Shown: positions 1 through 64,000 of the stretch, piece after piece | Layout of the letters: every line of letters starts with the position of its first letter | Numbering within the stretch: the stretch's first letter is position 1 | NCBI GenBank assembly: GCA_963575745.1 | Contig: CAUYUJ010000002.1 | Coordinates: 1,550,001-1,614,000, forward strand | From: Prorocentrum cordatum | Taxonomy: Eukaryota | Direction: 5' to 3' | Length of the DNA: 64,000 nucleotides | Position numbers and translations under genes: made by a program | Notes under the pieces: model-generated | Told to the model about the DNA's origin: nothing | The model's database searches: none | The model's input: only the letters and a program-made list of their open reading frames with translations

Positions 1-150
1 CCCCGGCGTCAGGGGACCCCTGCATGTCGATGAGTTGGCTGCACATCTTCGCGGCGATGCGCTGAAACACCTCTTTCTTGTGCATGTTTGTTCTGAACTC
101 GAGGCCGTTATCCTTGGAGTACTTCGCGCCAAACCCCTCTAAGTTCACCG

Positions 151-1179
151 CTACTGGCTTCCCCGGTCCCGCACTTCCCGAAGCATCCCTGCCAACAGGT
201 AGTGCTCGCACAGTTTCCGGCTGGCATCGAACAGGACGAATTTCGCGTTAGCGATGAGCCTCATGGCGAAGTCGCCTTGGTAGATGTCATGTTTGACCTT
301 GGCCTCTAGAGGGTCCGAGCCGTTCTCACTCGACCACTTGGTTTTCGGGGCTTTCTTCGGAAACGCCATGCCGTATTGTTCACTCGTGTCGTGCTGGGCC
401 TCGTCTGGGTGGAAGCCGTTCTCATCAGCCTCCCACGGTTTTGTGCGGTCTCTGGGCTCCGCCTCAGGAGCGGCATCCGCCCTGTTGCTGTCCCTGCTGC
501 GTCGGTAGCTCCAGCTCCCGCTGCGTTCACGGTACTTTTTCCCGCCGCGAGCTGAACTCGACCGATCCCTGCGCCTGCTCCTGCTGCGGCGCCGGTCTGG
601 TTGGCGGGAGTGTTCCCCGCCCTTTCCCTCATGTTTTCTTGCCCCGCGGGGCGTCGGCGACCTATCCCGGCGCCTGCTTCGGCTCCGGCGCCGGTCGCCC
701 TGGCGGGAACGGTCGTTGTTCTTCTTGTCTGGCCGCTCATTCCCAATCTGCGGGCGGGTTTGGCCCTCGCCTCTGTTGTCGCGGCCCCGGTCGGAACGGC
801 CGTCCTCGCCACGGCGGTTCCTGCTGCGGCGGGCGCCGTGCCGTTTCGGGGTGGCCCCCGGTTGCTTCTCCGTCAGCGGCAAGGACATTTGGGACGGCGG
901 CGGCGAGGGCGGCGGCGGCGCCGCGCCGCACGGTCCTGGGGGGAACATGAACTGGCCAGGCGGGGGCGGCATGCCCCATGCTGCGGCTGCTGCCATGGCC
1001 TCTGCCCATGGACTCGGCCATGCGGGGCTGTTCTCCATGTTCGGTGGGCTGTGAAAGCTGGACATGTTTGGGAATATATCCTCTTTCGCTGTTGTGCTGG
1101 TTTGAACCAACGCGGCTGCGCACCCTCTTCCCACCCCTGATATGCAAGACGAACAATGCAAGATGTAATGAGGATGCAC
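151..1179 (-). other. Possible degenerate coding fragment (Pro-rich and RS-rich region followed by a globular-looking segment), function unknown
   Basis: 342-aa ORF. Its C-terminal part (DIYQGDFAMRLIANAKFVLFDASRKLCEHYLLAGML) looks non-repetitive. A shifted frame stays open to the window edge (AVNLEGFGAKYSKDNGLEFRTNMHKKEVFQRIAAKMCSQLIDMQG). No recognisable family. Confidence 0.25.
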
Positions 1180-1374
1180 CGTGTCTGAAAATATGTAGCG
1201 GTATTGAGCAAAGCTTGCAGCGATTCAGAGGAGATAGGAGGAGAAGCAACAACCATGCAAGACGTTACGGCAGTACCACGCTACGAGGAAGGAGGGGGAG
1301 GAGGAAGACACTTCTCACACGGTGCTTGCACACACTGCGGTTGGGGCCCTTGCCGGGTCCGGGCGACTTGCGTC

Positions 1375-1570
1375 GCACGGGCGGCTTCTGTGGCACGGGC
1401 GGCTTCTGTCGAGCGGGCAGCTTCTGAGCTTCTGTCGAGCGGGCAGCTTCTGTCGAGCGGGCAGCTTCTGTCGAGCGGGCTGCTTCTGTCGAGCGGGCTG
1501 CTTCTGTCGTACGGGCGTTTTGTGTCGCACGGGCGGTCTCTCTCGCGCGGGCATTGGATTCGGCACGGGC
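1375..1570. repeat. 18-bp minisatellite (GGGCAGCTTCTGTCGAGC)n
   Basis: Tandem copies visible at ~1396-1510 with degenerate flanks. Confidence 0.85.
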
Positions 1571-2555
1571 TGTTTGGACGAAAGTAAGGCGCTACAACAA
1601 GCCGTTCGTATCATATCGCGCGCAGTACAAGGGGATGGGAAATTACAGAGGGAGAGAGGGAAAGAGAGAAAGAGAGAGAGAGAGAGAACAAGGAGAGCGA
1701 AAGGGGCAGGGGACGGAAGGGGGAACGGGAAGATCTGTGACCGACCCTTCTTTCCTGGCAGGGGTGCCAGGCCGAGCTTGTCTGCGTCATCACTGCAAGT
1801 GCGCATTGGACACTGCGTCCCGAAATTCGGATACGGCTTTCTGAGTCAAGGAACGCCTACCCACGTCTACCAACATCGATTCCCACTCGGCTCCTCTGGG
1901 CCAGATGGCACAATTCGCCTTGTGAGAAGAAAGCCTAGTGTGAAAACCGACGCCGATCAACCTCTGCTTTGCTTCGGCTATCAGCTGCCTGGCCCGCGCA
2001 GTCCCGCAGGGGCAATAGTGTCTCATATTAGGGCTAACGTATTCAAGGATAAACGTGGTTTTGCCTTCGCTCTGCTTCGTAGTGTACAGACGTGGTAACG
2101 GCACGCTGTCCTCTAGCATGCGCGCGCACGTACCCGTATACAACGGCCGTCCTCTGTGCTACAAGCAAATTCGTGCGACTTGTTAAGCACGAATTCGCTT
2201 GTAGCACACAGAATCCATCGACGAGACAGTGCGTATCGGTGGCCTCCAAGTACACCCGTCTTCAAATTTCTCTGACGACAGATGCAACGAAGGAGTACGC
2301 AGAAGTGCCAGGAAGCGGCCCAAGAAGGCTCCACGACAGCCCAAGAAGGCGTCGGTGAAAGCTTCAAGAGCGCAATAGGCCTCAAACGGCCAAAAAGGCC
2401 TCCAAGACAGCTTAAGATACCCCCAAGATCCCAAGAGGACCCGAAGGCGGTCCAAGAGCGCTCCAAGAGCGTTCAAGATGGCAACAACACGGCCCAAGGG
2501 GCCCCGAAGACGCCCCCGACAAGGCTCCAAGAGTACCCCTAAGAGGACCCCGTTC

Positions 2556-3051
2556 GGGTTGACCCAAAAAGGGGTCCAGCGACAAGGGGGTGGTGCATTA
2601 AATTTGGTGCAATAGATGTGTGAGTTGCAATACATGTGGGGCGTGCAATACATCCCGGGGCGCAAATGTATTACTGGATTCGGGGCTCAAAACGGGGGTC
2701 AATGCAAACGGGGGTCAGCCAGGGCACCGGATCTTGAGGGTTCCTGCGAAGACCCCTCTGGCTGACCCGGGTTAGCGAGCTGCTCGTGGCCGCGAGGCGG
2801 CCGCGCATATTGGCTGACTCGGGGTTGCGAAGACGTGCGTTGCATTTTTTGTTCCTGCATTGCAGTTGTTGGTTTCCTGTTGACCCAGGTTTGGATTGAC
2901 TTGGGTCAGAAGATCCCCGATGGATTCTCGCGTGGAGTACATAAGTTGCAATACAGTGTAATTCAATTCACTGGCGCAATACATTTGTAAGACAATTGCC
3001 CCAAATCTATTCCACCACCCCCCTGCAGTTGGACCCCTCTTTGGGTCACCC
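2556..3051. mobile_element. MITE-like element with ~55-bp imperfect terminal inverted repeats
   Basis: 2561-2613 GACCCAAAAAGGGGTCCAGCGACAAGGGGGTGGTGCATTAAATTTGGTGCAAT is an imperfect reverse complement of 2995-3047. No coding capacity. Internal part 2680-2770 resembles 38746-38840. Confidence 0.6.
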
Positions 3052-3159
3052 AAAATGATCATGATTATGATGATGGTGATGGTGATGGTGATGATGATGA
3101 AGGTGGTGATGGTGATGGTAATGATGGCGACGGTGGTGGTGATGATGATGATATCTAGG

Positions 3160-3391
3160 CCTCCTAGATGGGGTCCGAGTGGATGGGGTCGGAGGATCGC
3201 GCCGTATCGTCAATGTATCGGCGATGCGGCTCGATGTGGAGCCCGATTTTCGCCACCGACGGCGCCAATGCATCGCGGGCATCGCCAGTGCATCGCTGGT
3301 GCGTCGCCGATGCATCGCCGATGCATGGCCGATGCATCGCTGATGCGGCACCGATCCTTCGACCCCATCTACTGCGACCCCATCTGGGAGG
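3160..3391. mobile_element. Palindromic MITE-like element inside a (GAT/GGT)n tract
   Basis: Left end CCTCCTAGATGGGGTCCGAGTGGATGGGGTCGGAGGATCG pairs with right end CGATCCTTCGACCCCATCTACTGCGACCCCATCTGGGAGG. The core is made of GCATCGCCGAT/ATCGGCGATGC palindromic units. Related copies at ~19940-20225 and 39215-39250. Confidence 0.65.
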
Positions 3392-3509
3392 ACTCTATGA
3401 TAGCGATGGTGATGATGGTGTTGATGGCATGATGATGTTGGCGACGGTGATGGTGATGGCGATGATGATATAGATGAGGATGAGGATGAGGAGCGATTAC
3501 GATGACGAC

Positions 3510-4300
3510 AGCTTGCACGGGAGGCAAACATGGCGGCATCGAGACTCCAGAAGAGTTCAACATCATGCTCGAGGCGGCCATGGAGAACCTGCTAGACCAG
3601 TGGGCGCTCTGCGACTACGGCTTCGCTCTGGATGAGGACGGCAAGCAGCGCGTGACCCATCTCATTTGGGCAGACAACATTTTCTTATTAGCGTCTTGCG
3701 TTGACGAGTTCCGCCACATGGTGCAGGACGTCACGAATGAGATCGTCCGCATGGGTTTCACGTGGAAGGCGTCATCTTTGGAGTGCATGCTATGCGGCCC
3801 GGTTGCGAACGAGGGTGTTGAAAACGTATGTGTGGTGGCAGATAAGACTTACATATTTGAATTTGTACAACATATGTGGGTTGGGTGTGCTGCTTACTTC
3901 TGACGGCGATACTGCCACCAGCCTTGATCATAGACTCACGGCAGCCGAGAAGAACTTTTGGTGCAACGTCAGGATCCTGAAAGGGACAGGGGGCATCGCC
4001 CGCAAACTGAAGGCCTGGGCCAGGGGACCAGCGGCCAGCGCAGCAGATGGATCCGCATCATGGCATTTAGCAAAGCAGATCTTACTGAAAGCGAAACGGC
4101 GAGAATTCAATATGTTACGACGCATTCTCAAATTGCGGCACAAGCCTGGAGAGGGACATGAGAAATACATGATTCGCAGCGCCAGGTTCATAGAGAAGCA
4201 GTTCCTGGCGTTGAACATCCGGCCACTGCACAGCCGTATCTTGCTAGCCGTCTTCAAAAATGCATGGCGGGACAAGTCTTCATGTTCGCCTAGCGGCTAG
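3510..4300 (+). pseudogene. Non-LTR (LINE) reverse transcriptase fragment, frameshifted and 5'-truncated
   Basis: GGKHGGIETPEEFNIML matches the RT G..QG...SP..FN motif. THLIWADNIFLLA (3667-3678) matches the catalytic (Y/F)ADD-type motif. After a frameshift near 3875 comes LGVLLTSDGDTATSLDHRLTAAEKNFW, typical of the LINE thumb region. Confidence 0.8.
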
Positions 4301-4318
4301 GCAGCGAGCGCAAACGAC

Positions 4319-5137
4319 GTGAATGCGGTTTCAAACACGAGGGCTATGGACACCGCGTGGAGTGGGAGGAGGTGTTCGTGCAAGCGCAACGATTGTATCA
4401 CGGAGCCTGACTGGATGGCATGTTTTCCGCAATTCGAGTCGCACCTCTGTGAGGCATGGGGGCTCTTCAATCCCAGTGCCACCGCTGGAAAACCCGAGAA
4501 CGCCATAGTCGAGACCGGCCCTAAACGGAGGAGGACCGCCGCCCATCTTTTGGAACAGCTTCCAGACTCTCACGGCGACTGTGCCCCTATTGCACATGAA
4601 CAAGACCCCGTGGGGCGCATGGCTTTCATGACGGACTGCAGACCTTTAGCCGGAGCGTTGAGTGGTACAACCGTACTATCGAATCCCAGTTTGGTTCCGA
4701 TGTTCGAGCGTATCAGCCGCATTATCTTCGGCATGTTCAACTCTGGATGGCGCCCGGCGCGCGATATTGATAATGTGATTTGCTGGCGCTGGCGAGAGTG
4801 GAACGTTCGAGCAGACTTCTTGGTGAACTACACGATGGATTTCCGGAAGTCGTGGTTCCAACGTGGGCGCGCTTCAGCCGAGGATTTTGCTAATGCGAAC
4901 ATCTTGGTGCACACAGATGGGGGCACCCGCGCCGGGGCGTGCTCGGCTGCAGCATGGTGCGCTGAGGCTGTCGTTCGCAAAGGAGGGTGCGAAGTAACGA
5001 TTCCAGTATTATTCGCATGCACGGTTATTATTGGTCCCGTTTCTTCTTTTACTGCGGAGGCTTTCGCGCTTGAGGAAGCGGCAGAAGCAGTGAGGACCCT
5101 GACCAAAGCCACGAGCCACCAGCCGTCAAATGTATGA
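4319..5137 (+). pseudogene. RNase H-like domain of the same LINE, motifs in permuted order
   Basis: FMTDC (~4625-4639) and WREWNVRADFLVN (~4790-4828) come first, followed by ILVHTDGG (D at 4916) and SSFTAEAFAL (E at 5057). Confidence 0.6.
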
Positions 5138-5319
5138 TTTAGACAGCTGGTCCAAGAGGCCAGCGCCTTTCCTCAGACCCTAGCGTATTGCACATGTTTT
5201 GCCTTCGTCTGATCTCCATTCCGTTGCCCACGCTGCTGTGCATGCCATTCGTGACAGGTTCAAGCGGCCAACACTGTTCGTGCTTTAGGCTTAGCGAAAG
5301 AAAATAAAACAGCTTGCGC

Positions 5320-5980
5320 GATGGTGATAGTCATGACGATGATGACGATGCTGGTGACGGTGACGGTGATGGTGATGATGATTGCGATGGTGATGACGAA
5401 AACGATGGTGAGGTTGAGGATTGTGAGGAGCAGGGTGATGACGATGAAGATGATGATGGCGACGACGACGGTGATGACGTCAACGGTTAGTGCGACGGTG
5501 GTGACGATGTTGAATGTGATGATGCTGATGATGCTGATGATGATGATGATGATGATGATGCTTAGGGTGGTGGTTCTGATTTTGAGGATGAGGACAAAGA
5601 TAATAATGTTGATATCGATGGAAATGACGATTTTGATGACGATCGACAAACAGTAATCATGACGATGATGAGGCGCGCAGTCGTCGGAGTACGCTCTGTG
5701 CGCTGTGGAGGGCAGTCGCCCAAATCTTCCCGAAAGCGTTTTTGGGATCATCCTACCGACGGTGGCGGCGATGGTGGGGACGACGGGCGTATCATGATGA
5801 TGATCATGTCCATGGTGTTCATGATGACGCTGACGCTGCTGACGACGATGCGGAAGAGCATGATGATGGTGAAAACATGCGACGATGATGATGATATCGG
5901 CGACGGTGACTATGATGCTGACGATCATGATCATGACGCTGACGATGATGATGATGCGGATGATGATGATGATGATGATA
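5320..5980. repeat. Degenerate (GAT)n microsatellite tract
   Basis: Long GAT/GAC/GGT triplet runs giving poly-Met/Asp/His artefact ORFs. Confidence 0.9.
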
Positions 5981-6639
5981 CTGATTCCTCCCACTGTCCG
6001 ACGGCCGAATATGTTTGTTCAACCGCCTTCGGGCCACGCTAGAACTTGAGGGCGCGCGAAGCGCTCACGATGGTTCTACAATAAACACTTAACAACATGG
6101 TTTATCAATGTGTATATATATATAGTATTAAACCGTGCTTTCATTCCGGGTTTATTTTTTCTGGTCAAAGAACTGGGCCTGCCTGTCGGCATGGCGGCTA
6201 TGTTGTCGCGCCGCCGCCTCGTCGCCGCCCGTCGATTGGGCCTGTCTGTCGGTCTAGCAGCTATGTTGTCACCGTCGCCGTCCCGTCGCCGCATCGTCGC
6301 AGCCCGTCGTCTGGGCTTGTCTGTCGGTCTGGCGGCTACTATGTAGTCGCCGTCGCCGCCTCGTCGCCGTGCGTCGCTTGGGCCTGTCAGTCGGTCTGTC
6401 GGGTCCGTTGTCGCCCGTCGCCGCCCAAGATTTCACAACATTGATAGCACCGCAAAGATTGCACCACAAAGATTGTAACGCATATATATTCTATCCTAAA
6501 AGGAGATAGATTCTGACCCCCCTGGGATTATCGGTCCCCTTTTGGTATTCTAATTCCCAAATGATTCGACCGGTCGTCCATCGTAAATAAAAGTTCGTAT
6601 GATCCCAGCCAGGCCGGCATCGACACCCCCCGTCATCGT

Positions 6640-7320
6640 TTGGAAAAAAGTAGGCGCGCGCACTCGCTTATCAAATATCAGACGTTTCCCATAATCCTTT
6701 GCAAACAACGAGACGGAGTACACGCGCGCGTCGTCGCGCGCGCATGCCGAAATCGCTCAGAAGCCGTAGGTTGCGTAAGGATCTCAAAATCGAGTGTCCA
6801 AATACATACAGAACACATGGTTTCGCAACACTGATTTTCAACAACAAATGCGCGCTCTCTTGCGAATTCTCAAGGGAAGCCATTGGTTTTTCAACATTTT
6901 CATACCATCCTACCAAACGGGCTTCGCGCGCGCGTGTCGAAATCGTTCGAACGCCCTTGCGCGCGTGCTGTCGCGAAAATCCTTTGCAACAGACGGGACA
7001 AAGTGCATGCGCACGCGTCGTCGCGCGCGTATGCCGGAACCTTTCAAAACCGAGTGTCCCGAAACCACCCAAAAACATATGGTTTCGCAACATCCGTTCC
7101 TCCAAACATCATGCGGTCGCGCCATTGCGAATGCTTAAAACTGTAGGTGTTTTTCAACATTTCCACGGACTTCTGCTAAGCGAGCCGCTCGCGCCGCATG
7201 TCGAAACCATTCGAGCGCCGTTGCGCGTGTGCTGGGGGGGGGACGGCCCGGGTCAAATAATACCATGCGGGCCATTCTCACGCGCAGGCCGCGCGCACGT
7301 TGATTTTTCCAAAACCTTCA
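6640..7320. repeat. CGCG-rich dispersed repeat with internal ~300-bp duplication
   Basis: ~6700-6900 is similar to ~6990-7170 (GCGTCGTCGCGCGCG..ATGCCG, CGAGTGTCC, ATGGTTTCGCAACA, TTTTTCAACATTT). Confidence 0.6.
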
Positions 7321-7619
7321 TCGCCGACGCGAGGACGCCGTCATCGTCGTCGGCGGGATCAGCATCAGCGCCGTCATTGACTCGCTACGATCATCATCGT
7401 GTCTACAGTTGTCGACGTTGCCATGATACCGCGCTCACAAGTGCTCGCAGGGAAGTGCCCGCTGGGATGTGCCCAGCGGTCAGCGCCACCGCGGCTGCAG
7501 GGATGCACCAGCTAACACCACGCAGTCGTCGCAATAGCCGCCGCATGGGTTTTGCAAACCAGGTTGCGGGTGGGTGGATGGGATGTTTGCGCCAGCTGGG
7601 GGGGGGGAACAATTTCACA

Positions 7620-7965
7620 TTCGGCAAGGTGAGTTGCACCACGTAGATTGGACCACGGAGCTTGCATCACATAAGTTACACAACGTAGATTGCACGATTT
7701 ACAGTGCACAACACAGCTTGCACCACATAGGTTGATCTGCACGTGTTGCACCACACCGGCTGCACAACATAGATTGCACCACATAGGGTGCACAACACAG
7801 ATTGCATTACGTAGATCTCAGACCAACGGTTGTACCACATTGATTGCCCAACGCAAATTTCATCAGAGTTATTGCGCAGCGTAGACTGCACCACATAACG
7901 TGCACAATTTATATTGGACCACATAAGAAGCACAGCGTGTATTGCACCACAAAGTTTGCATTCCA
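7620..7965. repeat. Degenerate ~19-bp minisatellite (TTGCACCACATAGA-like)
   Basis: Recurrent TTGCACCAC / ACATAGATTG motifs. Confidence 0.75.
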
Positions 7966-8079
7966 TTCAATGGTGTGGGCCAGCACTGATTCAATTTGGG
8001 TATATACGGACCTGTACTTATGTATATATGTACTTGTATGGATACACAAAATCTTTAACACTAACAGGAACCACCAACA

Positions 8080-9047
8080 TTATCTTGGCGAAGGACCCAC
8101 CCATATACAGTCGTGAGTATCACACATGTCAGTGCCGTCTTCGGTAGAGTTCCCTTTGGGGGCTCGAAGCGTCTACGTGGTGTGCAGGCATGCGTTCCGG
8201 GCCGCCGTGCGAACGTTGCCAGTGGTGTCTTCAGCGGAGCTCCTTATGATGCCGCGAAGCGTGTGAGCGGTGTGCCAAAATGGAGGGCGGAACTGAATGC
8301 GAACGCAGCCACTGGGGCTCGGTGGAGCACCCGATGGTGTGCTGAGATGAGGAGTGGAACCGCATATGAACGCAGCCACTGGGGCCTTCGGTGGAGTTCC
8401 GTATAGGGCCACTACACATGTGAGGTGTGTGCCGACATGGGGGGTGGAACTGGATGCGAACGCCACCGCGGGGGCCGTCGGTGGGGTTCCCTATGGGGCC
8501 ACCGCACATGTGAGGTGTGTGCCGAAATGCGGGGCGGAACTGAATGCGAACGCCGCCACGGGGGCCTTTGGTGGAGCACCCTATAGGGCCACGAAACGCG
8601 TGAGGGGTGTGCCGACACTGGGGGTGGGACCGCTTGTGAATGCAGCCATTGGGCCCTTGGGTGGAGCTACCTTTGGGGCCACGAAACATGCAAGGGGTGT
8701 GCCGAAATAGAACATGGAATTCCATGCGAACATAGCCATTGGGGCCTTCGGTGTGGCATCCTATGGGGCCACGAAACGTGTAAGGGGTATGCCGAGATGG
8801 AGGGTGGAGCTGCATGCGACCGCATTCAGTGGAGCCTTAGGTGGAGTTCGCTGTGGAGCCACGAAACGTGTGAGGGGTGTGCCGACGTGGACGTGCGGAT
8901 GGCAGTGGCAGGGGTGTGAGGAGGGAGGAGGAGGAGGAGGAGGAGGAGGAAGAGGAGGAGGAAGAGGATGAAGAGGAGGAGGAGGAAGGAGAACGCGGGG
9001 CGCTGTTCCATCAAAGCGAAGACCCAGCACCACAGGAAGGGTGTGAA
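8080..9047 (+). mobile_element. Non-autonomous module carrying a ~60-bp tandem array
   Basis: Head TTATCTTGGCGAAGGACCCA; array of GGGGCCACGAAACGTGTGAGGGGTGTGCCGA... units at 8140-8890; (GAG)n tract; tail TCAAAGCGAAGACCCAGCACCACAGGAAGGGTGTGAA related to the tails of the next three modules. Confidence 0.55.
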
Positions 9048-9090
9048 TGTTGATATCTTGTTTTTTTGCTGACGCAACAAACAATAACAA

Positions 9091-12000
9091 TTACCCTGGC
9101 GACGTACCCAACCCCTGCGAAATGCGTGGCATGAGTAGCTTGGGAGACGTTATACGGAGGTGATGACGTGACATGGGCGCATATACTTTTGCGAGCGGCA
9201 TTCGTGAGGCTCGCAGCCCCCCCAGGCATGGCGATGTCCCGCTCAGATCTGCTTGGTGCCTCGCTCCGCAGGACCCGCCACTCGAAAGTTGCGACGGTTT
9301 CGCAGATCGCAGCCCCCCAAGGACGGCGAGGCCCCGCTCCGATCTGCGCGGTGCCTCACCCCGGTGGACCCACCAGCAACCCTCGAAAGTGGGGACAATT
9401 TCGCAGATTGCAGCCCCCCAGGCACGGCGAGGCCCTGCTCAGATCTGCGCGGTGCCTCACTCAGCAGGACCCACCAGCAGCCCTCGAAAGTGGCGACAGC
9501 TTCGCAGATCGCAGCTCCTCGGGGACGGCAAGGTCCCGCTCAGATCTGCGCGGTGCCTCACTCCGCTGGACCCACCAGCAGCCCTCGAAAGCGGCGACAG
9601 TCTCGCAGATCGCAGCCCCCCAGGGACGGCGAGGTACCGCTCAGATCTGCGCGGTGCCTCACTCCGCTGGACCCCCCAGCAGCCTTCGAAAGTGGCGACA
9701 GCTCCGCAGATCGTTATGCTGGGCCCCCAAACAGCCTTCGAAAGTTGCGACGGTTTCGCAGATCGCAGCCCTCCGAGGGACAGCGAGGTCCCGCTCAGAT
9801 CCGCGCGGTGCCTCACTCCGCTGGAACCACCAGCAGCCCTCGAAAGCAATGGCAAGTTCGCAGATCGCAGCCCCACAGGGACGGCGAGGTACCGCTCAGA
9901 TCCGCGCGGTGCGTCACTCCGCTGGACCCACCAGCAGCCCTCGAACGTGGCGGCGGTTTCGCAAATCGCAGCCCCCCAGGGACGGCGAGGCCCCGCTCAG
10001 ATCTGCCCGATGCCTCACCCCGCAGGACCCACCCGCAGCCCTCGAAAGCGGCGGCAGTTTCGCAGATCGCAGCCCCCCAGGGGCGGCGAGGTCCCGCCAA
10101 AATCTGCGCGGTGCCCCACTCCGCAGGACCCACCAGCAGCCCTCGAAAGCGACGACAAGTTCGCAGATCGCAGCCCCCCAGGGACGGGGAGGTCCCGCTC
10201 AAATCCGCGCGGTGCCTCACTCCGCTGGAACCACCAGCAGCCCTCGAAAGTGGTGACAGTTTCGCAGATCGCAGCCCCCCAGGGACGGCGAGGCCCCGCT
10301 CAGGTCTGCGCGATGCCTCACCCCGCTGGACCCACCAACAGCCCTCGAAAGTGGCGACAGTTTCGCAGATCGCAGCACCCCAGGGACGGGGAGGTCCCGC
10401 TCAGATCCGCGCGGTGCCTCACTCCGCAGGACCAACCAGCAGCCTTCGAAAGTGGCGGCAGTTTCGCAGACGGCGCGGTCCCGCTCAGGTCCGCGCGATG
10501 CCTCACTCCGCAGGACCCACCAGCAGCCCTCGAAAGTGGCGACAGTTTGGCAAATCGCAGCCCCCCAGGGACGGCGAGGGCCCGCTCAGATCCGCGCGGT
10601 GCCTCACTCCGCAGTGCCCACCAGCAACCCTCGAAAGTTGCGACAGTTTCCCAGAACGCAGTCCCCCAAGGACGGCGAGGCCCCGCTCAGATCCGCGCGG
10701 TGCCTCACCCCGCTGGACCCACCAGCAGCCCTCGAAAGTGGCGACAGTTTCGCAGATCGCAGCACCCCAGGGACGGGGAGGTCCGCTCAGATCCGCGCGG
10801 TGCCTCACTCCGCAGGACCCACCAGCAGCCTTCGAAAGTGGCGGCAGTTTCGCAGACGGTGCGGTCCCGCTCAGATCCGCGCGATGCATCACTCCGCAGG
10901 ACCCACCAGCAGCCCTCGAAAGTGGCGACAGTTTGGCAAATCGCAGCCCCCCAGGGACGGCGAGGGCCCGCTCAGATCCGCGCGGTGCCTCACTCCGCAG
11001 GACCCCCCAGCAGCCCTCGAACGTGGCGACAGTTTGGCAAATCGCAGCCCCCCAGGGACGGCGAGGGCCCGCTCAGATCCGCGCGGCGCTTCACTCCGCA
11101 GGACCCACCAGCAGCCCTCGAAAGTGGCGACGGTGTCGCATATCGCAGCCCCCATCGTCGGCGAAGAGAGGGCCGGGGGAGGCGGGAGGGGGGGCGCGGG
11201 AAGGAAAGCGACTACAGTGCTCTATTCAAAACGAATGCACAACTAAGGAGGGCTGGGAAAACTACACCTTGGCGACGTACCCACCCCCTGCGCAACACGG
11301 GGCATGAGTAGCTTGGGAGACGTCATGCGGAGGTGATGACGTGACATGGGCGCATATACTTCTGCAGGCGGCATTCGTGAGGCTCGCAGCCCCCCAGGCA
11401 TTGCGATGTCCCGCTCAGATCTGATTGGTGCCTCGTTCCGCTGGACCCACCAGCAGCCCTCGAGAGTGGCGACAAGTTCGCAGATCGCAGCCCCCCAAGG
11501 ACGGCGAGGTCCCGCTCAGACCCGCGCGGTGCCTCACTCCCTAGGACCCACCAGCAGCCCTCGAAAGTGACATCAATCTCGCAGATCGCAGCCCCCTAGG
11601 GACGGCGAGGTCCCGCTCAGGCCTGCGCTGTGCCTCATTCCGCAGGAACCACCCGCTGCCATCGAAAATGGCGACGCGTCGCGCACCGCAGCCCCCCCCC
11701 CCAGGGCGGCGATGTCCCGCTCAGGTCATCGCGGTGCTTCACTCCGCAGGACCCACCAGCAACCGTCGAAAGCGGCGACAGACTCGCATGTCGCAGCCCC
11801 CCCAGGGACGGCGAGGCCCCGCTCAGGTCCGCGCGGTGCCTCGCTCCGCAGGACCCACCAGCAGCCCTCGAACGCGGCGACGTTTTCGCAGATCGCAGCC
11901 CCCCGGGGACGGCGAGGTCCCGCTCAGGCCCGCGCGGTGCGTCGCCCCGCAAGCCCACCAGCAGCCTTCGAAAGCGGCGACGCGTTCGCAGACCGCAGCC

Positions 12001-14720
12001 CCCCAGGGACGGCGAGGTCCCGCTCAGGCCCGCGCGGTGCTTCATTCCGCAGGAGCCACCAGCAGCCCTCGAAAGTGGCGACAGATTTGCAGATCGCAGC
12101 CCCCCAGGGACGGCGAGTCCCGCTCAAGTCCGCGCGGTGCTTCGCTCCGCAGGACCCACCAGCAGCCTTCGAAAGTGGCGACAATTCCGCAGATCGCAGC
12201 CCCCCAGGGACGGCGAGGTCCCTCTCAGGTCCGCGCGGTGCCTCACTCCGCAGGACCCGCCAGCAGGCCTCGAAAGCGGCGACATATTCGCAGATCGCAG
12301 CCCCCCAGGGACGGCGAGGGCCCCCCAGGGACGGCGAGGTCTAATTTGGGTCCGCCCGTGGCGTCACTGTGCTGGGCCCCCCAGCAGGCCTCGAAAGTGG
12401 CGACGGTTTCACAGATCGCAGTCCCCCCCCCCCAGGGATGGCGAGGTCTAATTTTGGTCTGCCCGTGGCGTCGCTGTGTTGGGCCCCCCAGCAGGCCTCG
12501 AAAGTGGCGAAAGTTTCACAGATAGCAGCTCCCCCCCTCCCCAGGGATGGCAAGGTCTAATTTGGGTCCGCGCGTAGCGTCACTGCGCTGGGCACCCCAG
12601 CAGGCCTCGAACGTGGCGACAGTTTAACAGATCGCAGCCCCCCCAGGGATGGCGAGGTCTAGTGCGGGTCTGCCCGTGGCGTCACTGTGTTGGGCCTCCC
12701 AGCAGGCTTCGAATGTGGCGACAGCTTCACAGATCGCAGACCCCCCCCCCAGGGATGGCGAGGTCTAATTTGGGTCTGCCCGTGGCGTCACTGTGCTGGG
12801 CCCCCCAGCAGGCCTCGAAAGTGGCGACAGTTTCACAGATCGCAGCCCCCCGCAGGCAAGACAGGAGGAGGCAAGAGGGAGACGGGACGGGAAGGAGGAA
12901 GTGGAGACCACACTGCTCTATTCAAAACGAATACCCAACCAATGATGGTTGGGAACAATTACCTTGGCGACGTACCCAACCCCTGCGCAAACGCGGGGCG
13001 CGAATAGTTTAGGACACTTTATAAGGGGGGCGATGACAGAGCGAGGGTTACAGATGTCTGCAGACGGAATTCGAGAGAGTCGCAGGACATTGGCTACAGG
13101 ACAATGACTGGATATAGCTGATGAGTTACAATCCCTGAGCAACCCTAGCCACTTCGAAAGCGGGGATCTCATATCGCAGCCCCCCAGGGATGGCGAGGTC
13201 TGATTTGGGTCCGCGCGTGGCGTCACTGTGCTGGGCCCCCCAGCAGGCCTCGAAAGTGGCGACAGCTTCACAGATCGCAGCCCTCCCAGGGATGGCGAGG
13301 TCTAATTTGGGTCCGCGCGTAGCGTCACTGTGCTGGGCCCCCCAGCAGGCCTCGAATGTGGCGACAGCTTCACAGATCGCAGCCCCCCAGGGATGTCGAG
13401 GTCTACTTTGGGTCTGCCCGTGGCGTCACTGTGCTGCCCCGCCCAGCAGGCCTCGAAAGCGGCGACAGTTTCACAGATCGCAGCCCCCCAGGGATGGCGA
13501 GGTCTAATTTGGGTCCGCGCGTGGCGTCACTGTGCTGGGCCCCCCAGCAGGCCTCGAAAGTGGCGACAGTTTCACAGATCGCAGCCCCCCAGGGATGGCG
13601 AGGTCTAATTTGGGTCCGCGCGTGGCGTCACTGTGCTGGGCCCCCCAGCAGGCCTCGAAAGTGGCGACAGTTTCACAGATCGCAGCCCCCCAGGGATGGC
13701 GAGGTCTAATTTGGGTCCGCCCGTGGCGTCACTGTGCTGGGCCCCCCAGCAGGCCTCGAAAGTGGCGACAGTTTCACAGATCGCAGCCCCCCCAGGGATG
13801 GCGAGGTCTAATTTGGTCCGCCGTGGCGTCACTGTGCTGGGCCCCCCAGCAGGCCTCGAAAGTGGCGACAGTTTCACAGATCGCAGCCCCCCAGGGATGG
13901 CGAGGTCTAATTTGGGTCCGCCGTGGCGTCACTGTGCTGGGCCCCCCAGCAGGCCTCGAAAGTGGCGACAGTTTCACAGATCGCAGCCCCCCAGGGATGG
14001 CGAGGTCTAATTTGAATCCGCCGTGGCGTCACTGTGCTGGGCCCCCCAGCAGGCCTCGAAAGTGGCGACAGTTTCACAGATTGCAGCCCCCCAGGGATGG
14101 CGAGGTCTAATTTGGGTCCGCGCGTGGCGTCACTGTGCTGGGCCCCCCCAGCAGGCCTCGAAAGTGGCGACAGTTTCACAGATCGCAGCCCCTCATGGAT
14201 GGCAAAGTCTAATTTGGGTCCGCGCGTGGCGTCACTGTGCTGGGCCCCCCAGCAGGCCCCGAAAGCGGCGACAGATTCGCAGATCGCAGCCCCCCAGGGA
14301 TGGCGAGGTCTAATTTGGGTCCGCCCGTGGCGTCACTGTGCTGGGCCCCCCAGCAGGCCTCGAGAGCGGCGAAAGTTTCACAGATCGCAGACCCCCAGGG
14401 ATGGCGAGGTCTAATTTGGGTCCGCCCGTGGCGTCACTGTGCTGGGCCCCCCAGCAGGCCTCGAAAGCGGCGAAAGTTTCACAGATCGCAGCCCCCCAGG
14501 GATGGCGAGGTCTAATTTGGGTCCGCCCGTGGCGTCACTGTGCTGGGGCCCCCCAGCAGGCCTCGAAAGTGGCGACAGTTTCACAGATCGCAGCCCCCCG
14601 CGGGCAAGACAGGAGGAGGCAAGAGGGAGGCGGGACGGGAGGCAGGAGGGAGGAAAGGAGGAAGTGGAGACCACACTGCTCTATTCAAAACGAATACCCA
14701 ACCAAGGAGGGTTGGGAAAA
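9091..14720 (+). mobile_element. Three head-to-tail modules (9091-11261, 11262-12957, 12959-14720), each carrying a ~101-bp satellite array
   Basis: Shared head ACCYTGGCGACGTACCCA at ~9093, ~11265 and ~12961. Shared tail TGCTCTATTCAAAACGAAT...GGYTGGGAA at ~11218, ~12914 and ~14677. Unit core CAGCAG(G/C)CCTCGAAAGTGGCGACAGTTTC(G/A)CAGATCGCAGCCCCCCAGGGA(C/T)GGCGAGGTC is repeated dozens of times. Confidence 0.8.
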
Positions 14721-15309
14721 AACGAACAAATGAAACAACTATCCGATCGGTCTGTGCGGCGCCCCGGCGGAGGAGCTGGCGGAGGACCGGGAGCTGCTGC
14801 GCGCGGAGCTCGCCGCTCGGCCAGACGCCGCCGCCCGGGCGGCGGCGGTACCCGGGCCGCTTGCGCAGGTCAGCGTTCTTTTGCTTGTCGCTGGCGGCAG
14901 CATCGTCGACGACGACGACGACACGACGACGACGACGACGTCGGCGACGACGTCCCAACGCATTGGTAAAAATCAAAACGAAGGTTTTTCGCCGTTTGCG
15001 GCCTGGGGCCATCGCTGGGCCTTGGGATCGCTGAGGAATGGCTTTGGGATGAAAAACCGGCCCTGGAGAAAGGGTCGGGATTTCTGGGGACCCCGCATTG
15101 AAACAAGAAGACAACCAACACGAATATCGCCGGTTACCGTCACCGAGAGAAGATGATCCCGATCTCGGTGATGGTGGCTCCATTCGGGCTTCTTAGGCGG
15201 CCGACAGATTGCCACCAGCACCAGAGTCATGGATAATCACATCCCCCCAGTCGAGGCAGCCTCGTGTGTTGATACCAATTTCCAGGCCTCCAACCTTTGG
15301 CCCTTCGCT

Positions 15310-17200
<1,891 letters not shown>

Positions 17201-18309
17201 ACCTCCTCCCCCTGCCACCTCTACTCGATCCTCCGGCCAGAGCGGTGCGTCGCCACGATTGCATGTCTCATGCGGCTACATTGGATCACCACCCCTTGAG
17301 ATGTACCGAGGATTCCGGGAAGATCGGGAAGTGTACGATCGCTGCTTGGGCTGTCATTTCAAAACCCATCGGTGCTATGGTTGCGCTCTCCCTCCAGGGC
17401 TGTTGTGTGTGTGTGTGTCCTCTGCTTCCGCCGATTTTCCTCACGATCATTTCTTTCCCCTCGCCCCGCACCCGGGGCAGCATGTATGTTACTCGGGCGA
17501 GCCCGCCCCTGCCCCGCGCGCCGGGCGAAGCCCGCGTGCGGAGCAGGGCAGTGTACGACCGCTGCGACCGCACCAGGCGGCGGTGCAAAACGGCCGTCGC
17601 CAGCCTGGCCCCTCAGCGCGCGCGCGTTCCCTCCTTCGACGCCCGCCTCTGCTTGTCGGGCCCCATGCGCCCCCCACTGGAGGCCGTGGTGCCATCGGTA
17701 TGGCAGCGGAGCGCTATACCCAAAAAGCTGCTGGCCCGCCTGTGGCACGTAGGACGTAGGCCAGATTCGGGGCGCCACGCAAGTGCTCGAGATGATTTCG
17801 TAGGAGCGGGCCTCCAAAAACCCTCGCTCCAGTCCTTCCCGATGCTGTGGTGCCACGCAGAGGCAGCAAGGCGGGCGTGTTTTCTGTGTCGGTTTCCTGG
17901 AGGCTGTCTTGGGGCCCCGAGGGCCATCCGAAGTCGTCCCGCGGAGGTTTTTTTTTACCCATGGAGATCAGGTAGGCATACAGTGGAGGCCCATGCCTAG
18001 AAACACCCTGCTTGCCTTCAGGGTGCCCTGGGTCTCTTGGGTTGCGATGGTTTTGCCATGGAAGGCGTGGCGTTCCCACGCCAAAAATCGATGAACGTTC
18101 TGGGGTCTCAGGGCTGGGTTTCTTGTGGCAGATTTCTTGCGGGCCCCACCTGTAGGACCAGGGCTTCCAAAGCGCCCTGGAGAGACTGTCGAGCGGTCTC
18201 CCGCCTCCAGAGCGGCTGCGGCGCCCGAGGCAGGCTTACGGATTCGTTGGCTCTTTGGCATCCCGAGTTGTACGCACCCAAAGTTTCATGAACGGTTTGT
18301 TATGCAACG

Positions 18310-19010
18310 ATTCTGTGTATATACATGCATATACATACAGACATACAGACATGCATGCGTACATACAGGCGTACATACGTACATGCATACATACATCTAC
18401 ATACATACATAAACACACATACATATCTATATATACACATATATATAGGTATTTCATACATACGCATGCAGACATGCAGGCATACAGAAACACGTACGTG
18501 CGTGCGTACATACCTACCTACATGCATACATACATACGTACATAGGTATACATACGTGTATATATACACATACCCACATGCATGCATACACACGTACATT
18601 CACACGCATACATGCATGCATGCATACACCCGCATATATGTATATACACGCAGCACATATGTATATATATATATATACGCATGCATTGTTGCATGTATCC
18701 ATTCATAGTTACCTACATAATTACATACATTAATGCATCCACTCGTATGTGTATACATATACACATACATGCATGCATATATACAGCCCGACCTACAACC
18801 AGACACACACACACACATATATATATATATATGCATGCATGCATGCATGCAGGTATGCATACATACATGTATGCACACATACATGCATGCATACATGGGG
18901 GCACGCATACATTCACGCATACCTTCATGTAAATTTAAGTACACATGCAGGATTCTACACACGTGTACAATCAACAAAATATAGGTGTGTATATATATAT
19001 ATATATATCG
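18310..19010. repeat. (CATA/TACA/TA)n low-complexity tract
   Basis: Alternating purine-pyrimidine CATA/CATG/TA runs. Confidence 0.9.
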
Positions 19011-21054
19011 TGTCTGAGGCCGGGCCCGGGGTCCTCCGGATCCAGAACCAGTGGCCAATGGCCAAAGGTCTCCTGCACATGATCCCGTATCCCGCAGGAT
19101 CTCCCCTACGCATGCCCGTATTTCTTATCGGATGCTTTGTTGCATATTTGATTGTGTGTTGTCCCGTGTGTTCTTCCTCAGGTTCTCCCGTATGGCTTCC
19201 AGTTTGCTCTCCGTCATGGTTTGTGGTATGTTCTCGTGCATGCTCTCCCGTGTGGTATCCCGTATGCTCTTCTATGCAAGCAAGACGCCGGCAGAAGGAT
19301 CTTTCTGGGCTCAGGAGGCGGGGAGAGGCTCTGGTTCCTAGGCCAGTCCTTACCTGTGAGTCGGGGCACGTGCTCCCTGCGGAGGCTTCCCGTGGCTAGA
19401 AGAGCCCCTTCGTCATGTCATGTGTTCAGCGCTCCCTGTGGCATCACGATGACTGCCGGCTCTCAGGCGTGCTCTCCCCCTTGTGCTCTCCCCCCTCCTC
19501 CCCCCTCCTCCCCCCTCCTCCTCCTCCTCCTCCTGCTCCTCCTCCTCCTCCTCCTGCTCCTCCTCCTCCTCATCTCCTCTTTCTCCTCCACCTCCTCCTC
19601 CTCCTCCTCCTCCTCGTCCTCCTCCCCGCCCTCCTCCCCGCCCTCCTCGCATGGTGCACTCTCGCTTTTCTGCTTGAGTATGCCGCATGGTCAGGGGTCG
19701 AAGTCAGGCGACAGAGACAACCGAAGGCGGCGTCGCCGCTGGCCGCATGCGGAGCCGTGCGGGCCAGGTCGGCTGTTGCGCCGCAGCGTCCTGCTCGTCC
19801 GTCGGTCAAGATCCGCAGAAAGCACCCGCACACGACCACCATGCCCGGCCAGGGCCAGCTTGGGCCCTGGGGGTGGTGCGTAGAGCGTAGACCCTCCTGG
19901 CCTCGGCCAGGCGGGCGTGGGCAGCACCCTGGGGCTCCAGCCCTGGGTGGGCTCGGAGCCGACGGGGTCGGAGGACTGCGCCGCATCGGCGATGCGTCGG
20001 CGATGCGTAGGCGCCGTCGGCGTGGAGAAAATCGGGCTCCACATCGAGCCGGATACATCGACGATGCGGCTCGATGTGGAGCCCGTGTTTCTCCACGCCA
20101 GCGTCGCCGATGCATCGCCGACGTCGTCGGTTCATCGCCGATGCATCGCCGATACATTGGCGATGCATCGGCGATGCGGTGCGATCCTCGGGCCCCCTCT
20201 GCTCGGACCCCACCTGGGAGTCCTGTAGTGTAGACCCTCCCGGCCTCGGCCAGGAGGGTGTGTGTGCAGCACCCCGAGGCCCAAGATGGCCTTGGCCGGT
20301 CACGGTGGACAGGTCCTCCTCCTCCTCCTCCTCCTCCTCCTCGTCCTCCTTCTCCTCCTCCTCCCTCCTCCTCCTTCAGGATGAAAATTCAAAAATAGTG
20401 AAAAGTAGTTTGGGGACGATGTTTGGGCATTTTTTCAATATTTGTTGAGTATTTTTAATCCAGAATCCGCCTGTATGAGGACACGCCCGACCTAACGGCA
20501 GTCTTCGCAGGAGGCACCTGTCCATCCATGAGATCACACGAGAACGCGTAGTGTACGCAGCACACATCGCGGCCTATCTACTAGATCGGTCTCTGCGTTC
20601 GCTGCCGATCTGGTCGGTCATTTGTTTTGGTGTCGCTGTGGACGCTCCCCTGGCAACACGGGAGGGCCAGGGGTGCACGGGGCGCTTCCCACTCGAGCAG
20701 GGCCGCCCTTGCGGAGCGCCCCGTGCCCGCTGAGCGTCCCGCCTGAGCAGTGCGCGTGTTTTGCCTTCGCGCCCGCAATGAAACCACGAGAATGCGACAC
20801 CACCACCAGCAATTTGGAGCCAGCTGGGGGTCTGAGGTGACCCGGCATTGGATGCAGCCAGCAGGCAAGGGGGGGAGGTTCGAGGTTCTGGGTTCAGGGG
20901 GTTTCTTAGCTTGTCTCAGCTTCTGGAGGACGTCTTCGGGGTCCTCCCGGCTGCCTCCAAGGTCCTCTTGGTGGTGTGATCCCCCTCCCCGCTCGAGACA
21001 TCTCCTATCCACAGCTCGGGGAGGCATCGTGGACCTCCTCGCTGGAGATGGCAC

Positions 21055-21620
21055 CATTGGTGGTGGTTGTGGTTGTGTTGGTGGTGGGTGGTGGTGCTGG
21101 TGCTGATGCTGGTGCTGGTTCTGGTGGTGGTGAGGCGGCGGTGGTGGTGGTGGGTGGTGGTGGTGGTGGAGGTGGTGGTGGGTGGGTGGTGGTGGTGGTG
21201 GTGGGTGGGGTGGTGGGTGTGTGGGTGGGTGTGGGTGGTGGGTGTGGTGGTGTGGTGGTGGGTGGTGGGTGGTGGTGGTGGTGGTGGTGGTGGTGGTCAT
21301 GGTCATGGTGTGGTGAGGCGGCGGTGGTGGTGGGTTGTGGGTGGGGGGGGTGGTGGGTGGTGGGTGGTAGGTGGTGGGTGGTGGGTGGTGGGTGGTGGGT
21401 GGTGGGTGGTGGTGGTAGTGGTGGTATTGGTTACTGGTTGTGGTTGTGGTGGTGGTGGTGTGTGGGTGGGTGGGGGTGTGGGTGGGTGTGTGTGTGTGTG
21501 GGTGGGTGGGGGGCTAAGTGGGTGGGTGGGTGGGTGGGTGGGTGGGTGGGTGGTGGTGGTGGGTGGTGGTGGTGGTGGGTGGTGGTGGTGGTGCTGCTGT
21601 TGCTGCTGATGCTGCTTCTG
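21055..21620. repeat. (GGT/GGGT)n G-rich microsatellite
   Basis: Direct reading of the sequence. Confidence 0.9.
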
Positions 21621-21769
21621 CTGTCGCATTTTTGTCCTACGGCCGTGCCAGCAGAGCCGCCCCCAGCGGAGCGTCCCTCGGCGGGGGCGCGGCGCCGTCA
21701 GCGCCCTCGCACGAGCTGCCGTGCGGGGGCGCGGCGGCACCAGCGGCGCGCTTCCGCGAGAAGTGCGAG

Positions 21770-21996
21770 CGCTCGAGGTTCTCGGCTACTCGATGTTGAT
21801 CAGCAAGGCCACTGGGGAAGATGGCGGCGTGCGCACGGCGCACCAGTACGATGTCATGGTCCGCGTGGCGAGTACCAAGGTCCTGGAGCGTGGCGACCCC
21901 GATTGGAACCTCTACTTCACGAAGATCGACACGGACCTGCTCAAGCAAGCGAGGAGCAAGGTCGAGGCCAGGGCGGCCGAGAGGGCTGCGTTGTAG
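21770..21996 (+). other. Short coding-like fragment, possibly an exon or retroelement remnant
   Basis: LEVLGYSMLISKATGEDGGVRTAHQYDVMVRVASTKVLERGDPDWNLYFTKIDTDLLKQARSKVEARAAERAAL with strongly GC3-biased codons. No family recognised. Confidence 0.25.
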
Positions 21997-22549
21997 GGGG
22001 GAATTCTGCTCTGGGGACCGAGGGGTGTCTCGAGCGAGGGCGTGGGACCACACAGCCTGGATGGCCTGCCCTGGCGCTTCGCGCGGGAGGTAGTGGCGCC
22101 GCGTTGTCTTGCAGGGGGCCCCAGGGACACACCAGTAAACAGACACGAGCCCGAGGATGTCCCGATTATTTCTTCATATGTCCTGAACTTCCGTCTCCCC
22201 CCCACTCAGTACATGTCCCACGTCGTCTTGGGAATCGACGATGGTTTGTGTCAATGCGTCTTCTTCCTCCTGAGTTTCTTATGTTCCTGCTTCCCTTCCA
22301 ATTTCTTTCGGGCTCCTCGGTGGGTTTCCTCCGCTCGTCCGCCCGCGGCCTTGGCCCGCGCGCCAAAACGCGCCAGCACCCCACCCGCGCCCGCCCGTGG
22401 CGGCGCGGCCTTGTCGGACTCCCGAAAGCCTCGATACGCCAGTTTTGGGGTGCGCTACGTGCGTTGAAGTTTCGGGTCTCCCAACTTCACGAAGTCTTGG
22501 GCGTGATTTTGTTGCACAGTACAGTCGTCCATCCTGCTAAGCTTTTCGT

Positions 22550-23160
22550 TTCTAAGACGAATGCGCGCTGCGCTGAAGCGAGAGCCCCACGTTGACAACA
22601 ACCAGCGCCCAACCCTCAAAACCGTTGCGACACGATAAAACGAATGTTCGCAGGGCCATGGCGAGAGCTCCTTTTTGAAACAGGAATTCGCTTTCCACCC
22701 GCGAAGCTTGCACAAGGTTAGCTTTATGCGCGCGGCGCAAGGGCGAGAACGCCATGTTGAAAACGACGCACCTGATACTCCGTGAAGTAGTACAGACGTT
22801 GATGACACATGTACGCGGCGCTACGGCGAGACCACCACGTTGAAAATTGCCCCTCGAATTGCGGCAACAATTGCAAATGTCTAAAACAAGTGCGCACGGC
22901 GCCAAGACGATGGCGACATTTTACTAATACGACCCTCTCACCCGTGAAATTGCTGCAAATTCTGAAGACGAGTGCGCGCGGCGCTGAAGCGAGAGCCACA
23001 TGTTGAGAAGGAACCGCCCTCCGCCAGTGAAACTGCGCGGCGCTGTAGCGATAGCCACCGTTTGATAACAAACGCCCCCCCGCCCATGTGTGAAACTATT
23101 GCAAATGTAAAACGAGCGCGCACGGCGCTAAGGTAATCGCCGCGTAGACGAGTACGCGCG
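22550..23160 (+). repeat. Dispersed degenerate tandem family (GAATGCGCGCGGCGCTAAGGCGAGAGCCAC...TTGAAAACGA)
   Basis: The same motif recurs at ~24880-25010, 28960-29280 and 33560-33870 (+ strand) and at 37050-37500 (- strand). Confidence 0.75.
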
Positions 23161-23804
23161 GCGATACGGCGGACACTGCAAAAGTCACATGTTACAATTC
23201 ATTGGGTTACGCCGCGCCACCGACCCTTTGGGGCGGCAGCAAGAGTGAAAGACAAAATTCGCGGAACGCGCGCGATCGCTGGGCAATCTTGGGGGTTCGG
23301 CCTGTCCTTCGTAGCGGGTGGGGTTCAAATGGGGGGCATTGTAGGAGATTGTTTTGAAGTGCTTCGTCGTCTTATGTGAGTTTGTTGGGGCGCTCACGGG
23401 GCCTGTCCCAGACCTCCTTTTTTCCACCTCCTGGATAGGTTCGGGGATCGTTGAGACCCACCTGGGGTTGCGTCCGGCCAGAAGTGCGAGAGTGGACCCA
23501 GCTGTGTCGACGAGGAGCTTCCTGAAGGCCCAGAGGGGGCGGAGAGCGCCCAAGACCTAGGAGTCTCATGCCTCGAGCCTCGATCCACACCGTGTTCCTT
23601 CCTTTGCGAAGGGGTGGCGCCTGCCAGGGATGTCGATCGTCATCCCCGACTTTCGGCAGTGGTCCCCGGCGGTTCCTGGAGGCTGAATTCGAGGAGATGC
23701 CTCGGGTGACCGAAAGACCACGGACATGTGTGAGATATCGGCGGCGACGACGAAATATTTTTTCTGTTTTGTTTTTCTTCCTCGTCCTCCTCTTCGTCCT
23801 TCTC

Positions 23805-24040
23805 CGTATCATTGTTATTATTATTGTTAGTATCATTATTATTTTCAGTATTATTATTATTATTAGTATCATCATTATTATTATTGTTATCATTATTATT
23901 ATTATTTCTAGTATTATTAGTATTAGTATTTGTATTATTATTATTAATATTATTCGCTGTATTGTTCTTCTTATTATTCTTATTATTAGTCTGCTTATTA
24001 TTCTTCTTAGTATTCTCTTTTTTCTTCTTCTTCTTATCGA
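23805..24040. repeat. (ATT)n microsatellite
   Basis: Direct reading of the sequence. Confidence 0.9.
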
Positions 24041-24189
24041 CCGAGGTGGATGCCAGCGGCAGTTCATGTATATACATATATACATATATAGTGGCCTTCG
24101 GCCCATCCCGACACCGTGCCTTGGTTGTCGGCCTGAGATCCTTGGTGTCTGGGCTGTGGGTTAGAAGCTACATGCCTCAAGTGGTGATT

Positions 24190-24720
24190 GGGGCTTCTTT
24201 TGAGCTTCTTGGCGGCGTCTTGGGGGGCGTCTTGGGGTCCTCTTGGGGCCTCTTGGGGGCCCCGGGGGCCTCTTGGGGGCCCCATGGGCCCTGTTGAGCG
24301 CTTCTTGGGTCCCCCTGGGGCCATCTTGAGGCAGAAGGCTAAGATTTTTGATTCAGGCTCCTCCTCTTGGGCCCCTCCTTGGGCCGTCTTGGGGCACTCT
24401 TGGGCCGTTTTGGGCGTTTCTTGGGCCGTTTTGGAGCCCTCTTTGGCCGTTTCGACCGCCTCTTGGGAACCTGTCGGGCCGTTTTGGGCCGTCTTGGGGG
24501 ACTGGAGCCGTCTTCGACGCCGCGAAGGCAGACAAAACGTGCATGATACAAATGTGGGTTAACCCCGAGGAATTCGGCGATGTTGGCCTCGTGGGCCCCT
24601 CTTGGGGATGCTCTTGGAGGCTTCCTGGGCAGTCTGGGAGGCTTCTGGGGCCGTCTTGGGGTCATGCTGGGCGTCGGGACCCTCTTGGACCGTCTTGGGG
24701 GCCTCTTGGGCGCCCCAGAA
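24190..24720. repeat. Degenerate TCTTGGGG(CC)-type short tandem repeat family
   Basis: Related tracts at 2300-2550 (opposite strand), 25215-25310, 25600-25820 and 47590-48030. Confidence 0.7.
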
Positions 24721-25839
24721 GCTGTCGTGCACCTCCAACAGGAGCCCGGAAAGAGCCGAGCTCCGGCCGGACGGCCCCCCCCCTCCATATCGACTGGACC
24801 GGGCTCCGGGGGAGGGGTTTGGGGAGGGGAAGCATCTCACACGCCGATGATCCCCAAGGGGTCGGCGGATTCTATCCTTGAAACTGTTGCACATGTGGAA
24901 GACGAATGCGCGAGGCGCGAAGGCGAGAGCCACGTTGAAGCAGAACACCGCCCTCCATCCGCAAAAGTGGCAGAAACTGCTGACGCGAATGATCGCGGCG
25001 TTATGGCGAGAGCCATTTTGCTACAACAGATTATTCACTGCGTGGAGCTCCCCATATGTGCATCTATTCGAATGAACCCGTCCGCCGTGAGTGTCTAGAC
25101 GCAAGAGTTTTCGAATATAAGCGAGCTTGAGTTGTGACGGTCTGGTCATGAATCCAATTGCGAATGAATTGGAGTGTGAATGAGCCTCAGCAGAACGAGC
25201 GCGTCTCTGCGCGTGAGCCTGGGGCCTCCTGGGGCCTCCTGAAACCTACTGGGGCTTCCTGGGTCCTCCAGGAGCCTTTTGGGGCCTCCCGGGGCCTCCT
25301 GGGACGTCCTAGAGGGGATTCGTGCCCCAGGAGAGGCCCAATCTATAGGAACAGACATACAAAAAACATTGCGGATTGGAGCCACAGGAGAATGTCAATC
25401 TATAGGAACACACGTAAAACGCCAAGGACTCGTGCCCCAGGAGAGGCCCAATAGATAGGAACACGAGTAAAACATTTAGGATTGTGTACACAGGAGAAGG
25501 ACAGTCTATATAAACATACGTATAACATCAAGGACTCGTGTTGCAGGTGAGGCCCAATGTATAGGATAATACGTAAAACACATGGGATTGGAGCCACTCT
25601 TGTTGCCTTCTGAGGCCTCCTGCTCCTGGGGCCTCTCGGGGCCTCATGTTGCCTTCCGAGGCCTCCTGGCGCTTCCTGTGGCTTCCTCGGGCGTCATGTT
25701 GCTTCCTGAGGCCTCCTGGGGCCTCCTGTTGCTTCCTGAGGCGTCTTGGGACATCCTGTGGCCTCTTGAGTCTTTCTGTGGCCTCCTGATGCCTCCTGGG
25801 ACCTCATGTGACATCCTGAGGAGAAGATGTGCCCACGAG

Positions 25840-28800
25840 TCTGGCCACCAAAACAAGCAAACCGATCGAGACGTCCTCAAAATCTGGCCCACCTGGGGGG
25901 TGAACATGAGCGCCTCGCTCGAGACATCCTCCAAATCTGTTCCGAAAGCGGAGTATGTCGGGCACCAAAACAGGCAAACCGCTCGAGACATCCTCCAAAT
26001 CTGCTCTCCAAGCGAAGGATGTTGGGACAGAACGCTGGCAAACCGCTTGAGACATCCCCACAAAACGGCCGCGAACGGGACAGCGCAATACCCCTCGGCG
26101 GCTCTCCTTAGGGGTGTTGAAACCAGCGCCCCGCCTGAGACATCCTCACAATCTGCTCTCCAAGCGAAGGATGTTGGGACAGAAAGCCGGCAAACCGTTT
26201 GAGACGTCCCCACAAAACGGCCGCGAACGGGACCGTGTCACACCCTTTGGCGGCTCCCCTTAGGGGTGCTGAAACCAGCGCCCCGCCTGAGACATCCTCA
26301 CAATCTGCTGTATGTTGAGTACGTCAGACAATGAGAAGGTCTGAGTTTCAGTAAGTCTGGGTATGAGTGAGTCTCAGCATGAATAAGTCTGAGTATGAGT
26401 AGGTCTGAGTATGAGAACATGTCATACGATCAGGTCTGAGTATGAGCAAGTCTGTGTATGAGTAAGTCTGTGTATGAGTAAGTCTAGGTATGAGGAGGAG
26501 GAGGAGGAGGAGCAGGAGGAAGGAGGAGGAGGAGGAGAAGGGAGAGGAGCAGAAGAGGAATGAGGAGTAGGAGGCGCCCAAGTAATATAGCACCCCGCAA
26601 TTGCGGATAAGAGTGAGGGGGCGGGCGCGGGCGACGCGGGCGTCGTCAAGCCGGCGGACCTCGTGGCCCCCACCTTCCTTGTCGATGGCGCTCTCCTCCT
26701 CCTCCTCCTCCTCCTCTCCTCCTCCTCCTCCTCCTCTTCCTCCTCCTCCTCCGCCTCCTACTCCTCCTCCTCTTCCTCGTCCTCGTTCTCATCGTCATCG
26801 TCGTCCTCCTCCTCCACCTCGTCCTCCTCCTCCTCCGCTTCTTCCTCGTCCTCCCTCTCCCCCCCTCGTCCTTCCATCATCGTCCTCCCATTGTCGTCAT
26901 GTTCCTCCTCGTCGTCCTCCTCCTCTTCCCCCCCTCCCGATCCTCCACCCTCCTCCTTTTCGTCGTCGTCGTCGTCGACGTCATCGTCGTCGTCCCCTCC
27001 CTCCTCCTCCTCCTCCTGCTGCTCCTCCTCCTCCTCCTCCTGCTGCTCCTCCTCCTCCTCCTCCTCCTCCTCCTCCCTCCTCGTCCTCCTGCAAAAGCAG
27101 CCCGCCGCAGGCGCCGAAAAAATTGGTTTGTACACTGAACGTGGTTTGGGTCGCGGGTGGGCCGCGGGTTCTCCACCGGGAACGATTGCAAAAGATGCTC
27201 GCCGCAGGCGCCGAAAAAATTGGTTTGTACCCTGAACGTGGTCGCGGGTGGGCCGCGGTCTCTCCACCTAGAACGATTCAAAAGATGCCCGCCGCAGGCG
27301 CCGAAAAATGTGGTTTGTACCCTGAACGTGGTGTGGGTCGCGAGTTGATCGCGGGGTGGGTCGCGGGCTCTCCACCTGGAAGGAATGCAAAAAAAGCCCG
27401 CCGCAGGCGCCGAAAATGTTGGTTTGTACCTTGAACGTGGTTTGGGTCGAAGGTGGGTCGCGGGTGGGTCGCGGGGTGAGTCGCGGGTGGGTCGCGGGTG
27501 GGTCGCGGGCGGGTCGCGGGTGGGTCGCGGGGTGGGCCGCGGGCGGGTCGCGGGGTGGGTCGCGGGTGGGTCGCGGGTGGGTCGCGGGTGGGTCGCGGGG
27601 TGGGTCGCGGGGTGGGTCGCGGGTGGGTCGCGGGTGGGTCGCGGGTGGGTCGCAGGGTGGGTCGCGGGGTGGGTCGCGGGGTGGGGGTCGCGGGTGGGTC
27701 GCGGGTGGGTCGCGGGTGGGTCGCGGGTGGGTCGCGGGTGGGTCGCGGGGCGGGTTGCGGGTGGGACGACGACAACAAACAACAACAACAAACAACAACA
27801 ACAACACGAATCCGCACCGCGGAATCTCACTTCAGCCACGCACCCAGGGACAATGAATGACCGTTCGGCCCCCTCACTCTGATAACAATAACCCAATCTT
27901 AGGGTATGGGGGTCAAGCGAACCGCTAGAGACATCCTCACAAAACGGCCACGAAGGGGACCTTGAACACACCCCTAGCGGCTCCCCTTGGGGGTGCTGAA
28001 ACCCGCGCCCCGCCTGAGACATCCTCAGAAACTGCTTTGGAAGACAAGGATGTTGAGACATAAACCGGCAAACCGCTGGAGACATCCCCACACATTTGTT
28101 GCGAACGGGATTGTGCAAGCTCCCCTTGGGGGTGCTGAAACCAGCGCCCCGCCGTTGAGACAGAACACATGCAAACCGCTTGAGACATCCCAACAACATT
28201 GCTGCGAACGGGACCGTGAAAACACCCCTGGCGGCTCCCCTTGGGGGTGCTGAAACCAGCGCCCCGCCCGATACATCCTCAACTTCGTTGTGATAGCCAA
28301 GGACATTGAGACAGAAAACCGGCAAACAGCTTGAGACATCCCCACAACAATGCTGCGAACGGGACCGTGAAAACACCCCTGGCGGCTCCCCTTGGAGGTG
28401 CTGAAGCCATCGCCCCGCCTGAGGCATCCTGACAATCTGCTGTGTGTTGGGCAAGTCAGACAATGAGAAGGTCTGAGTATGAGTACGTCTGAGTAGGTGG
28501 AAATCTGTGTACGAGCACGTCTGGAAACGAGTCTGAGTATGAGGAAGTCTGGGTATGAGTGAGTCCCAGCATGAGTGAGTCCAAATATGAGTAGGTATGA
28601 GTATTAGTAAGTTTGCGTATGAGTAACTCTGGGTATGCGTGCATCTGAGCATGCGTAAGTCCAAGTGGGAGGAGACGGGCTGTACCGCAAATAATGTACA
28701 CGAGTATGAGTGGGAGTGTGTATGACTATGCCTGGGTATGTATTTGAATGGGTGTGCTATTACTGTAACATGAAGAAGTCTGAGTATGACTCGGTCTGGG

Positions 28801-28930
28801 TATGAGTAGGTCTGTGTATGAGTAAAGTCTGGGTATGAGGAGGATGGGGAAGAGGAGGGGAAACAGAAGAGGAGGACGGAGTAGGAGGCGTCCAAGTAAT
28901 CACAAGAACCCCATCTTAGGATATGGGGAA
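25840..28930 (+). repeat. Two copies of a composite module (25840-26590 and 27920-28930): GAGACATCC/GGCGGCTCCCCTT..GGGTGCTGAAACCAGCGCCCCGCC array, then GTCTGAGTATGAGTA array, then GAG tract
   Basis: Both copies share the junction CAATCTGCTGT..GTTG..GTCAGACAATGAGAAGGTCTGAGT (26301-26346 and 28433-28478) and the end GTAGGAGGCG(C/T)CCAAGTAAT. Confidence 0.75.
27100..27765. repeat. Tandem CCGCCGCAGGCGCCGAAAA..GGTTTGTAC units followed by a (GGGTCGCGGGT)n 11-12-bp array
   Basis: Four ~100-bp units at 27100-27450; short-unit array at 27455-27765. Confidence 0.85.
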
Positions 28931-29619
28931 CATAATCGCTTTCCAACCAGGAAGCTGTTACAAACTTGGATGATGAATGCGCGCGGCGCTGCGGCGAGAG
29001 CCACAGTTTGAAATCGCCATCCTTCCACCCCTCATGGTGTTACAAATGTTAGAGATGAGAGCTCCCGGCGGAAAGGCGAGAGCCACCTGTTGAAAACGAG
29101 CCGCCTTCCAACCGCGCAATTCCTGCAAATTTTCAAAACAAATGTGCCCGCCGCTGAGGGGACAGCCACATTTTGAAAACGACCCCCCGTCCATCCCTGA
29201 AACTGCTGCAAACTTTTAAGACGAATGCGCGCGGCGCTAGGGCGAGAGATATATTATGGAAAAGCCCCCCATCCACCCCTGAAGAGCGCAGCGTTATGGG
29301 GAGGAACACGTTCTGAAACTTACTCCGACGGAAGGACCCCACATGAGAATCCTCTGGGCGAATCTGGAAAAAGCCCTCGCCGTCGTCCTCGTGGTTGGTG
29401 AGGCGTCCTGGCTGTCTCTTCTGCGTATATTTCTTCTCGCTCTGGCGCGGGCCCCCCCCCCGCTCCCTACGTTGCCCTCGACCTCGCCCTCCTGTTACCT
29501 AGCAGCGAAGACTGATAGGTTTCTAGTAGGGTCAAAAGAGAGCATCATGACTCCCCAGGGGGGTCTGGGCAGATGCCAGACGGGTGCCGCGGGAACTCCG
29601 GGAGTTTTTTTAACCCAAC

Positions 29620-29895
29620 AGTAACGCACTTTGTGATCTTCGAGTTCCCAGAACTCCATTTTTGAATGCCCCGAGTTCTGTAGGCCACTTCGTGTTCTTC
29701 GAGTTCCCAGAACTCCATTCCTGGGCTTTGATGAACTGTTTGAATGGGCCCCGGAGCCAACTGTAGGCCACTTCGTGTCTTCGAGTTCCCAGAACTCCAT
29801 TCCTGGGCATGATTTTGAATGCCCGGAGCCAACTGTAGGCCACTTCGTGTTCTTCGAGTTCCCAGAACTCCATTCCTGGGCCACATTTTGAATGC
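29620..29895 (-). repeat. ~70-bp tandem array, inverted relative to 32664-32830
   Basis: The reverse complement reads GCATTCAAAATGTGGCCCAGGAATGGAGTTCTGGGAACTCGAAGAACACGAAGTGGCCTACAGTTGGCTCCGG, matching 32731-32817. Confidence 0.8.
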
Positions 29896-31375
29896 TGAGG
29901 CAGGCTGATGCTGCGGCCGAGGCAGGCTGAGGCTGAGGCCCAGGCTGATGGGCTGAGGCCAGGCTGAGGCTGAAGGCAGACTGAGGCTGAGGCTGAAGCA
30001 TGAGGCTGAGGCTGAGGCAGGCAGGCTGAGGCTGAGGCTGAAGGCAGGCTGATGCTGAGGCAGGCTGAGGCTGAGGCTGAGGCTGAGCTGATGCAGGCTG
30101 AGGCTGAGGCAGGCTGAGGCTGAGGCCGAGGCTGAAGGCAGACTGAGGCTGAGGCTGAAGCAGGCTGAGGCTGAGGCTGAGGCTGAGGCTGAGGCTGAGG
30201 CAGGCTGAGGCTGAGGCTGAGGCTGATGCAGGCTGAGGCTGAGGCAGGCTGAGGCTGCTGAGGCCGAGGCTGAAGGCAGACTGAGGCTGAGGCTGAAGCA
30301 GGCTGAGGCTGAGGCTGAGGCAGGCTGAGGCTGAGGCTGAAGGCTGATGCTGAGGCTGAGGCTGAGGCTGAGGCTGAGGCAGGCTGATGCTGAAGCCTGA
30401 GGCTGAGGCAGGAGAGAGGCTGATGCTGAGGCTGAGGCTGAGGAAGGCTGAGGCTGAGGAGGCAGAAGGCGATTGAGTCTGAGGCTGAAGCAGAGGCTGA
30501 GGCTGAGGCTGAGGCAGGCTGAGGCTGAGGCTGAGGCAGGCTGATGCTGAGGCAGGCTGAGGCTGAGGCTGAGGCTGCAGGCTGAGGCTGAGGCTGAGGC
30601 TGAGGCCGAGGCTGAAGGCAGACTGAGGCTGAGGCTGAAGCAGGCTGAGGCTGAGGCTGAGGCAGGCTGAGGCTGAGGCTGAGGCAGGCTGATGCTGAGG
30701 CAGGCTGAGGCTGAGGCTGAGGCTGATGCAGGCTGAGGCTGAGGCTGAGACTGAGGGAGGCGAGGCCGAGGCTGAAGGCAGACTGAGGCTGAGGCTGAAG
30801 CAGGCTGAGGCTGAGGCTGAGGCTGAGGCATGGCTGAGGCTGAGGCTGAGGCAGGCTGATGCTGATGGCAGGCAGGTGAGGCTGAGGCTGAGCTGAGCTG
30901 ATGCAGGCTGAGGCTGAGGCCGAGGCTGAGGCTGAGGCAGACTGAGGCTGAGGCTGACTGAGGCAGGCTGAGGCTGAGGCCGAGGCTGAGGCTGAGGCTG
31001 AGGCAGGCTGAGGCTGAGGCTGAGGCAGGCTGATGCAGAGGCAGGCTGAGGCTGAGGCTGAGGCTGATGCAGGCTGAGGCTGAGGCAGGCTGAGGCTGAG
31101 GCCGATGCCGACGGCAGACTGAGGCTGAGGCTGAAGCAGGCTGAGGCTGAGGCAGAGGCAGGCTGAGGTTGAGGCTGAGGCAGGCTGATGCTGAGGCAGG
31201 CTGAGGCTGAGGCTGAGGCTGAGGCTGATGCAGGCTGAGGCTGAGGCAGGCTGAGGCTGAGGCCGAGGCTGAAGACAGATTGAGGCTGAGGCTGAGACAG
31301 GCTGATGCTGAGGCTGAGGCAGGCTGAGGCTGAGGCAGGCTGAAGCTGAGGCTGAGGCAGGCTGAGGCTGCGGCT
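29895..31375. repeat. ~1.5-kb (GCTGAG)n hexamer array with higher-order structure
   Basis: GCTGAG units interspersed with GCAG. The variant block GAGGCTGAAGGCAGACTGAGGCTGAGGCTGAAGCA recurs at ~29965, 30127, 30265, 30607 and 30767. Confidence 0.95.
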
Positions 31376-31823
31376 GTGACTGCGACTGCCGTTGTCACTG
31401 CGACTGTCATCGCGAATGCGACTACGACTGCGAGAACAGCAGAATTCTACAACTAGATTCTCATCTGAATCCTAAGGGGAATGCTTCCAGATATGCTCCC
31501 ACACATTGCTGTTAGGTTGCTTTGCCGGGATATTCTTTTCCGCGCCCCGCCACCTCCTCACCTTTCCATTGCATGAACGCGCATGTCGGTTTTCTTCTGC
31601 CCCTTCGCCGCCTCGGCCAGCACAGGCGCGTTCTCTAATGGGCACGTCGCGCAGCCGTTGGGACAACCCCGCGGGCCAGGCTGTCGGGACAACCCCGCGA
31701 GCCTCTTGCGCGCAAGACCAAGCCGTTGGGACAACCCCGCGGGTTTCGAGCGGGGCGCAGCCGCGCTCAGGCGGGCAGCACGAAGCCCAGCTCTGCCGCG
31801 AGTTGCTTCGCCTCCGCCCTGGA

Positions 31824-32663
31824 CTAAACCGCTCTCTTGTCGAACTCCAGGAGCGCCTTCCGCAGGGACGCCGGCGGCCCTCGCTCCAGGAACTCCCGTG
31901 GCGGCGGCCGCAGGATCAGCATGTTCCGCATGCACGTGGCGCGGGAGAGCATGACGTAGAGGTGCAGCCACCGCTGCTCGTCCGACATGCCCGTGCGGCC
32001 AGCGTCCTCGTCTCTCGCGCAGGCGATGGTGACGCCCTTGCGCAGCGTCTGGCCTTGCGACAGCGTGGAGGTCAGGTAGGACGCGTGCGTCAAGGTGAAC
32101 CCCGAGCGGCCCACGCTGTGCGCCCCCGAGCTCTGCCATGTGAACTCCCTTTCGTTGGACCTGAACATCAGCAAGCTCCGCGCCCGCGCCTGGGCCTGAT
32201 CGTCGTCGTCGGCGTCTTTGGCGCCCTGTCGCAGCACCTCGGCGACCTCCTGGTAGATCGGAGACTCCTTGGAGCCGTGCACCTGCAGCGAGGTTCCCTG
32301 CGGTAGGAAGCGGGGGCGACAGAGCTGGCCTGCCGAGCGCTCCTCGTGCCGCTGCTCGTCCTCGTGGTGGAACTCGACAGACACGATGGTGGCCCGTTGC
32401 TCCTGCACGAGCCCCAACTTCTTCTTCAGCTCTTCTTGCGCTGCCGTGAACCGCACCTCCATGCCGACGTGGGCCGGCAAGACGCCGTGGATGTCCCCTG
32501 TCTTGTGCATGTTCGGGACGTTCAGGAGGCGCCGACCCGCGTCGGAATCGCCCTGAATCGTGCCGCGCTCGTCAACGGCCTGCAGGAAAACGAGGGGCAC
32601 GCCCAGACGCCGAGCGTCGCGACGAGCACGCGTGTTCATCCACCTCGCAAGCGTTTCCCAGTA
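31824..32663 (-). pseudogene. C-terminal fragment of a Pif1-like SF1B helicase (Helitron RepHel-like)
   Basis: YLTSTLSQGQTL (motif V-like, SQGQTL at 32043-32060), LYVMLSRAT (motif VI, 31935-31961) and GVLPAHVGMEVRFT...GLVQ (2B-domain-like). The 5' part is replaced by a repeat array at 32664. Confidence 0.8.
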
Positions 32664-33450
32664 TGTGGCCCGGGAGTGGTGTTCTGGGAACACGAAGAAC
32701 ACAAAGTGGCCTACAGTTGGCTCCGGGCCTTCAAAATGTGGCTCGGGAGTGGTGTTCTGGGAGCACGAAGAACACGAAGTGGCCTACAGTTGGCTCCGGG
32801 CATTCAAAATGTGGCCTGGGAGTGGCGTTCTGGCAGCGCGAGAGCCCAAAAGTGGCGACGGTTAGAGGAATTTGATGATTGTCGGCTTCGTAACATGATC
32901 CGCGGGCCCCATAGGGAAAATGTGGCCTGGGAATGGCGTTTTGGCAGCGCGAGAGCCCAACATTGGCGACAGTTACACGAATTGGATGACCCGCTCGGAT
33001 TAGTAACATGATCCGCGGGCCCCATCGGGAAAATGTGGCCTGGGAGTGGCGTTCTGGCAGCGCGAGAGCCCAACAGCGGCGACAGTTACAGAAATTTGAT
33101 GACCCGCTCGGATTCGTAATATGATCCGCGGGCCCCATAGGGAGGGGGTTCCCGCTTGAGACTTCCTCGGGTTAGTAACATGATCCGCGGGCCCCATAGG
33201 GAGGGGGCTCCCCTTTGAGACTTCCTCGCAATTCACTCACAGACGAGGCCCAAGGCGAGTGAGTGAGTGAGTGACTGACTGACTGACGGGTGATGATGAT
33301 GATCATCACACTCTCTCACGCGCACTCATCATCATCATATGTGAGTTCGTGAGCGTGTGCGTGAGTGAGTGCTGATGAGTCCGTGAGTGAGTGAGTGAGT
33401 GAGTGAGTGAGTGAGTGAGTGAGTGAGCTAGTGAGTGAGTGAGTGAGCGC
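32664..33450. repeat. Tandem arrays (AAAATGTGGCCTGGGAGTGGCGTTCTGG..., TAACATGATCCGCGGGCCCCAT) followed by (GAGT)n
   Basis: Direct reading; the ATGATCCGCGGGCCCCAT motif occurs 4 times in 32895-33200. Confidence 0.8.
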
Positions 33451-36400
33451 ACGAAGACAGAAGAGGAGAGGGGGTGAGGCGAGGAGGTTCCTGCGCGGGG
33501 AATCCAGAGAAAACAAGAATCCCACTTTGGATGTGGGGAAACAACTCTCCAGCCAGGGAGCTGTTACAAACTTGCATGATGAATGCGCGCGGCGCTAAGG
33601 CCAAAACCTCATTTTGAAATCGCCTCCCCTCCACCCCTCATGGCACATGTTGGAGACGAATGCACCCGGCGGAAAAAGGCAAGAGCCACACGTTGAAGCA
33701 GAACCGCCGTCCAACCGCGCAATTGTTGCAAACTTTCCAAACACATGCACCCGCCGCTAAGGCGATAACCGCATTTTGAAGACGATCCCCCGTCCATCCG
33801 TGAAACTGCAGCAAACTTGTAAGGCGAATGTGTAAGGCGCTAAGGCGAGAACCAGATTTTGAAAACCGCGGGTTTGCAAATATCCAAGCTCTACGATCAT
33901 GAACGGTGAGGAAGTTACAAGCGAATTTCCCAGCCCGCCCTACCGACGCGTCTGGGGGTGCGACAGGGAGGACGGGTTATCTGTAAGGACAGGGATGGAG
34001 CAGGAGAAGGAGCAGGAAGGTGGGAGACGCGCGCGCGCGCTGCCCAGCGGCGCCTGGCGGTGTGCCCCTCCCCGCTGCCGCGCGTCTGCCCCCTCCCCCC
34101 CTCCCGGCGCCCCCGCGAGCGCGCGGGCGGGCGCCGGGATGGACATGAGCCTCGACGACTCGGACGGGGGGAGCGGCCTGGAAGGCGCGCGCCAGCCCTG
34201 CACGCCCCTGCTGACAGCGGGGCACCACCCATACGCCTGCGCCGACCCTGGCCAGGCATGATGGGTCCAGGATCGGTGTATACGGCCTTCTGGGCAGCAC
34301 GGCCTCTGGGGGCCCTCGTGGGCAACGATAAGGGGAGGATATGCTCAGCGGGGGACGCATCGACCCCCAATCGCCGGGGACCTGACAGCCTATCCCGCCC
34401 AGGCACGTGCGGATTCGATATCAGGGGCCTATCGCCGAACCATCGGCGACGTATCGACGGACGACGGTGCCAGATCGATGCTCTCCCCCTCAGCCAGTCC
34501 CCCCCTTTCGTTGCCGTCATCGACAAGCATCTCAGTGTGAAAAGTTTGTTCTGGGGACGGGGTCGAGGCCTCGTCAGACTTCTGGGGCTCCACTGCTCGA
34601 ACAAATCACGGCGTTGGGGGCCCAAGAAAGGGGGTGGCAATGGACAGGTACGGAGCCTGTTGCACGCAGCTGGTTTCGGCTCCCCTGCTTGGCACTTTCC
34701 TCGCTCGCCGCTCTCTTGGCGCTGGGACAAGCAGCTGCGTGCCACTGCTCTCCCATTCCCCCATCACGTTCGAAAGCGACGATGGGGGCGAACAGCCCAG
34801 GGGAAACCAACACATGTATCCAGAGGCGCCGAGTGTCCATGTCTTCGGCGAGGCACCCTGGCGAGTACGTGTAATGCCCGCCCCTGGGCGATTCACCATC
34901 GTCGCCTCCGACCCTCGCCGACCCCGTCGGCGGGGTGGCCGCTCGCGGCGCGAACCTCCGGGACACCTGGCGGATTGAGGAAGAGATCGCGGCGGTGGCT
35001 CTCATGGCCAGACTTGAACCCTACGGTCGGAGCGTCCCGACCTCCTCCTCCTCCTCCTCCTCCTCCTCCTCCTCCTCCTCCTCAACCTTCAACATCGACA
35101 ACGACGATCGCCCCGACGGCCTCGCCGACGACACCGTCGACCTCTTGGGCTACCCCACCATTCGCCGACTCCGGCTACGTCGACCTGGACTCCGAGAGCC
35201 TGAGTTGCTCGGCGCCGCCGCGCCCGCAGCGTCCCAGACTGGAGGGAGGCACACCTCGTGGGCGCCAGACTCCTCCTCCTCCTCTTCCACCCTCCTCCTG
35301 GCCCATGGGTCCTGATGGCATCAGGTCCCCGCGGGTGCCGCCCTCCCACCCCAGGGCCAGTCGGCCTTGCGGAGCCTGATCGAGCCAAGAGCCAGACGAC
35401 TCCTGGAGCGTCCGCTCCAGGAGTCGCCGGCTGAAGGCAGGCAGTGAAGGGTAAAAGGCAGGGGATAGTAGCGAGAAGACCGATCAGAACCTCGAGGGAA
35501 AGTGAACGACAGGACGTGGCGGCGGCGGCAGGGGCGCCACTCTCGCCAGAGTGGAAGGCGCAAAGACCTCTCCCCCTGCTCATAGCCCCCACAGGCGCCC
35601 CCCGGACCAACGTCGGGAAGCCTCACTTGCAAATCAGGGGTGGACCTAAGCGGTGTTTTGGCGATTTAGTGGGCCGTTTCGATGTCGTTTTGCGTTAAAG
35701 GCGGATTGAAGACAACACGAGGGAAAACGACAACAACATGAAAACGAAACACGCCGTTTAGTTCAGCTCTGCTGCAAACAGGCGAAAGGTTCCCAGAACG
35801 GTGGCCCGCGAGGAAGCCTAACCTGCAAGCAGGCGAGTAAGAGGACGCGTGGGAGGAAGAGGAAGAGGAGGAGGATGAGGAAGGGAGCAGGAGGAGGCGG
35901 AGGAGGAAAAGGAGGGAGGGAGGGAGAGAGGAGGAGGGAGGGAGGAGAGGAGGGAGGGAGGGAGGGAGGGAGGGCGGGGGGGAGGGTGGGAGGAAGGGAG
36001 GGAGGGGGGGAGGGAGGGAGGAGGGGAGGTAGGGAGGGAAGGAGGGAGGGAGGGAGGGGAGGGAGGGAGGGAGGGAGGGAGGTGAGGGTCCACCGAGCGC
36101 GGGGGAGGTTTTGAGCCTTGCGCGGCGGTGGCTTTCCCCGCGACGTTGCTCGCAGCTGTGCGTCTTGCGACGGCTGTGCGTCTTGAGCTGCTCCTGTTGC
36201 GATGCTTCTCGGGGCGGCGATTCGTCTTGTGACAGTTGTGCGTCTTGACACAACTGCTACTGTTGCTGCTGCTCCTGTTGCGATGCAGGGCCGGGCTCCA
36301 TAAAGCATTGGCGCCCTTTCAGTCTCCCTGAGTGCCTTTCCGAGGAACCTGGAAATTCAGATGGAAGGGTGGATGGCGAAGGAAAGGGAATCGAAGCGGT

Positions 36401-39400
36401 GGGCGGGCATGCGCGGGCAGGTACCGGCACGCGGCTGGTTGGCAGTTTGTGCCGTCGAAGCCATCTCTCTCGCTCCAGGCCGTCCTTAACCATACTTCCC
36501 ACCGTTTGCGGCCCTCCCCGCCCCCTCACCGCGTACAGCGCAGAGCTGGGTCGCACCGCCGCCTCGCTGCGTGGCGGCGCGCAGCGGGGCCCCAGGGACG
36601 CAGCAACCGGGCCCTCCAGGATGCGCCGATGGTGTGTCGTGAGACAGCTGCTCCTCTTGCTGCTGCTCCTGTTGCGACGCTTCTGAACGAAGGTTGGATG
36701 GCGAAGGCGGTGCGATCACCGAGGCGAAGGAGGGGAGGTGAGCCAACGGATCAGAGCTTGAGCTGAACGGGCATGGCAATGCAATTGTTGATTGGGGTTG
36801 GTGCAGTGTCGTAGCCCTCAACATGGTAATGGCCGTGTCGCACCGGCATGGCTGCACCCGTGGTTCAAAGCTCGTCGCGGATCATCCCGTTTCCTCCTCT
36901 CTCCTCCTTCCTTCGCCTCCTCCATTCCTTTTCCTTATAGATAATATCTCCCTGTCGCACCCCGAGGCCAGTTTTTAGGGCGGGCCGGGCGTTTCGCCTG
37001 AGGTGTCACCATTTATGATTCTGAAGCTTAGAAAAGGGGCAACAGCTTCGCAGATGGAGGGTGGGTCGTTTTCAAAATCTGGCTCTCGCTTTCGCGCCGC
37101 GTGCATTTCAGAAAGTGTAAGAGTTTCACGGAGTGGAGGCGCCGCGCACATTCATCTTAACAACTTCCAAGAGCTTCACGGATTGAGGGCGGGTCGTTTT
37201 CAAAATGTGGTTCTCGCCTTAGCGCAGCGCACATTCATGTTAAGCATGTGCAAGAGCTTCACGGATTCAGGGCGGTTCTTTTCCAACATGCGGTTCTCGC
37301 CGTAGCGCCGCTCACATTCGTTTTCAAAATGTACAAACATTTCACGGATTGAGGGCGGGTCGTTTTCAAAACGAAGTTCTCGCTATAGCGTCGCGTACAT
37401 TCGTTTTCAAGAAGTTGCAAGAGTCTAACGGATTGAGGGCGTTTTTTCTGTAAAATGTGGTTATCGCCTTAGCGCCGCATTCGTTCGTTTAAATGATTTG
37501 GAAGAGATCCACGGACTCCCATAGGCAACGTACCAGACATTGTGTTCTGGAAGGTTTTGGGATTATGCGGGTGCAACAGTTATGTTGATTCGCAGTGTTG
37601 AAGTCCCAAACATGGCGTTCTGGCAAGAGTTGGTATCGTCAAGGCGCAGCAGTCAGGTTGATTCGTGGCGTTGAAATCCCGAGAATAATGTTTTGGCATG
37701 CTTCAGGGTCTTCAAACGGTTGTCTTCCAACGAGGCAGCTCCGTAAATGGAAATTAATTGTAGTAGGGGCCTATTAAGAGGGAGCTTGGAAGGAGGGTTA
37801 ATTCCAACATGGTTGATGACTCTTGGATTTACACGGGTCCTCCTCCTCTTCCTCCTCTCCGCCTCCTCCTCCTCCTCCCCCTCCTCCTTCATCCTTCCTC
37901 CTACCTCCGTCTTTTTGTCTTCCTCCTGCTTCCTCCCTCCTCCTTCCTCCTCCTCCTCCTGCTTCCTCCTTCCTCCTCCGCCTCCTCTTCCTCCTCCTGC
38001 TATCACTCCCTGCTGGTTCCACCCCCTCCCTCCCTGCCTGCTTTCCCCTAGGCTCAAGGGCGGGGGGGGGGACGCATCGACCACCAATCGCCCATTGATC
38101 GCCAATAGTTGCCTGATAACCCAGCCCGCTCAGGACAGTGCGGCGGATGTGCTGCGGGGGACTATCGCCGACTTACTTGCGATACATCGCTGGTGCAAGG
38201 TCAACGTTCCCCCCCTGAGCCACTTCCCCCGTCCTCCGCCCCCACCCTCCGCATCCTCCTCCTCCTCCTCCCTCCTCCCCTTGCTCTTTCTCCTCCTCCT
38301 CCTCCTCCTCCTCCTCCTCCTCCTCCTCCTCCTCCTGCATCTCTTCTCTTACCCTCCCTCCCTCCTCCCTCCCTCCCTCTCGTCACTTCCTCCCTCCTAT
38401 CCCAATCCCTCCCTCCCCCCCCCCAACTGCCTCCTCATCCCTATCTCTCCTCTCACTCCTCCTCCTGCCCCTCCTCCTCCTCCTTCCTGCTCCTCTTCCT
38501 CCTCCTCCTCCTCCTCCTCCTCCTCCTCCTCCTCCTCCTCCTCCTCCCCCATCTTCCCATCCCTCCTCCACGTTTACACTCATCCCTTCCCTCCTCCTCC
38601 TCCTCCTCCCCTGGCGCAGGCCTCGACGGCGTCTCGGGCTACGAGCCCCCCCCGCCGGGCGCGAGCCCTGGCGCGGCGGAGGGCGGCGAGATGGACACGG
38701 GTCCCAGCAGCGGCTCGGAGGCGCAGGCGGAGGAGCATCGGGGCATCGGGGTTCAAGAGACGGGGGTTAATGCATCCGGGAGTCAGCCAGAGCGCCAGAT
38801 CTTGCTGGATCCTGCAGGGCCAGGGTCGCATTGACCCGGGCTTGGGTGCAGGATTCTGCAGGATCTTGCAGGATCCTTCGCATTGACCCGGGTTTGGGTG
38901 CAGGATCTTGCAGGATTTTGCAAGGCTTGACTGACCCGGGTCTGGATTGACCCGGGTCAGAAAATCCCCGAGGGCAACGTTAGGGGGGGGATGGGCTGCG
39001 GTTTGCCAGCCTCAGGATGTTTTTCATCAGCTGCGCCTCGCCGAGAGGCGTCCAGGGGTATCCGGATCGCCCCGAGCGGCAGTTGGAGGCCAAGTGATGG
39101 GCCGAAAACCAGGGGCAGTGCGAAGGCGGGATGGATTCAGGGGGGAATCGCCCAAAGACCACCGATTGGTGCCCGATAGCCCGCCCAGGACCGTTCGCAT
39201 TCGCCGTCGGAGGGGCTTGTCGCCGATGCATCGGCGATGCGTCGCCGATTCCAGGTTGGTGTTTCCACCCCTGGGAGGGTCTACCCCCTACAGCGCTCCC
39301 CCTTAACAGGCGACGACGGCGGCGACGACAGCGGCGGCGATGGCGGCGGCGGCGGCGACGACGGCGGCGAAGACGATGGCGTCGAGGGCAACGACGACGG

Positions 39401-39724
39401 CGGCGGGTCCGCCCCCTACAGCGTTCCCCCTTAGCAGGCGACGGCGGCGGCGACGACAGCGGAGATGGCGGTGGCGATGACGGCGACGACGGCGACGACG
39501 GCGGCGGGGTGTTGCACAGGGAGGGCCGAGAAGATCGACAACGTAGTCGGATTCGTCTCTGACTTTTGTTGGGTGGTTATGCAGGGTCTCATCGCCACAG
39601 TTGAATGCGTCTTGTCCTCCATGCCTCTTCCTTGTCCACCTGCCTGCAGTACATCCCGCCACCGTGCCGGCCTATCAATCTGGGTGGTGAGTTTGCGAGG
39701 ATGAAAGGGCCGTGGTGAGAACGA

Positions 39725-39990
39725 GATGAGGAGGAGGAGGAGGAAGAGGAGGAGGAGGAGTAGGAGGAGGAGGATGTTGATGGTGATGGTGATGTTGTTG
39801 TTGATGATGATGATAAGTATCATGACGACAACGACGACGACGATGATGAGCGTGGTGATGATAATGATGCTGATGATAATGATGATCATGATGATGAGTT
39901 TGCTGATGCTGCTGGGTATGATGATGGCGATGCTGATGGTGATGATGATGATGATGATGATGATGCTGATGATGATGATGATGATGATGC

Positions 39991-40030
<40 letters not shown>
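39725..40030. repeat. (GAG)n/(GAT)n microsatellite, left flank of the YR retroelement
   Basis: Near-perfect GAT run up to 40030. Confidence 0.95.
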
Positions 40031-40031
<1 letters not shown>

Positions 40032-40171
40032 GGTGTTCTTGAACTTTAATCCTGGAGCAGAATGAGTGCCGCTGGACAACGACGTCCATCTCGGAGCCGC
40101 TTGATAATTTTATCTGTGTGTTCCAACGTCCATCTGATAACTTTATCTGCCATCCGCAGCCTTCTCTCTCG
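40031..40171 (+). repeat. Split direct repeat A1 (copy A2 at 46443-46583)
   Basis: 141 bp GGGTGTTCTTGAACTTTAATCCTGGAGCAG...GCCATCCGCAGCCTT, differing from A2 at only a few positions. Confidence 0.95.
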
Positions 40172-40652
40172 AGATGCGGCCAGAGGAGGCCTGGATTTCA
40201 TCGATCGCCCTCTTCCTGGCCGGGTTCGCCCTCGGTCCAGCCTCGCGCGGGCTCGCGCCCCCTGGTGGCGGGCCGCCACCACCCGATCCTCCGCCGGCCG
40301 CGGAGGCGCCATTGGAGCCAGAGGCGCCCTCAGCCGAGGCCTGCGCCGCCCGGGTCCAGCCCGCTCCGCCGTGCGCGGAGTCGACCGTGGAGCAGCGGCC
40401 GCCCTCCATCGAGGAGTGCGCCGCCCTGCTCCAGGAGTGCTCGGCGGGCGCCGGGCAGGAGCCGGTGCAGCAGCTTGCCGTGTCGCTCGCGGGCCCGCTG
40501 CTCGTGGAGGCGCTTCGCTGGCTGCTCGCCGGGCTTGGGTGTTGCCGACGCGCCTTGGCGGAGCAGCCTCCGCCGGCGCCGCGGCCAGCGCCCTCTGTGC
40601 TGCCTGCTGGCAGCCGTGCGCACCAGCAGCCGCGGGGTTCAGGCGTGATTAA

Positions 40653-41906
40653 ATGATTGAGGGTGATGAGCTTTTCGTCGAGTGCGCGGTCCAGCTTCCG
40701 CTGCTGCACGGCCGCACTGTGGTGGGTGTTTCTCAGATACAGCCTCTCCACGCAGTGGTGGTCACTCCCGACAACGACCTGTACGTGGAAGAGCTGGAGC
40801 CCGCCAACACGGACATCCGCGCCTGGTTTCGTCGGGCTCCTGGCGGGGGGCCCCCGCCGCCCGCGGCAGCCGGGATCCCCGTGTACGATTTCGCGCAGTC
40901 CCTCACGCTCGCCGACTTCCACGCGCTGCGCCCTGCGGCCCTCAGGCTCGTCGCCGAGCACGACGCCGCCCTGGCCGCCGCCGGGGCCGCCGGCGCTGTC
41001 GTGCCCGCCGGGTTGGGCCCCGCCGTGGCCGCTGCAGCAGCTGCGCCCATTGCACCTGCTGCTGCAGCAGGGCCTGCAGGCCTTGCCGGCGCTCTGGCGC
41101 CTCCCCTCGTCCCCGGGGCTCCTGCTCCGGCACCTATCGCAGCGGCTGCTGGAGCAGCTGCCGCCGCGGCCGCCCTTGGCCCGGCAGCAGCGGGGGCCCC
41201 CGCACCGGGTGCCGCGGGCGGCGGCGCTGCCGCCGCCGCCGCTGCTGCCGGGCACGGAGGCCTCCACGCAGCACTCGCCGGAGGCGCCGGGCTCCCACCA
41301 GCCGCAGCAGGAGACGACTTCCGCACGCTGGCCGTCACCTACGACCAGGAGGGCCGACGCCACAAGGAGTTCCACGACGGGGTCAGGGCCATGCGCCAGC
41401 AGACCTGGCCAGACTGGGTCGTGCCGGGCCCGTGCACGGTCCTGTGGTGCGCCAACTACATGCTGGAGAACGGCGGGTCGGCGGTGGGGCACCACATCGC
41501 GTTCCGCTCCGCCTGCCGCCTCGGGCTGGGCGACCCCATCATGTTGCTTCACTCCGAGATGTCGAAGATCTTCCAGACTGCGTTGTGCTACGACCAGCTT
41601 GACGCCAGCAACATCGCCGCCCTCGAACTCATCTGCCGCCAGATCCAATTGTGCGAGGAGAGGCTCAAGGACGTTCTGCTCGGGTCGTCGGGCCCCGAGG
41701 GCCAGCATGACGAGAGCTACTTCTTCACGGGGCTGCAGAACACTCGAGGGGTCATGGTGTGCCCGGCTCTCGCAAAGTGGATTTCGGAGCAGGTCGCCGC
41801 CGAGAACGCCGTGGCCAAGGAGCGCCGCAAGGCGCGGGAGGAGAGGGCGCTCGCGAGGCCGCCGCCGGGCCGCGGGCCGCGGCCGGGCCGCGGCAGCGGC
41901 TCGTGA
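40653..41906 (+). CDS. ORF1, gag-like protein of the YR retrotransposon
   Basis: Intact 417-aa ORF with an Ala/Pro-rich linker, then WVVPGPCTVLWCANYM...YDQLDASNIAALELICRQIQL...KERRKAREER. It sits directly upstream of RT. Confidence 0.8.
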   Translation: MIEGDELFVECAVQLPLLHGRTVVGVSQIQPLHAVVVTPDNDLYVEELEPANTDIRAWFRRAPGGGPPPPAAAGIPVYDFAQSLTLADFHALRPAALRLVAEHDAALAAAGAAGAVVPAGLGPAVAAAAAAPIAPAAAAGPAGLAGALAPPLVPGAPAPAPIAAAAGAAAAAAALGPAAAGAPAPGAAGGGAAAAAAAAGHGGLHAALAGGAGLPPAAAGDDFRTLAVTYDQEGRRHKEFHDGVRAMRQQTWPDWVVPGPCTVLWCANYMLENGGSAVGHHIAFRSACRLGLGDPIMLLHSEMSKIFQTALCYDQLDASNIAALELICRQIQLCEERLKDVLLGSSGPEGQHDESYFFTGLQNTRGVMVCPALAKWISEQVAAENAVAKERRKAREERALARPPPGRGPRPGRGSGS

Positions 41907-41997
41907 GCCGCGCGGCCGCTCGACAGGACAAGGCCGCTGCCCGCGCCCTGGCCGCGCGCGGGAGCTCCCAGTGCAGGCCCTTCGCTCCTGGCCTAAG

Positions 41998-44845
41998 ATG
42001 GTGGCCAGTCGTCAGCGAGACATTTTCCCTCTCTCCCCGCTCGACGTGCCCGCCAGCTTGCCTGGCGGCTCCCGGGCTATTCAGCGACGGCGTCAGCGGC
42101 TTCAGCACAGCGCTAGGCTCGCCAACCACGCTATCGAGTCCCTCAACTTCATGGCTGGCCGTTCCTACGACGGGCCCGCCCAGCTGGACACGGTCACCCA
42201 GGCCCTCGCGAAGGAGCGCGTGCCGGGCAACTGCGTCGCGCTGGGGCCCAAGCCGCGCGACGTCAGCGCCCACGGGGGCCTCCGCGAGCTCTGTGGGAAT
42301 GCCATTGCATATGGCGACTCCTCCCCGGTCGTGCCCTACAACAAGGACCTCGTGTCCTGGCCCGAGACGGGCGCGGCGCCAGTGCAGCTGTCGGACGCGC
42401 TCGCCCCGGAGCACCACACATGGTTGAGGGATCTATTGGCCAACTCGCGTCGCTGTAACGCTGACGCTGACCGCCTCAGGAAGGAGTTGGGCTTGGTGCG
42501 CCCTTGCTCCGACCCAGCCTTCCGCACCATCTCTAACTACGCTGGCTTCGTCAAGCAGTTGCGCTCCCGTGGCATGGTGCGCTTCGCCCTCGCCACCGGC
42601 CGGCCGCCGTCGCTGGGCATCTTCATGGTAGCCAAGATGAGCGGGGCCCAGCGCATTATCTTCGACACGAGGTGGGCAAACCTGGACTTCACTCCTCCGC
42701 CTCGGACCCAGCTGCCGACGGCGGCCGCGTTCAGCCAGATCGAGTCGGCTGGCTGCGACGTCTGCTACTTCTCCGCCGGGGACATCCAGAACGCGTTCTA
42801 CGCCATCGCCATCCCTGACGAGCTGGGCGACGCTTTCAGGCTGAAAACGGTCCGAGCTGGCGCCGTCGGCTGTCCGGTCGTGGATGGCCGCCCAACCCGC
42901 CCGGGGGACCTGTTGACCCCGCACCTCGCCGTGCTCCCCATGGGCTGGAGCTGGGCGCTGCACCTCTGCCAGCTCGTGGTTGAGGAGGGCGCCCGACGAG
43001 GGGGCCTGCCCGCCGATCGGCTGCTCAGCGATCGCGCGGCCGCGGCGCCGCTGGCCCCTGCTGTCCTGCAGGGGGCTGTCTACGTCGACAACTTTCTGGT
43101 GCTCGGCGGGCCCCGCCAAGCCGTCGCCTCCACTGGGCAGCTGGTGGCGAGTGCCTTCTCCGGCTTCGGCTTCGTGGTGCACGAGGAGACTGGCGCGTCG
43201 TCGAAGGTGAACTTCGTTGGGCTCGAGCTTGACGGTGTCGACTATACGTCGCGGGTCTCGCGGAAGCGAGCGTGGCGCCTGAGGGTAGCTCTGGCCGAGC
43301 GGCTCTCCCAGGGGCGCTGCAGCGGCGACGTCATGGAGATCCTGGTCGGCCACCTGACGTGGGTCATGCTGCTCCAGCGGTCCGCGCTCTCCGTCCTGTC
43401 CAGCGTGTACGCTTTCGCGCAGGCTGGCAAAGGGCGCGTGCTGGACCTGTGGCCGTCGGTTCGCCAGGAGTTGACGACGGCCATGGGCCTGCTCCCGCTG
43501 CTCGTCGTCCACGCCGACGCCGTCTGGCACAGCGTCGTCGCGGCCAGCGACGCCTCCCACTGGGGCTGCGGGGTGCGCCGCCGGCACTGCCAGGCTTCAG
43601 AGGCCGCTTCCTTTGGCCGGGTGGCGGAGCGCTGGCGCTACCGCGCTGCCGGGGCGGCCAACGCGCGCGCCCACGCCTTCCTCGCCGAGGGCGAGGCCCC
43701 GGACGTCGGCGCTGGCGCGGGCACCGAGTCCGACTCGGCGCTCCAGGACGAGCAGCTAGGCTTCACCGCCGGACTGCTGCAGGCGCACGCGGACGCGTGC
43801 TCGTTCGACCCGGTCGACGCCGGCTTCATGCACCCCAGCCGGTGGCAGGTGGTCCAGAGCTTCAAATGGGGGGCCGACGCAAACATCCTCCGCCTCGAGG
43901 GCTTGGCCCTGTCTTCGGCTCTTCGTCACCTGCTCCGGAGCCGCTCGGCTTTCGGGCGACGGCTGCTCGTCTTCGTCGGCAACCTCGGGCTGGCTCTCGC
44001 AGTGGGAAAAGGGCGGTCTAGGGCTTTTCAGATTCGAGACGTCCTCCGAGAAGTCTGCGCCCTGTCGTTGGCCTGCGGGGTCAGGCTGTCTGTCCGATGG
44101 GTTCCGTCCGAGCGCAATCCCTCGGACCACCCCTCCCGAGGTCGTCTCTTCATCAAGCAGGCGCGCGACCCGGGCGCCTTGGCTGCTGCTCCTGGTGCTG
44201 TGGCTGCTGATGGCGACGCCGAGCCTCTGCCAGCCGTCCCGCCATTCCCGAGCCTCAACAAGGACGGCCCCATACACGACGCGGACCCTGCAGCCAGAGG
44301 CCCACGCGTGGCAGGCGGGGCAGACTGCGATTCCCAGCGGGGCCCAGACGGCAGCGCGCCAGCGCTGCCTGCCGCTGCCCCGTCGCCTTTCGCCCTCCCG
44401 ACCCTGCAGCAGCTGACCTACCTGGAGGGGCGGTCGGTGAAGCCCGCGACGTACAAGGACTACCGCCGCCGAGCCCTGGCCTTCGTCCAGTGGGCCACGG
44501 CGGCCCGCCAGGGTTGGGAGAACTACGAGCAGCTGGACCTCTGCCTGGTGCTGTTCCTGGACAAGCTGTTCTTCGGGGGCTTCGCGGGCGACGACGCGAG
44601 CAAGCTGGTCGCAGCGGTGAAGTTCTTTTACCCAGACCTGGGCCGCTGGGGCGCCGGGGCGCTCCCGCGCACATCGCGGGCCCTGGCGGGATGGGGCAAG
44701 GTCGTGCCGCGCCGGTCGCGGATGCCGCTGCCCTGGGTCCTGCTGGCTGCGATCATCGGCGTCTTGCTGCGCCGGGGCCTCGTGGGGCATGCTGTGGCGC
44801 TCCTGGTCTCGTTCGCGGCCTACCTTCGGCCAGGCGAATGCGACT
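41998..44845 (+). CDS. Pol: reverse transcriptase + RNase H + N-terminal half of tyrosine recombinase in one frame
   Basis: RT motifs: QRIIFDTR, AGDIQNAFY (D 42781), VLPMGWSWALHLCQ, YVDN (43081-43092). RNase H motifs: SDAS (D 43549), LE (43897), VGNL (expected D is G at 43978), WVPSERNPSDHPSR. YR motifs: SVKPATYKDY, FAAYLRPGE (R 44827). Confidence 0.92.
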
Positions 44846-45401
44846 CGACTCACGTCGCTCCAGTTGGTCGCCCCCGTCGCGGCGGCCGGAGGGGCCGCGG
44901 ACGTCTGGGGCCTGCTGCTGGCGCCAGTGGAGCTGGGCAACCCCAGCAAGACCAACAGCTGGGACGACGCGGTCCTCCTGGACTCGATCCCGTACGTGTA
45001 CCCCTGCCTCCTGGTCTTGAAGCGCCGGTGCCGGTCGCCGACGGACCGCATCTGGAGCTACCCGCCCGGGGACCTCTCGATCAGCGGCGGCGGAGCTCCA
45101 GCTGACGCACCTGTGGATCACCCTCTACGGGCTTCGCCACGGGGGAGTGTCCCACGACATCCTCCACCGGCTGCGGACCCCGTTGGAGGCGAAGCTCAGG
45201 ATGCGCGTGGCGTCAGACTCGACCCTGAAACGGTACGCCAAGCAGACGAGGGTGGTTTCGGAGCTGGGCAGGGCGCCGCCGCTGGCGGTGACCTTCGGCA
45301 ACCGCGTCTCGCCCCTGCTCGCCGCCGTGTTCGCCGGCACGGCCTCGGTGCCGAGCCCGCCCGGGCTGCCGGGCAACCAGGGTGCTCTGAGGGCCGGCTG
45401 A
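44846..45401 (+). pseudogene. Tyrosine recombinase catalytic C-terminal part, split by two frameshifts
   Basis: After a shift near 44845: LLLAPVELGNPSKTNSWDDAVLLD (K 44948). After a shift near 45075: TLYGLRHGGVSHD (R 45135) and SDSTLKRYAK (Y 45234). Confidence 0.85.
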
Positions 45402-45424
45402 GCGACCGCCAGGTTGTCACCCGA

Positions 45425-46231
45425 ATGCGTTCTTTGCTCAGGGCAGCGCTGTCGGCTGCCAGTCGCAACAAACGACAGATTGTTCTGGAACTCTTTGCAG
45501 GCTCCGAGGGGCTCAGCCGAGGGGTGAAAAATCTGGGGTATGGAGTGATCGTTGCTGACATCGTTTCTCGTCCTTGGTTCGATCTGGATCGGCCTGTGAT
45601 CCAACGCACCCTTCTCGGCTGGGTCTCCTCAGGGCTCGTGCTGGCCGCATGGCTGGGCACCCCATGTAATACGTGGTCTCAGGCGCGCCACGGCCCCCCA
45701 GAGTCAAGCTGGTGTAGACTTCGTGCACCCAGTGCGATCTGGGGGCTTCCAGGCCTTCAGGGCCGAGCCCTAACCGCGGCTCGACACGGCAACAGTCTGT
45801 TGATTTTCTCTCTGAAGATCATTCGAACCTGTCTGCGTCTTGGGACCCCCGCTTTCCTCGAGAACCCTGCCTCCTCCTTCTTGTGGTCGGTGCCCCCTCT
45901 CTTGAAACTCGCCTCTCACCCCAGCTCTCAAAGCCTTGTTTTTGATTTCTGCGGGTTCGGGACCCGATGGAGGAAACGCACTCGAGTCCAGGCGTGGTGC
46001 AGCGGATTCAGAATCCGCCTGCCCCAGTTGTGTAATTTGCGTGGGGGAATCTGCGCCCACACGCACAAGCGTCACATTGTCCTCACAGGTCGCGACCCCG
46101 CTTCTGGAAAGCTCTGGACCCAGGTCGCGCAAAGTTACCCCAGGAGGATGGCCAACTGTTTCGCTTCTGCAATCATGCGCACCGTCCAGAGCCTGCACCT
46201 GGCCCGAGTGCAACACATGATATCCTTTTAA
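45425..46231 (+). CDS. C5 cytosine DNA methyltransferase-like domain of the YR retrotransposon
   Basis: Motif I VLELFAG (45482-45502), motif IV WLGTPC (C 45665), motif VI FLENP (45860-45868), motif VIII-like DFCGFGTRWRKRT, and C-terminal AQSYP. The frame is uninterrupted. Confidence 0.85.
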   Translation: MRSLLRAALSAASRNKRQIVLELFAGSEGLSRGVKNLGYGVIVADIVSRPWFDLDRPVIQRTLLGWVSSGLVLAAWLGTPCNTWSQARHGPPESSWCRLRAPSAIWGLPGLQGRALTAARHGNSLLIFSLKIIRTCLRLGTPAFLENPASSFLWSVPPLLKLASHPSSQSLVFDFCGFGTRWRKRTRVQAWCSGFRIRLPQLCNLRGGICAHTHKRHIVLTGRDPASGKLWTQVAQSYPRRMANCFASAIMRTVQSLHLARVQHMISF

Positions 46232-46291
46232 TCGTTTTTGACGGCCTTCTGCCAGTAACCATCTTGGGACTTGGGGTCCCTCTCCCCTCCT

Positions 46292-46757
46292 CTCCTGGTC
46301 GGTGGTGGTGGTGTGTCCTCCTTCCCGCTCCCTCTCCTCCTCCACTGCCCGCACTCTTTGGCACGAGTCGGTCCGTGTTCAGTGATCTCTCGCCTGGCCT
46401 GCGAACACAAAAACGTTCTCTGGCACGGGTGGCGCTCGGGATGGGTGTTCTTGAACTTTAATCCTGGAGCAGAATGAGCGCCGCTGGACAACGACGTCCA
46501 TCTCGGAGCCGCTTGATAATTTTATCTGTGTGTTCCCACGTCCATCTGATAACTTTATCTGCCATCCGCAGCCTTTTCTCTCGCCCGCCCTCCCTCCCCT
46601 TTCTCCTCCTGGTCGGTGGTGGTGGTGCGTCCTCCTTCCCGCTCCCTCTCCTCCTCCACTGCCCGCACTCTTTGGCACGAGTCGGTCCGTGTTCAGTGAT
46701 CTCTCGCCTGGCCTGTGAACACAAAAACGTTCTCTGGCACGGGCGGCGCTCGGGATG
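46292..46757 (+). repeat. 3' repeat block B1-A2-B2
   Basis: B1 46292-46443 and B2 46606-46757 (CTCCTGGTCGGTGGTGG...GGCGCTCGGGATG) are offset by 314 bp and nearly identical. Confidence 0.95.
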
Positions 46758-47100
46758 ATGATGATGATGATGATGGTGAAGACGATGATGCTGATGGTGA
46801 TGGTGGCGATGCTTATGGTGATGATTGTGATGATGGTGACGGTGATGGTGATTATGATGCGGCTGACGCTGGTGATGATGATGATGGTGATGATGATGAT
46901 GGTGATAGTGGTGGTGATGATGATTATGATGATCATGGTGATGATGATGATGATGATTGGGACGTTGATGGTTTTGGTGATGATGGTGATGGTGATGCTG
47001 AGTGTGATGATGATTGTGATGACTATGGTGATGGTGATGATGGTAATGAGGAGTAGCATGAGGTTGAAGGTGGTGATGTGGGTGATGATGCTGGTGATGA

Positions 47101-47132
<32 letters not shown>

Positions 47133-47329
47133 TCGGCGGTAACGGTGATGCTGATGGTGATGATGGTCTTGATGATCACCATCATCATCATGATTATGAG
47201 CATGATGGTGAAGATGGTGATGCTGATAGTGATGATGGTGATGATGATGATGACGATGATGGTGATGATGCTAAGGATAATGTGGATGGTGATGGTGCTT
47301 ATGCTGATGCTGATGATGCTGCTGCTGCC

Positions 47330-47372
<43 letters not shown>

Positions 47373-47530
47373 GTCGTGTTGCTTATTATGATCATGAGGA
47401 GGAGGAGGAGGAGGAGGAGGAGGAGGAGAAAGAGGAGGAGAATGAGGAGGAGGAGGGTGAGGAGGAGAAGGAGGTGAGAATGATGGCGGTGATCATGATG
47501 CTGACCCGGAGGAGGAGTAGGAGGAGGAGG
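46755..47530. repeat. (GAT/GGT)n then (GAG)n microsatellite, right flank of the YR retroelement
   Basis: Direct reading of the sequence. Confidence 0.95.
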
Positions 47531-48081
47531 AGCAGGAAGGTGAAGGCCGTCATATGTGACACCCGTCGTCTTCTCTATTTGAGGAACTCTCATGGAATTC
47601 GTTTGGGCCGTTTTGGGGGCTGTCTCGGCATCCTGCAAGGCTGTCTTGCGGGTCCCTTTGGGCCCTCCTACGCCGTCCACGGGTCTCTTGGCCGAATGGC
47701 GGGTGCCTGGGGGCCATCGTGGGGCCGTCTTCGCGCATCGGAATGACATTCTACGACCGTGTTGGTCCCACGGGAGTCCTTTTTGGGCTGTCTTGGATGC
47801 CTCTTGGGCCACCGTGGAACCTCTTAGGCCATCTTGGGGCCCTCTTGGGGGCCTATTGGGCAGTCTTGGGGCCATCGTGGGGGCTTTTTGGGCTGTCTTG
47901 AGATTTCGGAAGTCCGAACAGGCGAGAATGCGAAAGTCAGTCAGAAACCCAAGGGGAAATGAATGAGTTTGGCTTCTTCGGACCCTGTTGGAGGTCCTCT
48001 TGTCGCCCGTTTGGGCCCTCTTGGAAGCACCTTTGATTCTAAAGTGAGCTGGGATACAGGCGAGAGGTAACGAGCGTGTGC

Positions 48082-48102
48082 CCGCGGCCGTTTGGGCTCA
48101 AG
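48082..48102 (+). other. Relict dinoflagellate spliced-leader-like sequence
   Basis: CCGCGGCCGTTTGGGCTCAAG versus DinoSL core CCGTAGCCATTTTGGCTCAAG: 17/21 identical with no gaps. Confidence 0.55.
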
Positions 48103-48639
48103 CGGTCGGCCGCCCAAATCTGACTACACCTCAGTGCGAGGCGTACCATTCGCCATCGAGACCGAAAATATCCTTCGCTTGAGATGGCCCGTCGCTCCCG
48201 CGACGACCTCCTACTGGGACTATCGTTTTTCAAACTTGGTAGCGGAGCTGGCCTATGGTGGTCAGCTCCTGCCCTACTCCTCACCATCCACGGCACTATC
48301 TGGTGGACTACTGACGTGGTGGAACATCAGGGTGCAGTGGGTTTGCGCGGAGGAATGTATATAACTACGCAACATAGCAAGGGCACTTGCAGTGATACCT
48401 CTGCCTACGCAGAAACCTCTTACTCGCGTCCTTCATCCGTGCGCTACTACACTCCTGAAGTCCACCCACCTACTCCAATTGGAAACTTCTTCGAAGACAT
48501 AATGCATGGAAGCGCGCGATGCGACATTGCGACCACATGCCGCAAACCCCAACCATCCGCATCCGACTACGACCTGCGAGGCCATTGGATTGGTATTACT
48601 ATCTATGGGTTCACATGGGTTGCTATCGGGCGCGCGGTG

Positions 48640-49945
48640 GCGCATATGCGTGGCGGAGACGGCACAAGAACGACCGGCCCCCATTGGGACCCGCCCGGTC
48701 AAGTATTTTTCCGCGAATTCGCTCGCGAGGCGCATGCCTGGATCAACGTGACCACAGGCAACATGACGGCCTCCGAACAAACTGCAGCCTTGCAGCGAGG
48801 ATTGTGGGGCCTCGCACGGACCATAGCCATGAGAGTTCCCCCAGCAGTTATCAATTTCGGCGTTAACATTGGTGGCCGCCATACCGATGGCGCCACCTAC
48901 ATCACGTTCCTCTCAAGTACGAAGTTCGAGAACCTAGAAGAGGAACGCCAACTCAACTCTGGTACAGCTCTCATTGTCTTCCGCGTCCATGCGGGAGAAC
49001 GGATCGACCAGACTCTGGCACGCTGCGAGATAGCCCGCTATGATGTTAACACGGCAGGCTTTAACATCCCCAACTTCCGAATTCGATCAGTTATTTCCCT
49101 TGGAGTGGGGACGTCGCGTGCGCAACAGATCCTGCAACCACTAAACCACCACATGCCGAGGGACTTGCAACAGTTTGACTCTCTATTTGAACGCGTAAGG
49201 TCATATGCTCACATTTTTGAGAAAAACCATGGCAATATTGGTGGTATCTTCAGTCGCGGTCACCGAACCGAGACCTTTCACGTTGACGCGAAAGCAGGGC
49301 AACCTGCTAATAACGTCCGGAATGACGATCCGCAACCAATGGAGAACACCACACTACTGACTCAGAATGGTGGTTCGGCCTCGGGGTCGCAAGATTCGAA
49401 GATTCCTGGGCCAGGTTTCGGGGGCCGCCCGATGCGGTGGCCCCTACGCACGCCGCGACCCTAATGGGCTCAGCGGGGCAGCCTGCTGAGTCCGACTTCG
49501 ACTCTGGGACCGACGCCGACGCGTCCTCGGACGACGAGGCTACCGCCCTAGACTTACTCCGACATGCCCGCGTACCTCACGGAAGAACAACAGGCGCAAT
49601 GGTTATTCCTAGGATACCAGAAACATAAACGCAGGTGGAGGCGATTTATGAAGAAGCCAGTTCGCAAGGCACGGCGCACTATCCGCCGGGCACTCAGAGG
49701 AAAGGGCAAGGGTCGAGGTAAGGGCAAAGGTAAATGGCGCCGACTGCATGGCAGAGGCATGTTAGCATGTCTAGTATCCTTTACCGGGCCACATCATGAA
49801 GATATGTTCCTAGGTGCAAGCAGTAACCGTAGGCATACATCAGGAGAAAGGTGAGGGGCGTCGGGGCAACCCGAAGGTTGCGAACGGTCAGACGACGGAG
49901 TGCGATTATCTGCCATAGCACTCGACACTTCCGCCGCGAATGCTC
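48640..49945 (+). pseudogene. Gag-like region ending in a CCHC zinc knuckle
   Basis: PHWDPPGQVFFREFAREAHAWINVT...QTAALQRGLWGLARTIA helical segment and a basic KGKGRGKGKG tract. C-D-I-C-H-S-T-R-H-F-R-R-E-C (Cx2Cx4Hx4C) appears at 49901-49943 once one extra base at ~49907 is removed. Confidence 0.7.
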
Positions 49946-52682
49946 TCAGGGCGACGGGGGAGGCAGAGGTCCGTCGATGCGTCTGGCTCAAACTGACTCG
50001 GACATACAGTATGTTGACTGGGGGTCACTGTTGGCCGACCCTGCCGACAGCTCAGTTGCAGTTGTTAACTTCATGGTTTCCAGATACTTGAATGCCACTA
50101 TGTCCCTCGAGAATTATGCCGACGGGTTGTTCGAGGATATATTCACTGGCCACAGTGAGATCGATCTGGCAGACTGGCTGGGAATGCCCATCGCGGGGCG
50201 ACCTGCCGACATGGAATACGTCGACAACTTCCACAGGGAGATGACGCAATGGCGGTGGAACCCGCGGAATCAGAAGCCGTCATTCCTGCGACAGAGGAGG
50301 AAATACAATTGATGCTTCATCACCAGGTTATTGGTAACCCGACAAACATGGAATTGAATGATGATGACCCTTTGCGGGGAAAGCCGCGAGATGCTGGCGA
50401 TCTGTCTGAACGCATCCAGTTCGAGCTCGGCCACAACGAAGACTTTCAATATGCATTCGTAGCTTCGGACCGCCCCATGAGCCGCCAGGAGCGATCGGCA
50501 AGCCGCCCGACCTGGAGACGTAGGTATCGCGCTGACGACGATGACGAAGAATTGGATGATGACGCACGTCTGGTACGTCGCGGTCGGGTCCGCAGTGGCT
50601 CGCCCGACCGTGCGCGCGCGCTCCAGCGGCGCTCGATCTAGCGGCCTTCAGCGCCCTCGCCCTCCTGATGCGAGGGGGCCAAGGACCCCTCCAAGGAAGG
50701 GCAATAAGCCTGACGCTCCTCCGAGGAGGGAGCGCTTGCGGGGGCGCCCGCTTCGAGGGGGGGGGCTTCGCGAAGAATATCCAGAAGGCGAAATGCAGCG
50801 CCTAGTTGGCTGCTCGGATGCTGGATTGGTTCGTCAGCACATAGACCCAGATGCAATGCGGCACTGGTTGAACAAGGGTTGGGCGGTTGAGCACCGGATT
50901 CGCCACTGGGATTCTCTTCGCAATGTTGATCGAAATGAACAAGACAAGGTCATTCGCTCAAAAAGGACAGGGGCTGTCAATGCACAAAAAGCCCTTATGC
51001 AGCGCGACCTCGAGAGGGCCATCATCGAGGATTGGGAACTTTACAGCGGCGTTGTTTGCACATGCTTCGAGCATGCCGACCACGGGCTCGGCTGCCCCAT
51101 GAGACGCCCATCAGGGGGCCCCGACTTCCGCAAGACACCGTGGGTCTGGTCTCGCGGTGATGGCCAGGGATACTGCGTCGATCCGAATATAGCACCATGC
51201 AACGAGCAGTTGGCGGAAGACGACTACGAACAAGCTACAGCCCAAGAAATGTCCCAATCTATCGAGATTTGGAAAATCGTCCACCTGTTCGGTTTTTATA
51301 TACAAATCCAACCGCGATTACAATGCGGGGAAAACCGCTTCGCCCACGCCAGAAGAATACGACCAGCAAGAAGATGAAGCTGAATACATGGGCGAAGCGG
51401 TAGACCCCGCGGCAGCCGTTCCTGGAGGGCACGCCTCGGATTACTGCGACGCCCTCTCCACTGTCACGGACGTCACTTACGAAACGGACGCCCCCATTGA
51501 CCCAGTGGACATCGCCACGAAAGACATGGATCTCCCCCCAGGAAGAAGAGTCGTCTACCGTGCTGGATCTGTAGGCTGGGCAAAGACCACTATTAAAGGA
51601 AGGCTGAGCGCTGACAAATGACCTGACCGTTAGGGGCAAGGCTACCATCGGGAATCTGGCACTCAGAAAGCCCGATGGGGAGGGCCTCAACCCTGGCAGA
51701 GGGCCCGCGCGCTATGGGCCATGGGTACCCGCAGGGGCAACGCCAAATGTACCTCCTCCCAAGCCGAAGACAGGTCCACCTACTGATATATCTCCATCTT
51801 CGGATTCATCGAGTCAGTCTCAGCCACTCGGACCTGATCAGCTTGCTCCAACGCCTAAACAGAAGAAGAGGAAAAGCCCAGATGACCCCAATCTTGGAGA
51901 TCGCAAGCAACAGCGACCTGCGGGGCAACCTGCTGATCGACGTCGATCCAGAGGACCAGCAGTGGCTGCCGCAGCAGCTGCATTTCAAGGCGCCAGCACT
52001 CCTACTCCGCAGGGCCCTGTACCACGTCGCGGCCGCGCACCTGGCCGGGCACACAGGACTGGCTGGACGCCGACGCTGGAGGGATCATCGAGGGATGCTT
52101 CTTCATCGCGGCATGGTGCCAAGCAGAGGCGATTGGAAACTACGTCGAAGGCATCAGGGGCAGCTCCCAAAGATTAGAAGTGCGAGTACTACAACATCAG
52201 CGAGAAGAAACGTCCGGATTTCGACATCAGTACCCCTCCAAGGACCCCTTGGACGCTAAGAGGATCCACAGGCGCCGCCCCGCCATCGGCAGGCGCCCGC
52301 GCACCTGCAGCATCGGCAACAGCAAAGTCTGCAGGACGGACTGATGAGCAAGATCAGAGCTCCGCGGGGGCAACCTGCTCTTACTCTAGAAATGCCCGTT
52401 GAATGCCGACAGTCTTGGGAATGTATGCGCACCGCCAGGCGAACGAAGATCAACCCAGCATATCACCCCCGTATTGATGGTGGGTCTGATCGATGCATCG
52501 CGGCGGAGTGCGACATCATAGGCGCGGCCGTCATTGCCGATCAGGACGCTCATGCGCGCCAGGTTGCACGCAATATCCTGCGTGGGCGCTCGGCGATCAC
52601 GTATCTGTCCGAGAAGAACGACTTGATGGGGATCCTTAAGGCAGACAGAGCTGTTGGTCCAGATTTGACCGTTGAGGAGCAG

Positions 52683-53403
52683 CGCTGCTGCTCAGAATGT
52701 CTTATTACTGCTACTCGTCACAATTCATTTCACACCAACTACCTCTCTGATAGGTCTCTGAGAGCAGTACCGTCTTTCGTCGAATTCGATGGATGGGTGG
52801 AGCTCTCGGAGCTGCTTGACAAGTGGCCACCTGAGGGATGTGATCGTTACCGCACCAAACACCTGGAGACTGTCTGGCGTTGTCTCAGCACCCTCCATTC
52901 GGCATATCAAGCACTAGCTGTGCTGAACTTGATCGGCATGGTCGACAATGCTGGTGTGCCTCAGATGAAGAAGTGCAAGTTCGCTACCGAGATGTAAGAG
53001 ACATACTTCATACGCCCATGTAATGGACACAGCAGTCCTGATATATAATGCCCTGAATCATTGTACATGATGATAAGGGGTTTGACCATTCCAGGTGCAC
53101 CTTGTAATTTCGTTCGTGGTACCCAATGGGAACATACCCCGAATATATTTCGCGTAGGACTGTCATGCCGTGCCGGCGACACCATCAAGAGAAAAAGGCA
53201 GACAGTTTGTTCATGCTTGCCCATATTTACCTAGTGACAACAGAATCCAGTCCGGCTAGCGCGTCGACTCCGACGTATTATGTATGGTTAGTCTGAAGAA
53301 CTTGTTTCGTGATAATGTGGCTATTTGGCGCTCAGCAAATAATATTATAATGTCGGCAGGCCGGAACGGCAGAATTCTTCCGACCCACACCGTCCAGATC
53401 ATA
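52683..53403 (+). pseudogene. Tpt1/KptA-like NAD-dependent RNA 2'-phosphotransferase (ADP-ribosyltransferase fold) domain within the retroelement
   Basis: Manual translation gives SECLITATRH (RH 52716-52721), DGWVELSELL (52788), IRPCNGHS (53010-53033) and FVRGTQWEHTPNIFRVGL (53109-53162). After a +1 shift in the A-run at 53192-53196 it continues GRQFVH, IQSG*RVDSDVLCMVSL, IWRSANNIIMSAGRNGRILP. All family motifs are present in order. Confidence 0.8.
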
Positions 53404-55711
53404 GGCATTCTTTCCCAACGAGAAGCGCAGGTATAATCGCGTGGGACATGTATGAATCAATCCTTTATACTTGGGGCAACGCGCAGAAATATACGAACAG
53501 TGATTTTACCCTCGACGAGTTGTGCGAATTTCAAAATGGCGCATCATCGTCGAAGGATTGGTTTATTCCAAAAGCCATACAATTTGGAGTGCCCCGAACC
53601 GACGCCTATCCAGGAGGTCGAGTTCTCTACGGTATCTATGATGAAAGAAGGGTACCAAGCGGAGACACTTGCAGGGGGATCCGACGGATCATGGATTCAG
53701 GCCCAGAGCGCGGACGTGACTGGTATGACATCGAGTGGGATTACTCCCAACGACATGCTGTACGCCAGCGATCCGTGGCGTGCCCAGACGCAGCACCTGC
53801 CAGTACCTGCAGGGCAACCTGCGCCGTTTGAACTTATGAGTAGGGCCACAACTCCCTTTGGGACTCCACAGAGTGCTGGGAGCACCAACAGCCTACAGGC
53901 GAGGCTCCAGAGCATTCGGATGGACCTACAGCTCTACCAGGCTTTGCAGGCGACGTCGCCGTTCGCATCGCCGCGTCCACGCGCGGGGCAACCTGATTTC
54001 CCTGACCACAGCGCTGCACAGAGGACCGAGAGTTTGGCTGGTCAGCAAGAGTGGATGCACCGGCACATGCGCGAAGCCGCACAGAGCATGCGCAGGGGCG
54101 GCATCGACCTCCCCAGCGCTAGCTGGACGCCACCTTGGGAGTATGTCCCGGACCCAAATCCATCGCCGGACAACGCCAATAGGTACTGATACGTGCCAGC
54201 ATTTTTCAGTCATCCGACATGCGATCCGACAGCTGCAGGGCGCCCTACAGCACCACCGATGGACTTCCCATTGTACCCCTACTAGCATGCTCAGGTGACG
54301 GGCAACCCTCGCGCGGGAACGCAGCCGGAGAACCCGCGTGTACGAGCGACAGCCGACGACTTCTATCAGTCTCACTTGGCACGCGGCTGTAGTTACACGT
54401 CAGGTGGGTGGGCCAGATCCCTCATTATGGATATTTGCTTACCCCCATGGTCTCAGATGTGACTGAACAGGCCCCTAGCCTGGTAGCGCCATCGCCCATG
54501 GGGGAGTTGCGACAGATTCTGGCCACTCACGAGGCGCAGCAGGCCAACCTCTCAATGCAATTGGCCCGCCAGCGTCGCAATCATGAGCGCCAAGCAAACA
54601 GGATGCTGGGTCGTGCGGGGCAACCTGCTACTCCAATCATAGCAGGGACACCTGCATTCAACCTGGCAGCACTTGCAGCCATGAAGCCACCGTCGGTTCC
54701 ACCGATCCAGTGAGGTTGGCGAAACCACTCTGGAGCGCCAGGCGCGTATCAGGCCATCGGCAACACCGCTGGTCATCAGCGACGGTGACTTTACAAGTGT
54801 GTCATATGCCTGGACCACTTCATGCATCACGACGGTCTGGGGGCTTCAGTGTGGTCACAGTGATGGGACCGAGTGGCGCACGCTCATGTGGACAGGCAGT
54901 TGGCTGGTACTCTGGAAGGTGCTGCAACTGAGGCGTCCTGCGCAATTTGCAGGGTCGCTGGTCCAATCGCAGCTGAGTTTCATTATGGCCTTGCTGGAGA
55001 TCAAGATGCAGCAAAACGTCATGGAGAAATAGTCCGGGGGGCTAGCGAACTCAGGGACCTTCGCGGAGAGCTCAACCGCAGCACGGCGATCATCAGCCAA
55101 CGCGGTGCATGCGACGGCAGCTACCACGCCTGCTATGGATACGCCTATGCCATTGATCGCAGAAACAGCCAACAGCGCAGGGACACCTGCTACGACTGCA
55201 CCTGCCGCGTTGCCGGCCAACCATACCTGGCTGAGGCGTGCGGAGAGAGCCACAGAGAGGAGCGCGCAGTGGCTTCAAGCTCCACGTACCTACATGCCAT
55301 ATGGGAGAGACATCCGCCCGCGCAGCCAGCGCAGGACGGAGGGCTCGGCGAGCGTACGCAGCGGCATCAGTGCGATATCCGAGCGCGACATGTTACACAC
55401 TGTGTTGATGGTGCACACAGATGGCCAGATAGGCATGCGCGCTGACGAGGATGCGTTCATGAACGTGCCGCTCGCATCTGCACCGCACCCGCACATGCAT
55501 GACGAGTGTCCTACGGCTTGGATGTTCGAGAAGAGCCCCACTACGGAGGAGGAGGCCCGCGGATACATGAACGTCTTCACGTCTCTGACCCCTGAACGAC
55601 TGGGTGGCGGAGCAGAGGCGCCGCAAGGGTATGCATGGTACGACGCTGTCTGAAGTGCCAGGAATATTCGGATAATGCCATGAATGGGCCCTAGCCGCGA
55701 ACAGTGGGACC

Positions 55712-56200
55712 ATGGCGCAAGGAACGTTGACGATCCTTCTGGACATCAGCAGCAACATCAACATCATTGGTCTGAAAACGGCACAGACGTTTGAACGCGC
55801 ATCCCGCTCCCATGGACACGATATCAGGAAGCTGAACCTGACGAAGAGGCTCTACGTGTCTGGAGTTGGACACGATGCCGCTGCATGCGGCAAGTCCTTG
55901 CACTGCAGAATTGCTTGCAAAGAAAAAAGGAGATCCGGCGGGGGGGCCTGCTGTGCCGAGATGTGATACCTACTCAGCCAACGTGTCTGAGGGTTCAGGG
56001 GAAAATGTCTTTGCTATCCTGGGTCTGAGGAGTATGTTTACCATGGGGGCTATCCTGATCTTGGAGCAGGGGGCACGAGAAGATGGTCATCCCTGGCTCA
56101 TATGTACAAGCTCTTCCTTGGTAAGGTTGCCAGAGTACTTGATTTGATGAAAGCGCTCTCAGGGCACCTGGCGCTCAAGGTCGACGAGTGCGGGACCACA
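55712..56200 (+). pseudogene. Retropepsin-like aspartic protease, frameshifted
   Basis: ILLDISSNINIIG (D 55742, degenerate D-x-G) and flap-like VSGVG. After a shift in the A-run at ~55920: AILGLRSM...AILIL, then SGHLALKVDE. Confidence 0.65.
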
Positions 56201-56914
56201 ACTGAGGACAAAAGGTCGATGTCGTTTGTTTTCACGGCCAACCCTCACTGCGAGGATGCCCCGCTGCTCGTCAAAGAAGCAGCTGACACAGAGCCAGTCG
56301 CGGGGCAACCTGCTTCGAGTAGTGCGGTGACACCTGCTATGAGCGATGCCCGTTCGTACATGCCGTCTCAGGATACCAAGGGCATCAGCTTCTCCATCAA
56401 CGAATTTCGCGATCCAGTCTTTGGTGAATAACACCTTGAAGACCTGGCATGACAGGAACGCGACCTTCGGGTGCATACCCGCACCGGCCGACCAGGACTT
56501 CGCCTTGCGGAACTTGCAGGCGAAGGTCTATCAGGCCATCTACGAGGAGGGCAATAAGTGGATACCGCCCGACGCGAACGCAGGGGCATCTGCGGGTGGA
56601 ATGGATGCCGCTGAGAAGTTTGATATCTTTACTTCCAGCAGCGGTTCAGCAGCGCAGCATGGCACGGGCATTTGGACGCCCCCATCGCTTGAAAATGAGT
56701 AACGGGGGCAGGCGCGCGCCGCGGCCGCCCGCGCCTGCTCCGACTGGCCGAACACTTTGGCGCTGTCATCTAGCGCGGGTAAACTTGCATTATTTTCTCA
56801 GGCGCCGGCTGCGCGCGCCAGGGACATTTGCAAGCCCGGCTGCGCGGCTGCCAAGGACAGCAGTGGGCCCGGCTGCGTGGCCGCTGCAGCACATGAACGC
56901 TCATCGCATTATTA

Positions 56915-57520
56915 TCACTCTCGTGCACTTGTCGTTGAGGACATGCGGACAGCTTGCGCTGAACTCCGAGCTCGTGGTTACATGTGTGACCGCATCGCAC
57001 ATACAGAGATTATGACATCTACTGGTACACAGTTTTTGGGTGCTCTACTCTCGGGGGGTTATCAATTGCCATGGGTGGCAACGCCCGCTGACTGGCACGT
57101 TCGGCTGCCTGGGAAGCGGGCAGGGCCGCATGGCCAACGCATCCGAAATCTGATGACTCAGGCTCGGGCTCTACGTATGTCTACTGTACTTGTGACCACC
57201 AGGTTATTTCTGGAAACAGGGTCCCATACGAGATGTCATTGAATATCTCGACTTGCAGGTCATGCGTATGCGATGCTGCCATCTCGGTCTGGAATGCGAC
57301 CATTCCAGTAAATTGCCTAGCGGATCATATCTGCAAGTGGCAACTACCTTCACGCGCATCCCAACCAACTTGTGGAGATGTACGTGTCAAACCGCAGGGG
57401 AACCTGCTCGACTTGCTGAGCATGAACTTGACTGGCATAGCCCAGGCGCCCAGAAGGCAGAATGGCGCAACAACACATTGGCTATCATGACCGCGAGATT
57501 GATTGATCAAATGGAGTTAT
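56915..57520 (+). pseudogene. Possible second, highly diverged DNMT-like domain
   Basis: ALVVED...ELRARGY, QLPWVATP, MRCCHLGL and WRCTC...H parallel the motif order of the DNMT at 58237-58860, but the catalytic PC and ENP motifs are missing. Confidence 0.3.
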
Positions 57521-58236
57521 ACAACACAAAGAGAAACCACGCGAGTAGTATACACCGTAGCATTCACACACGAGTGGATAAAGGAGCTCGAACTTACGTC
57601 CAGTCTCCAAAGAATGGCCCTGAATGGGACCATGTCGCACGACCTGTAACGGTGAACCTGGGCGACAATCAGATTATACAAGACCTCAAGATCTAGGAAA
57701 AGCTTATCGGGTGCAATTTCAATGCGCCGTTACCGAATGGCGAAACAAACATTCGTACTCGGTTATACTAGGAACCGCCAGAACTGGTTCTCATCGGACA
57801 AGAGGACCAGCGACCACGCCCAAGGCGAGTTGCGTTCGTCGACGACGATCGCCCCCCTCCCCCTTCGATTGAGCGCGGCCGCGTGCCCCCTTCTATTCCC
57901 GAATTCCCGACGTCAGGTTCACATGGTACTGAACAACAGACAGCACTACCGACAGATGCCCGAATCAAACACAAGGAATATCATAATGCCAACAAAGAGG
58001 CGAGCATCAAGCCACGCAAGATACCGAAGGTAGCCGAAGAAGGCAACGACGACTGCGGGGATGACCTCAAAGGTGCCAGCTATAGTGCGCACTACACCGA
58101 CGTTCCCCTTGACTCCGACACGAAAAGCGTTGATGAGGAGGAAGCCTTCATCCGATTATTTGCGGGGCTACCTGCTGAAGCATACGCAGATGTATTCTCC
58201 ATAATCCCAGCGTTATGCCATGGACGACACAACAAG

Positions 58237-58860
58237 GTTGACATGTTGGAACTGTGTGGAGGAAGTGGAGGTACATCGCAGCTAGCACTCAGCCGGGGTT
58301 TGTCTTCCGAGGGGAACTTTGACAACCGTTCATGCGTTGACCTGGGAAACAAGGAGGTCCAGGATGCAGTGATGCGCTACCTGGACGCGTGCTTCGGCAA
58401 TTGTGTCATGCGGTCACCCAATTGCAGAACGACCCGACTCCCATAGTTCAAATCCCAAGTCAACTATGACGCTTGACATGAACACCACGTAGAAGATCTT
58501 CAACACATCAAGGTCTGTGGAAAAGTTGCCATGCGTCAGAACGACCTTCGACGCTTTCACATACGAGAACAACCAGTGGGTACTTGGGTGGATCAGATAC
58601 CACCATGGACCACATTGGCCATATGCAAGGGCACCTGCCAGGTGCACATGGATTGATGTACTACTGGCTTACGTGATTCCCATGGGGTATTGATACGAAA
58701 ACCGACCGAGATCATGGCCAACCACCGTCTTCTACTGACGCCTTTTGAACGAAAACGATGTGCTGGCCATTATAAAAATGCGTCGGTCTGTAGCAAAGAA
58801 CTGTCCACGGCTGCGCATTCTACTTCAAGGATGCAGTCTCTTTTCGTCGACGCAGTTCAG
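58237..58860 (+). pseudogene. C5 cytosine DNA methyltransferase-like domain with in-frame stops
   Basis: Single frame: VDMLELCGG (motif I, 58237-58263), SPNC (motif IV-like), REQP (motif VI-like, 58564-58575), MD*CTTGLRD and IRKPT (motif VIII-like), RCAGH. Stops at 58444, 58474 and 58654. Confidence 0.7.
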
Positions 58861-59610
58861 ATCGCGCACGACCATTTCCAAGTCAACCGTGATCCCTTTC
58901 ATTGTCACCCATATTCTTCCACCGTGCTAGTCACTCACGTGATGGGATATGATTTGAACGATCCAACTATCCCTTGAAAACCCGACGGGTCGATCACGAG
59001 ACCGCCTTCGGGAGGGTTAGGATGCCTTGCATGCGCGGATAGCGATAACATGCGCTTTCCCTCGCATGACAGAAACCCTGAGCATTGCAGGCGGTATGAT
59101 AAGGAAGACTACCATTGGGAATGTCCGAGCTGCGAGAAGAACTACGGCCATAACAAGCCTGGACATGCACGGATACATGGCAAATGCAAGTTTGCCAAAC
59201 CTTGGAAGGTGTCCGACAATCGCGGACAGGCACCACTGGCTCCTGCCGATCCAGCAGCACCACCGCCCGAGGCACAAGCCGCACCACCACTTGTGCGGCC
59301 ACGAGCACCAAGACCCGGCTCTAGAGCCGGACCCACAGCGGGTGCCAGCAGCCACGACATTACAGTCGCCAGACATGCTGCCGAACCTGCTGCAGGGCAA
59401 CCTGCCTCGAGTGGAGCGGGTAGTTCGGATGGCCACATCCGACTGCCACAGGTCAGAGTCAGATGTTACCGACAGCAAGGAGGATATCCACCTTTACCGC
59501 CACCTGCGGGTAACCCTGCTGGACGCCCGCGACTTCCAGACTGGTCAAGGTTCGGCGTGCAAGTCAGTCTACACAACTTACGATGCCTTGATCCAAGCGT
59601 GGCAACACGC

Positions 59611-60600
59611 GAGCTGCGGAAGCTACTTTTGTGTTGGTCCCATGCGAAAGAGCCTGAGGTGAGACTCATCTTAACCAAGATAGGTCTGGACAGCGTCAGA
59701 CTCAAGCTGATCAGCGGTGTCTGCGACACATGTCGGGAGTGCAGGGCTTGGGACAAGCTTGGGCATGCGGTTATGCCATCTACTGCACTGCCTGGCAAGT
59801 TCCAAGCAGAAGTTGAATGTCACCTCCTGTTCTACGAACAAGAACATAACATACTTCATAGCATCGATCGTTGCATTCGCTATGCTACTGGAATGGAGAT
59901 ACCGAACACGACAATGACCAGTATCCTGGATGCGTACCATCAGTACTGGATGCAGTTTGGACCCGCAAAGGTATTCTACTCCGATGGAGAGGGCACCCTC
60001 AACAACGACACTGCGAATGCAGTCCTTAAGGCAAAGGTCGCTGAATGAAGGATACGTGCGCGTGGACGACACGCTACGACGATCGAAGCCATACATGGCA
60101 TTTTGCGCCATCTACTCCATGTCATGGAAGCAGAACTCGACAGGTTAGATATACGTCAGTGTTCACACGACTACTGCATGAAGCCTTGTTTGCCGCCAAC
60201 GCGCTCACCTTTTTATAATGAGTTGTTTCCATGCAGCGGTCTGTTTCGACGGCGACCGGCATTGCTCCCTGACTTGCTCAGTTCTCCTGGGTCACGAGCA
60301 GCCGACGGAAACGTCGGATCATTCTCGTGAACAGATGATGCGCAAGGTCTGCTTCGAAGCTATCACGCAGGCCACTGCAGTAGCCAAGACCAATCGCGCA
60401 TTACGCACCATCACCAGTCACCACTACTACGATGAAGCAGATTTAGTCGATTACCATCGCCCCACAACCACGAAGGACAACTGGGGCGGCTGGAATGGCC
60501 CATTCCCGGCCGCGCGAAACGATCCCTGCAGGGGTCAAGTCATCATTGGAGCGGGAAGCCGCGACGTTCAGGCACAACGCGGCGATTTACGACATTCGCT
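59611..60600 (+). pseudogene. Retroviral-type integrase (HHCC + DDE core + C-terminal domain), decayed
   Basis: ELRKLLLCWSHA...CDTCREC zinc domain, VECHLLFY (first D now H at 59821), IDRCIRY, FYSDGEG (D 59983), HATTIE (E 60085) and downstream DLVDYHRP...WNGP. Confidence 0.8.
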
Positions 60601-61634
60601 TTATATTGAAGCTTTGATAGCCAGAGAGATTGGCTCCGACTACACTGCACTACGGACAGTGTTGACGTTTGTGGCCAGTTTACCTGCGGGGGGACCTGCC
60701 ATGACATTTGGCTATGTCCCGACCAAGAAGGGAACGCTTCAGATGACAAGTGCAAGCCGACTATCTCCTAAGGTACATCTGGCTTTACAGTACCTCATCA
60801 GAAACTTCTTCCGCGTCGAGAACGTAGTTTTGGTTAGGTTAGCCGAGAATATCCACGAGCAACCTCCGGTGGCTTACGCTGACAGTTGCACATTGGTCCA
60901 CTATGACAACGATGCGAACCCGGGGCTTCACTATGATGGGGCAGAAGGCGCGGCTCTCAACATGCACGATATGAACGGACCAGCACATTCAATAATCATC
61001 CAGTGCCTGAAGTCCACCGAACCTCAAGCGGGCTTCGACCAGGATATGACAAAGTTTGAGGAATTGGTTGATATACCGACACAGGGCGGAAACGCAAGAG
61101 AAGCCCCAGAAGCCGAACCACCGCAGGAGGATGGGCGGCTTCCCACGATACATGAGGAATCGGAGGCTGACTTCGAGGCACATATTATAAAAGTGTGGTA
61201 CACAGAACTACAAGATGAAAGGGAGCTACTGGAGGCAACTCCACTAGAGGACCTTTTCACCGTACCCGCGCAGATGATTCCAGACGACAGTGCGCTGATC
61301 ATTGTTGCTGAAGAAGAACAGCGGGGACACCTGCCTAAGTGGGGGCACCCGCGCGACTCCGACACCGAGGAGGCGCATCATGCCCCATTGTGCTCCACGG
61401 TCGAAGACTGCAGTTTTGGACTGGGCTCGGACGAAAACGGACAATATGTAGAATTCTGTTTTGCGGCAGAAGTGTCAAAGCTAGTTAGTCCTACCCGAAC
61501 AGCAGCACAGGTTATTCCCCACATGCTTCGTGGGTTTCTGGTTTTCTGCCTTGCCTTGCCGCGCCCGCGACGCTCGCACCTCGCACCTCCCTCTCCGTCT
61601 CCTTCTCACACACCTCACTCGACCCCTCCTCCTC

Positions 61635-62215
61635 GCAGCACTGCTCAGCACAGCTCAGCTCAGCTCAGCTCAGCTCGGCGCGGCACGGCACAGCTGAGCA
61701 CAGCTCAGCTCAGCCCAACTCAGCACAGCACAGCACAGCACAGCACGGCAGAGCACGGCACAGCACAGCTCACCGCACAGCAGCACAGCACAGCACAGCA
61801 CAGCATAGCACACAGGGCATTCCTTCGACGCCACAGGGGGTGCGCTGGGGGTGGGGGCCCTATGCGTTGTAGGCTCCCAGGGCGCGGGAGGCGCGGCATT
61901 TCCTCGACGCCACAGGGGGTGCGCTGGGGGTGGGGGCCACGTGCGCTGTACGCTCCCAGGGCGTGGGGGGCGTGGCATGTCCTCGACGCCATAGGGGGTG
62001 CGCTGGGGGCGGGGGCCCTCGCTGTAGGCTCCCAGGGCGTGGCAGGCGTGGCGTCTTCTTGACGCCATAGGGGGTGCGCACGGGGTGGTCCCTGAGCGCG
62101 GCCGCTATCCGTGACGGTCGCCCAGGGCGCAGCAGGCGCGGCGTCTTCTCGACACCGCAGGGGGTGCGCACGGGGTGGTCCTTGAGCGCGGCCGCTATCC
62201 GCGACGGTCGTCCTT
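61635..62215. repeat. (CAGCA/CAGCT)n pentamer tract followed by CCTCGACGCCACAGGGGGTGCGC ~80-bp tandem units
   Basis: Pentamers at 61635-61815; five related units at 61820-62215. Confidence 0.85.
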
Positions 62216-62849
62216 GCGGTATCGGCGGGGCAACGGCCACCAACATCTTTCTCCCATGCTTCACTTCAGCTATCTTTACCCCAGCCATGCTATAAGTATG
62301 TGGGGCTCCTCGGTAGCGTAATTCGATGCCGACCGTGTTGCCGCCACGCGAGTATATATTGCCGTTGCTGTAAAGCGAGCTGCGGTCGTCAAGGAAGACG
62401 ACCTCTTCGCCGAGGCTGGGATCCAAGCGAGCCCCGAAAGGGCATCGAACACCCCATACACTGAAATGCTTTACGCTTCGCGTATCCCCGCCAGCCCATC
62501 TTAAAAAGAGCAACTCTTGCGAAGCATGCCGACAGTCGTGTTTTTCAGGCGTGTTTCCGCCTGCCCCCGCATATCTCCCCTGTTCCTCCTTCCTCCCGCC
62601 TCCTTGTACATCCTCTTTGTGGTGGGAGCTTCCCGCGAGCACAGCGTGGGCGAGCACCTCGCGTCCACCTGCGACAGTCCTGGCTAGACCTCCGCGCTGC
62701 CTGAGGCGGCGGAGGAAAACTGGGCCTCGACGCCGCTTCCAGCGGCGGAGGAAGAAGCTCTGGCAGCAATCCCCATCGACTCAAGGAACTCCAATTCCTC
62801 GGTCCTCGACAGCGCGACCACCTCTCCAGGCAGTCTTTCATTCTTATAA

Positions 62850-63795
62850 GGATGCTTACCTGCCAGCAATCGATTTCGCCGAGTTTTGGCGTTGTGATCC
62901 CTCGGGTCCTTCGGACATCCTGTGAGCAGGCCACGAGCCCTGGCGCTCAAAAAGGCGCCGCACTCACGACAGAAAGTGTAGTGGCCTATTCGAGACAGCT
63001 TATGTCGCCTTGGCCCCTGCAAAGGAGCCCCGTCGACACGAGCTTTTTCCTTCCGCTTTCCGTGGGAGGAGAAACCCTTCCTACAGAACTTACGAGACAA
63101 CACCAGCTTGGCCTTATCGCTGTGGGCCCGTCTGGCGCAATTCACACACCTCCAAGACCCTCGATCCCACTCCAGGACGTGACGAGACTCCGGAGGAGGC
63201 AGCACCGCACGGCACGGCCGAGGGCCAGGGGCCTGGGAGGCATTCTGCAGACGGCCAGTGGTGTCATCAAACGTGCCTATCTTACAAGTCATGTCTCCGA
63301 CAAGCCCGAGAACAGCACTTACTTCTTTAGACCTAGACACCCACGTGTCACGGACATGTGGCGGGATGGCGTCTAGCTTGGCGCCCTCCTTCGCCTGAAG
63401 GTCGGCGCATTGATAACCGAGGTAGTGACAGAGCTCGAGTCCCTCGAGCTGCTGGGCGTGAGCCCTTTTGGAATGCGCTTTGACCTTGACGACGACGAGG
63501 TCCCCCTCCCCCGAGTACGAGTCTTCAATCGCATTCCAAATCATGTGCCATAAATCGGCATGCGGTCGCCTGGCTTGGCGGCACCAGACTGGGCCTCGCC
63601 TGAAGCCCCGAACGACGGTAGAATTATCGATCCTTACCTGAAGAGGGGCCGTGCCGTGCCGAAGAACATTCAGGAAGCCATACAATTTTGCCCTAAGCAC
63701 ACTCTGTGCCTGCCTAACACCTGGAACCGTGCCGTGCATTGCTTTGCGTACGTTACCATGCTGATCTACAAAGCAGAAGCCCCAACCGAACGCTT
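62850..63795 (-). pseudogene. 3' fragment of a LINE ORF: RNase H plus Cys/His-rich C-terminal domains
   Basis: GWGFCFVD, QSVLRAKLYGF (E to K), VRIDNSTVV, HADLW, VKVKAH, GYQCADLQAKEGA. Followed by H..WRCVNC and H..FCRECG..C motifs. The first catalytic Asp is lost to 5' truncation. Confidence 0.8.
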
Positions 63796-64000
63796 TCAGC
63801 CCAGGGACCCCGACCCCCGACCCATCCGAGTAGGCCAGGCCCGAGAGAAGGGGATCGTCCCCGTACTCGGGGTCCAGCGTCTCAATGCTGGGCGTGACGT
63901 CCTGGAAGGGGTCCCCCAGTGGGTGAGGCGTGAGAGCCCTGGAGAAGAGGTGCGAGGAGGAGCTCGAGGAGGAGGCACGGTGGATTATATCTGGATAAGA

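Follow-up and report, generated by a model that had tools for sequence, protein, structure and literature searches.

A decayed copy of a giant Copia-order retrotransposon with Tpt1-like, RING and C5-methyltransferase-like cargo in Prorocentrum cordatum

The window, a stretch of 64,000 nucleotides of Prorocentrum cordatum contig CAUYUJ010000002.1 (positions 1,550,001 to 1,614,000), contains between 48.2 and 61.6 kb a series of retroelement-like parts, all of which lie on the + strand. Reverse transcriptase (RT), RNase H and an LTR pair were not found in the window. Moreover, Pfam searches returned 0 families at E≤0.01 for 41 stop-to-stop open reading frames (ORFs) of the window and noise only at E≤10 for 13 ORFs. 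Therefore, the status as a retroelement rests on relatives. It was likewise only by comparison with relatives that the features listed in an initial annotation of this DNA were revealed, all of them on the + strand and close to where that annotation had placed them. In the 12 aligned segments, the window copy carries 24 in-frame stops, and its reading frame changes at least 10 times; its dead, truncated state had been overlooked.

At the 5′-end, we observed a candidate primer-binding site (PBS), TGGTAGCGGAGCTGG, at positions 48237..48251 (+), with the end of the 5′ LTR expected just upstream. A block of 21 nucleotides at this site, which has a single exact match within the window, is identical in the metagenome contig L001 and the window, whereas the surrounding DNA is divergent. 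The PBS 12-mer TGGTAGCGGAGC is presumably complementary to the initiator-Met tRNA, and no tRNA gene was found in the window. No direct repeat was detected between 46.0-48.7 kb and 60.5-64 kb of the window, and L001 contains one LTR copy only. The gag-like region follows in frame f0 (48496..49875, +) and is matched by L001, where ORF residues 63-628 show 53% identity to window positions 48229-49875 (tblastn), and by the protein P0019, residues 106-444 of which match positions 48586-49689 and residues 109-454 of which match the region with E 1e-24; no Pfam family was found for gag in either the window or the L001 ORF. Further downstream lie the remnant of a CCHC zinc knuckle in frame f2 (49908..49943, +), reading ICHSTRHFRREC in the window versus CDICGSTQHFRREC in L001, and a conserved Cys/His domain (50739..51275, +; core CxCx5Hx3C at 51054-51095) with 40% identity to residues 877-1059 of the L001 ORF. 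For the latter, searches of Pfam, PDB sequences and the Atlas gave no match.

The following part is a degraded Tpt1/KptA-like RNA 2′-phosphotransferase domain (52347..53430, +), recognised by comparison with relatives. The window copy shows two TAA stops, a frameshift near 53.2 kb and, at KxRL, a gap of four residues, and PTS_2-RNA (PF01885) scores 16 bits (E 0.013), below the cut-off of 26. The intact relatives bear out the Tpt1-like cargo that had been proposed for the element, with 45.9 bits for P0169, which is 60% identical to the window copy, and 61.8 bits for the L001 ORF, covering profile positions 5-177 of 177. In addition, the TRPT1 structure 7yw3 matches L001 with E 6.3e-13, and solved TRPT1 matches P0169 with E 1.8e-8. 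L001, P0173 and P0169 all contain the motifs ALRH, KxRL and GRQFIH, of which the last alone is covered by the tool alignment to TRPT1. We take their residues to be the catalytic Arg-His...Arg...Arg tetrad, and this R-H...R...R motif is kept in the intact relatives. The domain resembles cellular Tpt1/KptA (PF01885; TRPT1 7yw3, 7yw2) in the full-length Pfam match of L001 and in the alignment of IRAxxGH, HGT and GRxxIH, but it differs in being embedded in a retrotransposon polyprotein and in having a diverged N-lobe with a long insert. It may act in an NAD+-dependent manner on a 2′- or 5′-phosphate at an RNA or DNA end, which could belong to the template, to the cDNA or to the primer tRNA. Our literature search found no retrotransposon with a Tpt1/KptA domain. 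The adjacent linker (53431..54800, +) belongs to no known family and is conserved, being collinear with residues 1544-2229 of the L001 ORF at ~35% identity.

At about 54844..54956 (+), alignment to the RING finger of L001 places a RING finger that is degenerate in the window copy, where LQCGHS and SCAICRV can be read and several Cys are lost. Residues 2130-2183 of the L001 ORF score above the cut-off for both zf-RING_2 (29.5 bits) and zf-RING_11 (33.8 bits), as does a Pfam RING in P0019, P0175 and L002. The initial annotation does not mention the RING finger, whose role could be that of an E3 ligase targeting gag or a host factor. The subsequent retropepsin-like protease (55598..56167, +; motif LLDISSNINIIG at 55736-55771) corresponds to residues 2440-2653 of the L001 ORF. 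In the relatives, its motif reads D-[I/P]-G-[S/A], not D-S/T-G, followed by a second motif of the LLGLR type. No Pfam family was found for the protease. In two-sequence BLASTP comparisons, P0173 matches P0019 (5e-14) and P0175 (2e-18); L002 matches L001 with 1e-8.

L001 harbors an intact ORF (820..8778, 2653 aa, no stop) that encodes gag, CCHC, the Cys/His domain, Tpt1/KptA, RING and protease in this order, and P0173, obtained from a separate data set, shares 99% identity with this ORF. Nine collinear tblastn segments connect this ORF with window positions 48229-56167, the matched spans being nearly equal (7770 nt in L001 versus 7938 nt in the window). The block could instead be a mosaic in which a Copia fragment received insertions of unrelated elements or of pieces of host genes (Tpt1, RING, methyltransferase). 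In line with such an origin, the window copy is full of stops and frame changes, 1.07 kb (51275-52347) give no tblastn match to L001, and the distance from gag to the methyltransferase-like domain is ~1300 aa in P0019 versus ~2750 codons in the window. However, the same parts occur in the same order within one uninterrupted ORF of L001, which P0173 matches almost perfectly, all parts of the window lie on one strand, and contigs of other copies cover 30 of 30 bins along the region. We consider the mosaic reading largely refuted and highly improbable.

Two further sequences extend the collinearity beyond the protease. P0019 (3301 aa) fuses gag (residues 109-454), RING (884-945), a protease match (~990-1130), the methyltransferase-like domain (1844-2105), integrase (IN) and RVT_2 (3058-3288), in that order. 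L002 contains RING and protease and, after one in-frame TGA, the upstream domain described below, the zinc fingers, IN and RVT_2 (31.7 bits; cut-off 31.6). Hence P0019 and L002 bridge the protease to integrase and RT, and together with the single ORF of L001 they agree with the view put forward initially that the block is one collinear element. For the Tpt1-bearing sub-lineage, no sequence spanning gag to RT was found; L001 ends within the protease, and when proteins bridging the junction were sought, nothing beyond P0173 and a single RING protein was returned. A Tpt1-like domain was not detected in P0019 or in other long relatives, and the methyltransferase-like domain is absent from L002. 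Judging from these sequences, the cargo is not universal among the relatives; of the conserved arrangement that was to be checked, the collinear order held, and the Tpt1-like or methyltransferase-like cargo was not detected in some relatives.

The protease is followed by a post-protease region with a putative degenerate methyltransferase-like duplicate (56343..57480, +). The C-terminus of P0173 matches positions 56343-56699, by eye only, and P0120 and P0010 match 57175-57480. An hhalign comparison of this upstream domain with the methyltransferase domain yielded E 1.5e-4 (score 37), reversed controls giving E 0.2-0.3 (score ~15), and an extended version of the comparison with 7 sequences gave no signal. 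These profiles weakly suggest a degenerate duplicate. With respect to the DNMT-like domain previously placed at 56915, the C-terminal half (57175-57480) could be recovered, whereas the remainder was not detected.

The C5 cytosine-methyltransferase-like domain itself (58220..58975, +) sits directly N-terminal of the integrase; it is short, appears to lack a large target-recognition domain and contains three in-frame stops. The window motifs ELCGG (58249), SPNC (58414) and REQP (58564), all on the + strand, are what we take to be motifs I (FxGxG), IV (PC, with the catalytic Cys) and VI (ENV) of C5 methyltransferases. They follow strands 1, 4 and 5 of a structure model (pLDDT 85), for which fold searches rank C5 cytosine methyltransferases first. 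Across 57 distinct sequences, motif I has E in 56, then [LIV], C (33) or F (22), and G in 56 at each of the next two positions; in motif IV, P (56) is followed by P (25), T (14), N (6) or V (6) and by C (57); in motif VI, E (57) is followed by Q (39), N (14) or H (4) and by P (57). The spacing between DQC and KKPT amounts to only ~12 residues, after which a C-x-G-x-H-x-H cluster follows (alignments A1 and A2). PF00145 matched none of the 20 long relatives at E≤0.001, and even at E≤10 it gave no match for P0090, P0005, P0046 and a neighbouring window ORF; likewise, the domain profile A1 found no DNMT among PDB sequences. The DNMT call made at 58237 appears to hold, its basis being the fold and the motifs and not a Pfam match.

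This domain might methylate cytosines either in the cDNA of the element or at the site of integration. That the element modifies itself, as was put forward initially, is a hypothesis. A different possibility, which we regard as unlikely although far from negligible, is that it is not a working DNA cytosine methyltransferase and represents either a structural Rossmann-fold pseudo-enzyme beside the integrase or an RNA (tRNA) m5C methyltransferase like Dnmt2. Consistent with this, the best Foldseek match of the model is Dnmt2, a tRNA methyltransferase, PF00145 never matches, the ~12 residues from DQC to KKPT leave no room for a large target-recognition domain there, L002 does without the methyltransferase-like domain, and a published Symbiodinium element has, by eye, Ser at the place of the motif IV Cys in its homologous stretch (PMC5776459, file 7). 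On the other hand, across 57 relatives with identities of 25-50%, none has lost the catalytic-type Cys of motif IV or the Glu of motif VI, and 56 have the motif I glycines. Furthermore, C5 DNA methyltransferases make up the top 12 VIA rows and the majority of the named BFVD rows, among them viral enzymes of 210-225 aa. Two short viral enzymes represented by BFVD models, from Tetraselmis virus 1 (218 aa) and Lactococcus phage P087 (212 aa), are similar in size and fold (Foldseek E 6.4e-6 and 9.9e-5, respectively; TM by target 0.48-0.50), but they share only ~12% sequence identity with the domain and are free-standing viral genes.

Two extra Cys/His zinc-finger-like motifs (59020..59193, +), as noted in the initial annotation, separate this domain from the integrase; alignments A2 and A7 both retain, in their consensus, the pattern CxGC...H...C / WxCPxC...H...C of these fingers, for which no Pfam family was found. 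The integrase (59623..60330, +) comprises an HHCC motif (59623-59745) and a D,D,E core (59812, 59974, 60076), interrupted by one TGA; within the core (59812-60090), the first catalytic Asp is read as His. It has hundreds of relatives, and rve was found at the matching place in 7 of 20 long relatives. The read-through of positions 57772-60327 matched 1123 library proteins at E≤1e-3, 78 of them at E≤1e-30. The post-integrase region in frame f1 (60311..61579, +) is matched by positions 900-1156 of the 1787 positions of profile A2 (E 2e-31) and by P0024, P0080 and P0012 (E ~1e-25). The RT positions of this profile find nothing in the window, and the family match stops abruptly at 61579 in simple repeats, as expected of a truncation.

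Of 20 long relatives scanned, 15 encode RVT_2 in the same ORF as the integrase match and downstream of it (12 above and 3 below the curated cut-off), which agrees with the Copia order deduced earlier from the lack of an RT before the integrase; by these matches the RT of the relatives is of the Copia type. The proposed extension towards the 3′-end thus led to an RT in relatives; the window itself has no RT, no RNase H and no 3′ LTR. Moreover, an upstream ORF of L001 (2-691) corresponds to the very C-terminal end of 26 methyltransferase-IN-RT proteins (e.g. residues 1789-1954 of 1964 in P0024, E 3e-43), so that the order in L001 is pol C-terminus, ~320 bp, the PBS block common to the window, and gag. 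This arrangement could reflect a tandem pair or an assembly wrap-around. The absence of RT, RNase H and a second LTR from the window would also suit a DNA transposon or an endogenous virus with a retroviral-type integrase. The RVT_2 matches in the long relatives and in L002, the pol-to-gag arrangement of L001 around a tRNA-type PBS and the truncation at 61579 argue against it and render this alternative even less probable than a mosaic.

Taken together, we interpret positions 48.2-61.6 kb (+) as a single old, inactivated, 3′-truncated copy of a high-copy family of giant (~15 kb) Ty1/copia-order LTR retrotransposons, with a probability of roughly 0.85. The intact size of ~15 kb follows from ~8.4 kb from the PBS to the end of the protease (L001 and P0173), ~5.9 kb of pol (P0024, 1964 aa) and short LTRs; a giant element had been correctly anticipated, its size of well over 15 kb being now estimated at ~15 kb. 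The coding part, probably ~4,700 aa, would form one giant polyprotein or two adjoining ORFs, placed between a short LTR with the PBS TGGTAGCGGAGC and the second LTR. The proteins would be arranged as gag, CCHC, Cys/His domain, Tpt1/KptA-like domain, RING, retropepsin-like protease, degenerate methyltransferase-like copy, C5-methyltransferase-like domain, two zinc fingers, integrase, RT (RVT_2) and RNase H. At the level of sequence, the comparisons establish the domain order and its collinearity across copies and distant relatives, and they assign the Tpt1, RING, IN and RT parts of the relatives to their families. The cargo in the giant polyprotein of this Copia-type element is a Tpt1-like domain, a RING finger and a hidden C5-methyltransferase-like domain, a combination for which our literature search found no description in Copia-type elements.

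The closest system compared comprises the Ty1/copia-like elements SmTCL1-4 of Symbiodinium microadriaticum (Chen et al. 2018, PMC5776459), for which the accessible part of the paper likewise gives an integrase upstream of RT and short LTRs (118-248 bp as annotated, versus ~320 bp from pol end to PBS in L001). The PBS 12-mer directly after the annotated 5′ LTR in supplement file 7 is identical to that of the window and L001, and by-eye translation of ~nt 7130-7790 of this file suggests a homologous domain between protease and integrase; the accessible text annotates no extra domain. In contrast, the SmTCLs measure 7.8-9.2 kb by their annotated LTRs versus ~15 kb here, and file 7 leaves no room for Tpt1, RING and the Cys/His domain between CCHC and protease.

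DNMT-bearing retrotransposons have been described as SymbioLINE-Dnmt, SymbioDIRS-Dnmt3 and streptophyte Gypsy-DNMT3 (de Mendoza et al. 2018, PMC5890265) and, further, as EpiLTRs (bioRxiv 10.64898/2026.05.21.726589). They share with the present element a C5-methyltransferase-type domain in a retrotransposon ORF, and their authors proposed self-methylation of new cDNA. As far as the available portions of both sources go, these are LINE, DIRS or Gypsy/chromovirus elements with DNMTs found by PF00145; unlike them, the element described here is Copia-order, with a short domain between protease and integrase that is invisible to PF00145. The available portion of the former source also states that Symbiodinium Copia 'lacks any DNMT domain'. 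Arthropod Copia elements that acquired a methyl-CpG-binding domain (de Mendoza et al. 2019, PMC6673714) are alike in that a Copia lineage captured a host epigenetic module. That module, however, reads methylation, whereas the fold here is of the writer type, and the arthropod case concerns another host group and, in the accessible part of the report, no Tpt1/RING.

An intact member would transpose as any Copia element does, with reverse transcription primed by a tRNA within gag particles, processing by the element-encoded protease and integration of the DDE type. In one DNA search, 21,394 contig records showed at least 80% likeness over 47.5-63.5 kb, and some of the stop and frame-shift places of the window read differently in other copies.

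Our analysis supports the presence, on the plus strand at ~48.2-61.6 kb of the window, of a member of a Copia-order LTR retrotransposon family of ~15 kb, about twice the size of an ordinary Copia element. Its conserved cargo comprises a Tpt1/KptA-like enzyme, a RING finger, a cryptic C5-methyltransferase-like domain and extra zinc fingers. The DNA of the window is GC-rich, eukaryotic and crowded with simple repeats, and between 48 and 62 kb a series of open frames of medium length on the plus strand shows repeated changes of reading frame. A Pfam search with all 41 stop-to-stop ORFs of the window returned no family at E ≤ 0.01, and at E ≤ 10 the 13 most promising ORFs yielded only noise. The domain list of the initial annotation could therefore not be checked from the window alone.

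In the 3′ half, frame f0 at 57772-60327 is open save for five stops (four TGA, one TAG). It was translated with X at the stops, and the resulting 852-aa sequence (P0001) was compared by HMMER with all 1.84 billion representative proteins. The comparison yielded 1123 relatives at E ≤ 1e-3, of which 520 reached E ≤ 1e-10 and 78 reached E ≤ 1e-30; the relatives include polyproteins of 1,700-3,300 aa. Pfam analysis of 20 long relatives identified RVT_2, the Copia-type reverse transcriptase (RT), in 15 of them, 12 above the curated cut-off and always downstream of the stretch matching the window integrase. The integrase family rve was reported in seven of the 20, PF00145 and PF01885 in none. P0001 gave no relevant match among PDB sequences, and no relative of the library protein P0007 was found in viral contigs. 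The profile of 53 relatives (A2) aligns with window 57211-60144 at positions 82-847 of 1787 and, after one frame shift, with window 60311-61579 at positions 900-1156. Its RT part has no match anywhere in the window, indicating that the copy ends before the RT, at a simple-repeat block.

In the 5′ half, window 52260-53231 was likewise read through its stops (P0002) and gave a sub-threshold match to Tpt1/KptA (16 bits, E 0.013); its nearest relatives are transcript fragments with 56-70% identity. One relative, P0169, matches PF01885 with 45.9 bits (cut-off 26) and a solved TRPT1 with E 1.8e-8. Among longer proteins we found P0173 (1627 aa), which contains PF01885 together with a RING finger and is collinear with window 52359-56203, spanning five frame changes. 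With P0173, the 8780-nt contig L001 was retrieved from metagenome contigs at 99% identity. One unbroken ORF in this contig encodes 2653 aa, without a stop at the 3′ end, in the order gag-like, CCHC, Cys/His, full-length Tpt1/KptA (61.8 bits), RING and retropepsin-like protease. With NCBIfam, L001 gave the Tpt1 match only, below threshold, and the Cys/His domain has no match in the Atlas, PDB sequences or Pfam. In tblastn, the L001 ORF falls on the window in nine collinear pieces at 48229-56167; identity is 53% for gag and 32-40% for the remaining pieces. The matched spans are nearly equal, 7770 nt of query and 7938 nt of window, and therefore leave no room for a large foreign insertion in this interval. 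The block could in principle have been a mosaic of unrelated nested insertions; the collinear order of L001 and the near-equal spans largely rule this out.

Three independent observations join the gag-protease and the pol halves, which, as judged from the sequences, are parts of one element. The first ORF of L001 (2-691) aligns with the C-terminal 150-170 residues of 26 methyltransferase-integrase-RT polyproteins, for instance residues 1789-1954 of the 1964-aa P0024 (E 3e-43). In L001, this pol-end ORF is followed by ~320 bp and then by 21 nt that recur unchanged at window 48231-48251 and include TGGTAGCGGAGC. We read the layout as pol end, LTR, candidate primer-binding site (PBS) and gag, which stems either from copies in tandem or from an assembly that crossed an LTR. 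Moreover, the relative P0019 combines the following parts in a single protein of 3301 aa: gag at residues 109-454 (aligned with window 48595-49725), a RING at 884-945, a protease region with homology to that of P0173, the methyltransferase-like domain at 1844-2105, integrase, and RVT_2 at 3058-3288. In addition, the contig L002 (7358 nt) encodes RING and protease, an in-frame TGA and then 1765 aa comprising a conserved domain located upstream of the methyltransferase in other relatives, zinc fingers, integrase and RVT_2; its RING and protease match those of L001 with E 2e-13 and E 1e-8, respectively. The collinear L001, the single protein P0019 and the position of RVT_2 downstream of integrase establish the architecture of the element, bearing out the giant Copia-order element and the domain set initially proposed.

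L002 is devoid of exactly the stretch equivalent to window 58185-58999, so that the methyltransferase-like domain behaves as a module. Neither P0019 nor the other long relatives gave a Tpt1-like match; this domain thus marks a sub-lineage, for which a protein search for a bridge from protease to methyltransferase-like domain found none. The TGA of L002 (2059-2061) is the only stop between the RING-protease ORF and the pol ORF, which share one frame; it may either be read through, as is the case in some retroviruses, or have arisen by recent mutation. L002 is filed in a bacterial metagenome-assembled genome yet encodes a eukaryote-type Copia polyprotein, and is probably mis-binned eukaryotic DNA.

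The domain at window 58220-58975 had been annotated as a DNMT. It has no match to PF00145 even at E ≤ 10, and its profile (A1) retrieved no DNMT from PDB sequences. An AlphaFold2 model of the relative P0090, based on 53 aligned relatives, reached a mean pLDDT of 85.1 and a pTM of 0.75. In a Foldseek search of the PDB, this model matched Dnmt2, MET1, DNMT1 and DNMT3 first (E from 1.4e-4, TM 0.3-0.4). Among viral models, the named top matches are cytosine methyltransferases, some of only 210-225 aa. In the Atlas, P0090 falls into unnamed clusters, the nearest named one being a C-5 DNA methylase family at 0.84, which serves as a lead only. Three motifs are conserved among 57 distinct relatives and, in the model, follow strands 1, 4 and 5; we take them, in name and role, to be motifs I, IV and VI. 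In E-[LIV]-[C/F]-G-G, the Glu and both Gly are present in 56 of 57; in P-x-C, the Cys is invariant (57/57), with the canonical P-P-C in 25; and in E-[Q/N/H]-P, Glu and Pro are found in all 57. A large target-recognition domain is absent. Thus, the DNMT assignment stands by predicted fold and motifs but not by sequence profiles, and any substrate may be either DNA or, as for Dnmt2, RNA.

The domain at ~56.9 kb, described as DNMT-like, corresponds to the conserved domain upstream of the methyltransferase. It aligned with the methyltransferase profile in hhalign over 163 columns (E 1.5e-4, score 37), compared with E 0.2-0.3 and scores of ~15 for reversed controls, but an extended version (7 sequences, 440 aa) gave no signal. 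We regard this domain as a probable degenerate duplicate of the methyltransferase devoid of the catalytic motifs. A second methyltransferase-like domain is located at 45458-46228 (+), inside the unbroken 536-aa frame of ORF 44621-46231. Its motifs look more canonical (LELFAGSEG, GTPCNTW, FLENPAS), and its homology to the Copia-borne domain is seen with both hhalign (probability 83%, E 9e-6 over 205 columns) and profile A2 (E 4e-11). Pfam reports no family for it, and its context may be another element or a host gene.

The copy in the window is dead and truncated. Its 12 aligned segments are interrupted by 24 in-frame stops, and the frame changes at least 10 times. In the integrase, the first catalytic Asp is replaced by His; in the protease motif, Gly is replaced by Ser; the RING has lost several cysteines, and the KxRL motif of the Tpt1-like domain is deleted. 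No LTR pair was found inside the window, and no tRNA gene across it. Use of TGA as a sense codon was dismissed, as all three kinds of stop are present and the frames shift. CpG decay as the source of the damage was likewise discarded: CpG observed/expected is 0.94 in the element (48230-61580) and 0.89 over the whole window, and the element bears no sign of the depletion expected under long-term heavy CpG methylation of a repeat.

The DNA sequencing run X1 contains 21,394 contig records with at least 80% likeness to window 47.5-63.5 kb (1324 at ≥99%, 3309 at 95-99%, 7677 at 90-95% and 9084 below 90%), covering all 30 bins of this interval. At some of the stop codons of the window copy other copies read differently, and they carry small indels at sites of its frame shifts. 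The family is therefore a high-copy repeat, of which the window holds a decayed member. Among the sequencing runs listed, no RNA run containing the window sequence was found, and one DNA run accounted for a fifth of the sampled words.

In the available part of de Mendoza et al. 2018 (PMC5890265), DNMTs are described in Symbiodinium LINE and DIRS elements, and the abundant Copia elements, the most abundant retrotransposons of this genus, are stated to lack any DNMT domain. The accessible portion of a recent preprint (bioRxiv 10.64898/2026.05.21.726589) reports DNMTs carried by transposable elements of the DIRS, LINE and Gypsy/chromovirus types and does not contain the word Copia. The Symbiodinium Copia-like SmTCLs measure 7.8-9.2 kb and have short LTRs, according to excerpts of Chen et al. 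2018 (PMC5776459). In supplement file 7 of that paper, TGGTAGCGGAGC, the same 12-mer as in the window and L001, directly follows the 5′ LTR, and translation by eye indicates a homologous stretch between protease and integrase with Ser instead of Cys. The closest relatives (P0006, P0008, P0022 and P0168-P0172) are short transcript-derived proteins with 56-78% identity and the EukProt label Pyramimonas sp. CCMP1952; the PBS instead matches the published Symbiodinium elements. A literature search combining Tpt1/KptA with retrotransposon returned nothing relevant; consensus sequences of this kind may already be present in Repbase or other TE libraries.

These observations tentatively suggest, with a probability of roughly one in four, a large, so far unannotated Copia clade of marine protists that carries a cryptic C5-methyltransferase-derived domain before integrase, including a Tpt1/RING/Cys-His sub-lineage, and that modifies its own nucleic acids. 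Judged by eye, the clade would include the heat-activated Symbiodinium SmTCLs. One sub-lineage would have doubled in size by gaining the Tpt1/KptA enzyme, the RING ligase and the Cys/His domain. Both enzyme families act on tRNA (m5C by Dnmt2-like enzymes, 2′-phosphate removal by Tpt1) or on nucleic-acid ends. From these families we infer the biochemical roles of the cargo: both enzymes might act on the element's own replication intermediates or primer tRNA, and such modification could mark new cDNA and allow escape from host silencing. If true, the retroelement would carry out chemical modification of its own nucleic acids. The presence of Tpt1/KptA in a retrotransposon also offers a testable link between NAD+-dependent nucleic-acid end modification or tRNA processing and reverse transcription. 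Captured DNMTs are known from LINE, DIRS and Gypsy elements and have served as an argument for a role of mobile elements in shaping host methylomes. The Copia clade with the methyltransferase-like domain has at least 57 distinct members. Standard Pfam screens do not see this domain, in which the catalytic-type Cys and Glu are invariant, and may therefore underestimate the number of TE-borne methyltransferases.

At the truncation point, window 61384-62985 carries simple repeats (STAQHS-like in translation). In run X1, summed contig depth peaks by a wide margin at ~61.9-62.5 kb, indicating another very abundant repeat. On the minus strand, a 438-aa frame (62684-64000) continues beyond the end of the window; it contains Cys-rich motifs and a DGSG stretch that, by eye, resembles RNase H. 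The corresponding ORF (62684-63997) matched nothing in Pfam or among PDB sequences, and the frame is probably part of another mobile element abutting the truncation. Further upstream, window 9200-14650 is a tandem array of a 101-bp unit, in dozens of copies that share 60-95% identity. Long, imperfect low-complexity tracts of trinucleotide type (GAT/GGT, GAG, GAC) are found at many places in the window, for example at 5300-5650, 15400-15850, 16150-17300 and 39700-40100, and directly upstream of the element at 46400-48000.

Follow-up and report, generated by a model that had tools for sequence, protein, structure and literature searches.

Does the stretch at positions 52,683 to 53,403 of the window, a DNA sequence of 64,000 nucleotides, hold a Tpt1/KptA enzyme domain, and if it does, why would such a domain lie between the gag and protease parts of a mobile element? 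Both propositions came from a first-pass annotation of this DNA. The explanation that we consider probable is that the stretch holds a broken Tpt1 remnant, and that Tpt1 belongs, as a fixed and selected module, to a retrotransposon family with Ty1/copia gene order, where it would act inside the particle.

The segment is, on the evidence of profiles, phmmer, tblastn and motif columns, a broken Tpt1/KptA-type NAD+-dependent RNA 2'-phosphotransferase domain on the + strand (52683..53403), with an RNA lobe, whose RH motif lies at 52692, and an NAD+ lobe. The first part is read in frame A (52620-53192), which is interrupted by TAA stops at 52995 and 53046. One extra A in the A-run at 53192-53196 shifts the reading to frame B (53194-53433), where a TAG stop follows at 53257. 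With three stops and one extra A, the window copy is a pseudogene, as first proposed, and all coordinates of these lesions and of the quoted motifs were verified: SECLITATRH (52692), DGWVELSELL, IRPCNGHS, VRGTQW, GRQFVH, SG*RVDSDVL and WRSANNIIMSAG. The Pfam profile PF01885 (PTS_2-RNA; curated cut-off 26 bits) matches frame A over profile positions 56-123 (17.9 bits, E 0.0035) and, collinearly, frame B over positions 124-177 (26.1 bits, E 1e-5). The frameshift is private to the window copy, since run X1 contigs lack one base at 53191 (7 contigs) or at 53192 (13 contigs). The broken piece gave chance-level matches in the PDB by phmmer (CpxA 0.035, 7yw3 0.067) and no match when used as query in a word-based search for longer proteins. 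The earlier suggestion that a catalytic arginine appears as lysine in 'KKCKF' does not hold. The relatives read GMQKNRLQxKK there, and a 4-residue gap in the window copy deletes KNRL, so KKCKF is not a lost catalytic arginine; R, H, R and R are present in all four tetrad columns of the window copy.

Less damaged relatives carry the identification further. With frame A as query, an exhaustive phmmer search returned 65 cluster representatives at E<=1e-3, of which 36 reached <=1e-10 and 2 reached <=1e-30. Five of the 12 relatives scanned passed the PF01885 cut-off (51.4, 47.7, 42.2, 40.0 and 28.3 bits). L001, a contig from a metagenome assembly, matches the profile with residues 1387-1620 of its long frame at 61.8 bits (E 1.1e-16) over profile positions 5-177 of 177, and L003 does so at 62.1 bits. 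Against the PDB, the L003 domain matches 7yw3 (E 1.7e-12) and 7yw2 (E 6.5e-10) by phmmer, and a profile built from the family matches 7yw3, 7yw2 and 7yw4 only. The RH, IRAxNGH and GRQ motifs, which we take from the Pfam and PDB alignments and from the canonical Tpt1 positions to hold the Arg-His-Arg-Arg tetrad, are well kept: among relatives with a residue in the column, R is found in 21/21, H in 20/21, R in 33/36 and R in 15/18. Retention of the tetrad, which the first-pass annotation had proposed to check, is thus 83-100% among the relatives that cover each column. The other half of that check concerned the HGT motif. Histidine is found in 20 of 29 relatives, arginine in seven, as in the window copy, which reads RGT, and another residue in two; some of the relatives with arginine for histidine may be dead copies.

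The simplest rival explanation is a one-off event, in which a host Tpt1 retrocopy or a nested insertion landed in a single element copy. It would suit a window copy that is a pseudogene and lacks a reverse transcriptase, but the relatives make it next to negligible. Positions 820-8778 of L001 form a single unbroken frame of 2,653 codons with gag-like/CCHC, Tpt1, RING and protease-like parts, collinear by tblastn with window positions 48229-56167. The alignment of the L001 frame runs through 52347-53216 (E 2.6e-41), switches frame, and continues through 53131-54387 (E 1.8e-82). L001 and L003 hold Tpt1 at the same position although they are only about 36% identical to the window there, and collinearity holds between two members that are just 35-53% identical. 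The L001 frame aligns with every one of the 65 cluster representatives that the window peptide retrieved; 12 of the 65 fragments carry at least 20 residues of element-specific flank upstream of Tpt1 and two carry as much downstream. One of the relatives, P0048, runs on for 146 residues past the domain into the conserved downstream region. Run X1 contributes 21,610 contigs on 44-64 kb at >=80% likeness, with unbroken cover over 47.3-62.7 kb, the Tpt1 bin included; runs X2 and X3 contribute 15 and 5 contigs on the window. Tpt1 is, judged by these collinear frames, a fixed module of the element's first long frame (frame 1) and not a stray insertion.

Selection on the domain points the same way. 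Between L001 and L003, dN/dS is 0.116 over the 234 codons of the Tpt1 domain (dN 0.107, dS 0.917) and 0.67 over the 220 codons of the linker that precedes it. The domain is therefore, by this measure, under purifying selection in intact relatives; a dN/dS check had been proposed with the annotation. Because L001 and L003 carry an in-frame, selected Tpt1 domain with its tetrad columns kept, neither of the two findings named beforehand as contradicting the annotation, a missing Tpt1/KptA match or related copies that lack the domain, was obtained.

Purifying selection alone cannot separate binding from catalysis, and the domain could be kept as a non-catalytic part of the particle, for example one that binds RNA or NAD/ADP-ribose. 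The variable HGT histidine (20 His, 7 Arg, 2 other; n=29) and long insertions peculiar to the family, in the RNA lobe and behind the GHS motif, favor this view. We nonetheless judge it distinctly improbable, as all four tetrad columns are kept at the frequencies given above and the NAD+ lobe can be aligned with its mammalian and yeast counterparts at the SGxR and RSAN motifs. Tpt1 is very probably an integral, selected and catalytically competent module, as far as conservation of sequence can tell. An AlphaFold2 model of the domain from a 21-row alignment (A3) was of low quality (mean pLDDT 42.3, pTM 0.29).

The rest of frame 1 places Tpt1 inside a mobile element between gag-like and protease-like parts, as the first-pass annotation had it. 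The repeated unit begins with its 5' edge and an untranslated leader (47832..48228, + strand like all features below), recognized from run X1 loose ends, contig depth and sequence: 63 run X1 contigs have loose ends before 47832, the total depth of contigs rises sharply starting at the 46.7-47.3 kb bin, and short tandem repeats of GGGCC/TCTTGG type lie just upstream. A leader stretch, GCC.AATCTGAC, is common by eye to the window and L001. The gag-like part (48229..50207) was recognized by tblastn of the L001 frame, with 53% identity to residues 63-628 and 50% to residues 639-736, and by a decayed CCHC zinc knuckle, CHSTRHFRREC, at 49911-49943. L001 holds the exact CX2CX4HX4C pattern (CDICGSTQHFRREC), which scores 12.1 bits with Pfam zf-CCHC, below the cut-off. 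A long, basic, low-complexity linker follows (50264..52682; tblastn with L001 residues 760-1059 and from 1270 onward); no recognized domain was found in it. Its final ~110 residues are conserved in relatives, and 12 of the 65 fragments reach 20-112 residues upstream of Tpt1.

Downstream of Tpt1 lies a conserved region (53404..54797) that includes GSDGSWI at 53677 and is supported by P0048 and by the alignment of L001 residues 1544-1987 to 53131-54387. A RING-H2 finger remnant (CVICLDHF ... CAICRVAG; 54798..54962) was located by collinear tblastn; the corresponding L001 residues 2130-2183 score 33.8 bits with zf-RING_11 and 29.5 bits with zf-RING_2, both above the cut-offs. Frame 1 ends in an aspartic-protease-like part (55598..56188) that aligns with L001 residues 2440-2653 by tblastn, its motif, seen by eye, being ILLDISSNINIIG at window position 55733 and ILMDIGSNVNIVG in L001. 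Searches of this part against Pfam and the PDB gave no sequence match, and the protease assignment is that of the motif alone ('MDIGSNVNIVG'). The gag-like part with its knuckle at 49911-49943 and the protease-like part at 55733-56188 thus bracket Tpt1, under labels that are purely motif-based and that we use as putative ones.

The second long frame (frame 2) starts with an N-terminal part (56925..58185), to whose first section, 56925-57212, the N-termini of relatives P0079, P0083, P0086 and P0087 map. It continues into a Rossmann-like, possibly methyltransferase-like domain (58186..58980), with ELCGGSGG at 58249, SPNC at 58411 and REQPVG at 58564; by eye, the motifs of this domain are ELCGGxG, QPNC and REQP. 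The first-pass annotation had called it a DNMT, a label that goes further than the data. PF00145 (DNA_methylase) has no match in the window frames, nor in five intact relatives at E up to 10. A low-confidence model (pLDDT 52.4) had ZMET2 as its best Foldseek match (E 0.05), the weak matches including many DNMT3 rows, and at VIA Z 5.1-6.1 the same model ties short-chain dehydrogenases with MET1, DNMT3A/B, DIM2, Dnmt2 and HhaI. A Rossmann-like fold at Z 5-6 is what remains of the label. A Cys/His zinc-finger cluster (GLGCLAC ... CPSCEK; 59002..59150), whose Cys/His columns are invariant in alignment A4, lies between this domain and the integrase.

The integrase (59599..61486), recognized by tblastn, comprises a CDTCREC finger, a D-D-E core (59860, 59977 and 60073) and a C-terminal part. 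Tpt1 and the integrase are both on the + strand, in keeping with the co-orientation noted at first reading. In tblastn against the window, 15 of 17 long relatives match, and 12 of them end at 61486; Pfam rve reaches 24.5 bits, below its cut-off, in one of 15 relatives. Beyond this point lie the truncation and the 3' edge (61487..62629), made up of an (AGCAC)n microsatellite, tandem repeats of ~75-80 bp and the end of the repeated unit, with loose ends of run X1 contigs at 62110 and 62629. Since the window copy ends at 61,486, it has no reverse transcriptase. The relatives run 500-660 residues further, with RVT_2, past the point where homology to the window ends. Pfam searches of 26 single ORFs and six read-through frames of 46-64 kb returned Tpt1 and chance-level rows only. 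The read-through methyltransferase-integrase piece matched nothing in a word-based protein search, where proline-rich words probably swamped the query. A hidden reverse transcriptase in the interval from the protease to the methyltransferase-like part was also considered; none was seen by eye, and the relatives put the enzyme after the integrase.

A copy that lacks reverse transcriptase, RNase H and an LTR pair, and in which Tpt1 is the sole Pfam family found, could instead belong to a DNA transposon or an integrated virus with a retroviral-type integrase, the RT-bearing proteins coming from a different element. We consider this very improbable. In a rescan with RVT_2 (PF07727; cut-off 31.6 bits), 11 of 15 long relatives match at E<=0.001 and three exceed the cut-off (47.6, 38.0 and 32.2 bits). 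The N-terminal parts of these RVT_2 relatives match the window at 56.9-61.49 kb, which gives the order integrase, then reverse transcriptase. The single frame of P0083 (1,954 aa) runs from the methyltransferase-like part through the integrase and RVT_2 to an RNase H-like end. The match of the relatives to the window breaks off mid-frame at 61486, and P0070 bridges the gap, its residues 3-50 matching 61343-61486 before it runs into RVT_2. On L001, the RNase H-like end (2-691) lies upstream of the gag-Tpt1 frame on the same strand. This end has 34 long relatives, 19 with precomputed PF07727; it has no match in the window, and its Pfam and PDB searches named no family. A viral contig collection held no relative of the element.

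The element is, as far as frames and profiles define its class, a multi-copy Ty1/copia-order retrotransposon family whose reverse transcriptase is seen in relatives and not in the window copy, the call being drawn from relatives whose frame runs on into RVT_2. Of the order protease-integrase-RT-RNase H, the window supplies the protease-like part (55.7 kb) and the integrase (59.6-61.5 kb), and relatives supply the rest; the RNase H-like end is joined to gag-Tpt1 in one contig only, the metagenomic L001. Self-comparison found no direct repeat pair between the ends of the truncated window copy that would form an LTR pair. The RNase H-like frame of L001 ends 126 nt before the long frame, a distance that is short for an LTR and known from this one junction. 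One run X1 contig has a joint from 62494 to 47832, a hint of a head-to-tail or collapsed-LTR arrangement. Having lost RT and RNase H, the window's repeat unit measures ~14.8 kb, and a complete copy would probably reach 16-17 kb. The family probably comes from dinoflagellate-like marine protists. It is abundant in marine metagenomes as well as in one or more sequenced protists, and a named relative of its RT/RNase H part belongs to Polarella glacialis. No dinoflagellate spliced-leader relic was found in the window at up to 3 mismatches.

Comparison with known systems shows what is shared and what is new. Eukaryotic Tpt1/TRPT1 (7yw3, 7yw2 and 7yw4; PF01885) shares with the element domain the full-length profile match over both lobes and the aligned RH, IRAxNGHS, HGT, GRxxxH, LPGD..SGxR and RSAN..LT motifs. 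Tpt1/TRPT1 stands alone, whereas the element domain is embedded, at residues 1387-1620, in a polyprotein longer than 2,653 residues. The element domain also has its own RNA-lobe expansion of ~60 residues and a PGxKCPESLY insertion after GHS, and its best PDB match spans the NAD+ lobe only. The solved Tpt1 structures matched at E<=0.01 are eukaryotic entries only, which hints at a eukaryotic source of the domain. As characterized in the literature, Tpt1 enzymes carry a tetrad made up of Arg-His-Arg-Arg (PMC6333775), some of them remove terminal 2'/3'-phosphates (PMC6573784), and a 5'-phospho-ADP-ribose cap is among their products (PMC6182162). The role of Tpt1/KptA where no 2'-phosphate-forming tRNA ligase occurs is described there as obscure, a long-standing conundrum (PMC6573784, PMC6333775).

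Among dinoflagellate retroelements, SmTCL1-4 of Symbiodinium microadriaticum are described as multi-copy elements, ~10 kb long, that contain RT, integrase, RNase H and LTRs (PMC5776459), and they share with our element an integrase upstream of RT and an RNase H-like end. Our element exceeds them in size and carries in addition Tpt1, RING and a methyltransferase-like domain, and LTRs were not found here; the main text on SmTCLs contains neither 'Tpt1' nor 'phosphotransferase' (PMC5776459). The DNMT-carrying retrotransposons SymbioLINE-DNMT, SymbioDIRS-Dnmt3 and KnitGypsy-Dnmt3, as their main account presents them, offer a precedent for dinoflagellate retroelements that capture a host nucleic-acid-modifying enzyme (PMC5890265). 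They belong to the LINE, DIRS (tyrosine recombinase) and Gypsy classes and have DNMTs that Pfam recognizes, whereas ours has copia-type order, a DDE integrase and a methyltransferase-like domain with no Pfam match. Membership in SymbioLINE-DNMT or SymbioDIRS-Dnmt3 is ruled out by the different integration enzymes, and in the main text of that paper 'Tpt1', 'KptA' and 'phosphotransferase' have 0 occurrences (PMC5890265). A literature search of paper titles and main texts found no published description of Tpt1/KptA in a retroelement.

A functional parallel comes from retroviruses, some of which encode a dUTPase between gag and protease. Like Tpt1 here, it is an accessory enzyme of nucleic-acid 'hygiene' that the polyprotein carries on its Gag side, a position from which such an enzyme would be packaged with the particle. 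The chemistry differs, being dUTP hydrolysis in one case and NAD+-dependent phosphate transfer or ADP-ribosylation in the other. In active copies of our element, the element protease would cut Tpt1 from the Gag-side polyprotein inside the particle, where Tpt1 would use NAD+ on the element's own nucleic acids. It might take off a 2'(3')-phosphate, whether internal or terminal, from the RNA template or from a tRNA(-fragment) primer, a removal that would let DNA synthesis start and pass; alternatively, it might add an ADP-ribose cap to a 5'-phosphate end. A 2'-phosphate may block reverse transcriptase, an effect for which our literature search found no published support. That Tpt1 targets the RNA, primer or cDNA of the element itself, and not molecules of the host, is a serious candidate reading, which we place a little short of an even call.

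An active enzyme could also be directed at the host, erasing 2'-phosphate marks or ADP-ribosylating host RNA or DNA ends (or proteins) in counter-defence, or altering host tRNA. The neighboring RING finger would then be a second host-directed tool. A RING-H2 finger, typical of ubiquitin ligases, does lie ~500 residues downstream in the same frame, and Tpt1 enzymes are described as ADP-ribosylating 5'-phosphate ends (PMC6182162). Neither a host target nor a defence system is known or came to light in this analysis, and the gag-protease position suits a particle-internal enzyme equally well; we regard host-directed action as unlikely, if worth keeping in view.

The more specific proposal within the particle-internal reading is that Tpt1 chemistry would be an obligatory step of the element's reverse transcription, either primer-end repair or erasure of template 2'-phosphates. 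In the first case, packaged Tpt1 would act on a cleaved tRNA fragment and convert its 2'/3'-phosphate end to a 3'-OH that serves as primer; in the second, it would erase template 2'-phosphates left by host ligase or defence. This is a speculative proposal, and we would sooner bet against it; if true, a Tpt1 enzyme would for the first time have a natural substrate outside splicing, and a retroelement would for the first time be seen to bring along NAD+-dependent RNA-end repair of its own. Because Tpt1 appears to be selected between gag and protease, where the plausible substrates would be only nucleic acids linked to retrotransposition, a small set of in vitro assays would cover the possibilities. 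A puzzling enzyme family thus gains a new, testable job, and transposon biology gains a new kind of captured accessory enzyme, beside the RING finger and the methyltransferase-like domain, in an unusually large copia-order element.

One further feature of the element was observed. A strand-specific 14-nt hairpin motif, GCRGG-loop-CCTGC, encodes A-G-x-P-A and is scattered in ~16 copies through the element and its RNA. The GCRGG-loop-CCTGC hairpins might belong to the same reverse-transcription process.

We file the element as a copia-order retrotransposon with a newly recognised captured enzyme. In the window, which has a G+C content of 0.60 and zero N, the enzyme survives as a remnant. The first-pass annotation had reconstructed a Tpt1/KptA peptide across several lesions, and we reproduced this peptide, with 52620–53192 in one frame and 53194–53433 in the next. 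The lesions were also confirmed, namely TAA at 52995, TAA at 53046, TAG at 53257 and a one-base frame move in the A-run 53192–53196. The Pfam family PF01885 (Tpt1/KptA; cut-off 26 bits) matched the first piece at 17.9 bits (profile positions 56–123) and the second, collinear piece at 26.1 bits (positions 124–177); such weak scores are to be expected of a decayed copy. The extra A is a defect of this copy, since contigs of the sequencing run X1 lack one base at 53191 (7 contigs) or 53192 (13 contigs). One conserved arginine had been read as lost to lysine, a reading that did not hold: the yeast-type KQRF aligns with KNRL of the family, and therefore the apparent change stems from a few residues having been deleted in the window copy. 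R, H, R and R are all present in its tetrad columns, and the HGT histidine is Arg.

Intact copies place the Tpt1 domain inside the element. A single scan of metagenome contigs with the tighter alignment A2 gave three loci. L001 (8,780 bp) has one open frame of 2,653 codons (820–8778, continuing past the contig end), in which aa 1387–1620 match PF01885 at 61.8 bits (E 1.1e-16, profile positions 5–177 of 177). The same frame carries an exact CX2CX4HX4C knuckle at aa 636–652 (12.1 bits in Pfam, below the cut-off), a RING finger at aa 2130–2183 (zf-RING_11 33.8 bits and zf-RING_2 29.5 bits, both above the cut-off) and, near its C-terminal end, the motif ILMDIGSNVNIVG, which by eye looks like a retropepsin-like motif. 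L003 has 495 codons open at both ends, with PF01885 at 62.1 bits, and L002 is a frameshifted copy. The L001 frame (aa 63–2653) matched the window collinearly over 48229–56167 by tblastn, with repeated frame changes in the window and an identity of 53% in the gag-like part and ~36% around Tpt1. All 65 Tpt1 fragments, the cluster representatives matching the first piece, align to the L001 frame, and some carry element-only flanks (12 of 65 extend 20–112 residues upstream of Tpt1; two extend 30 and 146 residues downstream). Tpt1 is thus a fixed part of the element, as first proposed, and its nested insertion is ruled out by these alignments and flanks, with L001 and L003 as intact in-frame copies. 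A RING-H2 finger remnant, corresponding to aa 2130–2183 of L001, lies at 54798–54962, after Tpt1 and ahead of the protease-like part, and the finger is a second unusual accessory domain of the Tpt1-bearing polyprotein.

The Tpt1 domain belongs to a conserved family. The first piece, used as query in an exhaustive phmmer search, retrieved the 65 representatives at E ≤ 1e-3, of which 36 reach ≤ 1e-10 and 2 reach ≤ 1e-30; every one is a short predicted protein of 63–277 residues. PF01885 was found at E ≤ 0.1 in 10 of 12 representatives scanned with Pfam and passed its cut-off in five (51.4, 47.7, 42.2, 40.0 and 28.3 bits); the other two, P0035 and P0066, had no Pfam match at that threshold. Family motifs in the alignment are xLRHxPFH, DGWVE, GMQKNRLQxKK, IRAxNGHSxPGxKCPESLY, HGTxW, GRQFxHGCPYLPGDxRIQSGLRxDSEV and WRSANDIxxTSGxxGRIP. 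CthTpt1's Arg-His-Arg-Arg tetrad consists of R18, H19, R68 and R121 (PMC6333775), and profile and PDB alignments equate it with four family columns. Counting the 65 fragments, L001 and L003, and for each column only the sequences covering it, the expected residue stands in 21/21 (R of RH), 20/21 (H of RH), 33/36 (R of IRAxNGH) and 15/18 (R of GRQ); the histidine of HGT is kept in 20/29, with Arg in 7. A Nei-Gojobori comparison of two intact copies only, L001 and L003, gave dN 0.107, dS 0.917 and dN/dS 0.116 for the Tpt1 domain (234 codons), and dN 0.231, dS 0.345 and dN/dS 0.67 for the linker before it (220 codons). Among solved structures, the L003 domain matched only 7yw3 (1.7e-12) and 7yw2 (6.5e-10) at E ≤ 0.01, and the family profile only 7yw3, 7yw2 and 7yw4; because the matches are limited to these entries, the sequence points to a eukaryote-type source. 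The predicted structure model of the domain (pLDDT 42.3) was too poor for fold-level use.

In the polyprotein the domain precedes the protease and sits on the Gag side. Read most simply, it would be cut out of the polyprotein and reside in the particle in Gag-like amounts. In some retroviruses dUTPase has a Gag-side placement, and the proposed release and particle location of Tpt1 would resemble those of that dUTPase. Tpt1 enzymes transfer an internal RNA 2'-phosphate to NAD+ (PMC6333775), some remove terminal 2'- or 3'-phosphates (PMC6573784), and some add ADP-ribose to RNA or DNA ends that carry a 5'-phosphate (PMC6182162, PMC12678800, PMC6582358). A packaged Tpt1 might strip 2'-phosphates off the template, repair a cleaved tRNA primer so that it ends in a 3'-OH, or cap a 5'-phosphate end. 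A live rival, in view of the RING finger that shares its frame, is that the enzyme is directed at the host. Full-text literature searches, judged by title, gave no paper that describes Tpt1/KptA in a retroelement; Tpt1/KptA terms were absent from the main text of the DNMT-retrotransposon paper (PMC5890265) and of the Symbiodinium copia paper (PMC5776459), and from the main text of a 2024 dinoflagellate genomics review.

The reverse transcriptase (RT) of the family lies in a second frame. Pfam found only Tpt1 and no RT across 26 ORFs and six read-through frames of the window, and inspection by eye of the stretch that separates the protease-like part from the domain after it showed no RT motif. 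The first 691 bases of L001 are, on the same strand, the end of a frame stopping 126 nt before the long frame. The peptide encoded there has 34 long relatives, 19 with precomputed PF07727; one is a Polarella glacialis protein whose UniRef name is Ty1/copia-type reverse transcriptase domain protein. On rescanning 15 long relatives, RVT_2 was found at E ≤ 0.001 in 11 and exceeded its cut-off in three (P0070 47.6, P0099 38.0 and P0079 32.2 bits), and rve was found weakly in one (24.5 bits). P0083, P0086 and P0094 had no Pfam match at E ≤ 0.001; with the threshold relaxed to E 10, weak RVT_2 appeared in P0083 (18.6 bits) and P0086 (14 bits). By tblastn, P0083 (aa 36–1346) spans 57169–61486, and the match ends at 61486 in 12 of the 15 window-matching relatives (earlier, at 61069–61189, in P0079, P0099 and P0101). 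The relatives run 500–660 residues further, with RT and an RNase H-like end, a continuation of which none was found in the window. P0070, which shares 97% identity with the upstream peptide of L001, matches 61343–61486 with aa 3–50, and its RT starts after that. The copy in the window breaks off at 61486 and gives way to a microsatellite and tandem repeats. From these matches, frame 1 of the family is read as gag-like/CCHC, Tpt1, RING and protease-like, and frame 2, which starts at 56.9–57.2 kb in four relatives, as an unknown part, a methyltransferase-like domain, zinc fingers, integrase, RT and an RNase H-like end. This arrangement follows the Ty1/copia order.

The domain upstream of the integrase at 58.2–58.9 kb (58186–58980) had been labelled a DNMT. 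It carries ELCGGSGG, SPNC and REQPVG motifs, and its version in relatives (P0084 aa 25–270) carries ELCGGxG, QPNC and REQP. Pfam gave no match to it in the window or, with E allowed up to 10, in five intact relatives. The model, built from six sequences, had a pLDDT of 52.4 (core 60–80). Foldseek gave ZMET2 as the best match (E 0.05), its weak rows including many DNMT3 entries, and VIA-align (Z 5.1–6.1) tied short-chain dehydrogenases with MET1, DNMT3A/B, DIM2, Dnmt2 and HhaI. The modelled fold is Rossmann-like, and a methyltransferase identity is plausible. The domain may vary within the family, because P0079 and P0087 showed no tblastn match to 58186–58980.

The repeat unit was delimited with X1, a DNA sequencing run in contig form that contains 0.17 of the sampled words. 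At least 80% likeness to 44,001–64,000 was found in 21,610 contigs (1,361 at ≥99%, 3,375 at 95–99%, 7,735 at 90–95% and 9,139 below 90%). Summed contig depth, which is not copy number, was 42–51 at 44.0–46.7 kb, 250 to ~19,000 at 47.3–62.7 kb (421 in the Tpt1 bin) and ~190 beyond 62.7 kb, with continuous cover of the unit. Loose contig ends numbered 63 before 47832, 14 at 62110 and 7 at 62629. A single contig links 62494, at the 3' edge, to 47832, at the 5' edge, through 31 intervening letters, and in the 1–1005 region of L001 the RNase H-like frame precedes the gag-Tpt1 frame; these junctions might reflect copies arranged head to tail, a very short LTR or assembly collapse. Self-comparison of the window turned up no repeat shared by both ends of its copy. 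An (AGCAC)n-type microsatellite and ~75–80 bp tandem repeats occupy the 3' edge (61630–62230), and GGGCC/TCTTGG-type short repeats the 5' edge (47300–48050); these bins had the highest summed depth (up to 19,036 and 7,511, respectively). A long Asp/Glu-rich low-complexity stretch in + frames lies at 46700–47300, a bin with almost no contig cover (summed depth 1.5). Just upstream of the element, a 1,482-codon open frame (40657–45102, +) had no Pfam family beyond a chance-level DNA_pol_viral_C row (17.8 bits).

A strand-specific 14-nt motif, GCRGG-(GCAA/TAAC/TCAC)-CCTGC, is spread through the element, lies nowhere outside it, and in frame always encodes A-G-x-P-A. The window has 16 sites at ≤1 mismatch, all on the + strand within 49294–61334 (0.76 predicted by shuffles), and L001 has 17, all on the + strand within 599–8507 (0.05 predicted). 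The L001 protein contains 14 AGxPA (mean 0.15 and maximum 2 in 2,000 shuffles). The Ala codon invariably has A or G as its last base, Pro is encoded only by CCT and Gln only by CAA, and these fixed synonymous positions argue for constraint at the nucleotide level. The sites might be cut by a protease, act as RNA hairpins or signals, or do both. All eight instances folded formed a hairpin with a 5-bp stem and a tetraloop (MFE −6.8 to −12.5 kcal/mol), and the sites sit in interdomain linkers, at matching places in the window element and L001, which are diverged members.
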